Positions 1 to 64,000 of a DNA stretch of 64,000 nucleotides are shown here, in pieces. The stretch lies in contig JBAZSG010000004.1 in NCBI GenBank assembly GCA_041662585.1, positions 18,173 to 82,172 on the forward strand, in the 5' to 3' direction. The notes beneath the pieces were generated by a model, which saw nothing but the letters and a program-made list of their open reading frames with translations, had not been told where the DNA came from and made no database searches. Within the stretch, counting starts at the first letter, position 1; every line of letters starts with the position of its first letter. The stretch is from Patescibacteria group bacterium. GTDB lineage: Bacteria > Patescibacteriota > Patescibacteriia > UBA1558 > GWA2-36-10. Both the position numbers and the translations under genes were made by a program.

Positions 1-68
1 CACAACTTCAAAAAAGTAGGCCACAGAAAAACAAAACGGTCACCCCCGAGGGTGACCGTTATTTTTTT

Positions 69-1763
69 TTATCTTCTATTTCTATTGGTTCGTTTGTGAC
101 GTTTTATTTTATTTCTAGCAAAGCCACTATTTCTTTTTCTAGGGCCTTGATAAGTGCCTCTAGAATAAGAAGCTCCATGATTATCTCTAGAGATAACAAT
201 AGTTTTATTACCAAAACGAGCTCCATTGAGATAGCTGATGACTTTGGAGACATCTTTTGTTTCCACTGAAAATACAGAGAAGTCTGATAGCAGAGTTATC
301 TCACCCAGCTCCAGACCTTTTAACTGTGGATTGGAATTGAACAAAGCAAACAAAGCTTTGATATCAAATCTATCACGCTTACCAATATTTATTTTTAGTC
401 TAGTACCACTACCACCACTGAGTTTGGTATCAAAGGCCTTGGTCTTGGCATTTAGATCTAGAGCGTGAGGACTAGCCAAGTCTTTAAATTTTTGGGCAAT
501 CAGATAGTTTATCAAATCATCTTTGTGTAGCGTATTTATTTTTCTAGTGATTTCTGGAAAATAGGCATGCTTGGCCAGCTCTTTTGTATCAGCGTGTATG
601 ATTTCTTCCAAAAAACTATCAATTTGTTTTTGGTAAACCTCTTCACCCTGAGGTATCTTTTTATAGGCAAAAGTTTTACCAATCATATGTTCCAAATCTC
701 GGATTCTTCTGCGATCTCCCGGAGTAATAATAGAAATAGCTATACCACTTTTTTTAGCCCGACCAGTACGGCCAGTTCTATGAGTATAGATTTCATTTTT
801 GTCAGGTAGATTATAGTTTATTACGTGCGTTAGATTGCTCACATCAATACCACGAGCAGCTACATCGGTTGCTACTAAGAGGCCTTGGGTTTTGGTTTTA
901 AATCTGGCCATTATTTTGGTACGCATAGTTTGTGATACATCACCATGTAGCGCTTCACAATCATAGCCAGATCTATTTAGTTTGTCAGCTATGTCTTGAG
1001 TTTCCCTTTTGGTACGACAAAATAGTATGCCGTATACTCCAGGCAAAAAATCCAAAATTCTTTTGAGTGAATCAAAACGATCACGAGCAGAGATTATATA
1101 ATATTCATGACTTACATTTTCAGCGCCAATATTTTGTTTGCCAGCACTTATCTCATGAATATCTTTCATGTATTTTTTGGCAATCGCATGAACACTTTTA
1201 GAAATAGTAGCTGAAAAAAGTAAAGTCTGTTTGTTTTTTGGTGTTTCGGCTAAGATAGCATCAAGGTCATCTTTGAATCCCATATCTAGCATTTCATCAG
1301 CTTCATCTAGCACAGCCCATTTGATATTTTGAAGTTTCAAAAACTTTTTTCGTATCAAATCATGGACACGACCAGGCGTACCAATCACAATATTGGTCCC
1401 TCTTCTGAGAGCTTTGATTTGAATATCTATTCTTTCACCACCATAGACTGGAGTGATATCTAGTCTTTTAGAATACTTGGCAAATTTTTGTATATCTTGA
1501 GAAATCTGTAGACATAGCTCTCTAGTGGGGCAGAGTACAATAGCTTGTAAATCACGAGTACCAGCTTTGATTTGATTTAAAATTGGCAAGCCAAAAGCCG
1601 CTGTCTTTCCAGTGCCAGTTTGGGCCAAAGCTATGAGATCTTGTGTAGAATTTAGGATAAAAGGAATAGCCTTCTCTTGAATATGAGTAGGTTCGGTAAA
1701 TCCCAAATCATTTAGGCTCTCCATTATTTCAGAATTTAAGCCCAATTCTTTAAATGTTTTCAT
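69..1763 (-). CDS. DEAD-box ATP-dependent RNA helicase (DeaD/CshA-like) with a C-terminal DbpA-type RNA-binding region and a basic R/K-rich tail
   Basis: 564-aa ORF; Walker A AQTGTGKT, DEAD box (VLDEADEM), SAT, HRTGRTGR motifs visible in the translation. Confidence 0.9.
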   Translation of the reverse strand: MKTFKELGLNSEIMESLNDLGFTEPTHIQEKAIPFILNSTQDLIALAQTGTGKTAAFGLPILNQIKAGTRDLQAIVLCPTRELCLQISQDIQKFAKYSKRLDITPVYGGERIDIQIKALRRGTNIVIGTPGRVHDLIRKKFLKLQNIKWAVLDEADEMLDMGFKDDLDAILAETPKNKQTLLFSATISKSVHAIAKKYMKDIHEISAGKQNIGAENVSHEYYIISARDRFDSLKRILDFLPGVYGILFCRTKRETQDIADKLNRSGYDCEALHGDVSQTMRTKIMARFKTKTQGLLVATDVAARGIDVSNLTHVINYNLPDKNEIYTHRTGRTGRAKKSGIAISIITPGDRRRIRDLEHMIGKTFAYKKIPQGEEVYQKQIDSFLEEIIHADTKELAKHAYFPEITRKINTLHKDDLINYLIAQKFKDLASPHALDLNAKTKAFDTKLSGGSGTRLKINIGKRDRFDIKALFALFNSNPQLKGLELGEITLLSDFSVFSVETKDVSKVISYLNGARFGNKTIVISRDNHGASYSRGTYQGPRKRNSGFARNKIKRHKRTNRNRR

Positions 1764-1864
1764 AATATATTGTATTGTAGTAGTTTCAGAATTAGTATCT
1801 CTGAAAGCACAAGCGCTACAATACCATATTTTATTTATTTTGTCAAGCTTTAGAGGGTTAGCAA

Positions 1865-3640
1865 TTATCGATTGCTCTTTTTTCTATCATTTTCGGTCAA
1901 ACCTTGTTTGCGTAATCTGACATTGTGAGGTGTGACTTCTAGATATTCATCCTCAGATATTATTTCCAGTCCAGTTTCAATAGTCAATACATTAGGAGGA
2001 GTCAAGGCAATAGCCTCATCAGCTCCAGAGGAGCGCATATTGGACAATTGTTTACCTTTGATAGGATTGACCACCATATCATAGCCTTTGGCAGTATTAC
2101 CAATGACCATACCTTCATAGACCTCTATATTTGGTCCAATATATAGATCGCCTCTTTCTTGAAGATTAAAGAGTGAAAAACCAAGAGCTTTACCAGTAGC
2201 CATAGAAATCATAGAACCAACATTGCGTTTTTTAATTTCACCAGTATAAGGTCGGTATTCTAAAAAGTGTGAGCAAAGGATACCTTCGCCACGAGTATCA
2301 ACGGTAAATTCACCACGATAGCCCAGTAGTCCACGAGTCGGTATTTCAAAGATAATACGCATTTGTCCGTTTTCAGTAGTCAGTTTGGTGACAATACCTT
2401 TGCGTTTACCCATCTTTTCCATGACAATACCAGAGCTAGCTTCAGGCACATCAATAGTGACTTCTTCAAATGGTTCAAATTTTTTGCCATCTCGTTCTTC
2501 AATGATAACTTTTGGTTGAGATACTTGTAGCTCATAGCCTTCACGACGCATTTGTTCTATGAGTATGGCAGCATGCAGCTCACCACGACTATATACCTTA
2601 AAGAATTCACCAGAAAAATCAATCTTCATACCCACATTTACTTCTAGTTCTTTGGCTAGTCTTTCTTTGATTTGTTTAGAAGTGACAAACTTACCTTCTC
2701 GTCCAGCAAAGGGAGAATTGTTTACCAAAAAGTCTAGCGATATTGTGGGTTCATCAACAGTGATAGCTGGTAGTCCTGCTTGCTCCTTATCTACACAAAG
2801 TGTTTCGCCAATATCAATATCAGAAAATCCAGCTACCATGACAATATCTCCAGCTATAGCTTCTTCTGTTTCTTGACGCTCAAGTCCTTTAAAAGTAAAG
2901 AGCTTGGTTACTCTAGCCGTACGACTAGTACCATCTATACTTTTGACTACTAGGTTAGCTCCTGTTTGTATAGTCCCTTCATACACGCGTGCTAGAGCCA
3001 TACGTCCCAAGAAATTATCATAGGCAAGGTTGAATACTTGAGCTCTTAGTGGTGCCTGACTATCAGTCTTAGCAGCTGGTACTTTTTCTAGGATTATATC
3101 AAGCAGTGGAAATATATCTTTGTCCTCATCCGTCAAATATCTTTTGGCTATACCGTTTTTGGCTATAGCATAGACGGTAGTAAAATCAAGTTGCTCATCA
3201 CTAGCGCCTAGATCCATAAACAATTCAAAAACTTGCTCATGAGCTCTGTGAGGATTGGCAGCAGGCTTATCAATTTTATTTAGTATGACAATTGGCTTAA
3301 GCCCTAGTTCCAAAGATTTTTTGAGTACAAATCTAGTCTGAGGCATAGGACCTTCTTGAGCATCTACCACTAGCAAGACACTATCAATAGAGCGCAGTAC
3401 TCGCTCTACTTCACTACCAAAGTCAGCATGACCTGGAGTATCAACAATATTTATCTTGGTATCTTTGTAAAAGACTGAAGCATTTTTGGAGTAAATAGTA
3501 ATACCACGCTCTTGTTCAAGCGTGTTGGAATCCATAGTACTCTCATCTGAGACCATACCAGTTTGTTTTAGTATAGAGTCAGTCAGCGCTGTTTTACCAT
3601 GGTCTACGTGAGCTATAATTGCGATATTTCTTATTTGCAT
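1865..3640 (-). CDS. typA: Translational GTPase BipA/TypA
   Basis: G1 AHVDHGKT, G3 DTPGHADF, EF-G-like domain layout in a ~590-aa product. The ORF track starts at 3676 (TTG); the internal ATG at 3640 (MQIRNIAIIAHVDHGKT) is the more likely start. Confidence 0.9.
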   Translation of the reverse strand: MQIRNIAIIAHVDHGKTALTDSILKQTGMVSDESTMDSNTLEQERGITIYSKNASVFYKDTKINIVDTPGHADFGSEVERVLRSIDSVLLVVDAQEGPMPQTRFVLKKSLELGLKPIVILNKIDKPAANPHRAHEQVFELFMDLGASDEQLDFTTVYAIAKNGIAKRYLTDEDKDIFPLLDIILEKVPAAKTDSQAPLRAQVFNLAYDNFLGRMALARVYEGTIQTGANLVVKSIDGTSRTARVTKLFTFKGLERQETEEAIAGDIVMVAGFSDIDIGETLCVDKEQAGLPAITVDEPTISLDFLVNNSPFAGREGKFVTSKQIKERLAKELEVNVGMKIDFSGEFFKVYSRGELHAAILIEQMRREGYELQVSQPKVIIEERDGKKFEPFEEVTIDVPEASSGIVMEKMGKRKGIVTKLTTENGQMRIIFEIPTRGLLGYRGEFTVDTRGEGILCSHFLEYRPYTGEIKKRNVGSMISMATGKALGFSLFNLQERGDLYIGPNIEVYEGMVIGNTAKGYDMVVNPIKGKQLSNMRSSGADEAIALTPPNVLTIETGLEIISEDEYLEVTPHNVRLRKQGLTENDRKKSNR

Positions 3641-3750
3641 GAGGCAAAGAGTAACAGGAACAGTGATTTGTGTCAAGGTTTTTAGGGGGTTTCTTGAAAA
3701 ATAAGGTTAAATAGGTTAAGCTAAATTATAGGTTATATAAGTATAAAAAT

Positions 3751-5265
3751 ATGAATTTTTTGCATAATAAAAATATAGTAAAAATAAAAAAAGCTTACGC
3801 AAGATTCAAGGCCCCATATAGACAAAAGCTTGAAGAGGAATATTATGAATATTTTAGCTATTTGTTTACTAGGGCATTCGAAGTTGGAGGAGTATCATAT
3901 TTGTTTGCTTTATTAAGAGTATCTGGAATGCAATCTGCTGGCTGGGACTCATTTATAGAATCAGACGAAGCATTAAAAGACTATTCAAAGATTTTAAGAA
4001 AAACTAAAAAGAATAGCAAAAAAGTTGATAAGCTATCATTTAGACTAGCTTTATTGATGTATAGTCATGCTACAGAAATGTCGGCGCCTTATGAAATTAT
4101 TTCAAATCTTATTAACTGTATCGCTAATAAACCATATTTAATTAGACCATTTTGTGAATTTGAAAAAAATCGCAGAGAACCATTACATCCAAAAAGTAAA
4201 ATTGAACATATTAAAAATAAAGCCAGAGCAATTGGAGAAAATAAGTTACCAAACATCTTATTTGGCTTTTTTAATGAAGATATTAGAAATGCTTTCTATC
4301 ATTCAGATTACACAATTACAGAAAATGAATTTAGAATTACAAGAGAAGATGAAATACCAAAATCTATTAAACTTGAAGAGGTCTCTGATAAATTAACTCG
4401 TTGTTTTGCATTTTATTCTGCTTTTTTTACTGCATATAAGAATGCAAGAGCTACATTTAATAAAATGCCTAGGAATTATTTTAAATGGCCAGATTTTGAA
4501 GTTTTTGAATTAGTAAAAAATAAAAAAACAGGCTTAGTTGGATTTAAGATACACCATTCTACAGGCACAGTGTCGAGTTTTAATCGCTTAGATGATGGTT
4601 CGGTAGATGCTATGAATCTTATATTTTCTCCAAATGGTCAAATTGGACTACAGATAGGTAATTTAGATGAACGTAAAGATAAATGGCTTGTAGATGGTGA
4701 AGAATTTTTTGAATACGGTACGAGATATAATGGATCCAATAAATGGCAGCCAATAGTTTTTAAAGGTGATCCTGATATAGTTTCTAAAAAAGTAAGGGCA
4801 TTAGATACGAGTGAAGATATACAAGGGATATTATTTTATGTGGAATGCACTGGTTATAAAGCGATAGAATTTGTTATCAAAAGTGATAAAAAGCTTTTTC
4901 GTGGAAAAAATTATAGTACCCCAAAGTTTGGCAACTTAGAAAAAATATTAATTGAGGAATTCAAGTCTACTGATTCTACAACGTATATTTATGATGGCAC
5001 GGTATACCTTAAAGATGCTAGTATTGGAAATATAAAAAATAATTTGGATAGAATTAAAAAAATTGAAAATAAATTTAAAAAGAAAAACCAAGACATAAAT
5101 ATTATGTTAAAATATTCAATTTATGGTGGGGCGGGTGTACAAAAAAATGATAATGGTACAATATCGATAAGTTTTAGCATGTCTAATCCTAGAAATACTA
5201 TGGTAGTTTCAGATTTATCAATCTTACCTTCTTCTGATTGGACAATAAAAGAAGAATGGATATAA
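3751..5265 (+). CDS. Hypothetical protein, 504 aa, no recognisable motif
   Basis: Long uninterrupted ORF with AT-rich codon usage matching the host. No catalytic or nucleotide-binding motif recognised by eye. Lies between typA and tRNA-Leu at the edge of a defence-type island. Confidence 0.5.
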   Translation: MNFLHNKNIVKIKKAYARFKAPYRQKLEEEYYEYFSYLFTRAFEVGGVSYLFALLRVSGMQSAGWDSFIESDEALKDYSKILRKTKKNSKKVDKLSFRLALLMYSHATEMSAPYEIISNLINCIANKPYLIRPFCEFEKNRREPLHPKSKIEHIKNKARAIGENKLPNILFGFFNEDIRNAFYHSDYTITENEFRITREDEIPKSIKLEEVSDKLTRCFAFYSAFFTAYKNARATFNKMPRNYFKWPDFEVFELVKNKKTGLVGFKIHHSTGTVSSFNRLDDGSVDAMNLIFSPNGQIGLQIGNLDERKDKWLVDGEEFFEYGTRYNGSNKWQPIVFKGDPDIVSKKVRALDTSEDIQGILFYVECTGYKAIEFVIKSDKKLFRGKNYSTPKFGNLEKILIEEFKSTDSTTYIYDGTVYLKDASIGNIKNNLDRIKKIENKFKKKNQDINIMLKYSIYGGAGVQKNDNGTISISFSMSNPRNTMVVSDLSILPSSDWTIKEEWI

Positions 5266-5284
5266 CGTAATTAAATTATTTTTA

Positions 5285-5371
5285 GGAGAGTTGGCAGAGT
5301 GGTCTATTGCGGCGGTTTTAAAAACCGAAGGCCCTTTTTAGGGCTCAAGGGTTCGAATCCCTTACTCTCCG
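5285..5371 (+). tRNA. tRNA-Leu(TAA), type II with long variable arm
   Basis: Acceptor GGAGAGT/ACTCTCC, D-stem GCA/TGC, anticodon loop TTTAAAA (anticodon TAA), variable arm GGCCC...GGGCT, T-arm AAGGG-TTCGAAT-CCCTT; 87 nt, CCA not encoded. Confidence 0.85.
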
Positions 5372-5377
5372 AATGCC

Positions 5378-6235
5378 ATGTTTGAAGCTTTTCATATATA
5401 TAAATATATGGGTGATTTAGATGAATACACATTAAACATCTATACTGATGGCTCAGGTAAATGGCATCCAATGAGAGGAGGTGTTGGAGTTGTATTTGTG
5501 TTTCCAGAAATATGTAAACGAGATTTGATATTAAAAGAATTACAAAGATATTCGGGTGCAAATATTGCCCAGATGGAATTACAAGCTTGTTTAGTTGGGC
5601 TAAAAGAGATATTAAAGTTTAATGATTTGGAAGGTGTCCAGGCTATTACCTTTTGGGTGGATCGTCAAGAAATCCCTGATAATTATACAAAAGCTATTTA
5701 TGTTTGGCCAAATTCTAAACCACCGTGGTACAGATCTAATGGTGCCCCTGTAATGAATGCTCAGCTTTGGAAAGACCTAGTTAGAGAAATGAATAAGGTA
5801 TATAATAATTTTCATATTAGAGTGACATTTAAATGGATAAAAGGACATGATGGGCATGAATTTAATTCTATAGCTAATAGGTTGGCAAAGTCATCAGCCG
5901 ATAAACCGGTTCAAAAGCCTATTATGAAAATATCGGAAGTTAATGTTAGAAAAAAATTATTTGATAATAAAGTAAAAAGAGGTTCTGTTAAGATGAATGG
6001 TCAAAAGATAATTATCAGGATAACTACGGGAGAATTATTGCCTCAGAAAATATGGAAGTATCAATATGAAGTTTTGTCTGAAAAAAGTCAATTTTATAAA
6101 CTTTCAGATATAATTTATTTTTCAGAAAATTTAAGAGCAGGACATGTGTTTGAAATAACTTGTAATAAAAATCAAAATTTTCCACAAATATCAAAAATTA
6201 TAAGAGAACTAGATAAAGAGTTATATAAAAAATAG
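5378..6235 (+). CDS. RNase HI-domain protein (N-terminal ~165 aa) with a ~115-aa C-terminal extension of unknown function
   Basis: RNase H type-1 signatures: IYTDGSG...GGVGVV (catalytic Asp), ELQA (Glu), WVDRQ (Asp), FKWIKGHDGHEFNSIANRLA (His; final Asp replaced by Asn). Starts 6 nt after tRNA-Leu. Confidence 0.6.
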   Translation: MFEAFHIYKYMGDLDEYTLNIYTDGSGKWHPMRGGVGVVFVFPEICKRDLILKELQRYSGANIAQMELQACLVGLKEILKFNDLEGVQAITFWVDRQEIPDNYTKAIYVWPNSKPPWYRSNGAPVMNAQLWKDLVREMNKVYNNFHIRVTFKWIKGHDGHEFNSIANRLAKSSADKPVQKPIMKISEVNVRKKLFDNKVKRGSVKMNGQKIIIRITTGELLPQKIWKYQYEVLSEKSQFYKLSDIIYFSENLRAGHVFEITCNKNQNFPQISKIIRELDKELYKK

Positions 6236-6271
6236 CTTGATTTTTTAGCTAGAAAATGGGAAAATGTAGCT

Positions 6272-7057
6272 ATGATTAAACCATATTATGTTAAGCCAAA
6301 GTTCAGATTATATCATGCCAACGCGCTTGATTTTTTAGCCAATGTAAAACCAAATTCAGTAGATATGATTTTTGCTGATCCCCCATATAATTTATCAAAC
6401 GGAGGCTTCACTGTGCATGCTGGAAAAATGACGTCTGTAAACAAAGGAGATTGGGATAAAAGTAAAGGATTTGAAGGGGATTATGATTTTCATCATAAAT
6501 GGCTCGAAGCTTGTAAGAGAGTCTTAAAACCAAACGGTACACTTTGGGTAAGTGGAACTTATCATTCTATATATCAGTGTGGACACGCTTTACAGTCTTT
6601 GGGCTATCACATATTAAATGATATAAGCTGGTTCAAACCAAACGCTTCACCAAATTTAAGCTGTCGTTTTTTCACGGCTAGTCACGAAACTTTAATTTGG
6701 GCTAGGAAAGATAAAAAGGGCAAACACACCTTTAATTATAAAGAAATGAAAGGTGGAAATTGGCATGAACAGGATTTGATTAAAAAACCTGATAAACAAA
6801 TGAGGTCTGTTTGGGGCATTATGACGCCTAGAAATGGAGAAAAAAAATTTGGTAAGCATCCTACTCAGAAGCCATTAGATTTATTAAATAGGATAGTACT
6901 AGCCAGTACCAATAAAGGGGATTTAATTTTAGATCCATTTGCTGGTAGTTCTACAACAGGTATATCTGCTTATGCATTAGGTAGAAAGTTTATTGGTATT
7001 GATATGGATAAGAAGTTTTTAGATTTATCTATTAAGAGGTTTGAAGATATAAAATAA
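6272..7057 (+). CDS. Beta-class N6-adenine (or N4-cytosine) DNA methyltransferase, DpnA/HinfI-like
   Basis: Motif IV DMIFADPPYN precedes motif I LDPFAGSSTTG (beta-class order); 261 aa; immediately upstream of a restriction endonuclease gene. Confidence 0.8.
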   Translation: MIKPYYVKPKFRLYHANALDFLANVKPNSVDMIFADPPYNLSNGGFTVHAGKMTSVNKGDWDKSKGFEGDYDFHHKWLEACKRVLKPNGTLWVSGTYHSIYQCGHALQSLGYHILNDISWFKPNASPNLSCRFFTASHETLIWARKDKKGKHTFNYKEMKGGNWHEQDLIKKPDKQMRSVWGIMTPRNGEKKFGKHPTQKPLDLLNRIVLASTNKGDLILDPFAGSSTTGISAYALGRKFIGIDMDKKFLDLSIKRFEDIK

Positions 7058-7061
7058 TAAT

Positions 7062-7943
7062 ATGGAAAAAGATTTTGATAAATTAATAAATACTTTTCAG
7101 GAATCAATTTTTACTTGGGGTTATTTTACTGATTTTGAAAAGGTTAATAAAAATATTAGCAAAATAGAAAGAAAATTAAATTTACTTAATTCTTTAATTG
7201 GCAAAGACAATATTGAAAATGAGTTTATAGATTTAATTAAGGAATATCCAGAGGTAAAAGAAGTACTGCCAATTTTAATTGCAGTTAGAAAAGACAAGTT
7301 AAAAGAATTGTCTATTATTTCTGATATTATTAATTTAGATCATGATAAAAAATATGATATTTTTTATGAAGGCTTAAACGAAGAAAATGCAAAAGAATTA
7401 AAAATATTTTTTAATGAAAGTGGACTAAAAGACATTTTTAAAAATAAGAATATAAAAAATGTGGTTGATTATGTTTTTGGTATAGAAGTAGGAATGGATA
7501 CTAACGCTAGAAAAAACAGAACAGGAGATTTAATGGAAGATTTAGTAGAAAAATTTTTAGAGATATTTTGTAAAGATAAAAATTTTGTTTTTATTGAGCA
7601 AGCTACTAAGGTTAAAATTAAAAAAGCGTTTAATTATGATTTAGAAATTGATAAGAATAATAGAAGATTTGATTTTGCTTTATTTAATAAAGAAGAAAAA
7701 AAGCTATATTTAATGGAAGTTAATTATTATGGAGGAGGAGGTTCTAAATTAAAAGCAACTGCTGGTGAATATCAAAAATTAAATGATTTTTTAAAAAATC
7801 AAAATATAACATTTATTTGGGTTACAGACGGCAAAGGCTGGTTAACATCAAGAAATTCTTTAAAAGAGACTTTTAAGCATAATGATTATGTGATTAATTT
7901 GGAAATGCTTAAAAATGGAAGCTTAAAAACTATAGTAAAGTAA
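7062..7943 (+). CDS. Type II restriction endonuclease, DpnII/MboI family (predicted GATC specificity)
   Basis: 293 aa; blocks DYVFGIEVGMDTNARKNRTGDLMEDLV and EVNYYGGGGSKLKATA resemble what I recall of DpnII-family conserved regions; gene is 4 nt downstream of the DPPY methyltransferase. Specificity is inference. Confidence 0.6.
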   Translation: MEKDFDKLINTFQESIFTWGYFTDFEKVNKNISKIERKLNLLNSLIGKDNIENEFIDLIKEYPEVKEVLPILIAVRKDKLKELSIISDIINLDHDKKYDIFYEGLNEENAKELKIFFNESGLKDIFKNKNIKNVVDYVFGIEVGMDTNARKNRTGDLMEDLVEKFLEIFCKDKNFVFIEQATKVKIKKAFNYDLEIDKNNRRFDFALFNKEEKKLYLMEVNYYGGGGSKLKATAGEYQKLNDFLKNQNITFIWVTDGKGWLTSRNSLKETFKHNDYVINLEMLKNGSLKTIVK

Positions 7944-7947
7944 TAAT

Positions 7948-9591
7948 ATGGAAAAATTACTTAGTAAAGAAATAGTTAGTTTTCTAATAAATAAAGAAAT
8001 AGATATTGCTAAAAAAATTCGTAAAGACAATAGAGTTTCTAAGAGTTCGAACGAAGCTTATGCCTTTATAATATCAGTATTAAGAAAAACAATTTCTGAG
8101 TCTATAACAGAAAGTAAGTTAAAAGAAATTATATTTGATGGTAAGGATGAATGTGGTTTTGATGTTATTAATATAACACCAAGAAGGATAGAGATTTATG
8201 ATTTTAAAGATACTAATTCATCATTTTCTGAACATGAAGTCTATCCGTTTTTAGAAAAAATATTAAATTTTATATTTAAAGAAGAGACACTTCCTAGTAA
8301 GATGTCTTTTTTAGTAAAAAATAGAATTAAACAAATCATAAAAATAATAGATTCTAAAAAAATAAAAGTGAGAATATATTTTGTCAGAAATGGTTTTAAT
8401 AATCCAGAAGATTGGCTTATAGCTGGCGCTAATAAAAAAATTAAGAAAGAAAATATAGAAATAAAGTATATTAATCAAAAGGATATAATTTCTGATGTTT
8501 ATGAAAATAATCAAGTGCAGGATTTAGAATTTAATTTTAATGTTGATAAGAATAATTTAGAAGATTATTTCTTATATAAACATAGTAAAATTTTAATAAC
8601 AAGAGTCAATATAAAATATTTATTAAAAGGGTTAGTTAAGGAGTCTAATTTAAAAAATTATAATTTATACCATGATAATGTGAGAGGATTTTTAGGTAAA
8701 AAAGAACCTTCCAAGGGGATGCTAGTTACAATCAAAGATTATAAAAAAGATTTTCACCTTTTTCATAACGGAATAACTTTAGCTTGTCAAAAAATTAAAA
8801 ATGTTAGAGTGCTGGGGGGCAGTTTTGCTGTAACTAATCCACAAGTTTTAAATGGTTGTCAAACTTTAGAAACTTTGTATGAAAAATATTTAGATAATCT
8901 AGATGATAAATTATTAGAGGAGGCTAGTATATTGTGTCGTTTTTTTGTATTAGATTCTAAAAAAGCATTAAAAGTATGTCAATCTTCTAATACTCAAAAT
9001 AAAATTGATTCGTGGGAATTAAGGTCTAATGATAAGGAGCAAAAATTAATTGAGTATTATTTAAATAATACTTTAAAACAAAACTTTGAGTATAAAAGAA
9101 AAAGCGGAAAAAGCAAAAGTGGTAATGTATCTTTACCAGAGTTAGGCCAATGGTTGTATGCAGCAATTTTTGAAAAACCAGCTGAAGCCAAGAATAAGAA
9201 AACAGAAATTTTTCAAATAGATATTGATAAATCAATTTATGAACAAATATATCAAACATCAAAAGTAAAACCAGTAGATTTGATTAGGATTTGTGAAATA
9301 GGAGTTTTTTTGAAAAAGGCTAAAAAAGAGAAAGAGGTTATTAAGAGAACGGAGATCAAGGGTCTAGATAAGGAGACAGAGTTATCTTTAATTCGTAGTG
9401 CAGATTTTCATATACTTTCATCTTTTTACTATACAAAAAATAAATTGAATGACGAAAATTTACAAGCTTTAGTTAATAAAATATATAAGGTAGTTAAGAA
9501 AATTCAAAAAGAAAAAGAAGGTGACTATGATATAAAGAGAATTTTTACTCAAGATTTAACAACCTGGAGTAAAATAAAGAAAATTTTATAA
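7948..9591 (+). CDS. AIPR-family abortive-infection protein (phage resistance)
   Basis: 547 aa; central FHNGITLACQ...VTNPQVLNGCQTLETL block matches the AIPR family as I recall it; located directly after the R-M pair. Confidence 0.55.
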   Translation: MEKLLSKEIVSFLINKEIDIAKKIRKDNRVSKSSNEAYAFIISVLRKTISESITESKLKEIIFDGKDECGFDVINITPRRIEIYDFKDTNSSFSEHEVYPFLEKILNFIFKEETLPSKMSFLVKNRIKQIIKIIDSKKIKVRIYFVRNGFNNPEDWLIAGANKKIKKENIEIKYINQKDIISDVYENNQVQDLEFNFNVDKNNLEDYFLYKHSKILITRVNIKYLLKGLVKESNLKNYNLYHDNVRGFLGKKEPSKGMLVTIKDYKKDFHLFHNGITLACQKIKNVRVLGGSFAVTNPQVLNGCQTLETLYEKYLDNLDDKLLEEASILCRFFVLDSKKALKVCQSSNTQNKIDSWELRSNDKEQKLIEYYLNNTLKQNFEYKRKSGKSKSGNVSLPELGQWLYAAIFEKPAEAKNKKTEIFQIDIDKSIYEQIYQTSKVKPVDLIRICEIGVFLKKAKKEKEVIKRTEIKGLDKETELSLIRSADFHILSSFYYTKNKLNDENLQALVNKIYKVVKKIQKEKEGDYDIKRIFTQDLTTWSKIKKIL

Positions 9592-9619
9592 AATAAAGCA
9601 CTGAAATCAAACCAAGCTT

Positions 9620-9678
9620 AAATCAAAAAACTAAGTAATGTATTAACCCCCGCGAAAGCGGGGGTTTTTAAAAAGACA
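9620..9678 (+). repeat. 57-bp direct repeat, copy 1 (contains a Rho-independent terminator hairpin)
   Basis: aaatcaaaaaactaagTaatgtattaAcccccgcgaaagcgggggttttTaaaaagaca; near-identical to 10337..10393. Confidence 0.8.
9647..9670 (+). terminator. Rho-independent terminator (CCCCCGC-GAAA-GCGGGGG + T5) after the AIPR gene
   Basis: 7-bp GC stem, GNRA tetraloop, T-run, seen directly. Confidence 0.8.
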
Positions 9679-9770
9679 AGGTGAATCGCGAAGCGAGGGA
9701 GGGTGGCCTGGGCCATGTAAATAAATAAGGATTTTTGATATAATGGATATATAAAATTTAAATTCAATTT

Positions 9771-10325
9771 ATGAAAAAAGTACAGCAAATAAAAAATTTA
9801 ATTAAAAATGAATGTGCCAAAGGGCCAATAGATGATTGGTTTTACTCAACATACTTATTGGGTGTAGAAAAATTTGCCAAATGGCTACTAGCTAGACTAC
9901 CAAAAGCAAACAAAGAAGTAGTCATGCTAGGAGTTTGGCTTCATGATTTACAGAGGATAAAAGGCATCAAAGGCAATCATCAAGAAGTGGGCGCTAAGGA
10001 AGCCGAAAAAGTAATGATAAAATTTGCTTATGATAATAAAACAATTAATCAAGTAAAAAATATAATCCTTAGTCATTCTTGTAGTAGTAAAAAGCCAAAT
10101 ACTTTGGAAGGAAAGATTTTGGCTAGTGCCGATGCCATGTCTCATTATCATAATGATTTTTTCTTACAAATTGCTGTAACTGGTCAAAGAAATTTAGAAG
10201 AATATAAAAAATGGGTATTAGAAAAATTAAATAGAAATTATAATGTAAAAATTTGTTTTCCTTTTGCCAAAAAATCTATAAAGGCAAGGCATGATTTATT
10301 TAAAAAGGTTTTTACCATGAAGTAG
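9771..10325 (+). CDS. Hypothetical protein, weak HD-phosphohydrolase-like motifs
   Basis: 184 aa; WLHDLQR (HD dyad), LSHSC, SADAMSHY present but no upstream motif-I His found; bracketed by the 57-bp direct repeats. Confidence 0.3.
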   Translation: MKKVQQIKNLIKNECAKGPIDDWFYSTYLLGVEKFAKWLLARLPKANKEVVMLGVWLHDLQRIKGIKGNHQEVGAKEAEKVMIKFAYDNKTINQVKNIILSHSCSSKKPNTLEGKILASADAMSHYHNDFFLQIAVTGQRNLEEYKKWVLEKLNRNYNVKICFPFAKKSIKARHDLFKKVFTMK

Positions 10326-10336
10326 TAAATAGATTT

Positions 10337-10393
10337 AAATCAAAAAACTAAGCAATGTATTACCCCCGCGAAAGCGGGGGTTTTAAAAAAGAC
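10337..10393 (+). repeat. 57-bp direct repeat, copy 2 (with terminator hairpin)
   Basis: aaatcaaaaaactaagCaatgtattacccccgcgaaagcgggggttttaaaaaagaca; followed by a second hairpin cacccga...tcgggtg (10393..10414). Confidence 0.8.
10363..10384 (+). terminator. Rho-independent terminator (second copy of the CCCCCGC-GAAA-GCGGGGG hairpin)
   Basis: Same stem-loop plus T-run. Confidence 0.75.
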
Positions 10394-10429
10394 ACCCGAT
10401 ACGCCACTCGGGTGTTGTTTCTTTATTTG

Positions 10430-10927
10430 ATGGTTTTTTGGTATAATAACTCTATGGAAAATCAAAATAAACCCTACAATCCAGCCAATGATTCAATAAA
10501 ACAACTTTGGACATACGATAAACGTCTAGATAGATATTTAGTAATTTTACAGACAGTCTTTACGCTGACTTTTTCATACAGGGCTCATATTTGGGGTTTA
10601 TTTGTGTTTATAGCTTTTGTATGTTTTTTCTTAGTTCCTCTTATCTACTTCAGTAAATTTGCTAAGGGGTGGTTCTTAAACAAAAAACTTTATGAGCTTG
10701 TAAGAGAACAAAAAATACCAGCCTGGATTCCAAGAAGGCGTATAAGAACTTGGGTTATCTGGCTTATAATTGGAAATCCAGTTACATGGATGTTTTTTGC
10801 AGCTACGGTTGCTACAGCTTCGCAGGCATTACCAATCTTTGTGTCATTAATTTTAGCTATACCTTGGTATTTACTTGAACGTTTGCATAAGAAAGAAGAG
10901 CCTTATCTTGCACCTTATATAAAATAA
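10430..10927 (+). CDS. Hypothetical membrane protein
   Basis: Hydrophobic helices (LFVFIAFVCFFLVPLIYF, VIWLIIGNPVTWMFFAATVA). The track ORF begins at 10355 inside the repeat/terminator, so the start was moved to the in-frame ATG at 10430. Confidence 0.45.
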   Translation: MVFWYNNSMENQNKPYNPANDSIKQLWTYDKRLDRYLVILQTVFTLTFSYRAHIWGLFVFIAFVCFFLVPLIYFSKFAKGWFLNKKLYELVREQKIPAWIPRRRIRTWVIWLIIGNPVTWMFFAATVATASQALPIFVSLILAIPWYLLERLHKKEEPYLAPYIK

Positions 10928-10943
10928 ACTTAAAAATAAAATT

Positions 10944-11417
10944 ATGAAAGTAAAACCAATAAAACTATCAGCAGCTATACTAATGTCTTTAGCCGCTGGA
11001 GCTATAGGCTCAGCCTTTACTTTTACCGGCATAGATTCTTGGTATCAATATCTCAACAAACCAAGCTTCAATCCACCTTCTTGGATATTTGGTCCAGTCT
11101 GGACCACACTATATATTTTGATGGGTATAGCTTTGTATTTGATTTGGCAAGAAGGACTTAAAAAAGCCTTTGTTAAAAACTCTTTTATATTGTTTATAGT
11201 CAATCTAGTTTTAAATTCTCTCTGGTCTATTACTTTCTTTGGTTTACAAAATCCAGCTTTGGCATTTTTGGTGATTGTCTTGCTCTGGATTACTATCTTG
11301 GTACTTATCATTCGTTTCTATAGGATAAACAAACTAGCATCTTATCTACTGATACCATATCTATTATGGGTTAGTTTTGCTAGTGTGTTAAATTTTAGTA
11401 TTTGGCAGTTGAATTAA
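10944..11417 (+). CDS. tspO: TspO/MBR family tryptophan-rich membrane protein, paralog 1
   Basis: 157 aa; five TM helices, Trp-rich, FNPPSWIFGPVWTTLYILMGIALYLIW signature. Confidence 0.8.
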   Translation: MKVKPIKLSAAILMSLAAGAIGSAFTFTGIDSWYQYLNKPSFNPPSWIFGPVWTTLYILMGIALYLIWQEGLKKAFVKNSFILFIVNLVLNSLWSITFFGLQNPALAFLVIVLLWITILVLIIRFYRINKLASYLLIPYLLWVSFASVLNFSIWQLN

Positions 11418-11452
11418 TAATTATACTAATAATCATAGATAAAATGCAGCAA

Positions 11453-11606
11453 TAAAATAGCCTAAAGTATAGGGTTTTTATGTATTTTTATTAAAAATGC
11501 AGCAATTCGCTTGAAAAAATGACGCAATGAAATAGCTTAAAATATGGGGTTTTTATATATTTTTATTAAAAATGACGCAATTCGCTTGAAAAAATGACGC
11601 AATGAT
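11453..11606 (+). repeat. Two tandem ~77-bp direct repeats upstream of the Fic-family gene (possible operator or promoter array)
   Basis: Unit aaatagcYtaaaRtatRgggtttttatRtatttttattaaaaatgMMgcaattcgcttgaaaaaatgacgcaatg present twice at ~90% identity. Contains five copies of an AATGNNGCAAT-like motif (aatgcagcaat / aatgacgcaat). Confidence 0.8.
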
Positions 11607-11620
11607 GATAAAGTATACTT

Positions 11621-12658
11621 ATGAATAAAAGACAGAAACAAATTATAGAATTTGCTAGGAAAAATGATTCTTTTCAAAATAAAGATTTAGTTATTTTTTT
11701 TGACGATAAATATTCTAGAGAAACAATAACTAGAGATTTATCTTTTTTGTGTAAGCAGAATTTTTTGCGTAAAAGCGGTGCTGGAGCGTTTGTAACTTAT
11801 TCTTTGTCTGAAGTTTATGGAATTTTAGAGAAGGTTAATATCAAAAAATATTTTGATATTCCATACTTAAAAAGAGAAGTAAGGGAAAGTTTTAATTTTG
11901 AAATACTAGATGTCTTGGAGAAGGATATTTTTACAGCTGAGGAAAAAACAAAACTAGAAAATTTACAAAAAGATTTTATTGGCAATTTCTCAAAATATGA
12001 TAGTCAAACTCTTATTAACAAAGAATTTGAAAGAATAATGATTGAATTTTCTTGGAAATCTTCAGTAATTGAAGGCAACACTTATTCACTTTTAGGTACT
12101 GAAGCTTTGATTAAGAATAATGTGATAGGAGAAGGCAAGACAGATAAAGAAACTCAAATGATTTTGAATCATAAGGATGCTTTTAATGAAGCTATTCAGA
12201 ATAAAGAAAGATTTAAAAAATTACATGTTTCTGATATTGAATATATTCATTCAGTTTTAACTAAAAAACTCGGAATTTCTAAAAATATAAGAAACGGAGC
12301 AGTTGGAGTCACTGGTACAAAGTATAAGCCTCTAGATAATGAGTATCAGATCAAAGAAGTGATGAAAAAAATGGTTGATCTCATTAATAAAAAAGAATCT
12401 TTTTTTGAAAAAGCTTTTTTGGTATTAATTCTTATCTCTTATATACAAATTTTTGAAGATGGAAACAAAAGAACCTCTCGTATGATTTCTAATGCTATTT
12501 TATTGGCACATAACTCAATACCACTCTCTTATAGAATCGTAGATGTTGAGGAATATAAAAAAGCTGTTATATTATTTTATGAAATAAATAACGTTTCTTA
12601 TTTTAAACAGATATTTATTAATCAGTTTGAAGATGCCGTTAATAATTATTTTAAATAG
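11621..12658 (+). CDS. Fic/Doc-family protein (class II-like, N-terminal SxxxEG inhibitory motif) with a degenerate catalytic motif
   Basis: 345 aa; SSVIEGNT (S-x-x-x-E-G) upstream of IQIFEDGNKRTSR, which aligns to HPFx(D/E)GNGRxxR with His replaced by Gln and the second Gly by Lys. Confidence 0.65.
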   Translation: MNKRQKQIIEFARKNDSFQNKDLVIFFDDKYSRETITRDLSFLCKQNFLRKSGAGAFVTYSLSEVYGILEKVNIKKYFDIPYLKREVRESFNFEILDVLEKDIFTAEEKTKLENLQKDFIGNFSKYDSQTLINKEFERIMIEFSWKSSVIEGNTYSLLGTEALIKNNVIGEGKTDKETQMILNHKDAFNEAIQNKERFKKLHVSDIEYIHSVLTKKLGISKNIRNGAVGVTGTKYKPLDNEYQIKEVMKKMVDLINKKESFFEKAFLVLILISYIQIFEDGNKRTSRMISNAILLAHNSIPLSYRIVDVEEYKKAVILFYEINNVSYFKQIFINQFEDAVNNYFK

Positions 12659-12712
12659 TGTCTATAGATAAAGTATAGACAAGATCATATCTTTTAATTA
12701 GTGATAACTTAA

Positions 12713-12739
12713 AAACTACTCTAGTGAGTAGTTTTTTGA
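12713..12739 (+). terminator. Rho-independent terminator hairpin X (AAAACTACTC-tagt-GAGTAGTTTT + T-run), copy 1
   Basis: Perfect 10-bp stem; a near-identical copy lies at 17114..17140. Confidence 0.75.
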
Positions 12740-12751
12740 TATAATAACCAT

Positions 12752-13197
12752 ATGAACAAACTATGTCCTATAACAAAACCATATAAGACAGCTAAGCTAA
12801 AGGTATCTAAATTACACACTCTTTATTATGAGCAAGTAGGTAATCCACAAGGAGTGCCTCTGGTATATTTACTATGAGTAAATGGGAATTAGATTGGTTG
12901 CATAATGATAAGGCTAAGATGTTTTATCCTGATGCTTGGCAAGTATATTCTGCTGGTCTAAAGAAAAATCAAACAAGTAATTTGATAGAGGTATTTTATA
13001 AGAAAGTATTTTCAAAAGTTATAATCCAAGGACGTTATGATATGATTTGTCCACCTATTACTGCTTGGAAGCTTCATGAGACTTGGACAAAGGCAGATTT
13101 TGAGATGATAGAAGCTTCAGGGCATCATTCTAGTGAAAAGAATAATATAGATGTTATTATAAAATATACTAATAAGATGTTGAGATATAAAATTTAA
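12752..13197 (+). pseudogene. pip: Proline iminopeptidase (pip) remnant: N-terminal 41 codons and C-terminal ~107 codons joined with a frameshift; ~190 internal codons deleted
   Basis: 12752..12877 encodes MNKLCPITKPYKTAKLKVSKLHTLYYEQVGNPQGVPLVYLL*, the start of the Pip N-terminal signature, but it stops before the GGPG motif. 12874..13197 (other frame) encodes IQGRYDMICPPITAWKLHETWTKADFEMIEASGHHS, a Pip C-terminal signature. Confidence 0.6.
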
Positions 13198-13206
13198 TTT
13201 AAAACT

Positions 13207-16200
13207 ATGTACAAAACTCAAACATTAACTAAAACATCAGTTTCTATTAAAGAAAAAATTGCTATTGGTGTTGGACTATTAGCCATTAGCTTTATTGGTT
13301 TCAACTTTATTTTTTCATTATTTGGTGAAGTATTAGAGCCAGTAAAAAAAATAGTAATATCAAAGCCACAAACTATAGTTAACAATAATGTATATAGTAT
13401 ATATCCAGTTTTTGAAAAAAAGTATGTAGAAGATGAAATTATAATTAAAATTGCAGATAAGGTAAGTAAAGAAACTATTGAGTCTGTGATAATGACAGAT
13501 CTTACAAACTTATCTCCAAAACAAATAAATTTTAGTTTGAGCGAAACAGATAAAGAGTCTGTATTGCTAAAACCTGTATTTTCTCATTTTAAAAATAAAG
13601 AATTAGGATTTAAATATGATCTTGATAAATTTTATTATATAAAAAATTTAAGCACGGATGAAGATCAATTGATAAAGGATTTACAAAAAACAAATAACTA
13701 TGAATATGTTGGACGTTTAGTAGAACCTCAAACTTTTTTTACGCCAAATGATACATTTTATAACAAGCAATGGTTTCTTAATAATACTGGACAAAGTGAT
13801 TTAATAAACTATGTACCGCCAGCAATATCAGGTTTTGATATAAATGCTCCAGAAGCTTGGGATACTACACAAGGTTCCAGTGATATTATTATTGCTTTTA
13901 ATGAATTGACACAACCTAATCATCCGGATTTAGTAAATAATATGTGGGTTAATGATGATGCTCCTGGTGATAAAAATAGTGATGGTTGTCCTGGAGTATG
14001 TGGAATTGATGATGATGGTGATGGCCTGATTGATGAAGATAGATTAGATAATGAACCAGGGGATATGGGGTATTTAAATGATTTAGTCAATGACGATGAT
14101 GAAAATGGATATCCAGACGATATTCATGGTTGGAATTTTACGACAAACTCAGGAGATGTTTATAGTGAGTATGCTCAACACGGCATGGGTGTTCATGGTT
14201 TGTTAGCAGCGCAAGGAAACAATTCATTAGGAGTAAGTGGAGTATGTCCACAGTGTAAAGTTATGTCGATTGGTTCTGAATGGGGAGCTGAATCAATAAT
14301 AGCAGCACCTGTTTACGCAGTTGATAATGGTGCTAGGATTTTAAGTATGAGCTATTTAACAACAGATGATCCAGCTTTGCATGCAGCAGTGCAATACGCA
14401 TATGAGGCTGGATTATTAATGTTTGGTGCCTCTGGTAACTCTAATATCTCAACGGAAGCTCTTTATCCAACTTTTTATTCAGAAGTATTAGCGATTACCG
14501 CTGCTGATCAGTTTGGTTGGAAAGCTCCTTGGAGTGTTTTTGGTCCAAAAACAGAACTTATGGCTCCTGGAAGTGAAATATTATCAACCACAGTTAATGA
14601 TCAGTATGCATATTTTGGCGGTACCTCTGGCGCAACACCCGTTGTGGCTGGTATCGCAGGATTAGTTTTTTCGGCAAATCCTTTACTGACAGCACATGAT
14701 GTAAAAAATATATTACGTACTACAGCACAGCCATATAAATCTTGGTTTTATGCAGGTGTAGGTATGGTTGACACAGAAGCGGCAGTACAACTTGCGCAAT
14801 ATTCTAATACACCAAGAGTAGAGATAAATGATCCACTACAAAGCACAGTAATAGCAAATAGCGACACCTCTTATAATATAAGAGGTAGTGCCAACGGAGA
14901 TAAATTTGTATCGTATGATCTAGTATATGGTAGAGGAATGTTTCCTTCGGATTGGACGTATATTGTGCAATCTAGTAATAATCAAGTAGCGGACAATGTA
15001 TTAGGAATATTTGATGTTAGCAGTGTAGGGGCTGGGTATTATACGGTTGAATTACGAGTTACTTCATCAGACGGAATAGAATATACAGATAAAATAGTTT
15101 TGTATAAACAACATGCATTTGATCAATCTTGGCCAATAGAACTTAGCGCAGGAGGGCTTAAAGAATCATTAGGTATATTTGATATTTTAGATGATAACAA
15201 TCCAGAGTTTTTGGTTGCAGATTATGATTCAAATAACATTGAAATATATTCTATTAATGGTTCTCTTGTAACTAGTACAGATATAGATAGTGCAGTAATT
15301 AATAGTCCAACTTTTGTAGTACAAGGGGATGTAACTTGTGATGGTAATAAAGACACAATAGTAGTGACAAAAAAAAATTGGCCATCTATTCCTTTAATAT
15401 ATATTTATGATAAAAGTGGAAATAAAATTAGAGAATTTGAAGTACCTGGCATAACAATACTCAGTTATAATTTTTCAAACGTCGCATTAGGTGATATTAA
15501 TGGTGATGGCTGTGATGAAATAGTTATTAAAACAGCAGAATCAATTTTAGTTGTGGATGGTAATGGCATAAATCTTGGTTCTAAAGATTATTCATTATTA
15601 CAAATGGGATCCCCAGCAATATTTGATATTAATAATGATGGCACTAATGAAATATTATTTTCCTCAAATGAAGGAATTGATTGTTTAACATATTCAAATT
15701 CAGCTTTATCAATGTGTCCTGGACAATGGCCTTATTATATAGATGGTTATCCGGGAGTAGCTACAATAGTGGTTGATTTGGATTCCGATAATGTTTTTGA
15801 AATTGTTAATTTTGCCTTTTCTATACAAATATTAGAATTAAATGGAACGCTTATTAACGATATTCAAATACCAAGACTTATACCTACTATGGGAAACAAT
15901 GAAACATTTATCACTGGATTTGCAATTGGCGATATTAATAATGATCAGCAATATGAAATAATTTTTACTCGAGATTCAAGATTTGGAAATGTAATGAATG
16001 GCGAGGAGCAAAATATATATGCCTATACATTACAAGGAGCTCTTATTGATGGGTGGCCACAAAAATCTGAAGCATCTGGTAATAGTAAGGTTGCTATTCG
16101 AATTGATGATTTAGATGGAGACGGTATTAATGATATTTTATATGAGCAAAATAATCGTATTTTTGCTTTTCATGGTGATGGAAGTGTTGTGAATAGCTTT

Positions 16201-16623
16201 CCTCGCCAAATGTCAAATTTTGAAAATAGTCAGGAAATAGATATTTATTTATGGGATGATAAGCAAGGCTCCGAGTTATTTCTTTATTCTTTTGTAAGAT
16301 TTGGGGACTTATCTAGGATTACTAAAAATACATTTTCAAGTAATGATTCTATAGGTACATGGCAATTACCTTTTGCGAATAGGCAATCTTCAATGACTCT
16401 ACCAAGTATGTATGTTCAGCCAATGTGTTCAGATGGTACAGCCTATAATAAGTGCAATGATAGTGCTCAATATTGTGATGAAGGTCGGCTTATATCACGT
16501 TGTGATTTATGTAATAAAGGTTGTTTAGATGGTTATGATTGTATATCAGGCCAATGTTGTCAGAAAATAGAAGGTCAATATGAGTGTGATATAGCCACAG
16601 AGCAGTTTGATTTAAAATATTAA
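13207..16623 (+). CDS. Secreted, membrane-anchored subtilisin-like (S8) serine protease with a Ca-binding Asp-rich insert, FG-GAP/VCBS beta-propeller repeats and a Cys-rich C-terminus
   Basis: 1138 aa; N-terminal TM/signal; Asp (DINAPEAWD), His (HGMGVHGL) and Ser (GGTSGATPVVAG) catalytic motifs; DDDGDGLIDEDRLDNEPGD insert; repeated GDINGDGxDEI, FDINNDGTNEILF, DDLDGDGINDILY; C-terminal CSDGTAYNKCNDSAQYCDEGRLISRCDLCNKGC. Confidence 0.8.
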   Translation: MYKTQTLTKTSVSIKEKIAIGVGLLAISFIGFNFIFSLFGEVLEPVKKIVISKPQTIVNNNVYSIYPVFEKKYVEDEIIIKIADKVSKETIESVIMTDLTNLSPKQINFSLSETDKESVLLKPVFSHFKNKELGFKYDLDKFYYIKNLSTDEDQLIKDLQKTNNYEYVGRLVEPQTFFTPNDTFYNKQWFLNNTGQSDLINYVPPAISGFDINAPEAWDTTQGSSDIIIAFNELTQPNHPDLVNNMWVNDDAPGDKNSDGCPGVCGIDDDGDGLIDEDRLDNEPGDMGYLNDLVNDDDENGYPDDIHGWNFTTNSGDVYSEYAQHGMGVHGLLAAQGNNSLGVSGVCPQCKVMSIGSEWGAESIIAAPVYAVDNGARILSMSYLTTDDPALHAAVQYAYEAGLLMFGASGNSNISTEALYPTFYSEVLAITAADQFGWKAPWSVFGPKTELMAPGSEILSTTVNDQYAYFGGTSGATPVVAGIAGLVFSANPLLTAHDVKNILRTTAQPYKSWFYAGVGMVDTEAAVQLAQYSNTPRVEINDPLQSTVIANSDTSYNIRGSANGDKFVSYDLVYGRGMFPSDWTYIVQSSNNQVADNVLGIFDVSSVGAGYYTVELRVTSSDGIEYTDKIVLYKQHAFDQSWPIELSAGGLKESLGIFDILDDNNPEFLVADYDSNNIEIYSINGSLVTSTDIDSAVINSPTFVVQGDVTCDGNKDTIVVTKKNWPSIPLIYIYDKSGNKIREFEVPGITILSYNFSNVALGDINGDGCDEIVIKTAESILVVDGNGINLGSKDYSLLQMGSPAIFDINNDGTNEILFSSNEGIDCLTYSNSALSMCPGQWPYYIDGYPGVATIVVDLDSDNVFEIVNFAFSIQILELNGTLINDIQIPRLIPTMGNNETFITGFAIGDINNDQQYEIIFTRDSRFGNVMNGEEQNIYAYTLQGALIDGWPQKSEASGNSKVAIRIDDLDGDGINDILYEQNNRIFAFHGDGSVVNSFPRQMSNFENSQEIDIYLWDDKQGSELFLYSFVRFGDLSRITKNTFSSNDSIGTWQLPFANRQSSMTLPSMYVQPMCSDGTAYNKCNDSAQYCDEGRLISRCDLCNKGCLDGYDCISGQCCQKIEGQYECDIATEQFDLKY

Positions 16624-16632
16624 ATTAAAAAT

Positions 16633-17100
16633 ATGAAAATAATAAAACTATCAGCAGCTATACTAATGTCTCTAGCCGCTGGAGCTATAGGTTCAGCCTT
16701 TACTTTTACAGGAATAGATTCTTGGTATCAATATCTCAACAAACCAAGCTTCAATCCACCTTCTTGGATATTTGGTCCAGTCTGGACCACACTATATATT
16801 TTGATGGGTATAGCTTTGTATTTGATTTGGCAAGAAGGACTTAAAAAAGCCTTTGTCAAAAACTCTTTTATATTGTTTGTAGTCAATCTAGTCTTAAATT
16901 CTCTCTGGTCTATTGCTTTCTTTGGTTTACAAAATCCAGCTTTGGCATTTTTGGTGATTGTCTTACTATGGGTTAGTATATTAGTACTTATCATTCGTTT
17001 CTATAGGATAAATAAACTAGCTTCTTATCTACTAATACCATATCTACTATGGGTTAGTTTTGCTAGTGTTTTAAACTTTAGTATTTGGCAGTTGAATTAA
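16633..17100 (+). CDS. tspO: TspO/MBR family protein, paralog 2 (~96% nucleotide identity to 10944..11417)
   Basis: 155 aa, near-identical protein; the DNA repeat runs from ~16643 to the stop. Confidence 0.8.
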   Translation: MKIIKLSAAILMSLAAGAIGSAFTFTGIDSWYQYLNKPSFNPPSWIFGPVWTTLYILMGIALYLIWQEGLKKAFVKNSFILFVVNLVLNSLWSIAFFGLQNPALAFLVIVLLWVSILVLIIRFYRINKLASYLLIPYLLWVSFASVLNFSIWQLN

Positions 17101-17113
17101 AGGTATAGAAGAT

Positions 17114-17140
17114 AAAAACTACTCTAGCGAGTAGTTTTTT
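17114..17140 (+). terminator. Terminator hairpin X, copy 2 (AAAACTACTC-tagc-GAGTAGTTTT + T-run)
   Basis: Same stem-loop as 12713..12739. Confidence 0.75.
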
Positions 17141-17217
17141 GGTATAAAAATAGTCGGATGACAGGGACAAGAATAAACTTGTATATCATCCGACTATTGG
17201 ATTGTAGGCCAAGTTGT

Positions 17218-17637
17218 CTAGCCTTCGGACTGCTTGACGGCGTCGAACTCGATCTCGACCAGAGCATCGAAGGGGAGCCAGGAGACACCGAAGGCCTTGC
17301 GCCTGGGCCTCACGACGGAGGTGTTGACTCCGAAGGAGACCTTCCAGCAATCGTTGAGGCAGGCGTAGTCCCGGGGGTAGTTGTCGCTGACGATCATGAC
17401 CGTCGCCGAGTGGACGTCGTCCGGCGTCAGACCGACAGCGATGAGCTGGTCGGCCATCTTCTGCAGTACCTCGACGACCTGCTCCTGGAAGTTGCCGTTG
17501 GACTTCAGCCGGCCGTTCTCGACGATGCCTATGGTGCCGGAGAAGTGGAAGTGGTTACCGACCTGCACGCAGGTTGAGTAGGGTTGACCCGGAGCTTCCA
17601 TATTGGCTATGGCAGCTGGCTTGGTTTTTTGGGGCAT
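17218..17637 (-). CDS. ridA: RidA/YjgF/TdcF-family enamine/imine deaminase, compositionally foreign (~64% GC)
   Basis: 139 aa from the ATG at 17637, preceded by AGGAGGT; YjgF signature (PAAIANMEAPGQPYSTCVQVGNHFHFSGTIG...VVRPRRKAFGVSWLPFDALVEIEFDA); GC-rich sequence matches the ORF extent (~17195..17640). The track's longer start at 17724 is unlikely. Confidence 0.8.
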   Translation of the reverse strand: MPQKTKPAAIANMEAPGQPYSTCVQVGNHFHFSGTIGIVENGRLKSNGNFQEQVVEVLQKMADQLIAVGLTPDDVHSATVMIVSDNYPRDYACLNDCWKVSFGVNTSVVRPRRKAFGVSWLPFDALVEIEFDAVKQSEG

Positions 17638-17742
17638 GAAATACCTCCTATAGTGTACAGGTTTTGTCTGCTGGGCAGACGTTGGTTGATGGATAAAGTT
17701 ATAATAAATAACTATTTTTGTCAATAATTGTTTTAAATAAAA

Positions 17743-17871
17743 ATGTACAATTTTGTAATTTTAAATATTTTATAAAATGTACAATTTTAAAGTAAAAATA
17801 TCAAAAAATAAGGTATTTTTAGCATAAAAATGTACAATATTATATTAAAAACTTGTCAAAAAATGTACAAT
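17743..17871 (+). promoter_or_regulatory. Four direct repeats of (A)AAATGTACAAT (palindromic TGTACA core) at 17743, 17777, 17830 and 17863, upstream of a perfect TATAAT -10 box (17887..17892) and the MerR-GHKL gene
   Basis: Motif copies seen directly, in two pairs spaced 33-34 bp; a likely operator array. Confidence 0.55.
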
Positions 17872-17908
17872 TTGTTATACTTATTTTATAATATTAAGCT
17901 ATATAAAT

Positions 17909-18643
17909 ATGCCATACAAATTTGATATAAATGAAACTGCTGATATTTTGGGAGTCAATCCTTATACTTTACGTAGATGGGATAATAAAAAAATACTTAA
18001 AGCTAATAGAGATAGCGAAAAAGGACATCGTTATTATTTTGAAGATGATATAGAAATTTTTTTATCTAATAATTATAAGTATCTTTTAAAAATTGCCAAT
18101 AAATGGTCTCTTTCAAAGGAATCTATAAAAATACCATCTAGGTTCTATTGTGAAGATGCTTTTGTATTTAAGTCTCGTTTATCTAGATTTGCAGAAACTT
18201 TAAAGAGAGATGGTGTTCTTGGAGATTCTTTTTCACTGGTCACTTCTGTTGTAGGTGAAATTGGCAATAATTCATTTGATCATAATATTGGTAATTGGCC
18301 AGACATACCTGGAATATTTTTTGGATATAGTCTAAAAGAGCGTAAAATTATTTTAGCTGATAGAGGAAGAGGTGTGCTCACTACATTACAAAAAATTAGG
18401 CCAGAATTAGCCAATGATAAAGATGCTTTAAAAATAGCATTTACAGAAGTAGTGACCGGTAGATATCCAGAGAATAGAGGTAATGGATTGAAGTATGTCA
18501 AAAAAATAGTACAGAATAATAATATGTTTTTATGGTTTCATTCAGGGCAAAATGCTATTGTGCTAAAAAGTAAATCATCAGATTTGATAAATATAGACCT
18601 AGAGAAATATATGAGGGGGTGTTTTGTTATATTAGAATATTAA
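17909..18643 (+). CDS. MerR-type HTH DNA-binding domain fused to a GHKL (RsbW-like) ATPase/kinase domain
   Basis: 244 aa; N-terminal TADILGVNPYTLRRWDNKKIL...GHRYY (MerR HTH); C-terminal N-box EIGNNSFDH, G1 box DRGRGV, G2 box GNGLKYV. Confidence 0.65.
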   Translation: MPYKFDINETADILGVNPYTLRRWDNKKILKANRDSEKGHRYYFEDDIEIFLSNNYKYLLKIANKWSLSKESIKIPSRFYCEDAFVFKSRLSRFAETLKRDGVLGDSFSLVTSVVGEIGNNSFDHNIGNWPDIPGIFFGYSLKERKIILADRGRGVLTTLQKIRPELANDKDALKIAFTEVVTGRYPENRGNGLKYVKKIVQNNNMFLWFHSGQNAIVLKSKSSDLINIDLEKYMRGCFVILEY

Positions 18644-18659
18644 AAATTAAAATAAAATT

Positions 18660-18950
18660 ATGAATATAGAATTAAAAAAATTTGGCACTACTTTAACATC
18701 AAGAGATGGTGGTAAAGAAGCTTATAATGCACTGCAATCATCATTAATTAATTTTAAAGAAGATGAAGAATTGGTCGTAGATTTTAAGGGCGTTGATACT
18801 TTTTCTCCATCATGGGGGGATGAGTTTTTAGCAAATTTATTTAATAAATACAAAAATAGATTAGTACTTATCAATACTACTAATCCATCTGTAATCGCGA
18901 CTTTGGAAATGTTGTCAGATATAAAAGATATTAAATTTAATTTGCAATAG
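18660..18950 (+). CDS. STAS-like anti-sigma-factor-antagonist-type protein (DUF4325-like)
   Basis: 96 aa; VVDFKGVDTFSPSWGDEFLANL resembles the phosphorylatable-Ser loop of SpoIIAA/RsbV-type STAS domains; 16 nt downstream of the GHKL gene. Confidence 0.5.
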   Translation: MNIELKKFGTTLTSRDGGKEAYNALQSSLINFKEDEELVVDFKGVDTFSPSWGDEFLANLFNKYKNRLVLINTTNPSVIATLEMLSDIKDIKFNLQ

Positions 18951-18984
18951 AAATAAGATATTTAATGATAAAAAATAATAAAAA

Positions 18985-20238
18985 CTAACTCTTACTACTA
19001 GCTTCACCAGCTAGTCGTCCAGTCGCCCAAGCTGCTTGGAGATTGAAGCCACCGGTATAGCCATCAATATCTAGTATCTCTCCAGCAAAATACAAGTTGG
19101 GACAAAGCTTTGATTCCATAGTACTAGGGTTTATCTCTTTTAAAGACACGCCACCAGCAGTGACAAACTCATCGCCAGCTCGACGACTTACTATCGTCAA
19201 GGGTATATTTTTTAACCAAGTACTGACAGCTTGAAATTCTGCTTTGCTTATTTCAGCATTTTTCTTTTGACCGTCTATAGCCAGTTGGGCTAGGAGGACA
19301 GTGGCTAGTGATAGTGGTATTACTTTGCGGATACTATGCTTAAATATTTTTTTGGGCTCAGCTTGAGCAAAGTTTTTTAATTTTTCTTTCAAGTCTTCCA
19401 GAGATAAGTCTGGAAATAGGTCTATAGATACTTTTAGAGGCTTAGTTTCGCTAAAATTTTCAAAAGCAATCAGTGATGACAGAGCAAAGACAGCTGGTCC
19501 ACTGATACCCCAGTGAGTAAAGAGAAAAGGACCAGAAAATTCATGTTTCTTTTTGGTATTAGCTTTTAATTTGGCATTTAGAAAAGACAGACCAGATACA
19601 TCACTAGGCCAAGTTTCTTTGGTGGTCAGTGAGCTGAGACTAGGGGCTAAGTTGCTGATAGTATGTCCTAGGCTTTCGGCTAGAGCGTAGCCATCACCAG
19701 TAGAGCCAGTGTGTCTGTAGGCTTGACCGCCCAAGGTCAAAATGACTTTGTCAGTAGTGAGTGCTTGGTGATTTTTAAAGTGAATAGTAAATTGTTTTTT
19801 ATTTTTTTCAATTTTTGTAACAGAGTGTTTGAGTAATATTTTTTGCTTGTCACTAGATAATATATTTTCAAAGACTCTGACTATATCTTGACCATTATTG
19901 GACACGGGAAAGACTCGCATATCAGCTTCGCATTTTAGAGCTACGCCGTGATTTTCAAACCAATCTTTTACTTCTCTAGGTGGGAAAGCATACATAGCTG
20001 AATTTAAAAATTTATTACCTCGTGGATATTTTTCTAGCACAGTTTTGATATCTTCAATGCCAGTAGTGACATTGCACCGGCCACCACCCGAGATGATTAC
20101 TTTTTTTCCTAGTGAGTCATTTCGCTCAATCAAAAAAACTTCCATTTCTGGATTGTTTTTCACTATAGTAGCGGCACACATCATGCCAGCTGCTCCACCA
20201 CCGATTACTGCTATACGCATAAAATTTATTTTATGCAT
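18985..20238 (-). CDS. HI0933/BaiN-family FAD-dependent oxidoreductase (aminoacetone oxidase-like flavoprotein)
   Basis: GGGAAGMMCA dinucleotide-binding motif, GGGRCNVT, C-terminal TGGFNLQAAWATG. Confidence 0.8.
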   Translation of the reverse strand: MHKINFMRIAVIGGGAAGMMCAATIVKNNPEMEVFLIERNDSLGKKVIISGGGRCNVTTGIEDIKTVLEKYPRGNKFLNSAMYAFPPREVKDWFENHGVALKCEADMRVFPVSNNGQDIVRVFENILSSDKQKILLKHSVTKIEKNKKQFTIHFKNHQALTTDKVILTLGGQAYRHTGSTGDGYALAESLGHTISNLAPSLSSLTTKETWPSDVSGLSFLNAKLKANTKKKHEFSGPFLFTHWGISGPAVFALSSLIAFENFSETKPLKVSIDLFPDLSLEDLKEKLKNFAQAEPKKIFKHSIRKVIPLSLATVLLAQLAIDGQKKNAEISKAEFQAVSTWLKNIPLTIVSRRAGDEFVTAGGVSLKEINPSTMESKLCPNLYFAGEILDIDGYTGGFNLQAAWATGRLAGEASSKS

Positions 20239-20329
20239 TTATCTTAGCATATACTTTGATTTATTAAAAACATTTATTTTATAGTCTGGTTTTGCTATAA
20301 TAAGTATATATTAAATTAATTAAAAATAT

Positions 20330-20644
20330 ATGATTATCACAACAGGGGAAACTATCCCAGGCAAAAAAGTAGTTAAAATTTTGGGTATTTCACGAGGTAG
20401 CACAGTCAGAGCTCGCAATATTGGTCGAGATATTTTGGCCGGGCTCAAAAATATAGTCGGAGGAGAAATCAGTGAATACACCAAGCTCCAAGCCGAGTCT
20501 CGTGAACAGGCTATGGAGCGTATGATAGCCGATGCTAGCAAGCTAGGCGCTGATGCTGTCATCAATCTTCGAATACAAACATCTATGATTATGCAAAATG
20601 CTTCAGAGATGCTAGTTTATGGTACAGCTGTAAAAATAGAATAA
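20330..20644 (+). CDS. YbjQ/UPF0145-family protein
   Basis: 104 aa, typical length, overall similarity to YbjQ (DUF74). Confidence 0.7.
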   Translation: MIITTGETIPGKKVVKILGISRGSTVRARNIGRDILAGLKNIVGGEISEYTKLQAESREQAMERMIADASKLGADAVINLRIQTSMIMQNASEMLVYGTAVKIE

Positions 20645-20777
20645 TTATATGTCAAATTTAATTCCATTTTTGATTTGGGGTATTATCGGGATAATTCTTA
20701 TCTATCTTATTTTCAAAAGAATAAAAGACAAGAAGAAAGAAACTTTTGAAGATAGAGATAATTAATACAAAAAATGA

Positions 20778-20815
20778 AAGTCGCTCTCCATAGTGTTGGG
20801 GAGCGACTTTTTTTG
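20778..20815. terminator. Bidirectional Rho-independent terminator (GTCGCTCTCC...GGGGAGCGAC, A-run/T-run on both sides) between the ybjQ region and the desaturase
   Basis: 10-bp stem seen directly. Confidence 0.7.
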
Positions 20816-20824
20816 GTAGCGTGA

Positions 20825-21976
20825 TTAAGTACTAATCACTTTACACAGCACTAGCCACTTTTGCCATTTTTCATGATAAGCTCGGCGAAGCTCTTTGAGT
20901 TGTTGGCCTAGACTTTGTCTGGCTGGTTTATTGTGTTTGGGCGTAGCCCTATATTCCTTGATGGTTGTTGAGAGTTCTTTACTCAAGGTTCTTAGAGATT
21001 GATAGTATGAGTTTATGAGGTCCTCAATATTATGGTTGGGAAATAGTCCGTGCTTTTGTAAAGCAGCCTGTATCTTGGCTTTGTCCAAATTTTGGATTAG
21101 CCCCAAGAGCCGTTGATGATCCAAACCAATCAATCTATTGGTTATAGTATGGTTATTGTGTTTTTTTAGATCTTTGGCCAGACCTACTTTGCTCATCAAC
21201 CAAATGATCCATTTGTTGGGATCAAATTGATACCAGCGCCAACCATTGCGATAGTCGGCTGGAAAGGCATGGTGATAGCTGTGATAGCCTTCTCCCAGAG
21301 TTATACCAGCCAATATGGCATTGTTTCTGGCAGAGCACTCTCTGGAATAGGATTGCTCACCCCAATAGTGAGCTAGCGAATTGATAAACCACGTGATGTG
21401 GTACGAAAAGAACAAGCGTACACCAAAGACCATGACAAAGGCTCCTAGTAAGTCGCCGAGCATCCAGCTAGTTGTGACAATGACCAGGATGTTAGCGAGG
21501 ACGGCGAGTATTACAAAATAGCGGTTCTGAAAAACCACCAAGCGATTTTCCATCAAATCAGGTACGATTTTTTGGTCAATCTTTGGACGTTTTTCAAAAA
21601 GCCACAATATATGAGCATGGAGCAGACCTTTTTTGACATTGTAAGGATCTCCTTCCTTGTCGGTGTAGCGATGGTGGAGTCTGTGGTCATGACTCCAAGA
21701 CAAGGCTGATCCTTGAATAGTCAAAGTGGCCAAAAAGAGAAAAATACTCTCAGGTAGTTTGGCCATTTGGTATGCCCGATGCGAATAGAACCTATGATAA
21801 GCCGAGGTGACTCCTAGAATACTAGCAAAGAGCCAAAAGATACTTATCATTATCAAGCTCCCAGAAGGTGGGGCGAGATAAAAATAAAATGGCAAGCCAA
21901 GTATAGCTAGAACGTGTACGACGAAAATAAAAATACCAGGTGTGGTCCAGCTTAGATTGGAAAATTTTTCTTTCAT
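20825..21976 (-). CDS. Membrane acyl-lipid/acyl-CoA delta-9-type fatty acid desaturase
   Basis: Three His boxes: HRFYSHRAY, HDHRLHHRYTD, HNYHHAF-like EGYHSYHHAF; N-terminal TM helices. Confidence 0.85.
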   Translation of the reverse strand: MKEKFSNLSWTTPGIFIFVVHVLAILGLPFYFYLAPPSGSLIMISIFWLFASILGVTSAYHRFYSHRAYQMAKLPESIFLFLATLTIQGSALSWSHDHRLHHRYTDKEGDPYNVKKGLLHAHILWLFEKRPKIDQKIVPDLMENRLVVFQNRYFVILAVLANILVIVTTSWMLGDLLGAFVMVFGVRLFFSYHITWFINSLAHYWGEQSYSRECSARNNAILAGITLGEGYHSYHHAFPADYRNGWRWYQFDPNKWIIWLMSKVGLAKDLKKHNNHTITNRLIGLDHQRLLGLIQNLDKAKIQAALQKHGLFPNHNIEDLINSYYQSLRTLSKELSTTIKEYRATPKHNKPARQSLGQQLKELRRAYHEKWQKWLVLCKVIST

Positions 21977-22110
21977 AATAGCTATCTCCTTATTTTTTTG
22001 TTATGATATCTTATTTTCTGTAGCAAGCTTAGCATATTATTGGATTTATTAAAACGTTACTTTTTGTTGGTTTTTTGCTATACTTAGTATATAAAATTAA
22101 AATAAAAATT

Positions 22111-23457
22111 ATGATTAAAAACAACCAAGGATTTAGTGATGCAATTAGTATGACTATTGTCTGTGGTATATTGGGTGCTTTGTTTATTACGGGAGTTTTT
22201 GTGTGGAAAGAAACTGAGCTTTTTAGAGCCAATCAATTTATAAACAAAATTTTTAACATTGAATTAAAGGCTGATACAAAAGACGAAGCTAAAACAATAA
22301 TACTCAATGAAGGACAACATGATATTGTTTTGGATGCTACAGACCAGACTTATATTTTAGCTGATAGTAAAACAGAGCTAGTCTTAAAAAGAGTCCATAC
22401 CATATATGAATTGGGTGGTGAAAATGGTGCATACGGTCCCAATAATATATTTGAAGAAAAAGGTCTTCCTTATCTGAAGATAGATGATGCTTGGTTAGAA
22501 ATTTTTAATGATGCCGAAATTTATAGTAATGGTTATAATATTAAATTGAAAAATAATGGTTGTGCTATTTTAGAAAAATTTCAAGAGGACTATTCTTATA
22601 ATTATATTGATAGTTGCAATATCAGTGTTGATATTAAAAAAGACGAGGCTGATTATATTTTACCCAAAGCCACGGAACATACATTTTCTTTTGATACTCG
22701 TTATGATGGCTTTTTGATAAAAAACAATTATGACAATTTTGTAGCCATTAGAGAAACAGGTTTTTATGTGGGCAATATTGACAACAGCAAAAATCCGCCA
22801 GAGCCAACGAGTTTAAGAGCAGGACTGGATATAATCACCAATTTTGGAGTAAAAAATATAGAATTTGATTTATTTGATGAGAAAGTATTAAATCGTGTTG
22901 ATAGTATAATCATCGGGCCATTAAAAATAAGCTATTCAATCAAAGATGTCGGCAATAGCAATACGCATTGTTATACCGGCTCCTGTATAAATATTTTTGT
23001 CATTGAACTCAAGTCAGAAGTAATTGATGATAAATATTCAGAAGTCAAGATTATCTCTCCGGCTTCATTATTAGAAGAGCCAACAAATGAAGAGCTACTT
23101 TTAGAAGCCATAAAATCAAATGATAAACAGCTGTGTAATAATATATTAGATTTGGACAAAGAATTGTGTATAAATGTTTTTGAAGATAAATGTGATGTAT
23201 ATTCAGATATAAATTTGGAATCATGCGAGTATTTTAAAACCATTTTAGACAATAGTATTGTCATTGATAATACGACAGTCTGTTTGCCAGAACAAAGAAA
23301 TGCCGATGCTTGTGTGTTTATATATGATCCAGTCTGTGCTAGTGTCAATGTAGAATGTATTACTGCGCCTTGTCCACCAATCAAACAAACTTTTTCAAAT
23401 TCATGTGAGGCTTGTCGTAATAGTCGGGTGATTGATTATATAAAAGGTGAGTGCTAA
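22111..23457 (+). CDS. Secreted hypothetical protein with a C-terminal Kazal-like Cys-rich domain
   Basis: Signal/TM at N-terminus (MTIVCGILGALFITGVFVW); C-terminal DPVCASVNVECITAPCPPIKQTFSNSCEAC fits a Kazal-like disulfide pattern; start chosen at the internal ATG. Confidence 0.5.
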   Translation: MIKNNQGFSDAISMTIVCGILGALFITGVFVWKETELFRANQFINKIFNIELKADTKDEAKTIILNEGQHDIVLDATDQTYILADSKTELVLKRVHTIYELGGENGAYGPNNIFEEKGLPYLKIDDAWLEIFNDAEIYSNGYNIKLKNNGCAILEKFQEDYSYNYIDSCNISVDIKKDEADYILPKATEHTFSFDTRYDGFLIKNNYDNFVAIRETGFYVGNIDNSKNPPEPTSLRAGLDIITNFGVKNIEFDLFDEKVLNRVDSIIIGPLKISYSIKDVGNSNTHCYTGSCINIFVIELKSEVIDDKYSEVKIISPASLLEEPTNEELLLEAIKSNDKQLCNNILDLDKELCINVFEDKCDVYSDINLESCEYFKTILDNSIVIDNTTVCLPEQRNADACVFIYDPVCASVNVECITAPCPPIKQTFSNSCEACRNSRVIDYIKGEC

Positions 23458-23477
23458 TTAAATAAAAATTTATAAAC

Positions 23478-23517
23478 AAAAAACCGTCCTGAGCGTAGTC
23501 GAATGGACGGTTTTTTA
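23478..23517. terminator. Bidirectional terminator (AACCGTCC...GGACGGTT flanked by A-run and T-run) between convergent genes
   Basis: 8-bp stem seen directly. Confidence 0.7.
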
Positions 23518-23522
23518 AAATA

Positions 23523-24026
23523 TTATTTTTTCTTTTTTTTGCTAGCTACTTTTTTCTTGGATGTTTTTTGTTTTACTACTTTATTGGAGCTAGCTTTTTT
23601 ATTTGATTCAGTTTTTTCTTCAGCTGGAGCATGGGGACTCAAAGCTTTTAAGAGCTCATCAAATTTGTAGTTTAGAGTTTTCAAACTCTTCAAGATATCT
23701 TTGGTATCATTGTTTTTGGCACCAGAGCTTCTATCTTCAAAGCTAGGTCTTCTATCTCTGTCGCCACCTCTGTCTCCACCACGTCTATCATTGCCTCTAT
23801 TACCACCACCTTGTTTACTAAAACAGTCACTACAAAAAATAGGTTTATCACCGCTAGGTTTAAAAGGTACTTCACAGCTTTTATGGCAAGCATCACAAAC
23901 TGCTTGGTGCATTGTTGGTCTTTCGCCTCTGTCTCTATTAAAACCACCACCACCGCGTCTATCTCCACCTCGGTCTCTATTAAAACCACCCCCGTGCCTA
24001 TCTCCACCTCTATTAAAGTTTCCCAT
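23523..24026 (-). CDS. RGG/RGD-repeat zinc-ribbon protein (putative nucleic-acid binding) with a Lys-rich tail
   Basis: 167 aa; GGDRHGGGFNRDRGGDRRGGGGFNRDRG repeats flanking CDACHKSC...FCSDCF (CxxC-x13-CxxC); KKKK tail. Confidence 0.5.
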   Translation of the reverse strand: MGNFNRGGDRHGGGFNRDRGGDRRGGGGFNRDRGERPTMHQAVCDACHKSCEVPFKPSGDKPIFCSDCFSKQGGGNRGNDRRGGDRGGDRDRRPSFEDRSSGAKNNDTKDILKSLKTLNYKFDELLKALSPHAPAEEKTESNKKASSNKVVKQKTSKKKVASKKKKK

Positions 24027-24166
24027 AGTTGATTTATATTAGTTAATATATTTTATATTCTAGCTATTTTATAGATAAATAGCAATAGCACTTGCTAAAT
24101 AAGCTATATTTTTGTAACCTTTTATAGCTAGCATGGTATTTAATAAATGTAAGCCAAAACAAATAA

Positions 24167-24700
24167 GTGAATTCACATAATGAGGAAAATTTGAAAAGTC
24201 TTATATTGTTGAGCATAGAGGGCAGGGAAAGTTCTTTTCAACAATTATATGAACATTTGTCAGATCAATTGTTTAGATTTGTATTTGCTCGTTGTAGCAA
24301 CAGAGAAGATACGCTGGACTTATTACAAGATATATTTGTTGATTTGTGGAAAGCTTTGCCAAAATTTAAATATTCTACCGATGCTGAATTTTATAGTTTT
24401 GTCTTTACGATTACTCGTCGTAAGCTCAGTAAATATTATAGGTTTAAAAATAAGTCTGTAGTCTTTGACGAAAAATATATCAGAGAAAATTATGAAATAC
24501 AGCCAGAGGATTATTGGCTACTTGAAAAGATAATCCCGAGGCTCAAAGATAAATATCGTCAGGTTTTAGAATTACGCTATTTTAGTGATTTCACTTTTGC
24601 TCAAATTGCAAAATTTTTGAACATCAAAGAATCTACAGCCAAGGTACAGCATCATCGAGCTATCAAACAACTCAGCGATATAATCAAAAAATATGAATAG
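24167..24700 (+). CDS. ECF-type sigma-70 family RNA polymerase sigma factor
   Basis: Region 2 (LLQDIFVDLWKAL) and region 4 HTH (YRQVLELRYFSDFTFAQIAKFLNIKESTAKVQHHRAIKQL); GTG start in track. Confidence 0.75.
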   Translation: MNSHNEENLKSLILLSIEGRESSFQQLYEHLSDQLFRFVFARCSNREDTLDLLQDIFVDLWKALPKFKYSTDAEFYSFVFTITRRKLSKYYRFKNKSVVFDEKYIRENYEIQPEDYWLLEKIIPRLKDKYRQVLELRYFSDFTFAQIAKFLNIKESTAKVQHHRAIKQLSDIIKKYE

Positions 24701-25550
24701 TAATATAAACAATAAACTAGAAAAAATAAAAACTAAATCTTTGTCATCAACAGAAAAAGATACTCTGTGGCAAGGTATTAGTCATGATATAAATCAAGAA
24801 AATAATTTATCATTTTTTAGTTTGTTGTTTAGTAGAAAAGTGGTGTTCAATATAGCTATAGCTATATTGGTAATTTTTGGAGGATTTATCGCTACTGTCC
24901 AAGCAGCCGATAGAGCCAAACCAGGTGACAAATTGTACGCTCTAGATAGAGCAGTAGAAAATATACAAATTACTTTTGCTTCTCCAGCCAATAAAGACAA
25001 ACTCAAAATAAAATTTTCTCAGGAAAGAGCTAGTGAAATACAAGGTGTAATTAAAAAAAATATTGATGAAGATTTTGAATTTGAAAAAGACAAAAATAAA
25101 AATTCCAATGTCGGGAATAATGTCGGGAATATAGAAGAATCTAGTCATGATGCCTTAAAATATATAATTAAAGTAAGGAATGAATTGTTTGAAAAAAACA
25201 ATCAAATAGCTGTAGATGATTTGGATATTTTGCTAGAGAGTGTACAGGCTAGTCTAGCTACATTGCCAGACAATATGAAAGTAGATGTAGAAATAGAAGA
25301 AGAAAACAACAAAGCTGAATTTAGGATTAATTTTAAAGATGAAGATGGTCAATTTAAGATAAAATATAAATCAGCCGAAAATAATAAAAATAATCGTAAT
25401 ACTAATGATAAAGAAGAAGAAGATGAAGATGAAAATGAGGATATTGAATTGAAAAATCAAAAACTTGATAATATTAATAATGACGAAGAAGAAGATGAAG
25501 ATGAAAATGAGGATGATGACAAAGATGATAAAGAAGATGAAGACAGATAA
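24693..25550 (+). CDS. Single-pass membrane protein, putative anti-sigma factor, with a long acidic repeat tail
   Basis: Start overlaps the sigma factor stop (ATGAATAG); one TM (VVFNIAIAILVIFGGFIATV); tail with duplicated EEEDEDENED blocks and NVGNNVGN. Confidence 0.45.
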   Translation: MNSNINNKLEKIKTKSLSSTEKDTLWQGISHDINQENNLSFFSLLFSRKVVFNIAIAILVIFGGFIATVQAADRAKPGDKLYALDRAVENIQITFASPANKDKLKIKFSQERASEIQGVIKKNIDEDFEFEKDKNKNSNVGNNVGNIEESSHDALKYIIKVRNELFEKNNQIAVDDLDILLESVQASLATLPDNMKVDVEIEEENNKAEFRINFKDEDGQFKIKYKSAENNKNNRNTNDKEEEDEDENEDIELKNQKLDNINNDEEEDEDENEDDDKDDKEDEDR

Positions 25551-25628
25551 TAGAGGTTTTTGTGGCACTTCTTGTAATTATTTAGCCAAAGTGATATTTT
25601 AAATACATAACAAACTTTAAATAAAAGT

Positions 25629-26171
25629 ATGAAAAAAAATATTCTTATTTTTTTGCTGTCAGCAGTCATTATTGTTTTGGCTGTTTTTGGTTTTAATTAT
25701 TATAAAAAACCAGTCAATGAAAATTTAAATGTCAATAATAATGTCAATGACAATGGAAATCAGGTAAAAAAGTTAGCCACTGATTTGACAGTCAAAGTTT
25801 TTTTGGGCAACGAGCAATTTAATCCCAATGCTATGGATTGCAGCTTGGTTTATCCTGTTGAAAGAAAAGTAGCTGTTACTCCGGCGATAGCTAGAGCCGC
25901 TTTGAATAGTCTATTGCTTGGTCCAAGCAACACGGAAAAACAAAATGGATATTATACTTCTCTTAATACTGGAGTAAGTATTAATTCACTTAAGATTGAA
26001 AATAAAACTGCTTATGTGGATTTTGATAATCAATTGGAACAAGGGGTTGGTGGCTCTTGTCGAGTTTTGGCCATTGCTTCTCAAATCAGAGCTACACTGA
26101 TGCAGTTTGATACAGTAGAGAATGTAGTGATATCAATTGACGGCCGGACAGAAGATATTTTACAGCCATAA
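25629..26171 (+). CDS. GerMN-domain (Gmad2-like) secreted protein
   Basis: N-terminal TM; LVYPVERKVAVTPAIARAALNSLLLGPS...YVDFDNQL...ISIDGRTEDILQP matches the GerMN pattern. Confidence 0.55.
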   Translation: MKKNILIFLLSAVIIVLAVFGFNYYKKPVNENLNVNNNVNDNGNQVKKLATDLTVKVFLGNEQFNPNAMDCSLVYPVERKVAVTPAIARAALNSLLLGPSNTEKQNGYYTSLNTGVSINSLKIENKTAYVDFDNQLEQGVGGSCRVLAIASQIRATLMQFDTVENVVISIDGRTEDILQP

Positions 26172-26194
26172 TATTTTGAAATATTTATAAAATA

Positions 26195-26225
26195 AAAAGC
26201 TAGGTTTTAAAACTTAGCTTTTTGA
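26195..26225. terminator. Bidirectional terminator hairpin (AAAGCTAGG...CTTAGCTTT)
   Basis: Stem-loop with flanking A/T runs between convergent genes. Confidence 0.6.
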
Positions 26226-26263
26226 TTTGGGCTCTGAGATTATCGTCGTATAATTGTTTATAG

Positions 26264-27199
26264 TTATTCTTCAAAAACAATTTGGGAGACTATAAAGAGT
26301 AGATAAAATATTATCAAAACAATACCCTCGGATCTTTTTAAGTTCCGACCACTTCTATAAAATACAAAAACCAAAGACAAAAGAAGGGCCATACCGATAA
26401 GTAGTATATAGTAGGATTTATCAATAGTCAGACTAAAAGGACGAGTGACCGAGAACACACCAATCAACAGCACATTCACCATTGCTGATCCTAGTAAATT
26501 GCTCAAGGACAATTCTTTGACGTTGTTTTTCCAGGCTCTTATAGTCACAATTATTTCTGGGAAATTGGTACCAATGGCAAAAATAACAATACCAATCACA
26601 AATTTACTTAGTGGAAGTTGGTACAAAATTTTGGCTGTGAGATCAACTGTAAAATTTGCTACCAAGAGCACCATGATAATTCCCAAAATAAATAGAAAGA
26701 TGTTTTTTAGGAGGCCTTTGTTGTCCGAAAAATGAGGCATGTCAATTGTATGGTGTTGTCCTCGATATAAAATAATTAATAGGGCAAAATAGCCGATGAT
26801 AATAGTGAGTCCTTCGGCAACACCTAGGGTGCCATTGATTCCCAATAATACCGGTATAAATAAAAATAATAAGATACTAGCAAACTGCCAAAGATTTTGT
26901 TCGGAATTGATTTTTCTTTGTAGGTAGATATTGATTCCTAGTATTAAGCCAAACAAAACCATTATTCCACCAAATAGATTTCCCAAGGAAATATTGGGTA
27001 CATCATCAATGATGGCGTTTATACCAATGGCCATTTCTGGAAAGGAGGTAAAAAATCCCATTACTAATCCTAGAAAAAATATACCAATACCCAATTTCTC
27101 AGCGATAATACGTAAATTATAAATAGCTAGGTCAGCTGACTTGCCCAAAATATAAAATAAAGCCAGTAGTGCTAAAATAATGGTTATGGTTTGATACAT
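26264..27199 (-). CDS. CaCA-family cation/Ca2+ antiporter (YrbG-like)
   Basis: Two alpha-repeat regions with GTSFPEM / GTNFPEI motifs; polytopic. Confidence 0.75.
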   Translation of the reverse strand: MYQTITIILALLALFYILGKSADLAIYNLRIIAEKLGIGIFFLGLVMGFFTSFPEMAIGINAIIDDVPNISLGNLFGGIMVLFGLILGINIYLQRKINSEQNLWQFASILLFLFIPVLLGINGTLGVAEGLTIIIGYFALLIILYRGQHHTIDMPHFSDNKGLLKNIFLFILGIIMVLLVANFTVDLTAKILYQLPLSKFVIGIVIFAIGTNFPEIIVTIRAWKNNVKELSLSNLLGSAMVNVLLIGVFSVTRPFSLTIDKSYYILLIGMALLLSLVFVFYRSGRNLKRSEGIVLIIFYLLFIVSQIVFEE

Positions 27200-27394
27200 G
27201 GTTTATGGTAATAATTAAATATATTTTATTGATTCTTTGTGTATTATAGCATAGATTTATAAAATTTATTAAACAAAAAACCACTAGCCAGAAGGCTACT
27301 GATTTTTTCATTGGCTCCGCCCTACGTCGCGCAGTGCTCCTCAGGACGTCGCAGTAAAAATAAAAATCCGAACAAAAGTTCAGATTTTTATTTT

Positions 27395-27469
27395 TGGCTC
27401 CGGGAGGGGGATTCGAACCCACGACCAATTGATTAACAGTCAACTGCTCTACCACTGAGCTATCCCGGA
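27395..27469 (-). tRNA. tRNA-Asn(GTT)
   Basis: rc: TCCGGGATAGCTCAGTGGTAGAGCAGTTGACTGTTAATCAATTGG...GGTTCGAATCC...GGAGCCA; anticodon loop CTGTTAA; CCA encoded. Confidence 0.85.
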
Positions 27470-27486
27470 ATATATATAATAAAGCT

Positions 27487-27563
27487 TGGTAGCAGGGGGG
27501 AGAATCGAACTCCCGACCTCAGGCTTATGAGTCCTGCGCTCTAACCAACTGAGCTACCCTGCC
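27487..27563 (-). tRNA. tRNA-Met(CAT), elongator type (tRNA-Ile2/LAU not excluded)
   Basis: rc: GGCAGGGTAGCTCAGTTGGTTAGAGCGCAGGACTCATAAGCCTGAGGTCGGGAGTTCGATTCTCCCCCCTGCTACCA; 77 nt. Confidence 0.75.
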
Positions 27564-27590
27564 TTAGGGTTAATTTGTAATAATAAAGTT

Positions 27591-27666
27591 TGGTAGCGGG
27601 GGTCGGACTCGAACCGACGACCTCCAGGTTATGGGCCTGGCGAGCTGCCAACTGCTCTACCCCGCG
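27591..27666 (-). tRNA. tRNA-Met(CAT), initiator-like (unpaired C1, A11:U24)
   Basis: rc: CGCGGGGTAGAGCAGTTGGCAGCTCGCCAGGCCCATAACCTGGAGGTCGTCGGTTCGAGTCCGACCCCCGCTACCA; C1 mismatched with position 72. Confidence 0.7.
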
Positions 27667-27696
27667 TCATGAAAAAAGAAAATATTTATTTTGTTT

Positions 27697-27773
27697 TGGT
27701 CGGGGTGATCAGACTTGAACTGACGACCTCACGCACCCCATGCGTACGCGCTAGCCAACTGCGCTACACCCCG
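27697..27773 (-). tRNA. tRNA-Pro(GGG)
   Basis: rc: CGGGGTGTAGCGCAGTTGGCTAGCGCGTACGCATGGGGTGCGTGAGGTCGTCAGTTCAAGTCTGATCACCCCGACCA; anticodon loop ATGGGGT with G37. Confidence 0.8.
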
Positions 27774-27827
27774 AATATTTCGTAAAGTATAGACAGTATA
27801 AAGGAATTTGATTTTACTGACAAGGTG

Positions 27828-27904
27828 TGGTGGACCCAACAGGACTTGAACCTGCGACCTCTTCCATGCCATGGAAGCGCTCTAGCCAACTGAGCTATGG
27901 GCCC
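27828..27904 (-). tRNA. tRNA-Ala(GGC) with G3:U70
   Basis: rc: GGGCCCATAGCTCAGTTGGCTAGAGCGCTTCCATGGCATGGAAGAGGTCGCAGGTTCAAGTCCTGTTGGGTCCACCA. Confidence 0.8.
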
Positions 27905-27905
27905 A

Positions 27906-27992
27906 TGGTACCGAAGAGAGGATTTGAACCTCCACGGGGTTGCCCCCACTGGATTTTGAGTCCAGCGCGTCTACCAGTTCCGCCACTTCGGC
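27906..27992 (-). tRNA. tRNA-Leu(CAA), type II
   Basis: rc: GCCGAAGTGGCGGAACTGGTAGACGCGCTGGACTCAAAATCCAGTGGGGGCAACCCCGTGGAGGTTCAAATCCTCTCTTCGGTACCA; long variable arm; 1 nt from tRNA-Ala. Confidence 0.85.
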
Positions 27993-28146
27993 TAATATTT
28001 TTATATAAACAAGGATGATTTTACAATAAAAATGATGTTTAGTCAAGACTATTTAAATATAATATCTTTTGCTCTAATGCTTGTAAGAATCTCTTAAAAA
28101 TGTATAATGATTATAATAATTATTAAATTTAGGAAGATTAATATAT

Positions 28147-28983
28147 ATGATAGCTAGTTTTATAATTACCTTGCGAGAAACGCTAGAGGCAGCTTTGATC
28201 GTGGGTATTGTGATTGGTATTTTAAAACGTAGTGGACAATATATCTACTATCGTATGGTGTGGTATGGAGTTTTAGCTGGGATAGCTTTGAGTATTTTAG
28301 GAGCAGCATTGTTTCAAAGATTTGTCGGAGGATTTTCTGGATCAGCAGAAGAATTATTTGAAGGTATTACCATGATAGTAGGTTCTATATTGATTACTAC
28401 TTTAATAATTTGGGTAATGCGAAGAAAAGACATTAATAGTAATATTAAAGATAAGATTAATAATCATTTATACAACGCTAGGCCTCTTAGTATATTTTTT
28501 ATGATTTTAGTAGCTGTTTTAAGAGAGGGAATTGAGACGGTTATTTTTTTAGAGTCAGCTAGTTTGGCTTCTGGTGAAAATAATCTATGGGCAGCTTTAT
28601 CAGGTATAGTAGTGGCAGTTGTTTTGGGCATAGCAATTTATTTTGGTTTTTTACATATTAATATCAAAAGGTTTTTTGCTATTACTAGTATTATTTTAAT
28701 ATTTTTTGCAGCTGGCCTTTTGGCTCATGGTGTGCACGAATTACAAGAAGTGGGAGTGTTGCCTGTATTTATTGAACAGATATGGGATATTAATCCTAGT
28801 GTTTTTGTAGATGGGGTATATCCTTTGTGGCACGAAAATGGATACATTGGTAGTTTTTTGAAAGGACTTTTTGGTTATAATGCAAATCCTAGTTTGCTAG
28901 AACTTTTAAGTTATATATTATATATTATAGTTATAGCTTATTTTTGGAAAAAAGCTGGACAGGGCAAAAAAATGAATGTTTAA
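28147..28983 (+). CDS. FTR1/EfeU-family high-affinity iron permease
   Basis: Two RExxE motifs (LRETLEAAL, LREGIETVIF) in TM helices; 278 aa. Confidence 0.8.
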   Translation: MIASFIITLRETLEAALIVGIVIGILKRSGQYIYYRMVWYGVLAGIALSILGAALFQRFVGGFSGSAEELFEGITMIVGSILITTLIIWVMRRKDINSNIKDKINNHLYNARPLSIFFMILVAVLREGIETVIFLESASLASGENNLWAALSGIVVAVVLGIAIYFGFLHINIKRFFAITSIILIFFAAGLLAHGVHELQEVGVLPVFIEQIWDINPSVFVDGVYPLWHENGYIGSFLKGLFGYNANPSLLELLSYILYIIVIAYFWKKAGQGKKMNV

Positions 28984-29009
28984 AATCATAAGAATTAATA
29001 AAAATACAA

Positions 29010-29762
29010 ATGCAAATATTGTCTTGGAATATAAATGGCATTAGAGCTGCCATACGAAAAGATTTTGTCGGTTTTCTCAAAAGACAAAAACCAGATATTA
29101 TTTGTTTGCAAGAAATCAAAATATCAAACGATAAGATAGCTCAAGAAGATTTTGATTTTGCAGATTATCAAGAATTTTACAATAGTGCCCAGCGTCCAGG
29201 CTATAGTGGCACAGCTATACTTGTCAAAAATGGTATCAAGGTAGATATTTTGCCAGACCTTCCTTGGGATGATGAGGGGCGTATCCAAGTACTTGATATT
29301 GGTAAATATTATCTTATAAATATTTATTTTCCCAACGCCAATCATGAATTGTCTAGATTGGATTTTAAGCTTGATTTTAGCGACAAGCTTTTGGCTTATT
29401 TAAAAAAATTGGAAAAAGATAAACCACTGATTATTACCGGAGATTACAATGTGGCTCATCAGGAAATAGATTTGGCTCGTCCCAAAGAAAATGTTGGCAG
29501 TCCTGGATTTACTGATGAAGAAAGAGCTTGGATGGACAAATTTTTAAAGGCTGGCTTTAAAGATACTTTTCGTGAGCTTTACCCTAGTAAGATTCAATAT
29601 TCTTGGTGGTCTTATCGGGCTATGGCTCGAGTCAATAATGTTGGTTGGCGCATAGATTATTTTTGTGTGTCAGACAAAATATTAAAAAAAATATCTCAGG
29701 CCTATATCTTGGACAAAGTCATGGGTTCAGACCATGCGCCAGTCGGTATTGAAATAAAATAA
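29010..29762 (+). CDS. xth: Exodeoxyribonuclease III (AP endonuclease, Xth family)
   Basis: MQILSWNINGIRA, GDYNVAHQEIDL, SDHAPVGIEI. Confidence 0.9.
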   Translation: MQILSWNINGIRAAIRKDFVGFLKRQKPDIICLQEIKISNDKIAQEDFDFADYQEFYNSAQRPGYSGTAILVKNGIKVDILPDLPWDDEGRIQVLDIGKYYLINIYFPNANHELSRLDFKLDFSDKLLAYLKKLEKDKPLIITGDYNVAHQEIDLARPKENVGSPGFTDEERAWMDKFLKAGFKDTFRELYPSKIQYSWWSYRAMARVNNVGWRIDYFCVSDKILKKISQAYILDKVMGSDHAPVGIEIK

Positions 29763-29789
29763 AATTTATTTTGGCTAATATTAGTAAAT

Positions 29790-29813
29790 AATTGTCATTA
29801 AATATTGACAATT
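29790..29813. promoter_or_regulatory. Perfect inverted repeat AATTGTCA-N8-TGACAATT (extends to 11-bp arms with 1 mismatch), ~70 bp upstream of a GC-atypical gene
   Basis: Seen directly; operator-like palindrome. Confidence 0.5.
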
Positions 29814-29880
29814 TTTTGTTTTTGTGTTATGATTACAAAATATTTAGTTATTTTAAATTAAGCTCAATAAGGAGACAATC

Positions 29881-30408
29881 ATGAAGACGTTGTTGTTCGT
29901 ACTGGTTTTAATGGCGGTTTCCGCTACTATGGTCTGGGCAGAGTCTGAGGACTCTGTACATGAAATCTCTTCTGCTCTGAGCAGTCAGCAAATAGCGACA
30001 GCTGACAGTCTGATCTGGCACCTGTTTAGGTCGCCTAATCAGCCGAAACCCATTAGTTATGATCCGTTGGTTATGGGTTGCCAAGTATTTTTGGAAACAA
30101 AAGAAATATCAGCCGACAACGCTGGCTGGCTCTGGTCAATGGAGACCGACGATTTAATGCGAGCAGGCATTATTTCGAGTGAGTATTTAGTCTACCACGA
30201 AGTAGTGGTGAATGCCGGCTTGATCAGCGATCTGGTTGGCCGCTACCAACAGGTTTTGCTTTACGAACAAGGTAAGTTCTATCTAACGGAACAAGTCTGG
30301 TTCTACGAGCAAGTTTATTGGGGTAGAATACTGCTTGGGTACATAATAGCCCTTTTCTCTGGTATGGCCATTTTGTGGGTATCACGAAAGATTAGGCGAC
30401 GAGCCTAA
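29881..30408 (+). CDS. Hypothetical exported/membrane-anchored protein with atypical composition (~47% GC, CTG/GCC-rich codons)
   Basis: 175 aa; signal peptide MKTLLFVLVLMAVSATMVWA, C-terminal TM; strong RBS AAGGAGA; GC content far above neighbours; followed by a terminator at 30441..30474. Confidence 0.6.
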   Translation: MKTLLFVLVLMAVSATMVWAESEDSVHEISSALSSQQIATADSLIWHLFRSPNQPKPISYDPLVMGCQVFLETKEISADNAGWLWSMETDDLMRAGIISSEYLVYHEVVVNAGLISDLVGRYQQVLLYEQGKFYLTEQVWFYEQVYWGRILLGYIIALFSGMAILWVSRKIRRRA

Positions 30409-30440
30409 AGACCAGCTGGTCAAACATATTTGAGCAAAAC

Positions 30441-30474
30441 AAAAACTTCGGTTCAACAGGCCGAAGTTTTAAAT
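30441..30474. terminator. Bidirectional terminator (AACTTCGG...CCGAAGTT with flanking A/T runs)
   Basis: 8-bp stem seen directly. Confidence 0.7.
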
Positions 30475-30492
30475 TTGAAAAAATATAAATTA

Positions 30493-31632
30493 TTAATTAA
30501 AAATATGGTCCGGATAATAATTTCTAGCATTCCATAGTAGCCAGCCACTGGTAGTAGATGCTTCTTCAGCTGCTTGAGCTTGAGCATCTATTTTTGTTTT
30601 GTCATAGACTGCTCGGATATCAAAGGCTTGCAACCAAGGTCGAATTGTTGCTCGGCTACTTCTAGAAGTACTGGAGCTGATTTCCAATCCATAAGCTATG
30701 ACATCATAAGGATGTTCAGCTGAGTTGCTAAAGCCCAAATAAGTCAAAGGATAATGAGAAGGATACATCATCGGAGAAACATAATCAAAATACTGTACAA
30801 CACTAGCTAGTCTTTGACCAATACCCAAATCATAGTCATCATCAGTATGATCCATGACCAGTCCAAAGGTGTCTATGGATATAGGAGCTAGATCGCTAAG
30901 ATTGTCGGATAGATATTTGAAAAATTTATCTAGCATACTGACTTTTGTTTCGCCAGCTGGGATATTGTAGGCAATATTTCCGATACTACCATCGCTAGGG
31001 TAGCGCATATAGTCAAAATTTATTTCATCAAAGCCTAGAGAGATAGCCTCTTTGGCTATTTTTAAATTATAGTCCCATACTTCTTCTTGAGCTGGGTCCA
31101 CCCAAGCTAGCCCGCTCTTATCATACCAAGTATTTCCATTGTAGGTCTTGATAGCCAGATCAGGTCTGCCTTCAGCTAGAGCTGGATCTTGAAAAACAGT
31201 TTGACGAGCTATGACATAGATATTTAAATCATGAAATTCTTTGAGTACCTTGGCCAAATCTGGTATACGATTGTTTTTGGCTTTGATATTTTGGACTTCA
31301 GGTATTTGACTATCATATAGTATATAGCCAGAATAATCTTTGATATCTATCACCACAGTATTGATACGACTGTCTTTTATTTTTTCCAAAATATTTGCTC
31401 TATAGCTATCACTACCAGCTGAATAAGCTGTCAAATAAATACCGCGCACATATTCTGGTAAATATGATTTTTTTTGTATTATAGTTGGCTCCACTGGTTG
31501 AGTATTATTTTTATCAAGCAACAGTGGTTTGAATATATTGCTAGCTGGGGTATTATTGAGAGCCAAAAAACTAAATACAGTGACTGTAAATATAATAAAA
31601 GAATGAAAAGCGGCAATATTTTTATTTGGCAT
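30493..31632 (-). CDS. Putative TIM-barrel glycoside hydrolase (GHL/DUF4015-like), secreted
   Basis: N-terminal TM; VRGIYLTAYSAGS...NTVVIDIKD...WVDP...EINFDYMRYP pattern resembles the hypothetical glycosyl hydrolase family as I recall it. Confidence 0.5.
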   Translation of the reverse strand: MPNKNIAAFHSFIIFTVTVFSFLALNNTPASNIFKPLLLDKNNTQPVEPTIIQKKSYLPEYVRGIYLTAYSAGSDSYRANILEKIKDSRINTVVIDIKDYSGYILYDSQIPEVQNIKAKNNRIPDLAKVLKEFHDLNIYVIARQTVFQDPALAEGRPDLAIKTYNGNTWYDKSGLAWVDPAQEEVWDYNLKIAKEAISLGFDEINFDYMRYPSDGSIGNIAYNIPAGETKVSMLDKFFKYLSDNLSDLAPISIDTFGLVMDHTDDDYDLGIGQRLASVVQYFDYVSPMMYPSHYPLTYLGFSNSAEHPYDVIAYGLEISSSTSRSSRATIRPWLQAFDIRAVYDKTKIDAQAQAAEEASTTSGWLLWNARNYYPDHIFN

Positions 31633-31705
31633 AATAATAGTATAGCAGATTCATTTATATCTTGCATATGGATTTTACTTGAAAAAAATACCTTGCTCGG
31701 GTAAA

Positions 31706-32935
31706 ATGTATATTATGAAAAAATATATTATTATCATAGTGTTTGTAGTGCTCGGTGCAGCAGTGCTTGCCCGTGTTTTTTTTACTAAACATAACCAATC
31801 TAGTGCTTTAGATGGCCCCAGCGAGATAGTTGAAGAATTGAGCTATAAAGAAGAAATAGTCACCGTAGAGCCAGGTATGACATTTTCTACTATTTCTGAA
31901 GAAGTAGGAATTGGAGGGACCTTGATGATGAATATATTGTCAGCCAGTGAAGATGTCTATGATTTGGTAAAGATAAGGGCTGGCAGAGAAATAAAATTTC
32001 ATTTTGATAAAGTCACCGGAGATTTTGTTAAACTTATTTATCCTATAGACAGCGAAGAAGAGCTTTTTGTAGAATATGATGGAGAGGGTAATTTGGTGGC
32101 TCAGCGTCTAGGAATAGATTATGAAATAAAAATAAAGACCGTTGAGGGGACCATTGAGTCATCTCTTTATGAGTCAGCTGTTGAGCAGGCTGTAGATATC
32201 AGAGCTATTATTGAGCTAGCCGATGTGTTTGCTTGGACAGTAGATTTTGGTATGGGTATTAGAGTAGGCGATACTTACAAGTTTATATATGAAGAAAGAT
32301 ATAGAAATGGAGTCTATCAAATGCCAGGCAAAGTTTTGGCAGCCAAGTTTGTCAATGACGGTAAAACTATAGAAGGATATTATTTTTCAGAAGGGCTAGA
32401 TGAAGATGGAGATATTTTGGAAGGCTATTATCACCCAAGTGGTGAATCAGTGCAAAAGATATTTTTGAAAAATCCAGTATCATTTAAATATATTTCTTCT
32501 GGCTTTACCACTGGCAGAAGATATGTTGAAGCTTTCAATGTTTCTACAGGACATCGGGCTATTGATTATGCAGCAGCAGCTGGTACACCTATCAAATCAG
32601 TTGGAGATGGTACAGTTACCTTTGCTGGTTGGTCTACAGCTGGTTATGGTTATCTTACTAGTATCAGACACAATAGTGTCTTTAGTACCAACTATGCTCA
32701 TCAAAGTAAAATAGCTGTAACTTATGGTCAAAAAGTCACTCAAGGTCAGATTATTGGTTATGTCGGTTCTACCGGATTTTCAACTGGGCCACATCTTCAT
32801 TTTGAAATGGTCAAAAATGGTACCAAGATAAATCCCATGACGGTGGATATTCCATCTGACGAATCAATAGCCGAAGATCAGATGGATAAATTTAAAGCAG
32901 CTATTTCTGATTGGCAAAATCAATTGAATAACTAA
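31706..32935 (+). CDS. M23-family (LytM-like) metallopeptidase with N-terminal TM
   Basis: HRAIDYAA (HxxxD), GYVGSTGFSTGPHLHFEM (HxH) motifs. Confidence 0.85.
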   Translation: MYIMKKYIIIIVFVVLGAAVLARVFFTKHNQSSALDGPSEIVEELSYKEEIVTVEPGMTFSTISEEVGIGGTLMMNILSASEDVYDLVKIRAGREIKFHFDKVTGDFVKLIYPIDSEEELFVEYDGEGNLVAQRLGIDYEIKIKTVEGTIESSLYESAVEQAVDIRAIIELADVFAWTVDFGMGIRVGDTYKFIYEERYRNGVYQMPGKVLAAKFVNDGKTIEGYYFSEGLDEDGDILEGYYHPSGESVQKIFLKNPVSFKYISSGFTTGRRYVEAFNVSTGHRAIDYAAAAGTPIKSVGDGTVTFAGWSTAGYGYLTSIRHNSVFSTNYAHQSKIAVTYGQKVTQGQIIGYVGSTGFSTGPHLHFEMVKNGTKINPMTVDIPSDESIAEDQMDKFKAAISDWQNQLNN

Positions 32936-32945
32936 TTATATAAAA

Positions 32946-33182
32946 ATGGATAATTTTGAATCTAAATATCAAAAAAATCAAGCCAAGCTTCAAGCTGACA
33001 TGGCCAAATCAAGCTGGACACTATCTTATCGTATCAAAGGTATGACTGCCGGAGCTTTGGTCATGCTTCTTTATATCAATTTTTATTTAGGACAAAATAA
33101 TCCCAAGATGATTATTGCTGGTGGAATACTAGGATATTTTTTGGGCTGGCTGGCTGGTAGTTTTTTTTACACCAAAAAGTAG
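32946..33182 (+). CDS. Small membrane protein
   Basis: 78 aa, two hydrophobic helices. Confidence 0.4.
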   Translation: MDNFESKYQKNQAKLQADMAKSSWTLSYRIKGMTAGALVMLLYINFYLGQNNPKMIIAGGILGYFLGWLAGSFFYTKK

Positions 33183-33218
33183 ATTATGTGCTATAATTAA
33201 AGAAGATTTAGGTGTTTT

Positions 33219-33986
33219 ATGGCTAGAATAATTTCTATAGTAAATCAAAAAGGAGGAGTTGGAAAAACTACCACGTCCATAAATTTAGCGGCGTGGTTGG
33301 CTGCTTTTGGTAAGAGAGTTTTAATCATTGATATTGATCCACAAGGCAATGCTTCGTCTGGTTTGGGTATTGATTACAAAAATTTAAGCAAAGGTATGTA
33401 TGAAGTATTGGTTGATCCCAATACTCATATCAGTGAAGCTATCAGATCTTACCAAGCCAACTTTCATATTTTACCAACTACACCAGATTTGGCAGGAGCG
33501 GCTATAGATTTGGTAGAGACTAGCGAAAGAGAATTTCAACTGGAAAAACAAATAAAAGAAATAGCTGATCTTTACGATTTTATTTTGATAGACAATCCAC
33601 CATCTTTGGGTCTTTTGACCATCAATGGACTGGTAGCTTCTCGAGAAATTATTATTCCTGTTCAATGCGAATATTATGCTTTGGAAGGATTATCTCAACT
33701 GCTCAATACCATTAATCTCATAAAAGAACATCTTCAACCAGAACTAAATATACTAGGAGCAGTCATGACTATGTATGATAGTCGCAATAAATTGTCCAAC
33801 GATGTTTTCAATGAATTGTATCGTTATTTTCCAGCCAGGATTTTTAAGAGTGTCATACCTAGAAATATAAAAATAGCCGAATCTCCATCACATGGTTTGC
33901 CACTTAGGGATTATGCACCAAATTCATTGGGATCAAATGCCTACAAACGTCTAGCTCAAGAAGTAATATTAGCTAAATCAAAATAA
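33219..33986 (+). CDS. parA: ParA/Soj partitioning ATPase
   Basis: Deviant Walker A NQKGGVGKTTT. Confidence 0.9.
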   Translation: MARIISIVNQKGGVGKTTTSINLAAWLAAFGKRVLIIDIDPQGNASSGLGIDYKNLSKGMYEVLVDPNTHISEAIRSYQANFHILPTTPDLAGAAIDLVETSEREFQLEKQIKEIADLYDFILIDNPPSLGLLTINGLVASREIIIPVQCEYYALEGLSQLLNTINLIKEHLQPELNILGAVMTMYDSRNKLSNDVFNELYRYFPARIFKSVIPRNIKIAESPSHGLPLRDYAPNSLGSNAYKRLAQEVILAKSK

Positions 33987-33990
33987 AATT

Positions 33991-34851
33991 ATGTCAGCAT
34001 TAGGAAAAGGACTGGGATCACTCATTCCCAATAAAAATCAAAAAGCTACAATACTCTCATCAGTCGTAGATGAAAATATTGATAATCAACAAATTCAACA
34101 AGTGGCTATTGCCGATATAGTTTCCAATCCTTGGCAACCACGTACACATTTTGATAGAGACAAGCTAGATGAATTGGCTGAGTCTATAAAACAACATGGT
34201 ATTTTACAACCCATTGTGGTTTGTAGGGTAGGCAACACCTATCAATTGATAGCTGGAGAAAGACGTTTTAAGGCCGCTGAACTTTTGGGATGGACAGAAG
34301 TGCCAGTCATTATCAAAGATGTAAGTGACAGAGATAAACTAGAATTATCTATTATTGAAAATATTCAGCGTCGTGATCTTAATCCCATAGAAACTGCCAA
34401 TAGCTACAAAAGACTAGCTGAAGAGTTTGCTTTGAGCAATGAAGAAATAGCCCAACAAGTTGGTAAAGGTGTTTCAACTGTAGCCAATTTTTTAAGACTT
34501 TTAAGATTACCAGTAGCTGTAAAAGAGGCTATTGCCAAAGAGGAAATCACAATGTCTCATGCCAAGATTATTCTCTCTTACCAAACAAAAGAAGAGCAGG
34601 TTAAAGCTTACAAACAGATTTTGAAAAATAAAATGTCAGTTAGTGATTTGCATGAGATGCAAAAAAAATCTGCTGTTAAAAAAGATAAAGATAAACCACG
34701 TGATCCAGTTTTGGCTTCTTGGGAAGATAAGCTTACCAAAAATATTGGTGCTAAGGTAAATATTCAAAAAAGAGGAGAACGAGGATTTGTAAAAATAAAT
34801 TTTCATTCTCACTCGGAGCTCAAAAATATTTTAGACAGATTGGAAAAATAA
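33991..34851 (+). CDS. parB: ParB/Spo0J partitioning protein
   Basis: ParB box LIAGERRFKAA, HTH region. Confidence 0.85.
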   Translation: MSALGKGLGSLIPNKNQKATILSSVVDENIDNQQIQQVAIADIVSNPWQPRTHFDRDKLDELAESIKQHGILQPIVVCRVGNTYQLIAGERRFKAAELLGWTEVPVIIKDVSDRDKLELSIIENIQRRDLNPIETANSYKRLAEEFALSNEEIAQQVGKGVSTVANFLRLLRLPVAVKEAIAKEEITMSHAKIILSYQTKEEQVKAYKQILKNKMSVSDLHEMQKKSAVKKDKDKPRDPVLASWEDKLTKNIGAKVNIQKRGERGFVKINFHSHSELKNILDRLEK

Positions 34852-36282
34852 TTATTTTTTATTTAATTGAGATTTTATTTTATGTTTGGCCATGTTGGTG
34901 GCTACTATGTTTAACCAGTCTGAATTTGGTTTTTTTCTATTTTTGTTAGTAAGTATTTCTACAATATCACCAGATTTTAGTCTAGTATCAAGGGACGCCA
35001 TTTGATTGTTTATTTTGGCGCCTACACACTGACTACCAATATCAGTATGGATATAATAAGCAAAATCCAATGGTGTAGAATTTTCTGGTAATTCTACTAC
35101 ATCTCCTTTGGGGGTAAAGACAAAGATTTGATTTAAGAACAAATCATTTTTTATGTGTTTTACAAATTCGGTATTATCAGTGATAGTTTTTTGGATTTCT
35201 ATCAAATGTTCCAACCATTTAGGAGGGTTTTTCTTTTTGCCAAAACTTCCCAACTCTTTATATTTACTGTGGGCAGCAACACCAAATTCTGCTTCTTCAT
35301 CCATTTCTACAGTACGGATTTGTATTTCAACTATTTTAGAAAAATCAGTAAAAACCGAAGTATGAAGAGATCGGTAACCATTTGGTTTTGGCTGAGCAAC
35401 ATAGTCTTTAACGCGACCCTTAAGAGGTGTCCATTTTTTATGTAGTACTCCCATCGCACTGTAGCAATCTGCTATATTATCTACAACTATTCTTAAAGCT
35501 ATCAAATCGTATATTTTATTTATATCTTTTCCTTTACGTAGTAATTTTTGATAAATACTATAGATACTTTTAACTCGACTACGGATATTGTTAAAATCGA
35601 TATTATTTTTAATGAGTTCTTTTTGGGTTAATTTTTTTATTTTTTCTATATATTTTGTTTCGGATTTTAATCTATCTTCTATTAGATTCATAGTCCATTT
35701 ATATTCTTCGGGATAGACATAAGGAAAAGCCATGTCTTCTAGTTTGCTTTTGATACGAAACATGCCTAGACGATTGGCTAGAGGAGCATATATCTCCAAA
35801 GTTTCTTGGGCAATGCGTAGTCTTTTCTCTGGTCTGACACCATCTAGTGTTTCCATATTGTGCGTTCTATCAGCTAGTTTGATAATGATTACTCTAAAGT
35901 CTTGGCTCATAGCCAAAAACATTTTTCTCAAATTTTCAGCGTATCTTTCTAGACCGCGGTATTTAAATGTTCCTAATTTTGTAACGCCTTTGACTAGGTA
36001 GTGTATTTCATTGCCAAAATTGTTTTTGAGATCTTCAAAAGTAAAGTCAGTATCTTCTGGTACATCATGAAGCAGGCCAGCGGCTATAGAAGTGATATCC
36101 ATTTTCATCTCAGCCAGATTGTAGGCAGTAGCTATAGAGTGATATATATAATCCTCACCAGTTCTTCTTTTCTGGCCTTTGTGAGCTTCAGAAGCAAAAT
36201 GAAAAGCCTTGATAACTAGTTTCAAGTCATCGGCTGAGTAGTTGGCACTAAGTATCTTTTTTAAATCTTCAAAGGTTTTCAT
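34852..36282 (-). CDS. Short Rel/SpoT-type (p)ppGpp synthetase/hydrolase (HD + synthetase + TGS; no ACT/RRM domain)
   Basis: HD motif HSIATAY...LLHDVPEDT; synthetase RIVVDNIADCYSAMGVLHKKW; TGS VFTPKGDVVELPENSTPLDFAY; only 476 aa. Confidence 0.8.
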   Translation of the reverse strand: MKTFEDLKKILSANYSADDLKLVIKAFHFASEAHKGQKRRTGEDYIYHSIATAYNLAEMKMDITSIAAGLLHDVPEDTDFTFEDLKNNFGNEIHYLVKGVTKLGTFKYRGLERYAENLRKMFLAMSQDFRVIIIKLADRTHNMETLDGVRPEKRLRIAQETLEIYAPLANRLGMFRIKSKLEDMAFPYVYPEEYKWTMNLIEDRLKSETKYIEKIKKLTQKELIKNNIDFNNIRSRVKSIYSIYQKLLRKGKDINKIYDLIALRIVVDNIADCYSAMGVLHKKWTPLKGRVKDYVAQPKPNGYRSLHTSVFTDFSKIVEIQIRTVEMDEEAEFGVAAHSKYKELGSFGKKKNPPKWLEHLIEIQKTITDNTEFVKHIKNDLFLNQIFVFTPKGDVVELPENSTPLDFAYYIHTDIGSQCVGAKINNQMASLDTRLKSGDIVEILTNKNRKKPNSDWLNIVATNMAKHKIKSQLNKK

Positions 36283-36340
36283 AATTTATTTATAAGGCAG
36301 TATTTATAGTAATATTTACTTAGCAAAATAGCAAGAGGCA

Positions 36341-36376
36341 ATTTAAAAAGCCTCCCCCTGTTTAAGGGGAGGCTAT
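36341..36376 (-). terminator. Rho-independent terminator downstream of topA (GCCTCCCC...GGGGAGGC)
   Basis: 8-bp GC stem; T-run on the minus strand. Confidence 0.75.
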
Positions 36377-36394
36377 AAAAGGTTAAATTTTTTA

Positions 36395-38596
36395 TTATAT
36401 TTTTTTTGAGAAATCACACTCTTCACATTTGATAGTAGTTTTATTGGCTTGATAAAGCAGTTTGCTACAATCAGGACATTTTTCACCAGTAGGTTTGCCC
36501 CAGAGCAAGTGTTCACATTTTGGATAATTGTTACAACCATAAAATATCTTTCCTCTCTTACTACGTTTGGTGACCATTTCTCCTTCCTTACACAAGCCAC
36601 ATTTTACACCGGTACCACTATCTTTGGATTTGGTAGTTTTGCATTTTGGATAATCAGAACAAGCAATAAATTTTCCAAAGCGTCCAGTCTTGACTATCAT
36701 ATCTTTACCACAAGTAGGACAAGGTTCGTCAATTTTTTCTCTTTCTTCTGGTTTACCATCATCACCAATTGGTTTGGTATTTTTACAATCAGGATAGTTT
36801 GAACAAGCCAAAAATTTTCCAAAGCGTCCAAGTTTGATTACCATTGGACTATCACATTTATCACAAACTTCTTCAGTGGCAGTTTCAGTGATTTCTTTTT
36901 TGTCTAATTCTTTTTCTTTTTCCATTAGATTTTTTTCAAAAGGTTTATAAAAAGCACTTATAATAGGTTGCCATTCTTTTTTACCTTCAGCTATTTCATC
37001 CAAGTCATTTTCCATTTGAGCGGTGAAGTCATAAGATACTATATCATTAAAATGTTCCATCAACAATTTGTTTACTATCTCACCAATTTCAGTTGGTGCC
37101 AAACGTTTTTCTTCTTTGGTGACATATTGTCTATCTATTATAGTAGCAATCGTAGGAGCATAAGTAGATGGACGGCCGATTCCCAGTGCTTCCATAGCTT
37201 TGACTAGTCCGGCTTCTGAATACCTGGCTGGAGGAGTAGTAAAGTGTTGTATAGCCTCTAAGGTGTCTAAATTTAATATATCATCTTTGGCTATAGCTGG
37301 GAGCTCATTTTCATCATCGTTGTTTTGATAAATGGCTTTCCAACCAGCAAATTTGGTGACAGTGCCCAGTGCTTTTAAAATCCAATTAGTACCTTTAGCG
37401 TCAATAGCTACAGTAGTAGTTTCGGTCACAGCTTCAGACATTTGAGAAGCTACAGCTCTTTGCCAAATGAGCGTATATATTTTAAATTGTTTGGGATCTA
37501 GATAAGTTTTGATAGACTCAGGGTCATAGCTCACTTCAGTTGGCCTGATAGCTTCGTGAGCTTCTTGAGTAAACTTGGCTTTCTTTTTGAAAACACGACC
37601 ACCAGTTTGCATATATTCTTTGCCCAGTTTTTCATTTATATAATTTTCTGTAGCTTTTACAAAACTATCAGACAGATTTAGAGAGTCAGTTCTCATATAG
37701 GTAATCAAACCGTGACTACCTTTTGAGCCAAGTTTGATACCTTCATATAGCTGTTGAGCTAGCATCATGGTTTGTTTGGCGCTATAGCCAAAACGACGGT
37801 TAGCATCTTGTTGAAGAGTGGAAGTAGTAAATGGAGCTAGAGGAGCTTTTTTGTGCTCGGTAGCATTTACCTCACTTACTACTAGCTTGCTGGCTTTTAT
37901 ATCTTCTAGAGCTTGCTTGGCTTTTGCTTCATCAATATCAAATTTTTTGAGTACATTATCTTTTTCTTTGTGCAAAGAGATATCAAATTTTGGAGAATTA
38001 TCTTTACTAGCCTGTCCCTCAACCGTCCAATATTCTTCAGTCTTAAATTTTCGGCGTTCTTCTTCACGCTCTACTATCAATCTGACAGCTACAGATTGTA
38101 CGCGTCCAGCAGATAGCCCACGAGTGACTTTTTTCCATAAGAGTGGGGATAGTTTATAGCCGACTAGTCTATCCAATATTCTACGAGCTTGTTGAGCATG
38201 AAAAAGATTGATATCCAAATTTCTAGGATTATCAAGTGCTTCCATTATAGCTGTCTTAGTGATTTCATGAAAAGCAATTCTTTTTTGTTTGGCTTTATCT
38301 ACATTTAATAGTTGTTGGAGATGCCAAGAAATAGCCTCTCCTTCACGATCTTCATCAGTTGCAAAATAGACCATCTCAGCATCTTTGGCCAATTTTTTTA
38401 GTTTAGTGACTTGTTTTTTGGCTTTAAGAGGTACAGTATAGGTTGGTTCAAAATTACTTTCTGTATCAACTCCTAGTTTACTTTTTGGTAAATCTCGGAC
38501 ATGTCCAAAAGAAGACTCCACGACATATTCTTTGCCGAGGAAACCTTTGATGGTTTTTGCTTTGGTAGGAGACTCAACTATTACTAATTTGGACAT
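36395..38596 (-). CDS. topA: DNA topoisomerase I with C-terminal zinc ribbons
   Basis: TOPRIM start MSKLVIVESPTKAKTI, active-site region, multiple CxxC...CxxC ribbons. Confidence 0.9.
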   Translation of the reverse strand: MSKLVIVESPTKAKTIKGFLGKEYVVESSFGHVRDLPKSKLGVDTESNFEPTYTVPLKAKKQVTKLKKLAKDAEMVYFATDEDREGEAISWHLQQLLNVDKAKQKRIAFHEITKTAIMEALDNPRNLDINLFHAQQARRILDRLVGYKLSPLLWKKVTRGLSAGRVQSVAVRLIVEREEERRKFKTEEYWTVEGQASKDNSPKFDISLHKEKDNVLKKFDIDEAKAKQALEDIKASKLVVSEVNATEHKKAPLAPFTTSTLQQDANRRFGYSAKQTMMLAQQLYEGIKLGSKGSHGLITYMRTDSLNLSDSFVKATENYINEKLGKEYMQTGGRVFKKKAKFTQEAHEAIRPTEVSYDPESIKTYLDPKQFKIYTLIWQRAVASQMSEAVTETTTVAIDAKGTNWILKALGTVTKFAGWKAIYQNNDDENELPAIAKDDILNLDTLEAIQHFTTPPARYSEAGLVKAMEALGIGRPSTYAPTIATIIDRQYVTKEEKRLAPTEIGEIVNKLLMEHFNDIVSYDFTAQMENDLDEIAEGKKEWQPIISAFYKPFEKNLMEKEKELDKKEITETATEEVCDKCDSPMVIKLGRFGKFLACSNYPDCKNTKPIGDDGKPEEREKIDEPCPTCGKDMIVKTGRFGKFIACSDYPKCKTTKSKDSGTGVKCGLCKEGEMVTKRSKRGKIFYGCNNYPKCEHLLWGKPTGEKCPDCSKLLYQANKTTIKCEECDFSKKI

Positions 38597-38643
38597 AAAA
38601 TGTAGTTTTAATTTTTACAATAGTTTGGACTATAAAAGAAAAG

Positions 38644-39990
38644 TTATTTATTGTCAAGTTTGAGGTTTTTTAAGATGTATTCTTCGGATATCCATTTTTT
38701 CCTCAGTTCACCGGCCAAAAAGAAAGATCCAGTCACTACAATCAAATCATCTTTTTCCCGCGAACGGGATCCCGCTTTGCGGTGATTGACTAATTTTAGG
38801 GCAGAATCTAGAGCTTGATGAGGATCATTGAATACAGAAATACTTAGTTTGGGACGGAGTTTTTGGCTAGTTTTATATAGTTTTTTTAGCTCAGCCGATT
38901 TTCTGACATTGATAGTAAATCTGGTAATATATAGATAGTCACTAAGTTTTAGCAATTTTTTGAGGGGAGCTCTATAATCTTTATTTTCAGCAAAAGCCAA
39001 TATAAGGTGTAATTTTTTATATTGCTGTTGTTTTACAAAAGCTATTAGATTGTCTAGTTTATCATTATTATGAGCTCCATCTAGTATCACGAAGGGTTTT
39101 TTGGAGATTGTTTCTTGCCGACAAATAAGCCCAAAATTGGAAATGACTTTTTGAGTATTGCGAGGTTTTATTTTTAAAATATCCAAAATATTTAATACCA
39201 AGTTTAGATTATCTTTTTGTCTGGCAGTAGAAAAATAATTATTGGTATCATAGTTGACTGCTAGATTTTGATTTTTGATAAACCAAGCTTGTTTATTTTT
39301 ACAAGTAGTTTTAAATATTTGTAATAATTTTTTATTACGCTCTGTGGTCAAAAACAAACTATTCTTTTTTATAATGCCAGCTTTATTTTTGGCTATCAAT
39401 GTTTTTGTTTTACCCAAAATATGAGTATGGTCTAAACCAATATTGGTAATAGCTGTTATTTTTGGATTGGCTATGACATTGGTGGCATCATGAAGACCAC
39501 CGAGTCCAGCTTCTAGTACCACCCAATCACATTTTTGTTCTTTGAAATATAGTAGAGCTATTATCAGCCACACTTCAAAATATGATATGGAGTCAGAAAA
39601 TTTTAAAACATACTTATCTAGCGTTGGCTTTATTTGGTATTCCAAAATATTATGTAAGTCATGAGGAGATATTAATTTATTATTAATACTTATGCGTTCA
39701 ATACTGGTACTAGCAAAGGGAGAGGTAAAAGAGCCAGTTTTTAAATGGGCATTGGCTAGCAAAGATTCTAACAGTTTTACAGTAGAGCCCTTACCACTAG
39801 TACCAGCAATATGGATAAATTTGAGATTGTCTTGAGGATTATTTAGTAAATTCAAAAATCTTTTTATACGAGTTATAAAAATTTGTTTATCACTAGGGCC
39901 AAGCATATAAGTAGTTTTAGGAATATTGGCTATACCTTCCAAAAACTCTATATCTTTTTGGTATGTTTCAAACATTTTATTTTTCTTCAT
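38644..39990 (-). CDS. folC: Folylpolyglutamate synthase/dihydrofolate synthase (Mur-ligase family)
   Basis: P-loop IAGTSGKGST; Mur ligase middle/C domains. Confidence 0.8.
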   Translation of the reverse strand: MKKNKMFETYQKDIEFLEGIANIPKTTYMLGPSDKQIFITRIKRFLNLLNNPQDNLKFIHIAGTSGKGSTVKLLESLLANAHLKTGSFTSPFASTSIERISINNKLISPHDLHNILEYQIKPTLDKYVLKFSDSISYFEVWLIIALLYFKEQKCDWVVLEAGLGGLHDATNVIANPKITAITNIGLDHTHILGKTKTLIAKNKAGIIKKNSLFLTTERNKKLLQIFKTTCKNKQAWFIKNQNLAVNYDTNNYFSTARQKDNLNLVLNILDILKIKPRNTQKVISNFGLICRQETISKKPFVILDGAHNNDKLDNLIAFVKQQQYKKLHLILAFAENKDYRAPLKKLLKLSDYLYITRFTINVRKSAELKKLYKTSQKLRPKLSISVFNDPHQALDSALKLVNHRKAGSRSREKDDLIVVTGSFFLAGELRKKWISEEYILKNLKLDNK

Positions 39991-40651
39991 TAGTAGGTTC
40001 TATTTTAGGTTTAAGAGCTAGCCACTTGACTCCTAAATATACCAGTGGAGTATCAGCTAGGGCCAAAATTATTTTTAAAATGTAATAAGGTATTATCAAT
40101 TGCCAGATAAAGCCAGCATCAAATTTTGGAGAGATATGATAAAAAGCTATAAACATAAATAGTACCGTATCAATAAATTGGCTGACCATAGTAGAAAGAT
40201 TATTTCTGAGCCAAAGCATTTTGCCATTGGTTTTTTTCTTCCAATATTCAAAGGCCCAGATATCATGAAATTGACTCAAAATAAAAGCAATGATAGAGGC
40301 CAAGAAAATACGAGAGCTATTGTTAAAAATAGTGACAAAGGCTGGATTGGTTTGGGCAAAGCGATCAGCTGGAGTAGCCATAATACTTAGTTGTATAAAT
40401 AAATAACTAAATATCAAAGCAATAACTGTAGACCAGATAAGATTATTTACAAATTTTTTACCTTTTACTTCAGCTAGGATGTCAGTGATTAAAAAAGATA
40501 TTGGCACTAGCCAAATACCCACAGAAGTTGCTACCGGACCTATGTTTACAATTTTTACTCCAACTATATTAGCTAATATCATGGAGGTGACAAAAAGTAT
40601 TTGCAGTAGCAATATTTTGTTGTCTTGTTCTATATTAAATATATTTTTCAT
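39977..40651 (-). CDS. YhhQ/DUF165-family queuosine-precursor (preQ) transporter-like membrane protein
   Basis: 224 aa polytopic protein; family resemblance only. Confidence 0.5.
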   Translation of the reverse strand: MKNIFNIEQDNKILLLQILFVTSMILANIVGVKIVNIGPVATSVGIWLVPISFLITDILAEVKGKKFVNNLIWSTVIALIFSYLFIQLSIMATPADRFAQTNPAFVTIFNNSSRIFLASIIAFILSQFHDIWAFEYWKKKTNGKMLWLRNNLSTMVSQFIDTVLFMFIAFYHISPKFDAGFIWQLIIPYYILKIILALADTPLVYLGVKWLALKPKIEPTNEEK

Positions 40652-41727
40652 ATTATTTCTAGTTGATTTAAATTGTTAAGTTTTATCAGACCCCTTATTT
40701 CCATTTCGGAGATTAGGGAGCTTGTATCAGCTATGGATACGCCCAATAAATTGGTCAGTTCAACTAGCTTCATAGGTTCTGTCTGTAGTGTAGAGTATAT
40801 TTTAGCATGGTATTTATTTTTAAATAATGTTTTAGATATTTTTAAGTCTTTGTTTAGGTTGTATATTTTGAAAATATCTTCAGCGCAGTCAATAATTGCA
40901 GCTCCTTGTTTTATCAGTTTGTTTGGACCCTGACTCAATCTTAGATTGATATTGCCAGGTAGTGCCAATACCTCGCGTCCTTCATCTATAGCCACCTGCG
41001 CAGTTATCAGTGTACCAGATTTTTGAGCCCCTGATATGACTACAGTTGCTTTGGATAGTCCGGCTAATATTCTATTTCTTTTGGGAAAATGATAGAGCTG
41101 TGTTTTGGTATTAGAGCTTTGCTCGGAAATAAGCAATCCTCCTTTAGCTATTATTTCTTGAGCCAGTTTTATATTTTCATGAGGATACAATACATATTTA
41201 TTTAAGCCAGATCCTAGTACAGCTATAGTAGCTAGATTGTGGTCTAGAGCTAGACGATGACTAAAAGTGTCTATCCCGACAGCCAAACCACTGACAATCA
41301 CTAGTGGTGTATCACACAAATCTTTAAATATATTTTTCAAAACATGACGATGATAGTCAGTGGTAGTGCGTGAGCCTACAATAGTGACTAGATTTGGACT
41401 TTTTAAAAGATCAACATTGCCTTGGTAGAACAAAAATAGAGGTGGATCATAAATATTTTTCAAATTTTGAGGATAAGCTGAGTCTAGTATGCTAATATAC
41501 TTTTCATCCAAGTTCCTAAAATATTCTTTTGTTTGAGATAAAAAGTTTTTATCTTGGAGAATATGATTTAGTTTGTCTCCTAGTATTTTAGGATTGGCTA
41601 GAAGTATTTTGTACAATTCTTTGGGACTAGGAAATTTTTCCAATAATTTTAATATATTTTTAGAGCCTAGACCTTGAATTTTAGAAAATAGAAATAAATA
41701 ATAATTATTTTCAAAATCGCTTTTCAT
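40648..41727 (-). CDS. dprA: DNA processing protein DprA/Smf
   Basis: Rossmann core IVGSRTTT...VSGLAVGIDT...VLGSGL; N-terminal SAM-like and C-terminal wHTH extensions. Confidence 0.85.
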   Translation of the reverse strand: MKSDFENNYYLFLFSKIQGLGSKNILKLLEKFPSPKELYKILLANPKILGDKLNHILQDKNFLSQTKEYFRNLDEKYISILDSAYPQNLKNIYDPPLFLFYQGNVDLLKSPNLVTIVGSRTTTDYHRHVLKNIFKDLCDTPLVIVSGLAVGIDTFSHRLALDHNLATIAVLGSGLNKYVLYPHENIKLAQEIIAKGGLLISEQSSNTKTQLYHFPKRNRILAGLSKATVVISGAQKSGTLITAQVAIDEGREVLALPGNINLRLSQGPNKLIKQGAAIIDCAEDIFKIYNLNKDLKISKTLFKNKYHAKIYSTLQTEPMKLVELTNLLGVSIADTSSLISEMEIRGLIKLNNLNQLEII

Positions 41728-41888
41728 CCTGTTTATAAATTAATATTTAACAGGGGGCTCATAGATTGTCTTGTTCAGCTGACCATTATGATAATATATG
41801 TTTTAGATTTTGTAAAATTGACCCACTTTACTTTCTAAAAATTAATTGTTATTATTTAAGTATTAAAAATAAATAATAATTTTACCTT

Positions 41889-42419
41889 ATGCCTATAAAA
41901 AAAATAAATCCTACGACTAAAGTTAGGAAAAGTACTAGCGAAGCCACAGAAAAAGAAGCAGATACTTTGATGGAATTTGAGCAATTTGTGTCTCATAAAC
42001 CAAAAAACAGCCGAAGTAAATCTTGGCTCGCTTTGACACTTATTATCATTATCTTTTTGTTGGCAGCTCTTTGGTTGTTTATGTCCAGAGTATCTAGCTT
42101 TGAAAAAGATAACAAGTTTAAAGCTATTTATCTAGAAAATGGTCAGACATACTATGCCAAGATAGTCAAAGAAGACGCTTTAAATATTTATTTAGATGAA
42201 GTTTATTATATACAAATGGAACAACAAACCATTTCAGCCGAAGAAGAGGGAGCTGAAGCGCAAGTTATAGAAGTCCCAGTACTTATCAAAAGAGGTCAAG
42301 AATTGACTCGTCCAGAAGGAGCTATACAAATAAACAGAAGCAAATTGGTGGCCACGGAAGATATTGGCGCAGATTCTCAAATACTCATAGAAATCAATAG
42401 ACTAAATCAAGCTCAATAA
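41889..42419 (+). CDS. Hypothetical single-TM protein
   Basis: 176 aa, one TM helix. Confidence 0.4.
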   Translation: MPIKKINPTTKVRKSTSEATEKEADTLMEFEQFVSHKPKNSRSKSWLALTLIIIIFLLAALWLFMSRVSSFEKDNKFKAIYLENGQTYYAKIVKEDALNIYLDEVYYIQMEQQTISAEEEGAEAQVIEVPVLIKRGQELTRPEGAIQINRSKLVATEDIGADSQILIEINRLNQAQ

Positions 42420-42433
42420 TTTTACGCGTAAGT

Positions 42434-42462
42434 CAAAACCACTCGCAAGAGTGGTTTTTTTG
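42434..42462 (+). terminator. Rho-independent terminator (AAACCACTC-GCAA-GAGTGGTTT + T-run)
   Basis: Seen directly. Confidence 0.75.
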
Positions 42463-42553
42463 TTTATAATCTAAGCTTGTAGGTTATACCAACCTGCGAT
42501 CAAGTCTTGATACAACCATATAGTAATTAGGATTACTTTACACTTCTTACTTT

Positions 42554-42817
42554 ATGCTTTATAATATAGCTACCTTTATGGAAAAGAGGATTAAAGATAG
42601 TGGATTTATCAAAATTGGAGAACTAGCCAAGCTGTTTTCTGTTTTGCCGTCCACTATAAATTTTTATACTCGCGAAGGATTACTCAAAGAAGCTAGACGC
42701 TCACAAGGTGGCTATCGTCTTTATGATCCTAGTAAAGCAATGCAGGTATTAAAAAAAATAGCCGAACTCCAAAACAAAAAACGATACACCATAGAGGAAA
42801 TCAAGAAGTTGTTATAA
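42554..42817 (+). CDS. Small MerR-family HTH regulator
   Basis: IKIGELAKLFSVLPSTINFYTREGLL...GYRLYD. Confidence 0.6.
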   Translation: MLYNIATFMEKRIKDSGFIKIGELAKLFSVLPSTINFYTREGLLKEARRSQGGYRLYDPSKAMQVLKKIAELQNKKRYTIEEIKKLL

Positions 42818-43079
42818 ACCTCTTAGGCCTTTTTTCATGCTTAAAGGCCTAAGAGTTTATATATATTTATTAATAAAATAAAAATGAAAAAAAGATTGGA
42901 CAAAGTATTTAGTACGCCAACTAGTAAACAAGTCAAGGTATATCGAGCCAAATGTTGCAAAAAACACAAGAAAAGTTTTTGGCAAACTCTGTATTCTTTG
43001 TTTTTCTAGTAATGTTGTCAAAATTGGTGTTTTCGGTTAAAATAACAACTCTATTAGCTCACTAGATTAAAATTAAAAT

Positions 43080-46028
43080 ATGGTAGATTTTAAGGCAAAA
43101 GAAAAAGAAATATTGGATTTTTGGGATAAGCAGGAAATTTTTCAAAAATCTGTAGATAGAGAAACTCTTCATGGGGATTATGTTTTTTATGATGGGCCGC
43201 CTTTTGCTACTGGTTTGCCACATTATGGACATATTTTATCGTCAGTTATAAAGGATGTAGTGCCTCGTTATTGGACTATGAAAGGTTATCGTGTCAGAAG
43301 AAGATGGGGATGGGATTGTCACGGATTACCTATTGAAAATTTAGTGGAGCAGAAATTAAATATCTCTGGCAAAAAGCAGATTGAGGAATATGGAGTAGAT
43401 AAATTTAACGAAACTTGTAGTAGTGAAGTTTTAAGATATACAGAACAGTGGAAAGACATGGTCCATCGTATTGGGCGCTGGATTGAGTTTGATAATTCTT
43501 ATAAAACCATGGATTCTACTTATATGGAGTCAGTTTGGTGGGCCCTTAAGAAAATTTGGGATAAGGGATATATCTATGAGGGTAAAAAAGTTCTTTTGTA
43601 TTGTCCTCGTTGTGAAACTCCAGTATCTAAATTTGAAGTGGCCATGGATAATAGTTATAAAGATGTTACCGACACTACCGTTATTGTAAAATTCAAATTA
43701 AAAGTAGGACAGAAAATTAATGGTCAAACCATAGATGATAATACTTATGTTTTGGCTTGGACTACTACTCCTTGGACTTTGCCTGGTAATGTGGCTTTGG
43801 CGGTTAATTCAGATATAGACTATATTAAGTTAGTTGATTCTGAAAAAAAGGAAAAATATTGGGTGGCCGAAAAATTAGCTAATAATTTTTTAGATGAAGG
43901 AAGTAAATATAATGTTTTGATTGAGCCCACTTCTGTTAATAAGGGTAAAAATTTGGTTGGTTTAGAATACGAACCCTTATATGAAATACCAGCTGTAAAA
44001 AATAGTGGCAAAAAATCTCATTATATTGCCGAAGCTGATTTTGTCACGATCGAAGAAGGAACTGGTATAGTACATACGGCTGTTATCTATGGTGAAGATG
44101 ACTTTAATTTGGGGTTAAAGATTGATTTGCCGATGGTGCCGCTTTTAGATAGTAAAGGAATTTTTAATAACGAAGTCCCACAGTTTATCAGAAGCCTTAA
44201 ATTTAAAGAATCAGAGCCAAAAATAATAGAAGATTTAAAAAAACGTGATTTATTGTTTAAAGAGGAAGATTATACTCATGCTTATCCTCATTGCTGGCGT
44301 TGTGAGAATGCATTATTTTATAATGCTATAGATGCTTGGTTTATTGATATCCAAAAAATAAAAAATCGTTTGGTAAAATTAAACGAAAAAATAAATTGGT
44401 TTCCTGAACATTTAAAATATGGCCGTTTTTTGAATAATATAGAAAGCGCACCCGATTGGAATATTTCACGCAATCGTTATTGGGCTAGTGCTTTACCGTT
44501 TTGGAAATGTACAGCAGATAATTGTGATAAAGTAGTTTGTATTGGTAGTGTAGAAGAATTAAAATCTAAGGCTTCAAATTTTTCGGACGTTTATCAGTCA
44601 GACAAGGTTGAAGATATGGATTTACACAAACATTTTATCGATAAAGTACAGCTTAAGTGTGAATGTGGTGGTGTTATGAACAGAGTTCCTGAGGTAATTG
44701 ATTGTTGGGTAGAATCATCCTCTATGCCTTTTGCCGAATTTCATTATCCTTTTGAAAACAGAGAAATTTTTGAAAAAAGATTTCCCGGACAATATATAGC
44801 AGAATACATTGCTCAGACTAGAACTTGGTTTTACTACATGCATGCCATGTCTACTTTACTATTTGATGATATTAGTTTTGAAAATGTTGTAACCACAGGG
44901 ACAATCTTGAATGAGTATGGTGTCAAAATGTCCAAATCCAAACGTAATTTTCCCGATCCATGGAAAGTTATAGATAGTTATGGAGTAGATAGTTTAAGAT
45001 TTTATCTAATGAGCTCGGTAGTTATGCAGGCTGAAAATTTAAATTTTAGCGAAGATGAGGTAAGACAAACATATAATAGACTTATCAATACGCTTGGCAA
45101 TGTATTAAATTTTTATCTTTTGTATCATGATCAAGCATTATTAAGTGATAAACTAGATAATTCTGATCCCATGGATTCATGGGTACTTAGTAAGATAAAT
45201 ATTTTAAATGACTATGTTACTAAAGAAATGGATAATTATAATACGGTAAAATCAACTAGAGCAATTTTAGATTTCGTACAAGAATTATCAACTTGGTATA
45301 TTAGAAGGAGTCGAGATAAATTTAAAAATGAACAAACTCGTCAAGAGGCAGTCAACGTACTTTATTATGTATTAACAAAACTATCAAAATTAATAGCTCC
45401 TTTTATACCTTTCATGGCTGAAAGTATTTGGCAAGCTTTAAATAATACAGATATAGAATCTGTGCACTTAGCTCATTGGCCACAAGTTGATAAAAAATTG
45501 ATTGATAAAAAAGTTTTGGAAAGCATGGATGCTATAAAACAACTTGCTGAACGTGCTCATGCTTTGAGAGCTAAATCTGGCATAAAAGTTAGACAACCTT
45601 TGGCCAATTTACAAATTACTAAGCCAGTAGATAAAAATTATCTGGAAATTTTACAGGATGAATTAAATGTAGAGAAAGTAGAAATAGTAAAAAAAATAAA
45701 TATTTCTGATAATTGGATTTTTGATGAAGAAAAAACTTTATCTTTAGATACCAATTTAACAGATGATTTGAAAGACAAAGGTGTAGTCAGAGAGCTTATC
45801 AGAGCTATCAATGCTATGAGAAAAGATGCTGGTCTCATGCCTAGCGACAGTCCAGTAGAGACATACAATACTAAGTCAGATTATTTAAAATCAGTAATAG
45901 CTAAATATAAAGATGAACTGGTAAGTGGTACTTCAGCTGGAGATTTGCTAGAAACAGATGAAGACCCGAAGATAAATAAAGAATTAAAAATAAGCAGCGA
46001 AGAAATTATTTTAGGATTAAAATTGTAA
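43080..46028 (+). CDS. ileS: Isoleucyl-tRNA synthetase
   Basis: HIGH (HYGHILSS) and KMSKS motifs; editing domain; Zn ribbon CPRCETPV. Confidence 0.95.
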   Translation: MVDFKAKEKEILDFWDKQEIFQKSVDRETLHGDYVFYDGPPFATGLPHYGHILSSVIKDVVPRYWTMKGYRVRRRWGWDCHGLPIENLVEQKLNISGKKQIEEYGVDKFNETCSSEVLRYTEQWKDMVHRIGRWIEFDNSYKTMDSTYMESVWWALKKIWDKGYIYEGKKVLLYCPRCETPVSKFEVAMDNSYKDVTDTTVIVKFKLKVGQKINGQTIDDNTYVLAWTTTPWTLPGNVALAVNSDIDYIKLVDSEKKEKYWVAEKLANNFLDEGSKYNVLIEPTSVNKGKNLVGLEYEPLYEIPAVKNSGKKSHYIAEADFVTIEEGTGIVHTAVIYGEDDFNLGLKIDLPMVPLLDSKGIFNNEVPQFIRSLKFKESEPKIIEDLKKRDLLFKEEDYTHAYPHCWRCENALFYNAIDAWFIDIQKIKNRLVKLNEKINWFPEHLKYGRFLNNIESAPDWNISRNRYWASALPFWKCTADNCDKVVCIGSVEELKSKASNFSDVYQSDKVEDMDLHKHFIDKVQLKCECGGVMNRVPEVIDCWVESSSMPFAEFHYPFENREIFEKRFPGQYIAEYIAQTRTWFYYMHAMSTLLFDDISFENVVTTGTILNEYGVKMSKSKRNFPDPWKVIDSYGVDSLRFYLMSSVVMQAENLNFSEDEVRQTYNRLINTLGNVLNFYLLYHDQALLSDKLDNSDPMDSWVLSKINILNDYVTKEMDNYNTVKSTRAILDFVQELSTWYIRRSRDKFKNEQTRQEAVNVLYYVLTKLSKLIAPFIPFMAESIWQALNNTDIESVHLAHWPQVDKKLIDKKVLESMDAIKQLAERAHALRAKSGIKVRQPLANLQITKPVDKNYLEILQDELNVEKVEIVKKINISDNWIFDEEKTLSLDTNLTDDLKDKGVVRELIRAINAMRKDAGLMPSDSPVETYNTKSDYLKSVIAKYKDELVSGTSAGDLLETDEDPKINKELKISSEEIILGLKL

Positions 46029-46029
46029 G

Positions 46030-46728
46030 ATGGCTTTTAAGACCGAAGCATTTGTACTGAGATCTAGACCTTTTGTAGAGGCTGATAGAATCTACGATCT
46101 TTTTACTCCTCAAGAAGGCGTGATATCTGTAGTGCTTCGCAGTGCAGCACGCTCACGAAGCAAATTGGCTGGACACTTGATGCCCTTTAATAAAGTAAAA
46201 GTAATGATCGGTCGTGGTAAGATGGATCATATGGCTGGCGCAGTTATATTGGAAAATTATGCTAATTTAAGAGCAGATTTAAAAAGTATGTCCCTAGCCT
46301 CTTCGGTGGTTGAGTTGTTTCTCAGTGACAAATCAATGGGACAAAAGTTTGTAGAATTTTCTTTGCTGGAACATATTTTTATCATTTTAAATCATCAAGG
46401 TATTGGTATGAATAAAAAAATGATGTTGGTCAGAGCTTTTCTTTGGAAATATTTATCTGTCGCTGGTTGGCAACCACATTTTCAACTAGGTAAAAATTCT
46501 TCAAATGATGGTATAATGTATATGGAGCATGATCATAGCAAAGCTATACCAATCAGCGGCGAGCTATTTGATTTTTTACAATTTATTATCAAAGCAGATT
46601 GGCCACAATTAATAAATCTATCTATTGATAGCAATCTCAATAAAGAGTGGCTAAAAATTTCAAAAATATATTATCAATCAATATTTGAGCAACCTTCTAA
46701 ATCTTTAAAACTATTTATCTATGGCTAA
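46030..46728 (+). CDS. recO: DNA repair protein RecO
   Basis: N-terminal OB-fold signature AFVLRSRPFVEADRI; typical length. Confidence 0.7.
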   Translation: MAFKTEAFVLRSRPFVEADRIYDLFTPQEGVISVVLRSAARSRSKLAGHLMPFNKVKVMIGRGKMDHMAGAVILENYANLRADLKSMSLASSVVELFLSDKSMGQKFVEFSLLEHIFIILNHQGIGMNKKMMLVRAFLWKYLSVAGWQPHFQLGKNSSNDGIMYMEHDHSKAIPISGELFDFLQFIIKADWPQLINLSIDSNLNKEWLKISKIYYQSIFEQPSKSLKLFIYG

Positions 46729-48574
46729 AATAACAAAAAGAAATATGGACTCAGCAAAAAGAGCACCAATTAGAAAGCAATCATACCAAGCTCCTTCTAT
46801 TAGTAATAGGAGTAATAATGTACCCAAAGAATATCAAACATTTAAAAAAGCACCCAAAGGCAAAGGATCTTTTTTGTGGTTTTTATTTTTACTTTTTGCA
46901 GCTACAGTAGCTGGCTTTTGGTTTTGGGCTCAACAGAGCCAAGAAACAATCAACAATAGTATAGAGCTAGTCGTTGATGGACCAAGTGAGATAATCTCTG
47001 GTGATCAAGCTACTTATAAAGTGAGTTACAAAAATATAGATACAGTAGCGCTACAAGGTTTAGAGCTTTCTGTACGTTGGCCAAATGGATTTTATTTTGA
47101 TGGCGCTAGTATTGAGCCGATAGATCAAAACGCTACTACTTGGTTGTTGGAAGATATAGCACCTGGTCAAACAGTAGATTTAGAAATTACTGGACAATTG
47201 GTTGGTCAAAAAGATGAAAATTTATCAGCTGCCTTTACGCTAGCTTATCAACCAGTCAATTTTCATTCAGATTTTAAAGCCAAAGCTAATATAGATACAA
47301 AAATATCTGATGCCAAATTAGAATTGAGTGTTGAAGCACTGGACAAAACATTGGTAGCTAGCCAGCAAGAAATCAAAGTAAATTTTAAAAACCTGACAGC
47401 AGCCAATTTGGAAAATTTGTATATTGATATATTGTATCCTGACGATTTTGAAATAGCCCCCGTAATTGATGAATCAAGTGCTGAAGATGTAGAAGTAACA
47501 GAGGAAGAAAATACAGAATTAAACTCAGATTTTATAATAGAAGGAGATTATTTCAAATTAAATTTAGCTGAAGAAGAATTAAAAACCATGTTGATAAATG
47601 GATTTTTTACAGTAGATTCCAAGACGGATCAACTATTGGTAGTAGAAATTGGAAATATGGTTGATGGTAATTTTAGAAGACTGGCCAGAATAGAAAAACC
47701 AATGATAGTCATCAATCCAAAATTTGATATGAATTTTCAAATCAATGGTCAGTCCTCTCCACAAGCTGTAAATTGGGGAGATACACTTAGATATCAATTG
47801 GAAGTAACCAACAATAGCCAAGGGGATGTAGTGGATGTAGGTGTTTCAGCCTTGATTGATAGTGTAGCTTTGGATTGGGATAGTTTGGAAACTATTGGTA
47901 ATTATGCAGACAACAAAATCACTTGGACCAAAACAGAAAATGAGGCCTTGGGTAATTGGCCAGCTGGAGAAACTAGAATCTTTACTTGGCAAGTAGCTGT
48001 AGTAAAAGAGCCTATTGCTGATCGTATGGTAGAAAATATTATTGAAATAAATATAGAAGGTTTAGGAGATTGGAAACAAGTTTCTTCTCCGATAGCCATT
48101 ACCATTGGAGAGAGTATCAATTTTAACAATGGAGTGTATTGGGATTTGGGAGGTAGACGAGTAGGCTCTGGACTGTTGCCACCTCGTGTTGGAGAAGCCA
48201 CTGAGTATTTGGTGATTTGGTCACTTCCTCAAGCCACTGGTGTTTTTGACAATGTAAGTGTCTCTACCACTTTACCACCACAAGTAGATTTTATTTCAGA
48301 AATAGATATTCAAGATGGTGATTTAGAATTTGATTTGGAAGACAGGAGCCTTACTTGGAACATAAATAGTTTTTCAAATATTATTTTACCAACCACAGCT
48401 TCTTTTACTCTTAGACTTACTCCCACCAAAGAAGATCTCGGTCAAGCTACAAATATACTCAATACGACAACAGTAAATGCTAGTGGTATAGAAGATGTAA
48501 TAGTCAGATCCAAGGCCATTAAGACAGCCGATGTAATCTCAGACAGTAGTAGTCCAATAGGTATAGTAGAATAA
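46721..48574 (+). CDS. Large membrane-anchored extracellular protein with repeated beta-sandwich (DUF11-like) domains
   Basis: 617 aa; N-terminal TM FLWFLFLLFAATVAGFWFW; no catalytic motifs. Confidence 0.45.
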   Translation: MAKITKRNMDSAKRAPIRKQSYQAPSISNRSNNVPKEYQTFKKAPKGKGSFLWFLFLLFAATVAGFWFWAQQSQETINNSIELVVDGPSEIISGDQATYKVSYKNIDTVALQGLELSVRWPNGFYFDGASIEPIDQNATTWLLEDIAPGQTVDLEITGQLVGQKDENLSAAFTLAYQPVNFHSDFKAKANIDTKISDAKLELSVEALDKTLVASQQEIKVNFKNLTAANLENLYIDILYPDDFEIAPVIDESSAEDVEVTEEENTELNSDFIIEGDYFKLNLAEEELKTMLINGFFTVDSKTDQLLVVEIGNMVDGNFRRLARIEKPMIVINPKFDMNFQINGQSSPQAVNWGDTLRYQLEVTNNSQGDVVDVGVSALIDSVALDWDSLETIGNYADNKITWTKTENEALGNWPAGETRIFTWQVAVVKEPIADRMVENIIEINIEGLGDWKQVSSPIAITIGESINFNNGVYWDLGGRRVGSGLLPPRVGEATEYLVIWSLPQATGVFDNVSVSTTLPPQVDFISEIDIQDGDLEFDLEDRSLTWNINSFSNIILPTTASFTLRLTPTKEDLGQATNILNTTTVNASGIEDVIVRSKAIKTADVISDSSSPIGIVE

Positions 48575-48576
48575 CT

Positions 48577-49683
48577 ATGTTTAAGTTAAAGCAAAAATCC
48601 AAAAAATCTCAAGCAAGATTGGGAGTACTTAAGACTTCTCATGGAGAAATCAGTACTCCTTTTTTTATGCCCATTGCTACTAAAGCTGCTATCAAGTCAT
48701 TGGAAATTAAAGATGTCAAAGATTTGGGAGCTGAAATTATACTTTCCAATACTTATCACAATTTATTAAAACCAGGTGTAGCAGTCATCAAAAAATTTGG
48801 GGGTCTTCATGAGTTTATGCACAATGATTTGCCAATACTCACCGACAGTGGGGGCTATCAAGTGTTTTCTTTGGCCAAGTTTAGAAAAATAAAAGGCAAT
48901 AATATTGAATTTCAATCGCATATTGATGGCAGTCGGCATATATTAAATCCAAAGTGTGTTATTGATATCCAAGTTGCACTAGGCAGTGATATTATGATGG
49001 TACTAGATGAATGTGTAGGTTTGCCAACCACCAAGGCCAAAGCACAAGAGGCTGTAGAAAGGACCAGTAAGTGGGCACGTATTGCTATAGAATATAAAAA
49101 TAGATTAAACAAAAAATCTAGCAAAATAAAAAAACAGCTTTTGTTTGCCATTGTTCAAGGCGCTGATTTTAAAGATTTGCGTATACACAGTGTCAAAGAA
49201 CTGGTAGCAATGAATTTTGATGGCTACGGCATAGGTGGTTTAGCAGTTGGAGAACCAGCTAGTACTATGTATAAAGTTTTGGATTATACAGTAGATGAGC
49301 TACCGGAAAATAAGGCTAGGTATCTGATGGGAGTGGGTTATCCAGAAAATATTGTAGAGGCAGTCAGGCGAGGTATAGATATGTTTGATTGTGTAATACC
49401 AACTCGTGAAGCTCGTCACGGCAAGCTTTATATTTGGAATGGTAAGCCAGATGTGACAAAAAAGAATTTTTATAAAACAATCAATATTTTCAATGCCAAA
49501 TTTGCCAAAGATACAAAATCCATAAATAATACAAATTTAAAAAATTATTCCAAGGCGTATCTACATCATTTGTTTAAGACTCAAGAGCCATTGGCTCTTA
49601 GATTGGCCACTTTGAATAATTTGGCATTTTATTTGGATATGATGAAAAAGATTAGGCAAGCTATCAAAACTGGCAAATTGTAG
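48577..49683 (+). CDS. tgt: Queuine/preQ1 tRNA-ribosyltransferase (TGT) lacking the CxCxxC-H zinc site
   Basis: LTDSGGYQVFSL and MFDCVIPTR catalytic motifs; the CxCxxC region reads INNTNLKNYSKAYLHHL with no Cys. Confidence 0.8.
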   Translation: MFKLKQKSKKSQARLGVLKTSHGEISTPFFMPIATKAAIKSLEIKDVKDLGAEIILSNTYHNLLKPGVAVIKKFGGLHEFMHNDLPILTDSGGYQVFSLAKFRKIKGNNIEFQSHIDGSRHILNPKCVIDIQVALGSDIMMVLDECVGLPTTKAKAQEAVERTSKWARIAIEYKNRLNKKSSKIKKQLLFAIVQGADFKDLRIHSVKELVAMNFDGYGIGGLAVGEPASTMYKVLDYTVDELPENKARYLMGVGYPENIVEAVRRGIDMFDCVIPTREARHGKLYIWNGKPDVTKKNFYKTINIFNAKFAKDTKSINNTNLKNYSKAYLHHLFKTQEPLALRLATLNNLAFYLDMMKKIRQAIKTGKL

Positions 49684-49721
49684 TATTTAATAAATATATT
49701 AAACATGATATAATATCAAAT

Positions 49722-50528
49722 ATGAAAGTAGTAGATTATAATAAAGGCTTTACTTTGGTGCAATTGATTATTTCCATTTCTATTTTTTTGGTTTTGTCAG
49801 CTATGGTGTTGTTTAGTCTAGATGTAACATCTAGAAATGGTAAAGCCAAAGATACCAAAAGATGGGAAGATGTCACAGCTATTGCTGAGGCAGTCGGGCT
49901 TTATCAAATAGATAATAATTCTTTACCAGCTAGTATAGCTGGAGCTACTTATATTGATACAGCCCAAAAATATGTACTTTGTTCAACAGCCTCATCACTT
50001 ACTTGTGATGGACAAAGCAGAGATTGTTTGGTGATTGATGACGCAGATTTCTTGGGGGCTTATTTAGGAGGATCTTTGCCAGTTGATCCAGAAAAAACCG
50101 ATAGTACCGACACTGGTTATTATATTGCTAGAAATGGTGATCAAATGCTATTTGGAGCTTGCAGTAGCTATGATGGCACGAGTATTGAATATACAGCTAG
50201 AGCCAAAGTACCAGCTGTTTGTGGAAATGGCATAATAGAAGACAACGAAGTTTGTGATGATAGTGATGCGTTGACTGAGGGTTGTGGTACTTCAAACCCA
50301 GCTGAATTGAATACGCCAGGCACTTATTGTAATAGTGATTGTACAGCTGAGGTGACTACTGCTATAACTGAGCTTTGTGATTATAATACTTGGACAAATG
50401 ATTGTCAGCTTGATAGTGTGTGGTATACAAATAGTGATGTAGGTGGAACAAGTTGGTGTAATGTTACTTGTAATGTGGAACAATCAATTGGTGTTGCATG
50501 TGATGAGTTGCCACCACCAATTGATTAG
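49722..50528 (+). CDS. Type IV pilin/pseudopilin-like protein with Cys-rich C-terminal domain
   Basis: Prepilin N-terminus KGFTLVQLIISISIFLVL (Gln at +5 instead of Glu); many Cys in the C-terminal third. Confidence 0.6.
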   Translation: MKVVDYNKGFTLVQLIISISIFLVLSAMVLFSLDVTSRNGKAKDTKRWEDVTAIAEAVGLYQIDNNSLPASIAGATYIDTAQKYVLCSTASSLTCDGQSRDCLVIDDADFLGAYLGGSLPVDPEKTDSTDTGYYIARNGDQMLFGACSSYDGTSIEYTARAKVPAVCGNGIIEDNEVCDDSDALTEGCGTSNPAELNTPGTYCNSDCTAEVTTAITELCDYNTWTNDCQLDSVWYTNSDVGGTSWCNVTCNVEQSIGVACDELPPPID

Positions 50529-50605
50529 TATAATTAGTCAATAAAAATTTATTTTTTATAAAACCGTCTGAGTTTTTTTCAGGGCGGTTTTTTTGTTTAT
50601 AAAAA

Positions 50606-51013
50606 TTGCCTAAATATGTTATAATGTATTTGATGACACAAAATGTAATAGTACAAGCCATAAAGATATTACTTATTGATTTGATAGGTGAAATTTTATA
50701 TTTCCCTATTTGGTGGTATAGCCAAGGACTCATAAGAACAGTGCTTTATGTTTTTAATACTATCAAAGACACCAATCGCAATTTGGCGGTAGGCTTGATG
50801 TTTAAAAGTCTTTTTAAGCCAATGTTTGGTCAATATGATAGAGAAGGACGCATTATTAGTTTTTTCTTTAGATTGATTTTGACTTTTGCTCGCTCAATAG
50901 TCTTTTTAATTTTAGTGATTATTTATTTATTGCTAATTATTTTTTGGATATTTTTACCAGTCGTAGTAGCTTGGATGATTTATAATAATTTTAATACTTT
51001 ATGGAAGGCCTAA
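50606..51013 (+). CDS. Small polytopic membrane protein
   Basis: 135 aa; overlaps the start of the Clp-like gene. Confidence 0.4.
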   Translation: MPKYVIMYLMTQNVIVQAIKILLIDLIGEILYFPIWWYSQGLIRTVLYVFNTIKDTNRNLAVGLMFKSLFKPMFGQYDREGRIISFFFRLILTFARSIVFLILVIIYLLLIIFWIFLPVVVAWMIYNNFNTLWKA

Positions 51014-53688
51014 AGTTTGAAAATTGTCAGGCTTGTGGAGGTACAGGCAAACTCAACGGTGCAAGTTGTGCTACTTGTTTTGGGTATAGAGAATATTATT
51101 TTACCAATAATAATTTTTTGTATTTTACGCGCAGTACAAATTATGCTCATATTTTTGTCAGAGAACTTAAGAAAACAGTTGATATTATTATAAATATATT
51201 TTTATTAGCAAGTGTATTTATTACTTTATATCTAGTTTACAAAATATTAAATGTTGTAGAATTTGAGCCTAGAAATTTGTGGTATTTTATTTCTACAATC
51301 AGAAGTGAAAATCTTTATTTAGGTATTTTGATTTTGGCTGATATGTTTTTGTATTATCGTTTGGTTATACCTGGTATCAAGAAAACCGACAAAGAAAAAA
51401 TGCTAGCCAATCAAGATATAAATGTCAAACATAATATTGCTGATCATCTAGGGCAAGAAGCTTCAAAGATGATTGATAAGGCTTGGCTTTTTGGTAAATA
51501 CAAACAAATATTTCCTATCAGTGCTTGGCATTTGCTTTTTATATTATTAAATGATAGAGATATTCGTTTGGTTTTGGCTAGACTAGGAATTGGAGCAGAT
51601 AATATCAAAAAAAGTATAGATGAAAATATATCTAAACTAGTTGTTTCTCAAGATAAAGAATTGGATTTAGATGAAAATGCCAAAAATGCTATGCTCAATG
51701 CTTATTGGCATATGAATAAAAGACATGGTGAATATATTGCGGAGGTAGATTTGTTTTATGGTGTTGTAACATCTAGCCAACAAATACGCAACATGTTTTA
51801 TGATATGGATATTGATGAACAAAAAATAGAAAATGTAATTTCTTGGGTGAAGATAAATAAAGATTTGGTAGATAGATATAAGAGGCTTAGATCTAGGTCT
51901 ATCTTTAAACCAAAAGGTGGAATGAATAGATCATACACGGCTATTGCCACACCAATCTTAAATAGTTTTTCTCAAGATTTGACACTTATGGCCAAGGCAG
52001 GGGTACTAGGTTTGTCGGTCGCTAGAGAAAAAGAAATAGCAGAAATTATATCAACAGTTGAAAGTAGTATTGCTTCGGTGGTATTGGTTGGTCCACCAGG
52101 GATAGGTAAAGGTAATATAGTAGAAGGTATTGCCAATAGTATGATGGCCGAAGAACTGCCAGAGCTTTTTCAAGATAAAAGATTGGTAGCGATATCTGCT
52201 CCAATGCTTGTTTCCGGTGCAGAAGGCACCGGCAGATTAGAAGAAAGATTTTTGGCTCTTTTGCAAGAAACAGCTGCTTCTGGAAATATAATATTATATA
52301 TTGAAGATATTCATCAGTTGGTTGGTATATCATCTGAAGGTACAGAAGGTGTATCTTTGGCGGAGATATTGGCTGGAGAAATACGCAAGAGAAATGTGAT
52401 TGTCATTGCTACAGCCAATAGCAAAGAATATGTACAATATATAGAAGGTACTGGCTTGGGACAAGCACTTAAAAAAATAAATATTAAAGAGCCAGATAAA
52501 AATCAGACTATTCAGATGATGGAAGCACATGTTGGTATGGTAGAAGGTAAACATCAGGTATATTTTACTTATGATGCTCTTGATACTATTTATGAATTAT
52601 CAAATAGATATATTACCGACAAAGCTTTGCCTAGCAAGGCTATAGATCTTATGGATGAGGCTGGTATTATAGTTTCCAAACGTGGTCAAAAAGATAAGCT
52701 AGTTAAAAAAGAAGACATAGAAGCCCTTGTAAGTCATAAGACTAGTATTCCTTTGTCAGCTGTGACTAGTCAAGAATCTACCAAGCTTATAAATATGGAA
52801 GCAGAGCTTCATGAGCGTATTGTCGGTCAAGATGAAGCGGTTAGTCTTGTTGCTTCAGCTTTGAGGCGCTCTAGAGCCGAACTACGTGACAAGAAAAGAC
52901 CAATTGTCAATTTACTTTTCTTAGGTCCAACTGGTGTGGGTAAAACAGAGCTAGCTAAGACAGTGGCTGAAAAATATTTTGGTGATGAAAAAAATATGAT
53001 TCGTTTGGATATGAGTGAATATCAAAACCAAACATCCCTACCTAGACTGATTGGTTCTCCTGAGTCTGGTACACCAGGCTTACTTACTGAAGCTGTCAGA
53101 CATCAGCCATTTGCATTGCTACTCTTAGATGAAATTGAAAAAGCCAATCCAGATATTTTGAATATATTTTTACAAGTGATGGAAGATGGACGACTTACCG
53201 ATGCACTAGGTCGTACAGTAGATTTTACCAATTTGATTATAGTAGCTACTTCCAATGCTGGTACATCTTTTATTCAAGATCAAATCAATGCTGGACGCAC
53301 GGTTGATGAATTTAAAGATCAATTAATCAAAGAAGAAATACGAGATATTTTTAGACCAGAATTTATCAATCGTTTTGATGGTACTGTAGTTTTTCGTCCA
53401 CTTACTCAAGAAGAGATATTCAAGATTGCTGGCTTCATGCTAAACAAAGTTAAAAAGAGGTTGGAAGAAAAAGGCATTATTTTTGAAGTGACTGAAGCTG
53501 CTCAACGTGAACTGGCTCAAGCTGGGTTTGATCCGGTTTTTGGTGCTAGGCCACTAAGACGTGTTATCCAAGATCAAGTGGATAATGCTTTGGCTGACTT
53601 TTTATTAAATGGTAAACTAGGCAGAAGAGATGTAGTAGTCTATGATGTAGGTGGTCAAATTTCTGTTCGCAAACCAACAGGATATTAA
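51001..53688 (+). CDS. ClpA/ClpC-type two-ring AAA+ ATPase with N-terminal zinc ribbon plus TM helices and degenerate D1 Walker motifs
   Basis: CQACGGTGKLNGASCATC; TM IINIFLLASVFITLYLVY; Clp_N-like repeats; D1 Walker A GPPGIGKGN (Gly in place of Thr/Ser) and Walker B LYIEDIH (ED instead of DE); D2 canonical GPTGVGKTELAK / LLLDEIEKA; no M-domain coiled coil. Confidence 0.8.
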   Translation: MEGLKFENCQACGGTGKLNGASCATCFGYREYYFTNNNFLYFTRSTNYAHIFVRELKKTVDIIINIFLLASVFITLYLVYKILNVVEFEPRNLWYFISTIRSENLYLGILILADMFLYYRLVIPGIKKTDKEKMLANQDINVKHNIADHLGQEASKMIDKAWLFGKYKQIFPISAWHLLFILLNDRDIRLVLARLGIGADNIKKSIDENISKLVVSQDKELDLDENAKNAMLNAYWHMNKRHGEYIAEVDLFYGVVTSSQQIRNMFYDMDIDEQKIENVISWVKINKDLVDRYKRLRSRSIFKPKGGMNRSYTAIATPILNSFSQDLTLMAKAGVLGLSVAREKEIAEIISTVESSIASVVLVGPPGIGKGNIVEGIANSMMAEELPELFQDKRLVAISAPMLVSGAEGTGRLEERFLALLQETAASGNIILYIEDIHQLVGISSEGTEGVSLAEILAGEIRKRNVIVIATANSKEYVQYIEGTGLGQALKKINIKEPDKNQTIQMMEAHVGMVEGKHQVYFTYDALDTIYELSNRYITDKALPSKAIDLMDEAGIIVSKRGQKDKLVKKEDIEALVSHKTSIPLSAVTSQESTKLINMEAELHERIVGQDEAVSLVASALRRSRAELRDKKRPIVNLLFLGPTGVGKTELAKTVAEKYFGDEKNMIRLDMSEYQNQTSLPRLIGSPESGTPGLLTEAVRHQPFALLLLDEIEKANPDILNIFLQVMEDGRLTDALGRTVDFTNLIIVATSNAGTSFIQDQINAGRTVDEFKDQLIKEEIRDIFRPEFINRFDGTVVFRPLTQEEIFKIAGFMLNKVKKRLEEKGIIFEVTEAAQRELAQAGFDPVFGARPLRRVIQDQVDNALADFLLNGKLGRRDVVVYDVGGQISVRKPTGY

Positions 53689-53713
53689 TTTTATAGATTA
53701 TAGAGTTTTAAAA

Positions 53714-53753
53714 ATAATAAGACTTGTTTGATTACAACTGGTCTTATTTTTTA
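53714..53753 (+). terminator. Terminator-like hairpin after the Clp-like gene (AATAAGAC...GTCTTATT + T-run)
   Basis: 8-bp stem with long loop. Confidence 0.5.
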
Positions 53754-53850
53754 TCTAGTTATGTAATAAATTACTCATTTAGTCAACCTTGATAATTAAT
53801 GTATTTTTAGGTATAATTTTGATATTAAAGTATTAAAAAATTATCTTTAT

Positions 53851-55236
53851 ATGAAAGAATTGCGCAAGTTTGATAAGGTAGTAAATCTAGCCAAAACCAA
53901 AGGCTTTATTTTCCCTTCTTCTGAAATATATGGTGGTCTAAATTCCATCTATGACTACGGTCCATTAGGTACTGAGCTCAAAAATAATCTCAAGCAAGCT
54001 TGGTTTGATTTTATGTTGGCTAGACGTGATGTAGTGGGTCTAGATTCAGCTATCTTGATGCACCCAGCTATATGGAAAGCCTCAGGGCACTTAGATGGTT
54101 TTTCTGATCCATTGGTAGATTGTATGAAATGTAAAGCACGCTGGCGTGCTGATCACTTGCTCGAGAAAAAAGGTATCAAACCACACTTTGGTAAAGACAA
54201 GGGTCCGGCGATGGGTGATATAAAATGTCCCGATTGTGGAGGCGATCTTACCGAAGTCAGACAATTCAACTTGATGTTTAAGACTTTTATGGGACCACTA
54301 GAAGATAGTGCCAATCAGATTTATCTTCGTCCAGAAACTGCTCAAGGTATTTATGTCAATTTTCTCAATGTGATCAATTCTATGCGTATGAAGATGCCAT
54401 TTGGTATTGCTCAAATTGGCAAAGCTTTTAGAAATGAGATTACTCCTGGTAATTTTACTTTTCGGATGCGTGAATTTGAGCAAATGGAAATGCAATATTT
54501 TGTTCATCCTGACAAAACTAAAGAAGTTTTTGCCAAATGGCAACAATTGCGTATGGAATGGTATAAAGATTTGGGTATTAGTCCGGACAATTTAAGATTT
54601 AGAGAGCACGAGAAAGATGAATTGGCTCACTATGCCAAGCGAGCCCTAGATATTGAATACAACTTTGCTTTTTCTGCCAACGAAACTTTCAAAGAGTTAG
54701 AAGGTATTCATCACAGGGGTGATTGGGACCTTAGTCAGCATCAAAAATTTAGCAAACAAAAACTAGCACTTAAAGATGCAGAGGCCAAAGAATATATTCC
54801 AAACATAATAGAAACATCAGGTGGCGTAGATAGAGCTATTTTAGCCTTTTTAATGGAAGCCTATACAGAGATAGAAGGAGGACGCAGCACTACTACTGAG
54901 AGCAACAAAGAAGCTGAAGTTGTTTTGAAATTAGATAAAAGATTGGCGCCAATCAAAATTGCAATACTTCCTCTTTCCAAAAAAGATGAATTGGTCAACA
55001 AGACCAATGAGGTTTATGATATATTGGTTGGTAAATATCGTATTGCTTATGACGAGACTGGCTCTATTGGTAAGCGTTATCGTCGTCAAGATGAAATAGG
55101 TACACCATATTGTGTAACAGTTGATTTTGAAACTTTAGAAAATAATATAGTCACAGTCAGAGACAGGGATACTATGAAACAAGATTATGTAAATATTTCT
55201 GAGCTAGGGGTTTATTTTCAAGATAAATTTAAGTAA
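53851..55236 (+). CDS. glyQS: Glycyl-tRNA synthetase, dimeric class II (GlyQS type)
   Basis: N-terminus FIFPSSEIYGGLNSIYDYGPLGTELKNNL; class II motifs; anticodon-binding C-terminus. Confidence 0.9.
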   Translation: MKELRKFDKVVNLAKTKGFIFPSSEIYGGLNSIYDYGPLGTELKNNLKQAWFDFMLARRDVVGLDSAILMHPAIWKASGHLDGFSDPLVDCMKCKARWRADHLLEKKGIKPHFGKDKGPAMGDIKCPDCGGDLTEVRQFNLMFKTFMGPLEDSANQIYLRPETAQGIYVNFLNVINSMRMKMPFGIAQIGKAFRNEITPGNFTFRMREFEQMEMQYFVHPDKTKEVFAKWQQLRMEWYKDLGISPDNLRFREHEKDELAHYAKRALDIEYNFAFSANETFKELEGIHHRGDWDLSQHQKFSKQKLALKDAEAKEYIPNIIETSGGVDRAILAFLMEAYTEIEGGRSTTTESNKEAEVVLKLDKRLAPIKIAILPLSKKDELVNKTNEVYDILVGKYRIAYDETGSIGKRYRRQDEIGTPYCVTVDFETLENNIVTVRDRDTMKQDYVNISELGVYFQDKFK

Positions 55237-55257
55237 ATATAAAAGCGTTTTTAATAT

Positions 55258-56532
55258 ATGTATAAAAGAATTGTTCGTCGTGATGGCAGTGTCATCATCT
55301 TAGCTCCCAAGCAAGATACCAAAGCTATTACCTTTGAAGTGTTATATAAAGTAGGTAGTCGTCAAGAAAATAACAAAAACAATGGAGTGTCTCATTTTGT
55401 TGAACACTTGATGTTTAAGGGTACCAAGAGACGACCAGCTACAGCTGATATTGCCAAAGAGCTCGATGGTGTAGGAGCGCAATACAATGCTTTCACAGGC
55501 AAAGAATATACTGGTTATTATATTACTGTAAATAATAGTCATATGACTATGGCTATAGATATGCTTTCTGATATGCTCCATAATTCTAAATTTGATAAAG
55601 CAGAAATAGATAGAGAACGAGGTGTGATTGTTGAAGAAATAAATATGTATGAAGACAATCCTATGATGTATATTGAAGAAGTCTTCGAAGCTTTGTTGTT
55701 CGATGGTACAGATCTTGGTAAGTCTATTGCTGGTCCTCGTATAAATATTCAAACAATTTCTAGAAATACTCTTTATACTTATCATCAAAAATATTATTAT
55801 CATGGCAACGCTATCATTGGTTTGGCTGGCAACTTCAATGAAAAGCAAGCCCTCAAGTTGATAGACAAACTTTTTCCTATCACCAAGCGTCAGGTACGTG
55901 TCAAAAATAAAAAATTAGCTGTGATAAAACAAGTTAAACCAGCTATCAGGATTGTAAATCGTGAACTAGAACAAGTACAATTGATGCTTGGTTTCCGTAC
56001 GTCTTCTATCAATGATAAGGATTTTATTTTTAATCAACTCTTAGCCAATATAGTAGGTGGTACTATGAGCTCAAGAATGTTTTTAAATATTAGAGAAAGA
56101 AAAGGTCTTTGTTATTTTATCAGAGCGGAAGTCAGTGGTTATGAAGGAGTGAGTGCATTTACAGTACACGCCGGTCTTAACAAGTTAAAGATTTATGAAG
56201 CTCTTACTGCTATTAAAGAGGAGTTAGATAAGATTGCTCATGATGGAATTAGTATGGCTGAGTTATATCAAGCCAAAGAAAATATCAAAGGACACATGAT
56301 TCTTAATATGGAAAATTCTAGTTCTCATCTAAATTTTTTAATCTCACAGGAGGCAATCGGCAAACCGATAAAAGATTTGGAGGAAAAACTCAAAGAATTG
56401 GATAAACTTAGTTTGAAGCAGGTCAATTTTTTGGCCAACAAAATTGTTGACTGGGCAAAATCAAATTTGGTTATTATTGGGCCATTTAAAGACAAAAATA
56501 AGTTTATTAATATATTATCTCACAAAAATTAA
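55258..56532 (+). CDS. M16-family (insulinase/pitrilysin-like) zinc peptidase
   Basis: Inverted zinc motif HFVEH. Confidence 0.8.
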   Translation: MYKRIVRRDGSVIILAPKQDTKAITFEVLYKVGSRQENNKNNGVSHFVEHLMFKGTKRRPATADIAKELDGVGAQYNAFTGKEYTGYYITVNNSHMTMAIDMLSDMLHNSKFDKAEIDRERGVIVEEINMYEDNPMMYIEEVFEALLFDGTDLGKSIAGPRINIQTISRNTLYTYHQKYYYHGNAIIGLAGNFNEKQALKLIDKLFPITKRQVRVKNKKLAVIKQVKPAIRIVNRELEQVQLMLGFRTSSINDKDFIFNQLLANIVGGTMSSRMFLNIRERKGLCYFIRAEVSGYEGVSAFTVHAGLNKLKIYEALTAIKEELDKIAHDGISMAELYQAKENIKGHMILNMENSSSHLNFLISQEAIGKPIKDLEEKLKELDKLSLKQVNFLANKIVDWAKSNLVIIGPFKDKNKFINILSHKN

Positions 56533-56551
56533 ATTTTAAAATAAAAATATT

Positions 56552-57592
56552 ATGTCTAATCAATCTATTTCAATTACCACAGAAACAATCTTAAGAATAA
56601 TAACTATATTATTATTCTTGGGTTTTATGTTTTTGATAAAAGATGTTTTGGCTCTGCTATTTGTAGCAGTGATATTAGCAGCTGCTTTTGATCCTTTGGT
56701 TGATTGGCTACATAGATTTAAGATGCCAAGAGCTATTAGTATCATTGGAGTTTATATTATAAGTTTATCTTTGGTAGCTTGGTCTATATATCTTTTATCT
56801 GGGCCTTTGGCTACACAAATTGTAGATATGTCTAGAGCTTTTCCAGATTTTTATAACAAAATTAATCAAAACTTAGGAGGTACCATAGATCTTAATCATT
56901 TGTTTAATAAAGAGGCTATTAGTGCTAGTTTTACTGATATTACCAAAAGTCTAGGGCAAGCTACTACTGGAATATTTAATATTTTGTCTTCTATTTTTGG
57001 TGGTATGATTAGTTTTTTTATGGTTTTGGTTATTACTTTTTATCTGACCGTAGAAGAAGATGGCGTTAAGCGTTTTATTTCTTCTATCACCCCAATTAGG
57101 CATCGTCCTTATATTTCAAAATTGATTGTTGATATGCAACATCGTATGGGCTATTGGCTTCGAGGACAATTGTTGTTGTCACTAGTCATTTTTATCATGG
57201 TTTATCTTGGTTTGATGTTTTTGGGAATAAAGTATGCCTTGTTATTGGCATTGATAGCAGGCTTATTTGAAATTGTGCCATTTATTGGTCCTTGGATTGC
57301 AGCTATCCCTGGTGTATTTTTTGCCTTAGCCTACAGCCCTAGTAAAGCTTTTTGGGTAGCTATTATGTATCTGGTAATTCAACAACTAGAAAACAATTTG
57401 ATAGTGCCAAAAATCATGGGTAAAACTACCGGTCTCAATCCACTAGTAGTGCTTGTTGCTATCATGGTTGGTGCTCGATTGGGTGGTGTAGTAGGAGCAT
57501 TACTGGCTGTGCCAGTAGCTTTGGCAATCGCTGTTTATGTCGAAAGTTTGATAGGCGATAAAAAAAAGAACGATAATAAATTATCTAAATAA
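56552..57592 (+). CDS. AI-2E family (PerM/UPF0118) transporter
   Basis: Polytopic; LVIQQLENNLIVPKIMG block. Confidence 0.8.
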   Translation: MSNQSISITTETILRIITILLFLGFMFLIKDVLALLFVAVILAAAFDPLVDWLHRFKMPRAISIIGVYIISLSLVAWSIYLLSGPLATQIVDMSRAFPDFYNKINQNLGGTIDLNHLFNKEAISASFTDITKSLGQATTGIFNILSSIFGGMISFFMVLVITFYLTVEEDGVKRFISSITPIRHRPYISKLIVDMQHRMGYWLRGQLLLSLVIFIMVYLGLMFLGIKYALLLALIAGLFEIVPFIGPWIAAIPGVFFALAYSPSKAFWVAIMYLVIQQLENNLIVPKIMGKTTGLNPLVVLVAIMVGARLGGVVGALLAVPVALAIAVYVESLIGDKKKNDNKLSK

Positions 57593-58258
57593 ATGTTATA
57601 TATTGTTGCTACTCCAATTGGAAACTTAGAAGACATCACATTGCGTGCTTTAGAAGTTTTAAAGAACGTAGATATTGTATTGGCCGAAGATACTCGGGTC
57701 AGCAAAAAACTTTTTAGTCATTATAAAATAAACACTCAGCTTATATCTTGGCATCAGCATAGTAGTGATAAAGATTTTGATAAGTTGGCCAAGTATTTTG
57801 CTAGCAATAAAAATGTCGCTTTGATTACTGATGCTGGCAGTCCAGGTATTTCCGATCCAGGTGGCAAGCTTATAGAATTGGTATTGACCAATTTTCCTGA
57901 TATAGAGATTGTAGCTGTGCCTGGTGCTTCAGCTTTGACGGCTATGATATCTATCGCTGGTATAGCGATGGACAAATTTTTATTTTTGGGATTTTTGCCA
58001 CACAAAAAAGGTAGACAGACCTTGATGACAGAGATAAAAGCCAGTAAAAGACCAGTAATATTTTTTGAATCAGTTCATCGTGTACTAAAAACTCTGGATC
58101 AACTAGCTGATTGTAATAAACAATTAATAATCGGTAGAGAATTAACCAAAAAGTTTGAAACTGTCTATCGTGGTACTGCTAAAGAGATTTTAGCAAAATT
58201 AAATAATGATAAAAACCAACAAAAAGGTGAATTTGTAATAATCGTAAACAATGTCTAG
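57593..58258 (+). CDS. rsmI: 16S rRNA 2'-O-ribose C1402 methyltransferase RsmI (tetrapyrrole-methylase fold)
   Basis: LYIVATPIGNLEDITLRALEVLKNVDIVLAEDTR. Confidence 0.85.
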   Translation: MLYIVATPIGNLEDITLRALEVLKNVDIVLAEDTRVSKKLFSHYKINTQLISWHQHSSDKDFDKLAKYFASNKNVALITDAGSPGISDPGGKLIELVLTNFPDIEIVAVPGASALTAMISIAGIAMDKFLFLGFLPHKKGRQTLMTEIKASKRPVIFFESVHRVLKTLDQLADCNKQLIIGRELTKKFETVYRGTAKEILAKLNNDKNQQKGEFVIIVNNV

Positions 58259-58311
58259 AGAGAATGATACAGAAGGGCTTTGATAAATATAATAATTTAA
58301 AATAAATATTT

Positions 58312-58578
58312 ATGTCACTTACGAAACAATTGGGCACTATTAGTATTTTGATGAAAGATAGACATAGTTATGCAGTTGAGGTTCAAGAAATATTGACTGA
58401 ACATGGAAATTTGATTATGGCTAGAATGGGAGTCAATCCTGCCAGAACATGTGTAAAAAATTGCACAGGCATCATTACCATAATAGTTGAGGGTACAACC
58501 AAAGAAATAAATGATTTGACCAAAAAACTTGATAAGGTGTATGGTGTGGTAGCTAAGAGTGTAATTATTACCAAATAA
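58312..58578 (+). CDS. Small hypothetical protein
   Basis: 88-aa ORF in the operon; no motif recognised. Confidence 0.4.
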   Translation: MSLTKQLGTISILMKDRHSYAVEVQEILTEHGNLIMARMGVNPARTCVKNCTGIITIIVEGTTKEINDLTKKLDKVYGVVAKSVIITK

Positions 58579-59033
58579 TGAATTTTGCTATAAGACAACT
58601 AAAAACCGAAGATTTACAAGATGGCAGTGGCTTTTTAGAAACATTATCTCATCTTAGTGATATCAGTAACTTAGCTATTAAAGCAAGACAAGAAATTTTT
58701 GAACGAGCTAGTGGCAATGGAATTTATTTTTTAGTGGCTGTATCAGAAGAAGAGGAAAACAAGGGACAGATTGTTTCAACAGTCAAGCTGATAGTAGAAC
58801 CAAAGTTTTTTCATGGAGGTCTTTCAGCTGGACATATAGAAGATGTGGTTACTCGCCAAGGATTTGAAGGGCAAGGCTTATCCAAAGCTTTACTTACAGA
58901 GGCTATTAAGATTGCCAGAGACAGTGGTTGTTACAAAGTTATTTTAGATTGTAAAAAAGAATTTATTCCTTTTTATAGCAAATTAGGATTAACAGAGCAT
59001 GATATTTGTATGAGATTAGATTTGATTGATTAA
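58578..59033 (+). CDS. GNAT-family N-acetyltransferase
   Basis: Motif A RQGFEGQGLSKALL. Confidence 0.7.
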   Translation: MNFAIRQLKTEDLQDGSGFLETLSHLSDISNLAIKARQEIFERASGNGIYFLVAVSEEEENKGQIVSTVKLIVEPKFFHGGLSAGHIEDVVTRQGFEGQGLSKALLTEAIKIARDSGCYKVILDCKKEFIPFYSKLGLTEHDICMRLDLID

Positions 59034-59042
59034 TTAAAAATA

Positions 59043-60473
59043 ATGAAAAAGTTTTATATCACCACACCTATATATTATGTCAATGACAAGCCACACATTG
59101 GCCATGCTTATACTACCATAGTAGCTGATGTTTTGGCTCGTTTTTGGCGTCAACAAATTGGAGATAAAAATGTATTTTTTTTGACTGGTACTGATGAGCA
59201 TGGTGCCAAAATTGCCGAAGCTGCTCAAAAAGAAGGTCTAGAACCACAGGCCTTTACAGATAAAGTATCACAAAAATTTAAAGATGCTTGGTCAGCTATG
59301 GAAATTGATTATGATCAATTTATTCGTACTACTGATAAAGAACATGTAAAGATTGTTGGCGATATTTTAAATACTTTAAAAGATAAAGGAGTACTCTATC
59401 AAGGAGATTATCAGGGGCTGTATTGTGTGGGTTGTGAAAAATTTATTTTAGAAAGTGAACTAGTAGACGGTAAGTGTCCAGACCATAATAGAGTGCCAGA
59501 TAAGCTAAAAGAAAAAAATTGGTTTTTCAAATTGTCGGATTTTTTACCAAAGATAAAAACTGCCATTGAGTCAGGCGAGTTGTATATCTATCCAGAGTCT
59601 AGAAAAAAAGAAGTGCTAGGTTTAATAGACAAACAACATGTACCAGATTTTTCTATTTCACGATCCAAAAAAGCTGTGCCATGGGGTATAGATTTACCAT
59701 GGGATAGTGATCAAAAAACATATGTGTGGATAGACGCTTTGAGCAATTATATTACAGCTCTTAACTATCCGCAGGGAAAATATTTTAAAAAGTTTTGGCC
59801 AGCTGATGCTCAGTTTTTGGCTTTAGATATATTGAAGTTTCATGCTCTTTATTGGCCAGCCATACTCATGGCTCTTGGTTTGCCTTTACCCAAATTGTAT
59901 ATTCATGGTTTTTTTACTATCAATGGTAAGAAGATGAGTAAAACTTTGGGCAATGTCATCAGTCCCAATGAATTGGCAGACAAGTATGGTGCGGAAGTAA
60001 GTAAATATTTGATATTATCTCAATTTTCTTTTGGACAAGAATCAGATATTAAGGTAGATGATTTTTCAGTAAAATATAATGCTGATTTGGTAAATGGCTT
60101 GGGTAATTTGGTAAATCGTGTTACCAATATGGTAGAACAATATATGGCTGGTAAAATAAATATTGAGTTTAAAGATATGTCTTTGGGCAAGGAAGAATTA
60201 AAACAACTTCATTTCAGAGAAGCTTTGCTTACTATTTGGCAAGTCATAGCCAAAGATAATACTTTGATAGATCAATCCAGGCCTTGGGAACTAGCCAAAG
60301 CTGATACCAATAAAGATAAATTAGAAAAAATACTTCAAGAGCTTAGTTTGGATTTGTATAATATTGCTTTAGCTCTTAAGCCTTTTATGCCAAAAAAGTC
60401 TAAAGAGATATTGGATATAATCACTGCCAAAAAAGTTCAAAAGCCAGCTAAGCCATTATTTCCTAGAATATAA
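59043..60473 (+). CDS. metG: Methionyl-tRNA synthetase (short form, no C-terminal tRNA-binding domain)
   Basis: HIGH (KPHIGHAYT), KMSKS (KMSKTLGN), zinc knuckle CVGCEKF...CPDHN. Confidence 0.9.
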   Translation: MKKFYITTPIYYVNDKPHIGHAYTTIVADVLARFWRQQIGDKNVFFLTGTDEHGAKIAEAAQKEGLEPQAFTDKVSQKFKDAWSAMEIDYDQFIRTTDKEHVKIVGDILNTLKDKGVLYQGDYQGLYCVGCEKFILESELVDGKCPDHNRVPDKLKEKNWFFKLSDFLPKIKTAIESGELYIYPESRKKEVLGLIDKQHVPDFSISRSKKAVPWGIDLPWDSDQKTYVWIDALSNYITALNYPQGKYFKKFWPADAQFLALDILKFHALYWPAILMALGLPLPKLYIHGFFTINGKKMSKTLGNVISPNELADKYGAEVSKYLILSQFSFGQESDIKVDDFSVKYNADLVNGLGNLVNRVTNMVEQYMAGKINIEFKDMSLGKEELKQLHFREALLTIWQVIAKDNTLIDQSRPWELAKADTNKDKLEKILQELSLDLYNIALALKPFMPKKSKEILDIITAKKVQKPAKPLFPRI

Positions 60474-60514
60474 ATATTGGTGTATTATATATATAAATTA
60501 ATATAAAAATAATT

Positions 60515-61033
60515 ATGAATTGGTTTGATATTTTCTTAATAGTCATTTTATTCATTTTCACTTGGAAAGGATTTAGAGCTGGCTTGGTGGGAGCTATTGG
60601 AGGGTTTTTTGGAACTATTTTTGGGATTTGGGCAGGCGCTCATTATATGCAACAAGCTGGCGCTTGGATAATGGAGCTTATCAATTTTAGCAATGAGTAT
60701 TTAGCAATTATCCTTGGATTTTTAGCGATATTTTTGGCTATCAATATTGTAGTCAGCATTATTGTTTCTATTATCAATAAAGTTTTTCATATTATTCCTT
60801 TTATCAATTTAATAAACAAACTTTTAGGAGCTGTTGTCGGTATTGTGACTGGAGCTTTGGCTGTTTCAGCGATAGTCTATATTATGTCACTATTACCAAT
60901 TAGTGAGGCTATATCAGGCAATATATTGCATTCACAGATAGCTGATACGGCTCTAAAAATTGCCTTTATAGTCAAACCATTTATACCAGAGGCTATTAAA
61001 GGTTTAAAATCAATTTTTGAAAATGTTAATTGA
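60515..61033 (+). CDS. cvpA: CvpA-family membrane protein
   Basis: MNWFDIFLIVILFIFTWKGFRAGLVGAIGG. Confidence 0.65.
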   Translation: MNWFDIFLIVILFIFTWKGFRAGLVGAIGGFFGTIFGIWAGAHYMQQAGAWIMELINFSNEYLAIILGFLAIFLAINIVVSIIVSIINKVFHIIPFINLINKLLGAVVGIVTGALAVSAIVYIMSLLPISEAISGNILHSQIADTALKIAFIVKPFIPEAIKGLKSIFENVN

Positions 61034-61835
61034 TAGTCATGCCCATCTAAACTTTGAAGCATACAAAGATGACCTGTCAGCAGTGATAGGTCGCTCTTGT
61101 CAAGCCAATATGCGCGTCATAAATATCGGCGCAGCTTATGATACTAGTCTCAAAGCTGTCAATTTGGCTTTGGCTGAGCCTAGTTTTTTTAGCGCCATTG
61201 GTCTTCATCCTGTGCATGTCTATGACGAAGAGTTTAATGTTGAGCATTTTCAAGACTTGATACATAGTGCCAAGGGCAGAGTAGTAGCTATGGGAGAAAC
61301 TGGTTTTGATTATTTTCATCTTTGGCAATCTTTAGAAAAAGGTGCCAAAGATATTGCCGAAATAAAAGCCAAACAAGAAACAGTTTTTCGTAACCATATC
61401 AAATTGGCTAAAGAAAATAAGCTAGCTTTAGTAGTCCATGGCAGAAATGGTAAGGAAGATAAAACTGCTTATCAAGATATTTATCGAGTCCTCAAAGATG
61501 AAGGATTTACCAGAGGCGTGATACATTGTTATGGAGGAAATTTAGAAGAAGCCAAAGCTTTTGTTGCTTTGGGGCTATATATAGGTTTTACAGGAATAGT
61601 GACTTTTGATAAAACAGGAGTATTGGAAGAAATTGTTAAGTGGATACCAGAAGATAAAATGTTGATAGAAACCGATGCACCGTATTTGTCACCAGTGCCA
61701 AATAGAGGCAAGCGCAATGAGCCAATATATGTAAAGCATGTGGCAGAAAAAATTGCCGAAATAAAAAACAAAAGTGTAGAGGAAATAATAGAGATTACTG
61801 GCAACAATGCTATTAAGTTATTTGGATTAAAATAA
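61017..61835 (+). CDS. tatD: TatD-family metal-dependent hydrolase/DNase
   Basis: IDSHAHLNF start, HCYGG, ETDAPYL. Confidence 0.85.
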   Translation: MKMLIDSHAHLNFEAYKDDLSAVIGRSCQANMRVINIGAAYDTSLKAVNLALAEPSFFSAIGLHPVHVYDEEFNVEHFQDLIHSAKGRVVAMGETGFDYFHLWQSLEKGAKDIAEIKAKQETVFRNHIKLAKENKLALVVHGRNGKEDKTAYQDIYRVLKDEGFTRGVIHCYGGNLEEAKAFVALGLYIGFTGIVTFDKTGVLEEIVKWIPEDKMLIETDAPYLSPVPNRGKRNEPIYVKHVAEKIAEIKNKSVEEIIEITGNNAIKLFGLK

Positions 61836-61943
61836 ATATTTATAGACATAATAATATTATATTGCTCGTGTTATGAATTATCTGCTCCGTTGCTAAAGCA
61901 AAGTCGCATCTAAATCATAACTCTCGCAATAATAAATAAAAAA

Positions 61944-62270
61944 ATGTTAGATGATGATAAAGATTTTAAATTTTCTAAATTAACTCCAGAAAATATTGTT
62001 ATAAATTATATTTTTAATATGGAGCAGGGAGATTTTGGAATACTGGACGAAGTAAAATCTGCTATTCATCAGCAAGTAGCTCTGGAACTTATCAAAGCTG
62101 GACAAGCTAAATTATTGGCAGATAATCTAGAGAAGTTTAAAGACATTGATAAACAGCAAATAGTAGAGTCAATTATTGAATCAGGAGACAATTTTTTGGC
62201 TAGTCAGATAGCTGGTCAAACTACAGATATAGAGCTTGATGATTTGGGAGATATAATAGATAAAATATAA
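61944..62270 (+). CDS. Hypothetical acidic protein
   Basis: 108 aa ORF. Confidence 0.35.
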   Translation: MLDDDKDFKFSKLTPENIVINYIFNMEQGDFGILDEVKSAIHQQVALELIKAGQAKLLADNLEKFKDIDKQQIVESIIESGDNFLASQIAGQTTDIELDDLGDIIDKI

Positions 62271-62279
62271 TATAAATAT

Positions 62280-63332
62280 ATGGAAACATTTTCATTATTA
62301 ATTTCAATTTTAGTCTTAGCACTCATGGCAGTAGTGATTTTTTTGCTTTTTAGGAATAACAAGCCTCAGGAAGTAAAAGAAGATAAGGCTATGTTGATGT
62401 TGCAACAGCAATTAAATGATTTGACTAAACAGTTAGGAGAAAAAATTGACAATACTACTAGACATTCTTCCAAGATGCTCCAAGATCAGTTTATGGAAAC
62501 AAGTCGTATTTCCAAAGATGTCACTGAAAAACTTTTAAAATTGGAAGAAACAAATAAACAAGTAGTTAGTTTTACTGATCAGTTACAAAATTTGGAAAAA
62601 GTTTTGACCAATGCCAAGACCAGAGGCAATCTTGGTGAAGCAAGTTTGGAAATGATATTAGCAAATATATTACCTCCTCAATCATATGAGATGCAGTATC
62701 ATTTTAAAAATGGTGAAGCAGTTGATGCTGTTGTTAAGATTAAAGATAAAGTATTACCAGTTGATGCTAAGTTTTCTTTGGAAAACTATCGTCGTATTAT
62801 TGATGAACAAGACAAAAGCAAAAAAGAGACGCTAGAAAAAGAATTCAAAAATGATTTGAAAAAAAGAATTGATGAAACTTCTAAATATATTCGTCCTAGT
62901 GAAGATACGCTTGATTTTGCTTTTATGTTTATCCCAGCGGAGGGAATATATTATGACTTACTCATTAATGAAGTAGGGGCAGTCAAAGTAAATACGCGAT
63001 CTTTAATTGATTATGCTTTTAATGAAAAGAAAGTTATTATAGTTTCTCCTACTACTTTTGCCGCTTATTTGCAGACAGTATTGCAAGGTCTCAAAGCTTT
63101 ACAAATAGAAGAATCAGCCAAAGAAATTCGTAAAAATGTTGAGATGTTACAAAAGCATCTATTGGCTTATGGTGAGTATCACAAAAAACTTGGTAACCAG
63201 CTCTCTACTGTAGCTAATACTTATAATATTTCTAATAAAGAATTCAATAAAATTGATAAGGATGTGTTGAAAATTAGTGGTAAATCAGGGGAGTTTGAGC
63301 TAGAAGATGTTGAAAAACCCAGGTTAGAGTAA
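62280..63332 (+). CDS. rmuC: DNA recombination protein RmuC
   Basis: N-terminal TM plus coiled coil; C-terminal RmuC nuclease-like region (GNLGEASLEMILANILP...FMFIPAEGIYYDL). Confidence 0.75.
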   Translation: METFSLLISILVLALMAVVIFLLFRNNKPQEVKEDKAMLMLQQQLNDLTKQLGEKIDNTTRHSSKMLQDQFMETSRISKDVTEKLLKLEETNKQVVSFTDQLQNLEKVLTNAKTRGNLGEASLEMILANILPPQSYEMQYHFKNGEAVDAVVKIKDKVLPVDAKFSLENYRRIIDEQDKSKKETLEKEFKNDLKKRIDETSKYIRPSEDTLDFAFMFIPAEGIYYDLLINEVGAVKVNTRSLIDYAFNEKKVIIVSPTTFAAYLQTVLQGLKALQIEESAKEIRKNVEMLQKHLLAYGEYHKKLGNQLSTVANTYNISNKEFNKIDKDVLKISGKSGEFELEDVEKPRLE

Positions 63333-63354
63333 GGGCGAAAAAACTATTGACTTT

Positions 63355-63702
63355 TTGGCGGTTTACATATATAATGTAGCCGCTTTTGTTTATTATAAAT
63401 TTATGCCATCGGTTGAAAAAGATAACAAAAACAAGGACAAAAATGATCTAATGAGACTAGCTATGACGATGTTTGTTGAGGCTAGTGGTTGGATTGCTTT
63501 TCCAGTTATAGGTGCTTTATTTTTGGGCAGATGGTTAGACGATAAGCAGGGTACAGAACCATTGTATTTTATCAGTATTACAGCCTTAGCTTTTATTGTT
63601 TCTTCGGTCGGAATTGGTAAAACGGGAGTAAAATACATGAAAAAAATTGAACAAGAAGATGCTTTAAAGAAACAAGACAAAAATGAGTCAAGAGACAAGT
63701 AA
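63355..63702 (+). CDS. AtpI/AtpZ-like small membrane protein preceding the atp operon
   Basis: Two TM helices, 115 aa, immediately upstream of atpB. Confidence 0.45.
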   Translation: MAVYIYNVAAFVYYKFMPSVEKDNKNKDKNDLMRLAMTMFVEASGWIAFPVIGALFLGRWLDDKQGTEPLYFISITALAFIVSSVGIGKTGVKYMKKIEQEDALKKQDKNESRDK

Positions 63703-64000
63703 TAATCAAGAAGTTTTAGATAATATAAACAACTCTTTAGAAGAAGAAGTTGAGGTTACTGGCGAACACGAAGAACACGAGCATACTCTTTTTGCCGAAA
63801 ATTTATTTAGTATAGGTAATTTTAATATTACCAATTCTCTGCTTACATCTTGGGTAGCAGTTTTTTTGATTATTATTTTAGCTATTGTCATTAGAATAAA
63901 AAATTCTAAAATACCATCAAGGTTTCAAAGTTTCATAGAGACAGTTATTGAAGGTGCTTATAATATGATGGATATGGTGACCGATAATCGATCTAAAAGT
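63683..64000 (+). CDS. atpB: ATP synthase F0 subunit a (AtpB), N-terminal fragment running off the window
   Basis: MSQETSNN...LFAENLFSIGNFNITNSLLTSWVAVFLIIILA, typical subunit-a N-terminus; no stop before the window end. Confidence 0.6.
   Translation, partial: MSQETSNNQEVLDNINNSLEEEVEVTGEHEEHEHTLFAENLFSIGNFNITNSLLTSWVAVFLIIILAIVIRIKNSKIPSRFQSFIETVIEGAYNMMDMVTDNRSKS

Follow-up and report, generated by a model that had tools for sequence, protein, structure and literature searches.

A mobile Rid-family gene cassette with a clade-wide GC excess in AT-rich, mostly Patescibacteria-labelled DNA

Introduction

Single genes of atypical composition reportedly arise, in the account of Lawrence and Ochman, by horizontal transfer and then ameliorate. 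The Rid-family gene described here (rid) resembles islands of that type. Its discontinuity in GC and third-position GC (GC3) is sharp and limited to one gene, the region around it is flexible, and the same module occurs in unrelated contexts. It differs in that the anomaly recurs over a deep clade (45–85% protein identity) in many AT-rich genomes, persists despite saturated core sites, has no detectable donor and is inherited together with an AT-rich promoter.

A second process that raises GC3 is GC-biased gene conversion. In bacteria it has been seen as a contrast in mean GC3 between core genes that recombine and those that do not (Lassalle et al. 2015, PMC4450053). The rid island is similar in that its GC excess is strongest at third positions and there are signs of allele exchange, and an effect of this kind would be limited to sequence that donor and recipient share by homology. 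The scale seems to be different: GC3 is 0.84–0.94 in rid against 0.26–0.42 in its neighbours, and the differences in PMC4450053 are positive and seemingly much smaller. A literature search for a prior description found nothing relevant.

We analysed rid in the window, the whole 64-kb stretch of Patescibacteria DNA under study, following up an earlier sequence-only reading of it, and compared it with related loci, which are given L numbers.

Results

A single GC-rich gene

The rid open reading frame encodes 139 amino acids and has a GC content of 0.605 (GC1/GC2/GC3 0.586/0.386/0.843), against 0.334 (33.4%) for the whole window. Scanned in 100-nt windows, GC rises from about 0.28–0.33 to 0.58–0.64 between 17200 and 17600 and is down to 0.10–0.28 at 17650–17750. 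When all 64 kb were divided into 400-nt bins, 17201–17600 (0.608) was the only one above 0.52. The sequence-only reading had described a sharp jump over the ORF with a drop at both ends, and both scans confirm it. Its value of about 64% GC is that of the peak window only; the island is real, and the coding sequence (CDS) is 60.5% GC. The other raised bin, 27601–28000 (0.517), is a cluster of six tRNA genes.

For the other 56 ORFs of 100 aa or more, mean GC3 is 0.258 (s.d. 0.062), which gives rid a z score of 9.4. The codons singled out earlier as GC-rich are indeed the common ones: GTC accounts for 14 of 17 valine codons (GTG for 2), GAC for 6 of 8, CTG for 4 of 7 and GGC for 5 of 10 of their respective sets. 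The first 15 or so codons are AT-richer, as had also been noted, with A/T-ending codons making up 0.57 of codons 2–15 and 0.11 of all others. Half of the A/T-ending codons fall within codons 3–21, a clustering that looks more like the usual relaxation of mRNA structure at the 5′ end than uniform decay. By segment, GC is 0.13 in the promoter, 0.45 in the leader, 0.52 in codons 1–21, 0.62 in codons 22–140 and 0.38 in the 3′ UTR, and the excess reaches about 58 nt 5′ of the CDS, into the leader.

An antisense ORF (17158–17577, plus strand) was rejected as a by-product of the high GC3. Its translation is of low complexity (V/D/G/L/E), and a codon-for-codon complementary frame stays open if TTA, CTA and TCA codons are avoided.

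Integration in the genome

The rid gene sits between a duplicated TspO gene and the gene for a MerR-HTH regulator. The region is flexible and also holds an AbiU/AIPR gene, an HD-domain gene, a SoFic-like gene and a hydrolase fragment. The two TspO copies (10944–11417 and 16633–17100) are about 95% identical. PADLOC returned no match for rid as a member of a defence system.

As metagenome assemblies can form chimeras, a high-GC fragment might have been joined to an AT-rich contig by misassembly or contaminant read-through, an alternative that the sequence-only reading had raised. A second, separately deposited record bears on this. The end of a 213-kb contig in the Patescibacteria MAG GCA_041667165.1 (L001) matches window positions 16734–27601 at 99.98% identity and spans both junctions, with two mismatches, both outside the island and none within it. 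The record may derive from the same reads and hence is not proof of a second sample. Its contig ends 484 bp beyond rid, inside TspO, which could be taken as a sign of a faulty join; given the second TspO copy in the window, about 95% identical, this contig end is explained as an ordinary break at a repeat. The gene also has a promoter, ribosome-binding site (RBS) and terminator of host type, and homologous GC-rich islands lie inside 175–392-kb contigs from other studies and at syntenic positions in three genomes. With both junctions covered by the second record and the same type of island inside long contigs elsewhere, the contig is very unlikely to be chimeric. A compositionally foreign gene has been integrated here, as the sequence-only reading had held.

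Anatomy of the cassette

The features of the cassette and its 3′ border are collected in Table 1.

Table 1. Features of the rid cassette and adjacent sequence (window positions)
Feature	Position	Strand	Basis
Rid-family CDS	17218..17637	-	ORF list, PF01042, structure matches
Shine-Dalgarno AGGAGG	17645..17650	-	7 nt upstream of ATG, read from sequence
TGTACAC box in leader, putative operator or RNA element	17654..17660	-	Conserved in clade loci
5′-proximal leader hairpin GTCTGC-CCA-GCAGAC (coding strand)	17667..17681	-	RNAalifold, predicted
Sigma-70-type promoter	17696..17724	-	-35 TTGACA 17724-17719, 17-nt spacer, -10 TAACTT 17701-17696
rid intrinsic terminator	17149..17198	-	13-nt perfect arms 17149-17161 and 17186-17198, 24-nt loop
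Hairpin AAAAACTACTC-GCTA-GAGTAGTTTTT	17114..17139		Ends convergent TspO-2 gene; host sequence just outside cassette

The promoter segment (17696–17733) is 13% GC. A perfect TTGACA, a 17-nt spacer and a TAnnnT-like -10 are found in seven of the eight monocistronic clade loci with upstream sequence. A simple consensus scan misses the rid promoter, since TAACTT matches TATAAT at too few positions. Downstream of the promoter is a leader of about 58 nt. Its TGTACAC box is present in the window, L002 and L015 and appears as GTACAC in L018 and L086. When five leaders were folded together with RNAalifold the hairpin had six pairs, and compensatory double changes were seen at two (GTCTAC/GTAGAC in L015; GCCTG/CAGGC in L003 and L032). 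The hairpin has no Rfam match, and a search for known RNA families in the leader and terminator gave only a sub-threshold miRNA match (E = 0.22), with only tRNAs found at gathering thresholds. The AGGAGG reported by the earlier reading as the RBS is present, and the clade loci examined have AGGAGG or GGAGG at the corresponding position, except L018, which has AGGGGGG.

A small hairpin spans the rid stop codon. The inverted repeat downstream, which had been described as 11 bp long at 17149..17194, is there, with arms of 13 nt ending at 17198. The arms are part of a 15-bp stem that has an inner stem, and on the minus strand UUUUUAUACC (U-run) comes next. The RNA from 17135–17225 (minus strand) has a folding energy of -33.8 kcal/mol (z = -7.87), and none of 200 shuffles folded as well. 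We take the repeat to be the rid terminator. L002 has a different terminator, and that of the window is not conserved there. The hairpin that ends TspO-2 has a 38-nt copy at 12710–12747. The AAAATGTACAAT repeats and the leader box are putative candidate binding sites for the adjacent MerR-HTH protein.

Two other readings of these elements were rejected. An integron gene cassette would be a promoterless ORF, and rid has its own promoter; in addition the downstream repeat is not in L002, inspection by eye found no attC R″/R′ core motifs in it, and no integrase was seen in the neighbourhood. A structured RNA hidden in the CDS was sought by comparing folding energies with those of 60 synonymous-codon permutations in eight homologues, and the z scores (+0.15 to -2.43) showed no consistent excess. 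A further idea, that the composition of rid confers self-immunity to an RNase (L-PSP) activity, gained no support from any observation.

A distinct Rid subfamily

The protein matches PF01042 with 64.1 bits (gathering cutoff 27.3; E = 1.6e-17) over residues 16–134, which by sequence places it in the Rid (YjgF/YER057c/UK114) superfamily. The sequence-only reading had named it RidA. The family holds, while the archetypal RidA model, TIGR00004, gives 48.3 bits against a curated NCBIfam cutoff of 106.25. Scores were also below the cutoffs for NF008490 (32.1 against 222) and RutC (18.3 against 169). "Rid-family protein" should therefore be its name, rather than RidA.

Structure comparisons agree with this placement. 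The RidA, UK114 and PH0854 entries of the PDB were matched with E values down to 2.6e-9, and YabJ and TdcF also aligned; identity to any solved Rid structure is at most 34%. Rid proteins are homotrimers whose active sites lie where subunits meet. An AF2 monomer model (pLDDT 94.7, pTM 0.88) matched RidA, UK114, HRSP12 and PH0854 in Foldseek at TM scores of 0.78–0.85 (E down to 7e-13). The modelled fold is the chorismate-mutase-like beta-alpha-beta-alpha-beta fold of a Rid monomer.

The imine-hydrolysing Rid group is recognised by an arginine equivalent to Arg105 of the S. enterica and E. coli proteins, together with Glu120 (Niehaus et al. 2015, PMC4433059). R113 of the window protein aligns with the catalytic arginine in the active sites of PH0854 and UK114, neither R113 nor E128 varies among 44 sequences from within or near the clade, and the position of Tyr17 is occupied by Tyr or Phe. 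Judged by these residues, the protein belongs to the arginine-containing, imine-hydrolysing group (RidA, Rid1–3) without being an archetypal RidA. Since the predicted fold is that of RidA and the catalytic Arg and Glu are invariant, reactive imines or enamines are the most likely substrates for hydrolysis.

PF01042, the fold and the two invariant residues are thus common to the RidA family and the window protein. What sets the window clade apart is an ordered N-terminal extension of 12–15 residues with a conserved MPKKxKP at its start, and its distribution: it numbers a few dozen sequences and is hardly met outside AT-rich, Patescibacteria-type DNA. Sequence comparison thus points to a new, distinct and small Rid subfamily. 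As MPKKxKP is conserved throughout the clade and a strong AGGAGG lies ahead of ATG 17637, translation probably starts there, as the earlier reading had it, and the 127-aa NCBI call from an internal Met is probably too short.

The GC excess belongs to the clade

A word-indexed search found nine relatives, the named ones being Patescibacteria or Parcubacteria. When phmmer was run exhaustively against 1.84 billion representatives, only 16 matches reached E <= 1e-10; the best was 50% identical, and none exceeded that. No relative was found in IMG/VR, where carriage by phage would have appeared.

We obtained the DNA context of 12 distinct members of the window subclade (relatives at least 44% identical), about 25 further members being outside this sample (Table 2). 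Eleven of the 12 are in DNA of 32–42% GC, and those with names are labelled Patescibacteria or Parcubacteria. Their GC3 is mostly 0.64–0.94, with one at 0.51. In the seven other loci with enough neighbouring ORFs, Rid GC3 is 4–9 s.d. above that of the neighbours. A neighbour-joining tree without bootstrap support recovers the subclade as monophyletic. In the sister clade, whose members carry the label Patescibacteria or 'Gammaproteobacteria', GC3 is near-native (0.30–0.54), and a long distance separates both clades from Rid genes of natively high GC.

Table 2. GC3 of rid and GC of the surrounding DNA in the sampled subclade
Locus	GC3 of rid	Surrounding GC
window	0.84	0.33
L002	0.94	0.38
L003	0.89	0.41
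L005	0.83	0.41
L007	0.77	0.42
L016	0.89	0.38
L018	0.64	0.36
L032	0.81	0.34
L084	0.84	0.39
L086	0.68	0.32
L015	0.51	0.36
L085	0.83	about 0.56-0.57

The only member in GC-richer DNA, L085, is on a 3.1-kb contig binned as Edwardsbacteria, with a neighbour GC3 of 0.61–0.83. Its protein (P0165) is a singleton, and its nearest relative, at 61%, is the gene of L032, in DNA of 34% GC.

These results bear directly on the origin that the sequence-only reading had proposed, a single recent transfer into the window genome from a high-GC, actinobacterial-like donor. The GC3 and the preference for GTC, GAC, CTG and GGC do resemble high-GC codon usage, and sharp compositional borders and a flexible, defence-rich location would suit such an arrival. 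Valine usage in Actinobacteria is less C-biased than the GTC 14 : GTG 2 of rid, which counts against a donor of this kind. Rid genes on metagenome contigs of 58–76% GC (of unknown taxonomy) are just 30–37% identical and match the composition of their own genomes. The nearest relatives, in AT-rich and mostly Patescibacteria-labelled genomes, share the anomaly, and a conserved promoter of 13% GC is at odds with recent arrival from a genome of 65–70% GC. We consider such a transfer very improbable. There is no close high-GC donor in the databases, and the saturated GC3 characterises the clade as a whole and does not signal recent actinobacterial arrival. Because the anomaly is clade-wide in AT-rich DNA, the promoter is AT-rich and there is no donor, high GC is not a timestamp here.

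Promoter, leader and coding sequence move as a module

Between the window and L002, identity is 85.6% over a stretch that begins a little ahead of the -35 (about 17733) and closes with the last sense codon (about 17222); on either side of it the two sequences are unrelated. L018 and L086 share the leader and CDS only, and the leader can still be aligned with that of L015, where protein identity is 52%. These borders and alignments, with the conserved TTGACA and the covariation in the leader hairpin, argue that promoter, leader and CDS were inherited and moved together among AT-rich genomes. Horizontal acquisition in general, as distinct from the donor proposed for it, is thus upheld: L002 carries the copy, with promoter and leader, in unrelated flanks.

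Synonymous sites in syntenic Parcubacteria

L016, L084 and L005 are syntenic (FtsX-L27-LexA-hyp354-[hyp171-Rid-...]-PEGA) and allowed us to ask what high GC3 records. Most core genes of L016 and L084 have a dS above 2 or not computable, and their GC3 is 0.24–0.39. In the island, GC3 (L016/L084) is 0.67/0.62 for hyp171, 0.89/0.84 for Rid, 0.57/0.51 for the PRTase and 0.62/0.62 for p91. A two-state model fitted to 435 core fourfold sites gave (u+v)2t = 2.16 (95% CI 1.57–3.92), under which neutral sites starting from 100% G/C when the two genomes diverged are expected to be 0.58–0.65 G/C now. The island partners, at 0.54–0.69, are consistent with neutral decay from a GC-rich start. Rid stands at 0.84–0.86, and 25% of its fourfold sites differ by G<->C between the two genomes, against 2–7% in the partners. 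The synonymous sites of Rid have therefore been heavily turned over, yet are still G/C.

This persistence argument takes vertical descent as an assumption, for the L016–L084 pair only. The ratio of the divergence to L005 over that between L016 and L084 is 2.46 for Rid, mostly 1.1–1.3 for core genes and 1.33 for the partner ORF hyp171, which indicates at least one replacement of the Rid allele in the slot.

Two further comparisons were set aside. Parsimony polarisation of synonymous changes (S>W 46, W>S 3) is biased, as the outgroups are distant and GC-saturated, and saturation-normalised synonymous divergence between L084 and L005 did not discriminate, as the neighbouring genes are near saturation. 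Translational selection was rejected as an explanation: the ribosomal protein genes L27 and L9 of the same genomes have a GC3 of 0.25–0.38, so G/C-ending codons are not the preferred set of the host.

Discussion

It seems probable that rid is an integrated mobile cassette whose GC excess is clade-wide and is kept by a process specific to the cassette. The cassette is self-contained: it opens with a sigma-70 promoter, continues through a leader of about 58 nt, which carries a 5′ hairpin and the TGTACAC box, to a strong RBS, and closes with the Rid CDS. It moves as a promoter-to-stop-codon module between AT-rich genomes, labelled Patescibacteria where named. The strong terminator downstream was probably acquired locally. 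A GC-favouring process acting on the cassette would then hold its synonymous sites at G/C in these genomes. Candidates are selection on synonymous sites or on the mRNA, and GC-biased gene conversion during frequent exchange of alleles.

More specifically, a gene-specific force may keep the GC3 of the cassette at about 0.8–0.94 in Patescibacteria of 33–42% GC, beyond the point at which synonymous sites in its neighbours saturate; we put this forward tentatively, as something that could well be otherwise. Selection might, for example, favour a long-lived, RNase-resistant mRNA. Gene conversion might act through a bias confined to the only stretch homologous between the exchanging genomes. A consensus promoter, a 5′ hairpin, a strong RBS and a strong terminator fit putative selection on synonymous sites or the mRNA. 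The absence of extra structure in the rid mRNA relative to its synonymous permutations counts against the cassette-specific process.

The main competing account is that the gene has been imported repeatedly and independently from an unsampled or poorly sampled GC-rich reservoir, the copies now decaying and GC3 serving as a timestamp. In L085 a clade member has a GC3 close to that of its 57% GC contig, which implies that some carriers are GC-richer. The spread of GC3 from 0.51 to 0.94 is what stages of decay would give, and the synonymous differences between the window copy and L002 (13 A/T against 2 G/C) amount to a net gain of A/T in the window. Both observations also fit ordinary amelioration at different stages. 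The composition of hyp171, the PRTase and p91 fits a decaying import as well. Replacement of alleles is evident from the history of Rid in the syntenic slot, which is not purely vertical and which, like L085, the spread of GC3 and the gain of A/T, weighs against a cassette-specific process. Set against the reservoir are the 11 of 12 sampled contexts at 32–42% GC, the exception being a 3.1-kb singleton without close relatives, and the lack of a donor above 50% identity among the 1.84e9 representatives. About 10 or more separate recent imports would be required. The 13% GC promoter and the leader have been inherited with the CDS across deep splits, and the A/T-ending codons of the window copy are clustered in codons 3–21 and not uniform. 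We therefore regard the reservoir as unlikely, while giving it real weight, and prefer the mobile cassette with a process of its own, leaving some room for mixtures and for other causes.

What is unusual in this finding is the compositional anomaly, in its persistence and its spread through the clade. Atypical GC is routinely read as a clock for recent transfer, and for the Rid lineage that reading fails, because the anomaly extends to relatives of about 45% identity, accompanies an AT-rich promoter and has survived past saturation. If the cause is selection or gene conversion on one small cassette, rid would offer a compact natural system for studying forces on base composition. A gene-specific force, if true, would make it an unusually clean natural example of one gene whose base composition is uncoupled from the mutational bias of its genome. 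On the practical side, the annotated start codon and the RidA name are corrected, and codon usage alone is unsafe for inferring a donor.

The finding also draws attention to an uncharacterised small Rid subfamily, with its conserved N-terminal extension and leader, in organisms of minimal metabolism. In L003 the gene adjoins a pyrimidine-biosynthesis cluster, which echoes a reported link between RidA and carbamoyl-phosphate metabolism, and PRTase genes neighbour rid in L016, L084 and L085.

Start codon and upstream region of rid

The NCBI and JGI protein for the window rid gene (P0001) has 127 aa and starts at the internal Met13. As the N-terminal MPKKxKP extension is conserved, the ribosome-binding site is appropriately positioned and residues 1-12 are confidently predicted in the structure, the evidence indicates that the true start is the ATG at 17637 (window 17602-17637).

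The interval that separates the rid promoter from the divergent gene for a MerR-type HTH protein holds four exact direct copies of AAAATGTACAAT (17740-17871; starts 17740, 17774, 17827 and 17860), with no further exact copies elsewhere in the 64 kb. These copies may form an operator array for the adjoining regulator. The motif TGTACAC is also present in the rid leader. The MerR-HTH protein has a weak PADLOC match to mad1, confined to the HTH, and its C-terminal region of ~190 aa has no Pfam match. Together with the DUF4325 gene that follows, it looks like a putative regulatory or partner-switching module.

Features of the window around and beyond rid
Feature	Window position	Remarks
AIPR/AbiU abortive-infection-type gene	7948-9591	upstream of first TspO copy
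HD-domain gene	9771-10325	upstream of first TspO copy
SoFic-like Fic gene	11621-12658	between TspO copies
alpha/beta-hydrolase fragment	12874-13197	107 aa; between TspO copies
S8 subtilase with FG-GAP repeats	13207-16623	1138 aa; between TspO copies
MerR-type HTH protein	17909-18643	244 aa; HTH at N-terminus
DUF4325 STAS-like protein	18660-18950	96 aa; after MerR-HTH gene
six tRNA genes (Asn-GTT, Met, Met, Pro-GGG, Ala-GGC, Leu-CAA)	27395-27992	minus strand

TspO duplication and neighbouring genes

The two TspO/MBR genes of the window (10944-11417 and 16633-17100) share ~95% nucleotide identity and enclose a 5.2-kb segment. The terminator of the second copy, which is convergent with rid, recurs as a 38-nt copy at 12710-12747, and the organism's NCBI contig breaks at the duplicated TspO repeat. 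The AIPR/AbiU and HD-domain genes upstream of the first TspO suggest that a defence or flexible island adjoins the rid cassette.

Other GC-elevated loci

The window's only other GC spike is due to the six-tRNA cluster, in which the anticodons GGG and GGC pair with codons that end in C or U. The ORFs with the next-highest GC3 in the window are one of 175 aa (29881-30408; GC3 0.51), which has no Pfam match, and a fatty-acid desaturase (20825-21976; GC3 0.445); both may be older acquisitions.

Rid in other genomes

Two syntenic Parcubacteria genomes keep a GC-elevated block of four genes (L016 4458-6518; L084 5454-7819), in which Rid is accompanied by a phosphoribosyltransferase and by two ORFs of 171 and 91 aa, the 171-aa one lacking a Pfam match. 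A third genome (loci L005/L006) has a 174-aa ORF and Rid; at L005 the gene caller set a spurious antisense gene over this ORF.

At another locus with a Rid relative, L003, a 438-aa RVT_1 reverse transcriptase gene (10567-11883; also at L004) lies directly downstream of the Rid gene and convergent with it, and a complete pyrimidine-biosynthesis cluster lies upstream.

Follow-up and report, generated by a model that had tools for sequence, protein, structure and literature searches.

Can a kinase of the partner-switching type carry its own DNA-binding domain and act directly upon promoter DNA? This question is raised by two adjacent genes, here termed A and B, on the Patescibacteria contig JBAZSG010000004.1, in a stretch of 64 kb (the window). 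A large part of bacterial diversity belongs to the Patescibacteria (CPR), tiny-celled organisms whose genomes are very small and encode few regulators that can be recognised as such; to our knowledge almost nothing is known of how they sense their own state or their hosts. In public databases the pair is labelled only as 'MerR family regulator' and 'DUF4325', and in the literature on DUF4325, on GHKL-STAS-MerR combinations and on Patescibacteria MerR proteins we found no description of the A-B family. An initial annotation, made from the sequence alone, had read the locus as an RsbW-like kinase with a DNA-binding domain, a STAS-like partner and an array of upstream repeats. Here, we followed up this reading by profile searches, structure comparison and comparison of related loci.

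Results

The open reading frame scan placed gene A at 17909..18643 and gene B at 18660..18950, in agreement with the initial annotation, and the features of the locus are collected in Table 1. The ridA gene near the pair was indeed foreign by composition, with 60% GC as compared to 33% in the window. The view that the pair lies in an accessory stretch had to be given up, as A and B show vertical conservation and stand among ordinary genes (TspO, an HI0933-like flavoprotein, YbjQ and a desaturase). The intergenic region ahead of gene A has a GC content of only 19%.

Table 1. Features of the A-B locus (positions are those of the window)
Feature	Position	Strand	Remarks
Putative operator repeat 1, AAAATGTACAAT	17740..17751	+	Exact 12-mer; local variant of family-wide direct repeat
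Putative operator repeat 2, AAAATGTACAAT, 34 nt past repeat 1	17774..17785	+	Exact 12-mer
Putative operator repeat 3, AAAATGTACAAT, 53 nt past repeat 2	17827..17838	+	Exact 12-mer
Putative operator repeat 4, AAAATGTACAAT, within spacer of predicted promoter	17860..17871	+	Between TTGTCA and TATACT
Predicted sigma-70-type promoter, alternative -10 TATAAT at 17887-17892	17853..17892	+	Consensus scan only
Gene A residues 1-55, MerR/BldC-type winged HTH	17909..18073	+	Pfam MerR_1, MerR, HTH_17; PDB profile matches
Proposed specificity residue Y19 of A	17963-17965	+	Covariation with operator base 3
Gene A residues 56-104, helical linker, no STAS domain	18074..18220	+	DSSP of structure model
Gene A residues 105-244 (stop codon included), RsbW/SpoIIAB-type GHKL domain	18221..18643	+	
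N box of A, E117-I-G-N-N121-S-F-D-H	18257-18283	+	
G1 box of A, D151-R-G-R-G155	18359-18373	+	
G2 box of A, G191-N-G-L-K195	18479-18493	+	
Gene B, 96-aa single-domain STAS protein, DUF4325 family	18660..18950	+	
Candidate phospho-acceptors S49 and S51 of gene B	18804-18812	+	

The MerR-family HTH claimed for A was recovered by Pfam MerR_1 (8.9e-10), MerR (6.1e-9) and HTH_17 at residues 6-55, with scores above the gathering cut-off for both MerR_1 (PF13411, 39 bits against 21.6) and MerR (PF00376, 36 bits against 28.2), both located at residues 7-51. The A1 profile of A matched RacA, BmrR and BldC in the PDB, the two BldC entries 6AMA and 6AMK at E values of about 0.006, and A fell outside the NCBIfam family HTH_BldC, scoring 16.1 bits where 77 are required. 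In the structure model of A, the HTH is followed by short helices (56-68 and 84-99) and then the GHKL domain, in place of the long antiparallel coiled coil for dimerisation and the C-terminal effector-binding region that characterise MerR regulators. DSSP analysis of the model showed the linker to be helical, with a further helix from 105 onward and no sheet or strand at 56-104. Linker residues W66, Y80, C81, F87 and R90 are invariant among homologues, and the linker is also kept in relatives devoid of the HTH.

The N, G1 and G2 boxes named in the initial annotation were all present in A and invariant across 43 homologues. Of the profile matches it had called for, MerR in A and DUF4325 in B were obtained and HATPase_c in A was not: the HATPase_c models of Pfam gave no match to A even at E<=1, the relative P0263 scored below the Pfam HATPase_c_2/HATPase_c threshold (18.5 bits vs 27.4), and sequence searches of Pfam, NCBIfam and PDB with A recovered the HTH only and no GHKL domain. 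Absence of a GHKL or a STAS fold would have told against the original reading, and structure comparison found both folds. A has the Bergerat (GHKL) fold with its N, G1 and G2 boxes and resembles SpoIIAB and RsbW, the three top matches being serine kinases that phosphorylate STAS proteins. Alignment of A with CapK by hhalign covered the GHKL part only (probability 81%, E 1.2e-5) and set N121 opposite N218 of CapK, mutation of which abolishes phosphorylation of CapS (PMC13373217); the similarity to CapK, though sufficient to reveal homology of the GHKL domains, is remote, and that to VapK is weak overall (probability 20%). We infer kinase activity for A, and partner switching for the pair.

The proposed STAS-like nature of the 96-aa protein B was borne out by a match to Pfam DUF4325 (PF14213, 8.2e-8) above the gathering score and by a STAS fold resembling SpoIIAA, RsbV and RsbR. 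The best PDB sequence match of the B profile was VapS (9Z7O), itself a DUF4325 protein (E 2.7e-17), and the hhalign alignment of the two (probability 92.5%) stops at residue 66 of 96, B having no C-terminal extension. The Ser-containing loop DFKGVDTFSPSWGDEF is present as described, and P50, S51, W52, G53, D54 and E55 in it are invariant. The invariant P50-S51-W52 opens helix 50-67, and residue 49 is Ser or Thr among homologues. In the alignments, S51 lies opposite S54, the proven phosphosite of CapS, and the alignment with VapS sets S48 of that protein opposite P50 of B; thus, the phospho-Ser cannot be placed to a single residue, and the phosphosite of B would be Ser51 or possibly Ser49. In addition, B displays a long invariant surface made up of K6, F8, G9, L12, S14, R15, G18, N75, S77 and V78.

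Conservation of the two genes as neighbours had been proposed as a check on the module. A and B were adjacent in 79 of 80 loci from related species, and the single exception is cut by a contig end, so that pairing held in all 79 testable loci, every one of them on a Patescibacteria-type contig. The gap from A to B ranges from -7 to +30 nt. At least 576 species-level genomes contain the pair, which is spread over many lineages of Patescibacteria and lies in housekeeping contexts. No third gene was conserved beside the pair in the 80 loci, be it a sigma factor, a PP2C phosphatase or an effector gene. The pairing of GHKL with DUF4325 persists where the HTH of A is absent or swapped for another HTH, and since HTH-less relatives exist, the core GHKL-STAS function does not depend on DNA binding.

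Upstream of A, the four direct copies seen in the initial annotation were confirmed and extend to 12-mers, AAAATGTACAAT, with no further exact copy within the 64-kb window. When dinucleotide shuffles of the intergenic region were searched, none of 5000 gave three or more copies of any 11-mer. TGTACA, which had been singled out as the repeated element, was also tried as the conserved operator and rejected, being absent upstream of A in the other 80 loci. K-mer counting revealed that the conserved operator is a TG[TC]ATAG-type direct repeat, and the copies in the window are a variant specific to its clade. The form seen in the closest clade, TGTATAAT, resembles a -10 element. Within 150 nt ahead of A, over the 80 loci, the strict motif was counted 137 times on the gene strand vs 6 times on the opposite strand, and its density was 10.9 per kb upstream of A vs 0.045 per kb elsewhere, an enrichment of about 240-fold. 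Loci carry 2-5 copies, most commonly spaced by 21 nt. The spacings in the window are 34, 53 and 33 nt instead, and spacings of 33-34 and 53-54 nt are common to the window and its nearest relatives L002, L003 and L005.

The perfect TATAAT reported earlier was found in place, along with a better-spaced predicted promoter, TTGTCA (17853-17858) and TATACT (17876-17881) separated by 17 nt, which has 10 of 12 consensus matches and a TG ahead of its -10 and encloses repeat 4. In related loci, operator copies flank or overlap TTGACA and TATAAT elements. The arrangement typical of MerR, a palindromic operator in an overlong spacer of 19-20 bp, was not found, the repeats being direct and the predicted spacer in the window 17 nt. 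Sites away from the operon were few. Elsewhere in the 64-kb window exact TGTACAAT occurred only inside open reading frames and at chance frequency, giving no further sites, and a search of 458 kb of flanks for lineage-specific paired sites yielded just one real extra, in L034. A metagenome scan for TGTATAGAT-N12-TGTATAGAT returned 139 sites, mostly tandem or eukaryote-like repeats, of which only 16-17 precede a homologue of A; about a regulon the scan tells little.

The operator varied together with the HTH. Base 3 of the operator was C in all 28 cases with Asp at residue 19 of the recognition helix of A, T in all 31 cases with Gln, Met or another residue, and A or G in all five cases with Asn or Ser, with no exceptions overall. 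Mutual information between base 3 and residue 19 was 1.35 bits, the highest among 15 x 244 position pairs, the runner-up reaching 0.72. The same rule was upheld in 16 metagenome loci obtained independently by the DNA-pattern search. Comparison of loci thus lends strong support to the upstream repeats being the predicted binding sites of the HTH of A.

Discussion

The A-B operon is probably a so far undescribed variant of the bacterial partner-switching regulators. Its folds, the strict pairing of its genes, the conserved operator and the covariation of HTH and operator specificity have been demonstrated, and on balance we favour a real, autoregulated two-gene regulatory operon, conserved across Patescibacteria, that works as a DNA-binding partner switch. 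A would be the transcription factor, its winged HTH reading a 9-12 bp element present in 2-5 direct copies over its own promoter. It would assemble head-to-tail on the repeats, in most lineages at intervals of about two helical turns, and occlude the promoter; BldC (PMC5859096) is a precedent for such head-to-tail binding of direct repeats by a MerR-like HTH. B would dock on the GHKL domain and be phosphorylated in an ATP-dependent manner on a serine at the beginning of helix 2, Ser51 (possibly Ser49). A would then toggle between a DNA-bound and a B-bound state according to its own nucleotide state and the phosphorylation of B, and operator DNA would stand in for the sigma factor of other partner switches. 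We propose that, by repressing itself, the operon would keep unphosphorylated B at a set point. Such repression, an effect of B on the binding of A to DNA, a signal and an output are presumed parts of the switch. By analogy with RsbW and SpoIIAB, our guess for the signal would be the ATP/ADP ratio or the growth state. Against this reading speak the lack of a match of A to the HATPase_c models of Pfam, the remoteness of CapK and VapK, the ambiguous place of the phospho-Ser, the lack of a linked phosphatase gene, the poor match of a symmetric SpoIIAB-like dimer to direct repeats, the departure of the window from the 21-nt spacing, the scarcity of operator sites elsewhere and the existence of HTH-less relatives.

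If A regulated its own operon alone, the module would be without an output. A tentative and rather speculative extension is that A-B is a sigma-free switch in which kinase A releases operator DNA on binding unphosphorylated B, acting in the whole lineage as master sensor of the energy state or of contact with a host, with a small regulon and with an operator code that has diversified clade by clade through one recognition-helix residue; binding of the repeat DNA might then itself activate the kinase, as ssDNA activates CapK. Another reading, which we hold possible though not the probable one, makes B the output. The HTH of A would only autoregulate the operon, A being a kinase that switches B off and whose attachment to its own promoter keeps the A:B ratio constant, and unphosphorylated B would bind an unlinked target protein, as VapS, RsbV, SpoIIAA and HsbA do. 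In all GHKL-STAS pairs characterised so far the partner-changer is the STAS protein, GHKL proteins without an HTH retain a DUF4325 partner, there are almost no operator sites beyond the operon's own promoter, and the invariant surface of B seems larger than docking of a kinase needs. However, the target would be entirely hypothetical, since no third gene is conserved in the 80 loci, and operator copies spread over the whole promoter together with a fast-evolving code suggest that DNA binding is central.

The GHKL domain of A might, improbably, be an ATP-driven dimerisation or conformational clamp of the MutL, GyrB or MORC type, with B as a non-phosphorylated STAS cofactor (MlaB-MlaF type) that tunes an ATP-dependent DNA-binding cycle. 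Invariance of E117, at the general-base position of GHKL ATPases, would fit such a clamp, but A lacks the transducer domain that clamp ATPases carry past GHKL, its best structural matches phosphorylate STAS proteins, and B comes from the same family as VapS, which has been shown to be a kinase substrate, and retains an invariant Ser where the corresponding helix begins. The initial annotation had also left room for a defence cassette. In such a cassette of the CapKS or VapKSC kind, whether for defence or as toxin-antitoxin, a stress- or ssDNA-activated kinase would control an adjacent immune or toxin gene. The nearest characterised relatives are indeed immune regulators, the HTH of A matches mad1 of PADLOC, and a few related loci have operator pairs ahead of NYN, Fic or MNT-type genes. 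Nevertheless, the PADLOC match spans the HTH of A only and B has none, the 80 loci share no adjacent effector gene, only one homologue was found among 2.9 million viral contigs, the pair is widespread in Patescibacteria lineages in housekeeping contexts, and A is devoid of the internal STAS domain with which CapK and VapK form their ssDNA site. The PADLOC, neighbour and viral-contig results give this reading no support, and we regard it as very unlikely. That the repeats are chance products of AT-rich DNA or stacked promoter elements, unrelated to A, is scarcely credible: the low GC of the intergenic region and the -10-like motif of the closest clade could suggest it, but the shuffles, the strand-specific enrichment over the 80 loci, the covariation of the motif with residue 19 and the separate presence of good -35 and -10 elements all speak against it.

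Under the favoured reading, a DNA-binding partner switch, A-B would be a kinase-STAS switch for which the operator is defined and recognition follows a rule of one residue and one base. This rule is directly checkable in E. coli, without cultivation of CPR bacteria; it implies that Q19D in A of a TGTATAGAT lineage would shift its preference to TGCATAGAT. Moreover, A-B takes the recently described CapK/VapK kinase-STAS family beyond mobile immune loci, to a regulator that is chromosomal and inherited vertically.

Comparison with known systems

The closest characterised systems are RsbW-RsbV, CapK-CapS and VapK-VapS. RsbW-RsbV and SpoIIAB-SpoIIAA share with A-B the N, G1 and G2 boxes, a STAS partner with a Ser where helix 2 begins, and adjacent, co-oriented genes for kinase and STAS protein, and they are the best structural matches of both proteins. 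Unlike RsbW and SpoIIAB, A carries an N-terminal HTH and a 50-residue helical linker, and Pfam HATPase_c_2 falls short of its threshold; the A-B loci are without the linked sigma factor or PP2C phosphatase gene, and B belongs to DUF4325 rather than to the classical STAS family PF01740. In SiaB-SiaC of Pseudomonas aeruginosa, the partner (DUF1987) is of a different STAS-like family from B and there is no DNA-binding domain. A PP2C phosphatase and a diguanylate cyclase are further parts of that system.

As for DNA binding, the MerR-like HTH protein BldC binds direct repeats head-to-tail (PMC5859096). In both BldC and A the winged HTH is of the MerR type but lacks the coiled-coil helix used for dimerisation, and direct repeats in variable numbers make up the targets of BldC and the putative operator of A. 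BldC, however, is a stand-alone domain of 68 residues, whereas A is a multidomain protein for which head-to-tail assembly is predicted.

CapK-CapS and VapK-VapS-VapC were described by Chambers et al. (EMBO J 2026, PMC13373217). A kinase with its own DNA-binding domain had been thought to be undescribed; in fact CapK is an HTH-STAS-GHKL protein (PMC13373217), though it is the substrate CapS that binds DNA there. Both CapK and A are GHKL kinases or putative kinases with an N-terminal HTH, directly followed by the gene of a STAS-containing substrate, and autoregulation through operator binding, known for CapK-CapS, is predicted for A-B. CapK has a STAS domain between HTH and GHKL that forms an ssDNA-sensing site, where A has only helices. 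CapS is a repressor carrying a wHTH, whereas B is STAS-only with no DNA-binding domain, and the sites of CapS are palindromes, in contrast to the direct repeats of A-B, which track the HTH of A. Deletion of the CapK HTH gave no phenotype (PMC13373217), while the HTH of A tracks the operator. CapKS lies upstream of immune operons, unlike A-B, which had no conserved neighbour in 80 loci. VapS, like B, is a DUF4325 protein, and the N box of VapK (EIYANSFEH) is close to that of A (EIGNNSFDH). VapKSC includes a VapC/PIN gene, which A-B lacks, VapS (116 aa) has a C-terminal antitoxin helix that is missing from B, and VapK is a STAS-GHKL protein with no HTH as compared to the HTH-linker-GHKL order of A. 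Within this kinase-STAS family either partner, kinase or substrate, can carry the DNA-binding domain, and in some systems neither does.

Organisation of the locus

Both open reading frames that the initial annotation had assigned to the module were found, genes A and B being 16 nt apart in the AT-rich window (33% GC). A 268 bp intergenic region of 19% GC separates A from the divergent ridA gene on the 5' side, and a convergent gene for an HI0933-like flavoprotein lies 3' of the pair. With 60% GC as compared to 33% for the window, ridA is compositionally foreign, which bears out its earlier description as such. In public gene calls an antisense ORF is annotated on this DNA instead. A 702 kb ENA contig carrying the locus (L202, starting at window ~16716) ends inside the TspO gene, ~1.2 kb upstream of A; thus, one public assembly breaks near the GC-rich ridA segment. 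The neighbouring subtilase and TspO/MBR-family protein are unrelated to the A-B module.

Features of the A-B locus in the window and of related loci (own coordinates)
Feature	Position	Strand	Remarks
Subtilase with FG-GAP repeats	window 13207-16623		1138 aa; just upstream of ridA
TspO/MBR-family membrane protein	window 16633-17100		just upstream of ridA
Antisense ORF on ridA DNA	window 17158-17577	+	public gene calls
ridA (Endoribonuclease L-PSP)	window 17218-17640	-	
Four exact copies of AAAATGTACAAT	window, start 17740, 17774, 17827, 17860		intergenic region upstream of A
Best promoter-like site, TTGTCA-17-TATACT	window 17853-17881		spacer encloses repeat 4
Gene A	window 17909-18643	+	ORF, 244 aa
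Gene B	window 18660-18950	+	ORF, 96 aa, co-oriented with A
Terminator-like hairpin and T-run	window 18802-18820		inside gene B
TGTATAGGTT x2	L034 2050-2190		23 nt apart
Operators, Asp19 A and its B	L137 1600-3753	-	
TGTATAGAT pair	L159 ~9890-9920	-	
TGTATAGAT x2 and B homologue	L173 529-880		21 nt apart
HTH-less/other-wHTH form	L204 891-1765		
HTH-less/other-wHTH form	L205 3445-4548		

Domains of proteins A and B

Sequence profiles (Pfam, NCBIfam, PDB) detected only residues 6-55 of A, a MerR-type winged HTH. The part beyond the HTH is the better conserved one in an alignment of 43 homologues, across which GEIGNNSFDHN, DRGxG and RGNGLK are invariant. Residues 56-104 form helices and no sheet, and therefore A has no STAS domain between HTH and GHKL. 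Protein B carries a near-invariant segment (D41-F42 ... F48-S-P50-S51-W52-G-D-E55), where helix 2 begins at P50; S51 does not vary, and either Ser or Thr occupies position 49. The hairpin inside gene B coincides with the codons for the invariant FSPSWGDE and probably arises incidentally from the conserved coding sequence. The feature is real, and its anatomy had been read correctly.

Conservation of the gene pair

Relatives of A number in the thousands. When one genome was scanned for each GTDB species, at least 576 A loci were found; the best 80 all lie on contigs of Patescibacteria type, which represent many candidate phyla. A survey of co-occurrence, proposed earlier, found a B homologue directly after A in 79 of these 80, the remaining locus ending at a contig end. 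In 77 loci, between -7 and +30 nt separate A from B, which shows an operon whose genes are probably coupled in translation. Clustering of all flanking ORFs gave no third gene conserved in more than 8 of the 80 loci, and the 8-locus cluster was a spurious antisense ORF. IMG/VR held one homologue only, and PADLOC matched only the HTH. It follows that the module is chromosomal and inherited vertically; the initial reading of an accessory stretch, and the defence cassette that it offered as an alternative, were not upheld.

When the GHKL part of A alone was searched with phmmer against 1.84 billion representatives, only 301 clusters were obtained at E<=1e-3. The best 150 of these included 30 with a MerR-type HTH and 57 of 180-215 aa that lack an HTH but retain the linker. 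The HTH-less form (about 190-200 aa) and a form with an unrelated N-terminal wHTH are represented at L204 and L205 and among proteins P0241-P0389. One member of each was looked up, the HTH-less P0263, which has a sub-threshold match to HATPase_c_2, and P0270 (276 aa, unrelated wHTH); in both, a DUF4325 gene follows directly. Since such members keep this neighbour, linker-GHKL plus DUF4325 is the invariant core, to which the DNA-binding domain is added variably. L204 also has a gene for a HARE-HTH protein immediately upstream.

A conserved operator and its recognition

The four direct repeats seen earlier upstream of A are exact copies of a 12-mer, AAAATGTACAAT, which has no further copy in the 64 kb; in 5000 shuffles of the intergenic region that preserved its dinucleotides, no 11-mer reached even three copies. 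Their spacings (34, 53 and 33 nt) are common to the window's closest relatives. No other locus has TGTACA upstream of A, and this sequence was ruled out as a conserved operator element. Most loci have instead, in direct orientation, 2-5 copies of a related element (TGTATAGAT, TGCATAGTT, TGTATAGGT, TGAGTAGAT and others), which in the window's nearest clade is TGTATAATT or TGTATAGTT.

A strict pattern, TG[TC]ATA[GA][GAT]T, was scored in the 150 nt preceding A at each of the 80 loci, and matched 137 times on the gene strand versus 6 times on the opposite strand. Its density was 10.9 per kb there as compared to 0.045 per kb in the other 555 kb, with at least one copy in 65/80 loci and at least two in 53/80. 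Copies are most commonly spaced by 21 nt, followed by 10, 20, 41 and 53 nt. Where the spacing is 21 nt, copies are found directly ahead of TTGACA, ahead of TATAAT, and in the leader from transcription start to ATG, a layout expected of a repressor.

Base 3 of the operator covaries with residue 19 of A, the first of the recognition helix, before the invariant TLRRWD. Among 64 loci the split had no exception: all 28 with base C have Asp19, all 31 with T have one of Gln, Met, Thr, Glu, His and Tyr, and in the 5 with A or G the residue is Asn or Ser. In the window, Tyr19 is combined with a unique TGTACAAT variant. No other of the 15 x 244 position pairs reached the mutual information of this one, 1.35 bits, the runner-up (0.72 bits) being a gauge of the phylogenetic background. 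A metagenome scan by DNA pattern alone served as an independent sample: A homologues behind a TGTATAGAT pair had Met or Gln at residue 19 in 15/15, and the sole Asp19 A (L137) had TGCATAG-type repeats, confirming the rule. The covariation is the decisive result for a conserved operator predicted to be read by the HTH of A. BldC, a MerR-like HTH without coiled coil that binds direct repeats, is a precedent (PMC5859096), and its structures were among the PDB matches of the A profile.

Operator pairs were also seen away from A promoters. At L137, a second pair, of TGTATAGAT type, lies ~580 nt downstream of B and precedes an NYN-domain gene; each array comes after a paralogous gene ending ...FAWQRSFYDHVIR...NPLQWAVDREN, an arrangement that may be a duplicated or mobile unit. 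Within 458 kb of flanks, the L034 pair, ~100 nt upstream of an HTH-Fic gene and 1.9 kb upstream of A, is the sole convincing one outside A promoters; 4 loci have an HTH-Fic gene near A. At L159, a Polbeta/MNT-type nucleotidyltransferase gene follows the pair at a distance of 32 nt, with no A homologue on that contig within the sequence examined. At L173, which has no A gene, a B homologue follows the pair after 36 nt, its frame broken in a G run; either decay or a sequencing error may account for the break.

Proposed mechanism

Building on the folds, operon structure, operator and HTH-operator specificity shown here, we propose that A would multimerise on the repeats and repress its own promoter. 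B would dock on the GHKL domain and be phosphorylated on S51 or S49, and the nucleotide state of A together with the phosphorylation state of B would decide whether A is on or off the DNA. We hold this proposal as a whole to be probable, by a modest measure.

The main rival, in which B is the real output, acting on an unlinked partner, while the HTH merely sets the expression level of the operon, would fit both the occurrence of relatives that lack the HTH and the finding of almost no operator sites at other places; we rate it as rather unlikely, though to be reckoned with. Less likely still, the GHKL domain would be an ATP clamp and not a kinase, which we consider improbable. That the module is a defence cassette is highly improbable. 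The module is found widely in a radiation of bacteria that is still poorly understood, and it brings an unusually clean, testable DNA-recognition rule.

Comparison with known systems

The A-B pair structurally resembles RsbW-RsbV and SpoIIAB-SpoIIAA, but CapK-CapS and VapK-VapS are closer analogues. CapK (HTH-STAS-GHKL) phosphorylates CapS (STAS-wHTH) on S54, releasing it from palindromic operators, and VapK phosphorylates VapS on S48, freeing the toxin VapC (PMC13373217, 2026). With sequences from the source data of that paper, the A profile matched CapK (probability 81%, E 1.2e-5) in the GHKL domain only, N121 aligning to the catalytic N218, and VapK at 20% (E 1e-3). VapS itself belongs to DUF4325 in Pfam (E 2.7e-17); it matched the B profile at 92.5% (E 4.7e-7) and was its top match among PDB sequences (9Z7O). 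The CapS match was weak (22%) and gapless, placing S51 on S54, whereas VapS S48 falls opposite P50 of B; this leaves S51 or S49 as the putative phospho-acceptor.

None of the three known architectures accommodates A and B. Unlike CapK and VapK, A has no internal STAS domain; B lacks the wHTH of CapS and the antitoxin tail of VapS. In contrast to CapKS and VapKSC, no effector gene is linked to the pair, and the DNA-reading domain is on the kinase. The A-B pair is a new form of the kinase-STAS partner-switching theme.
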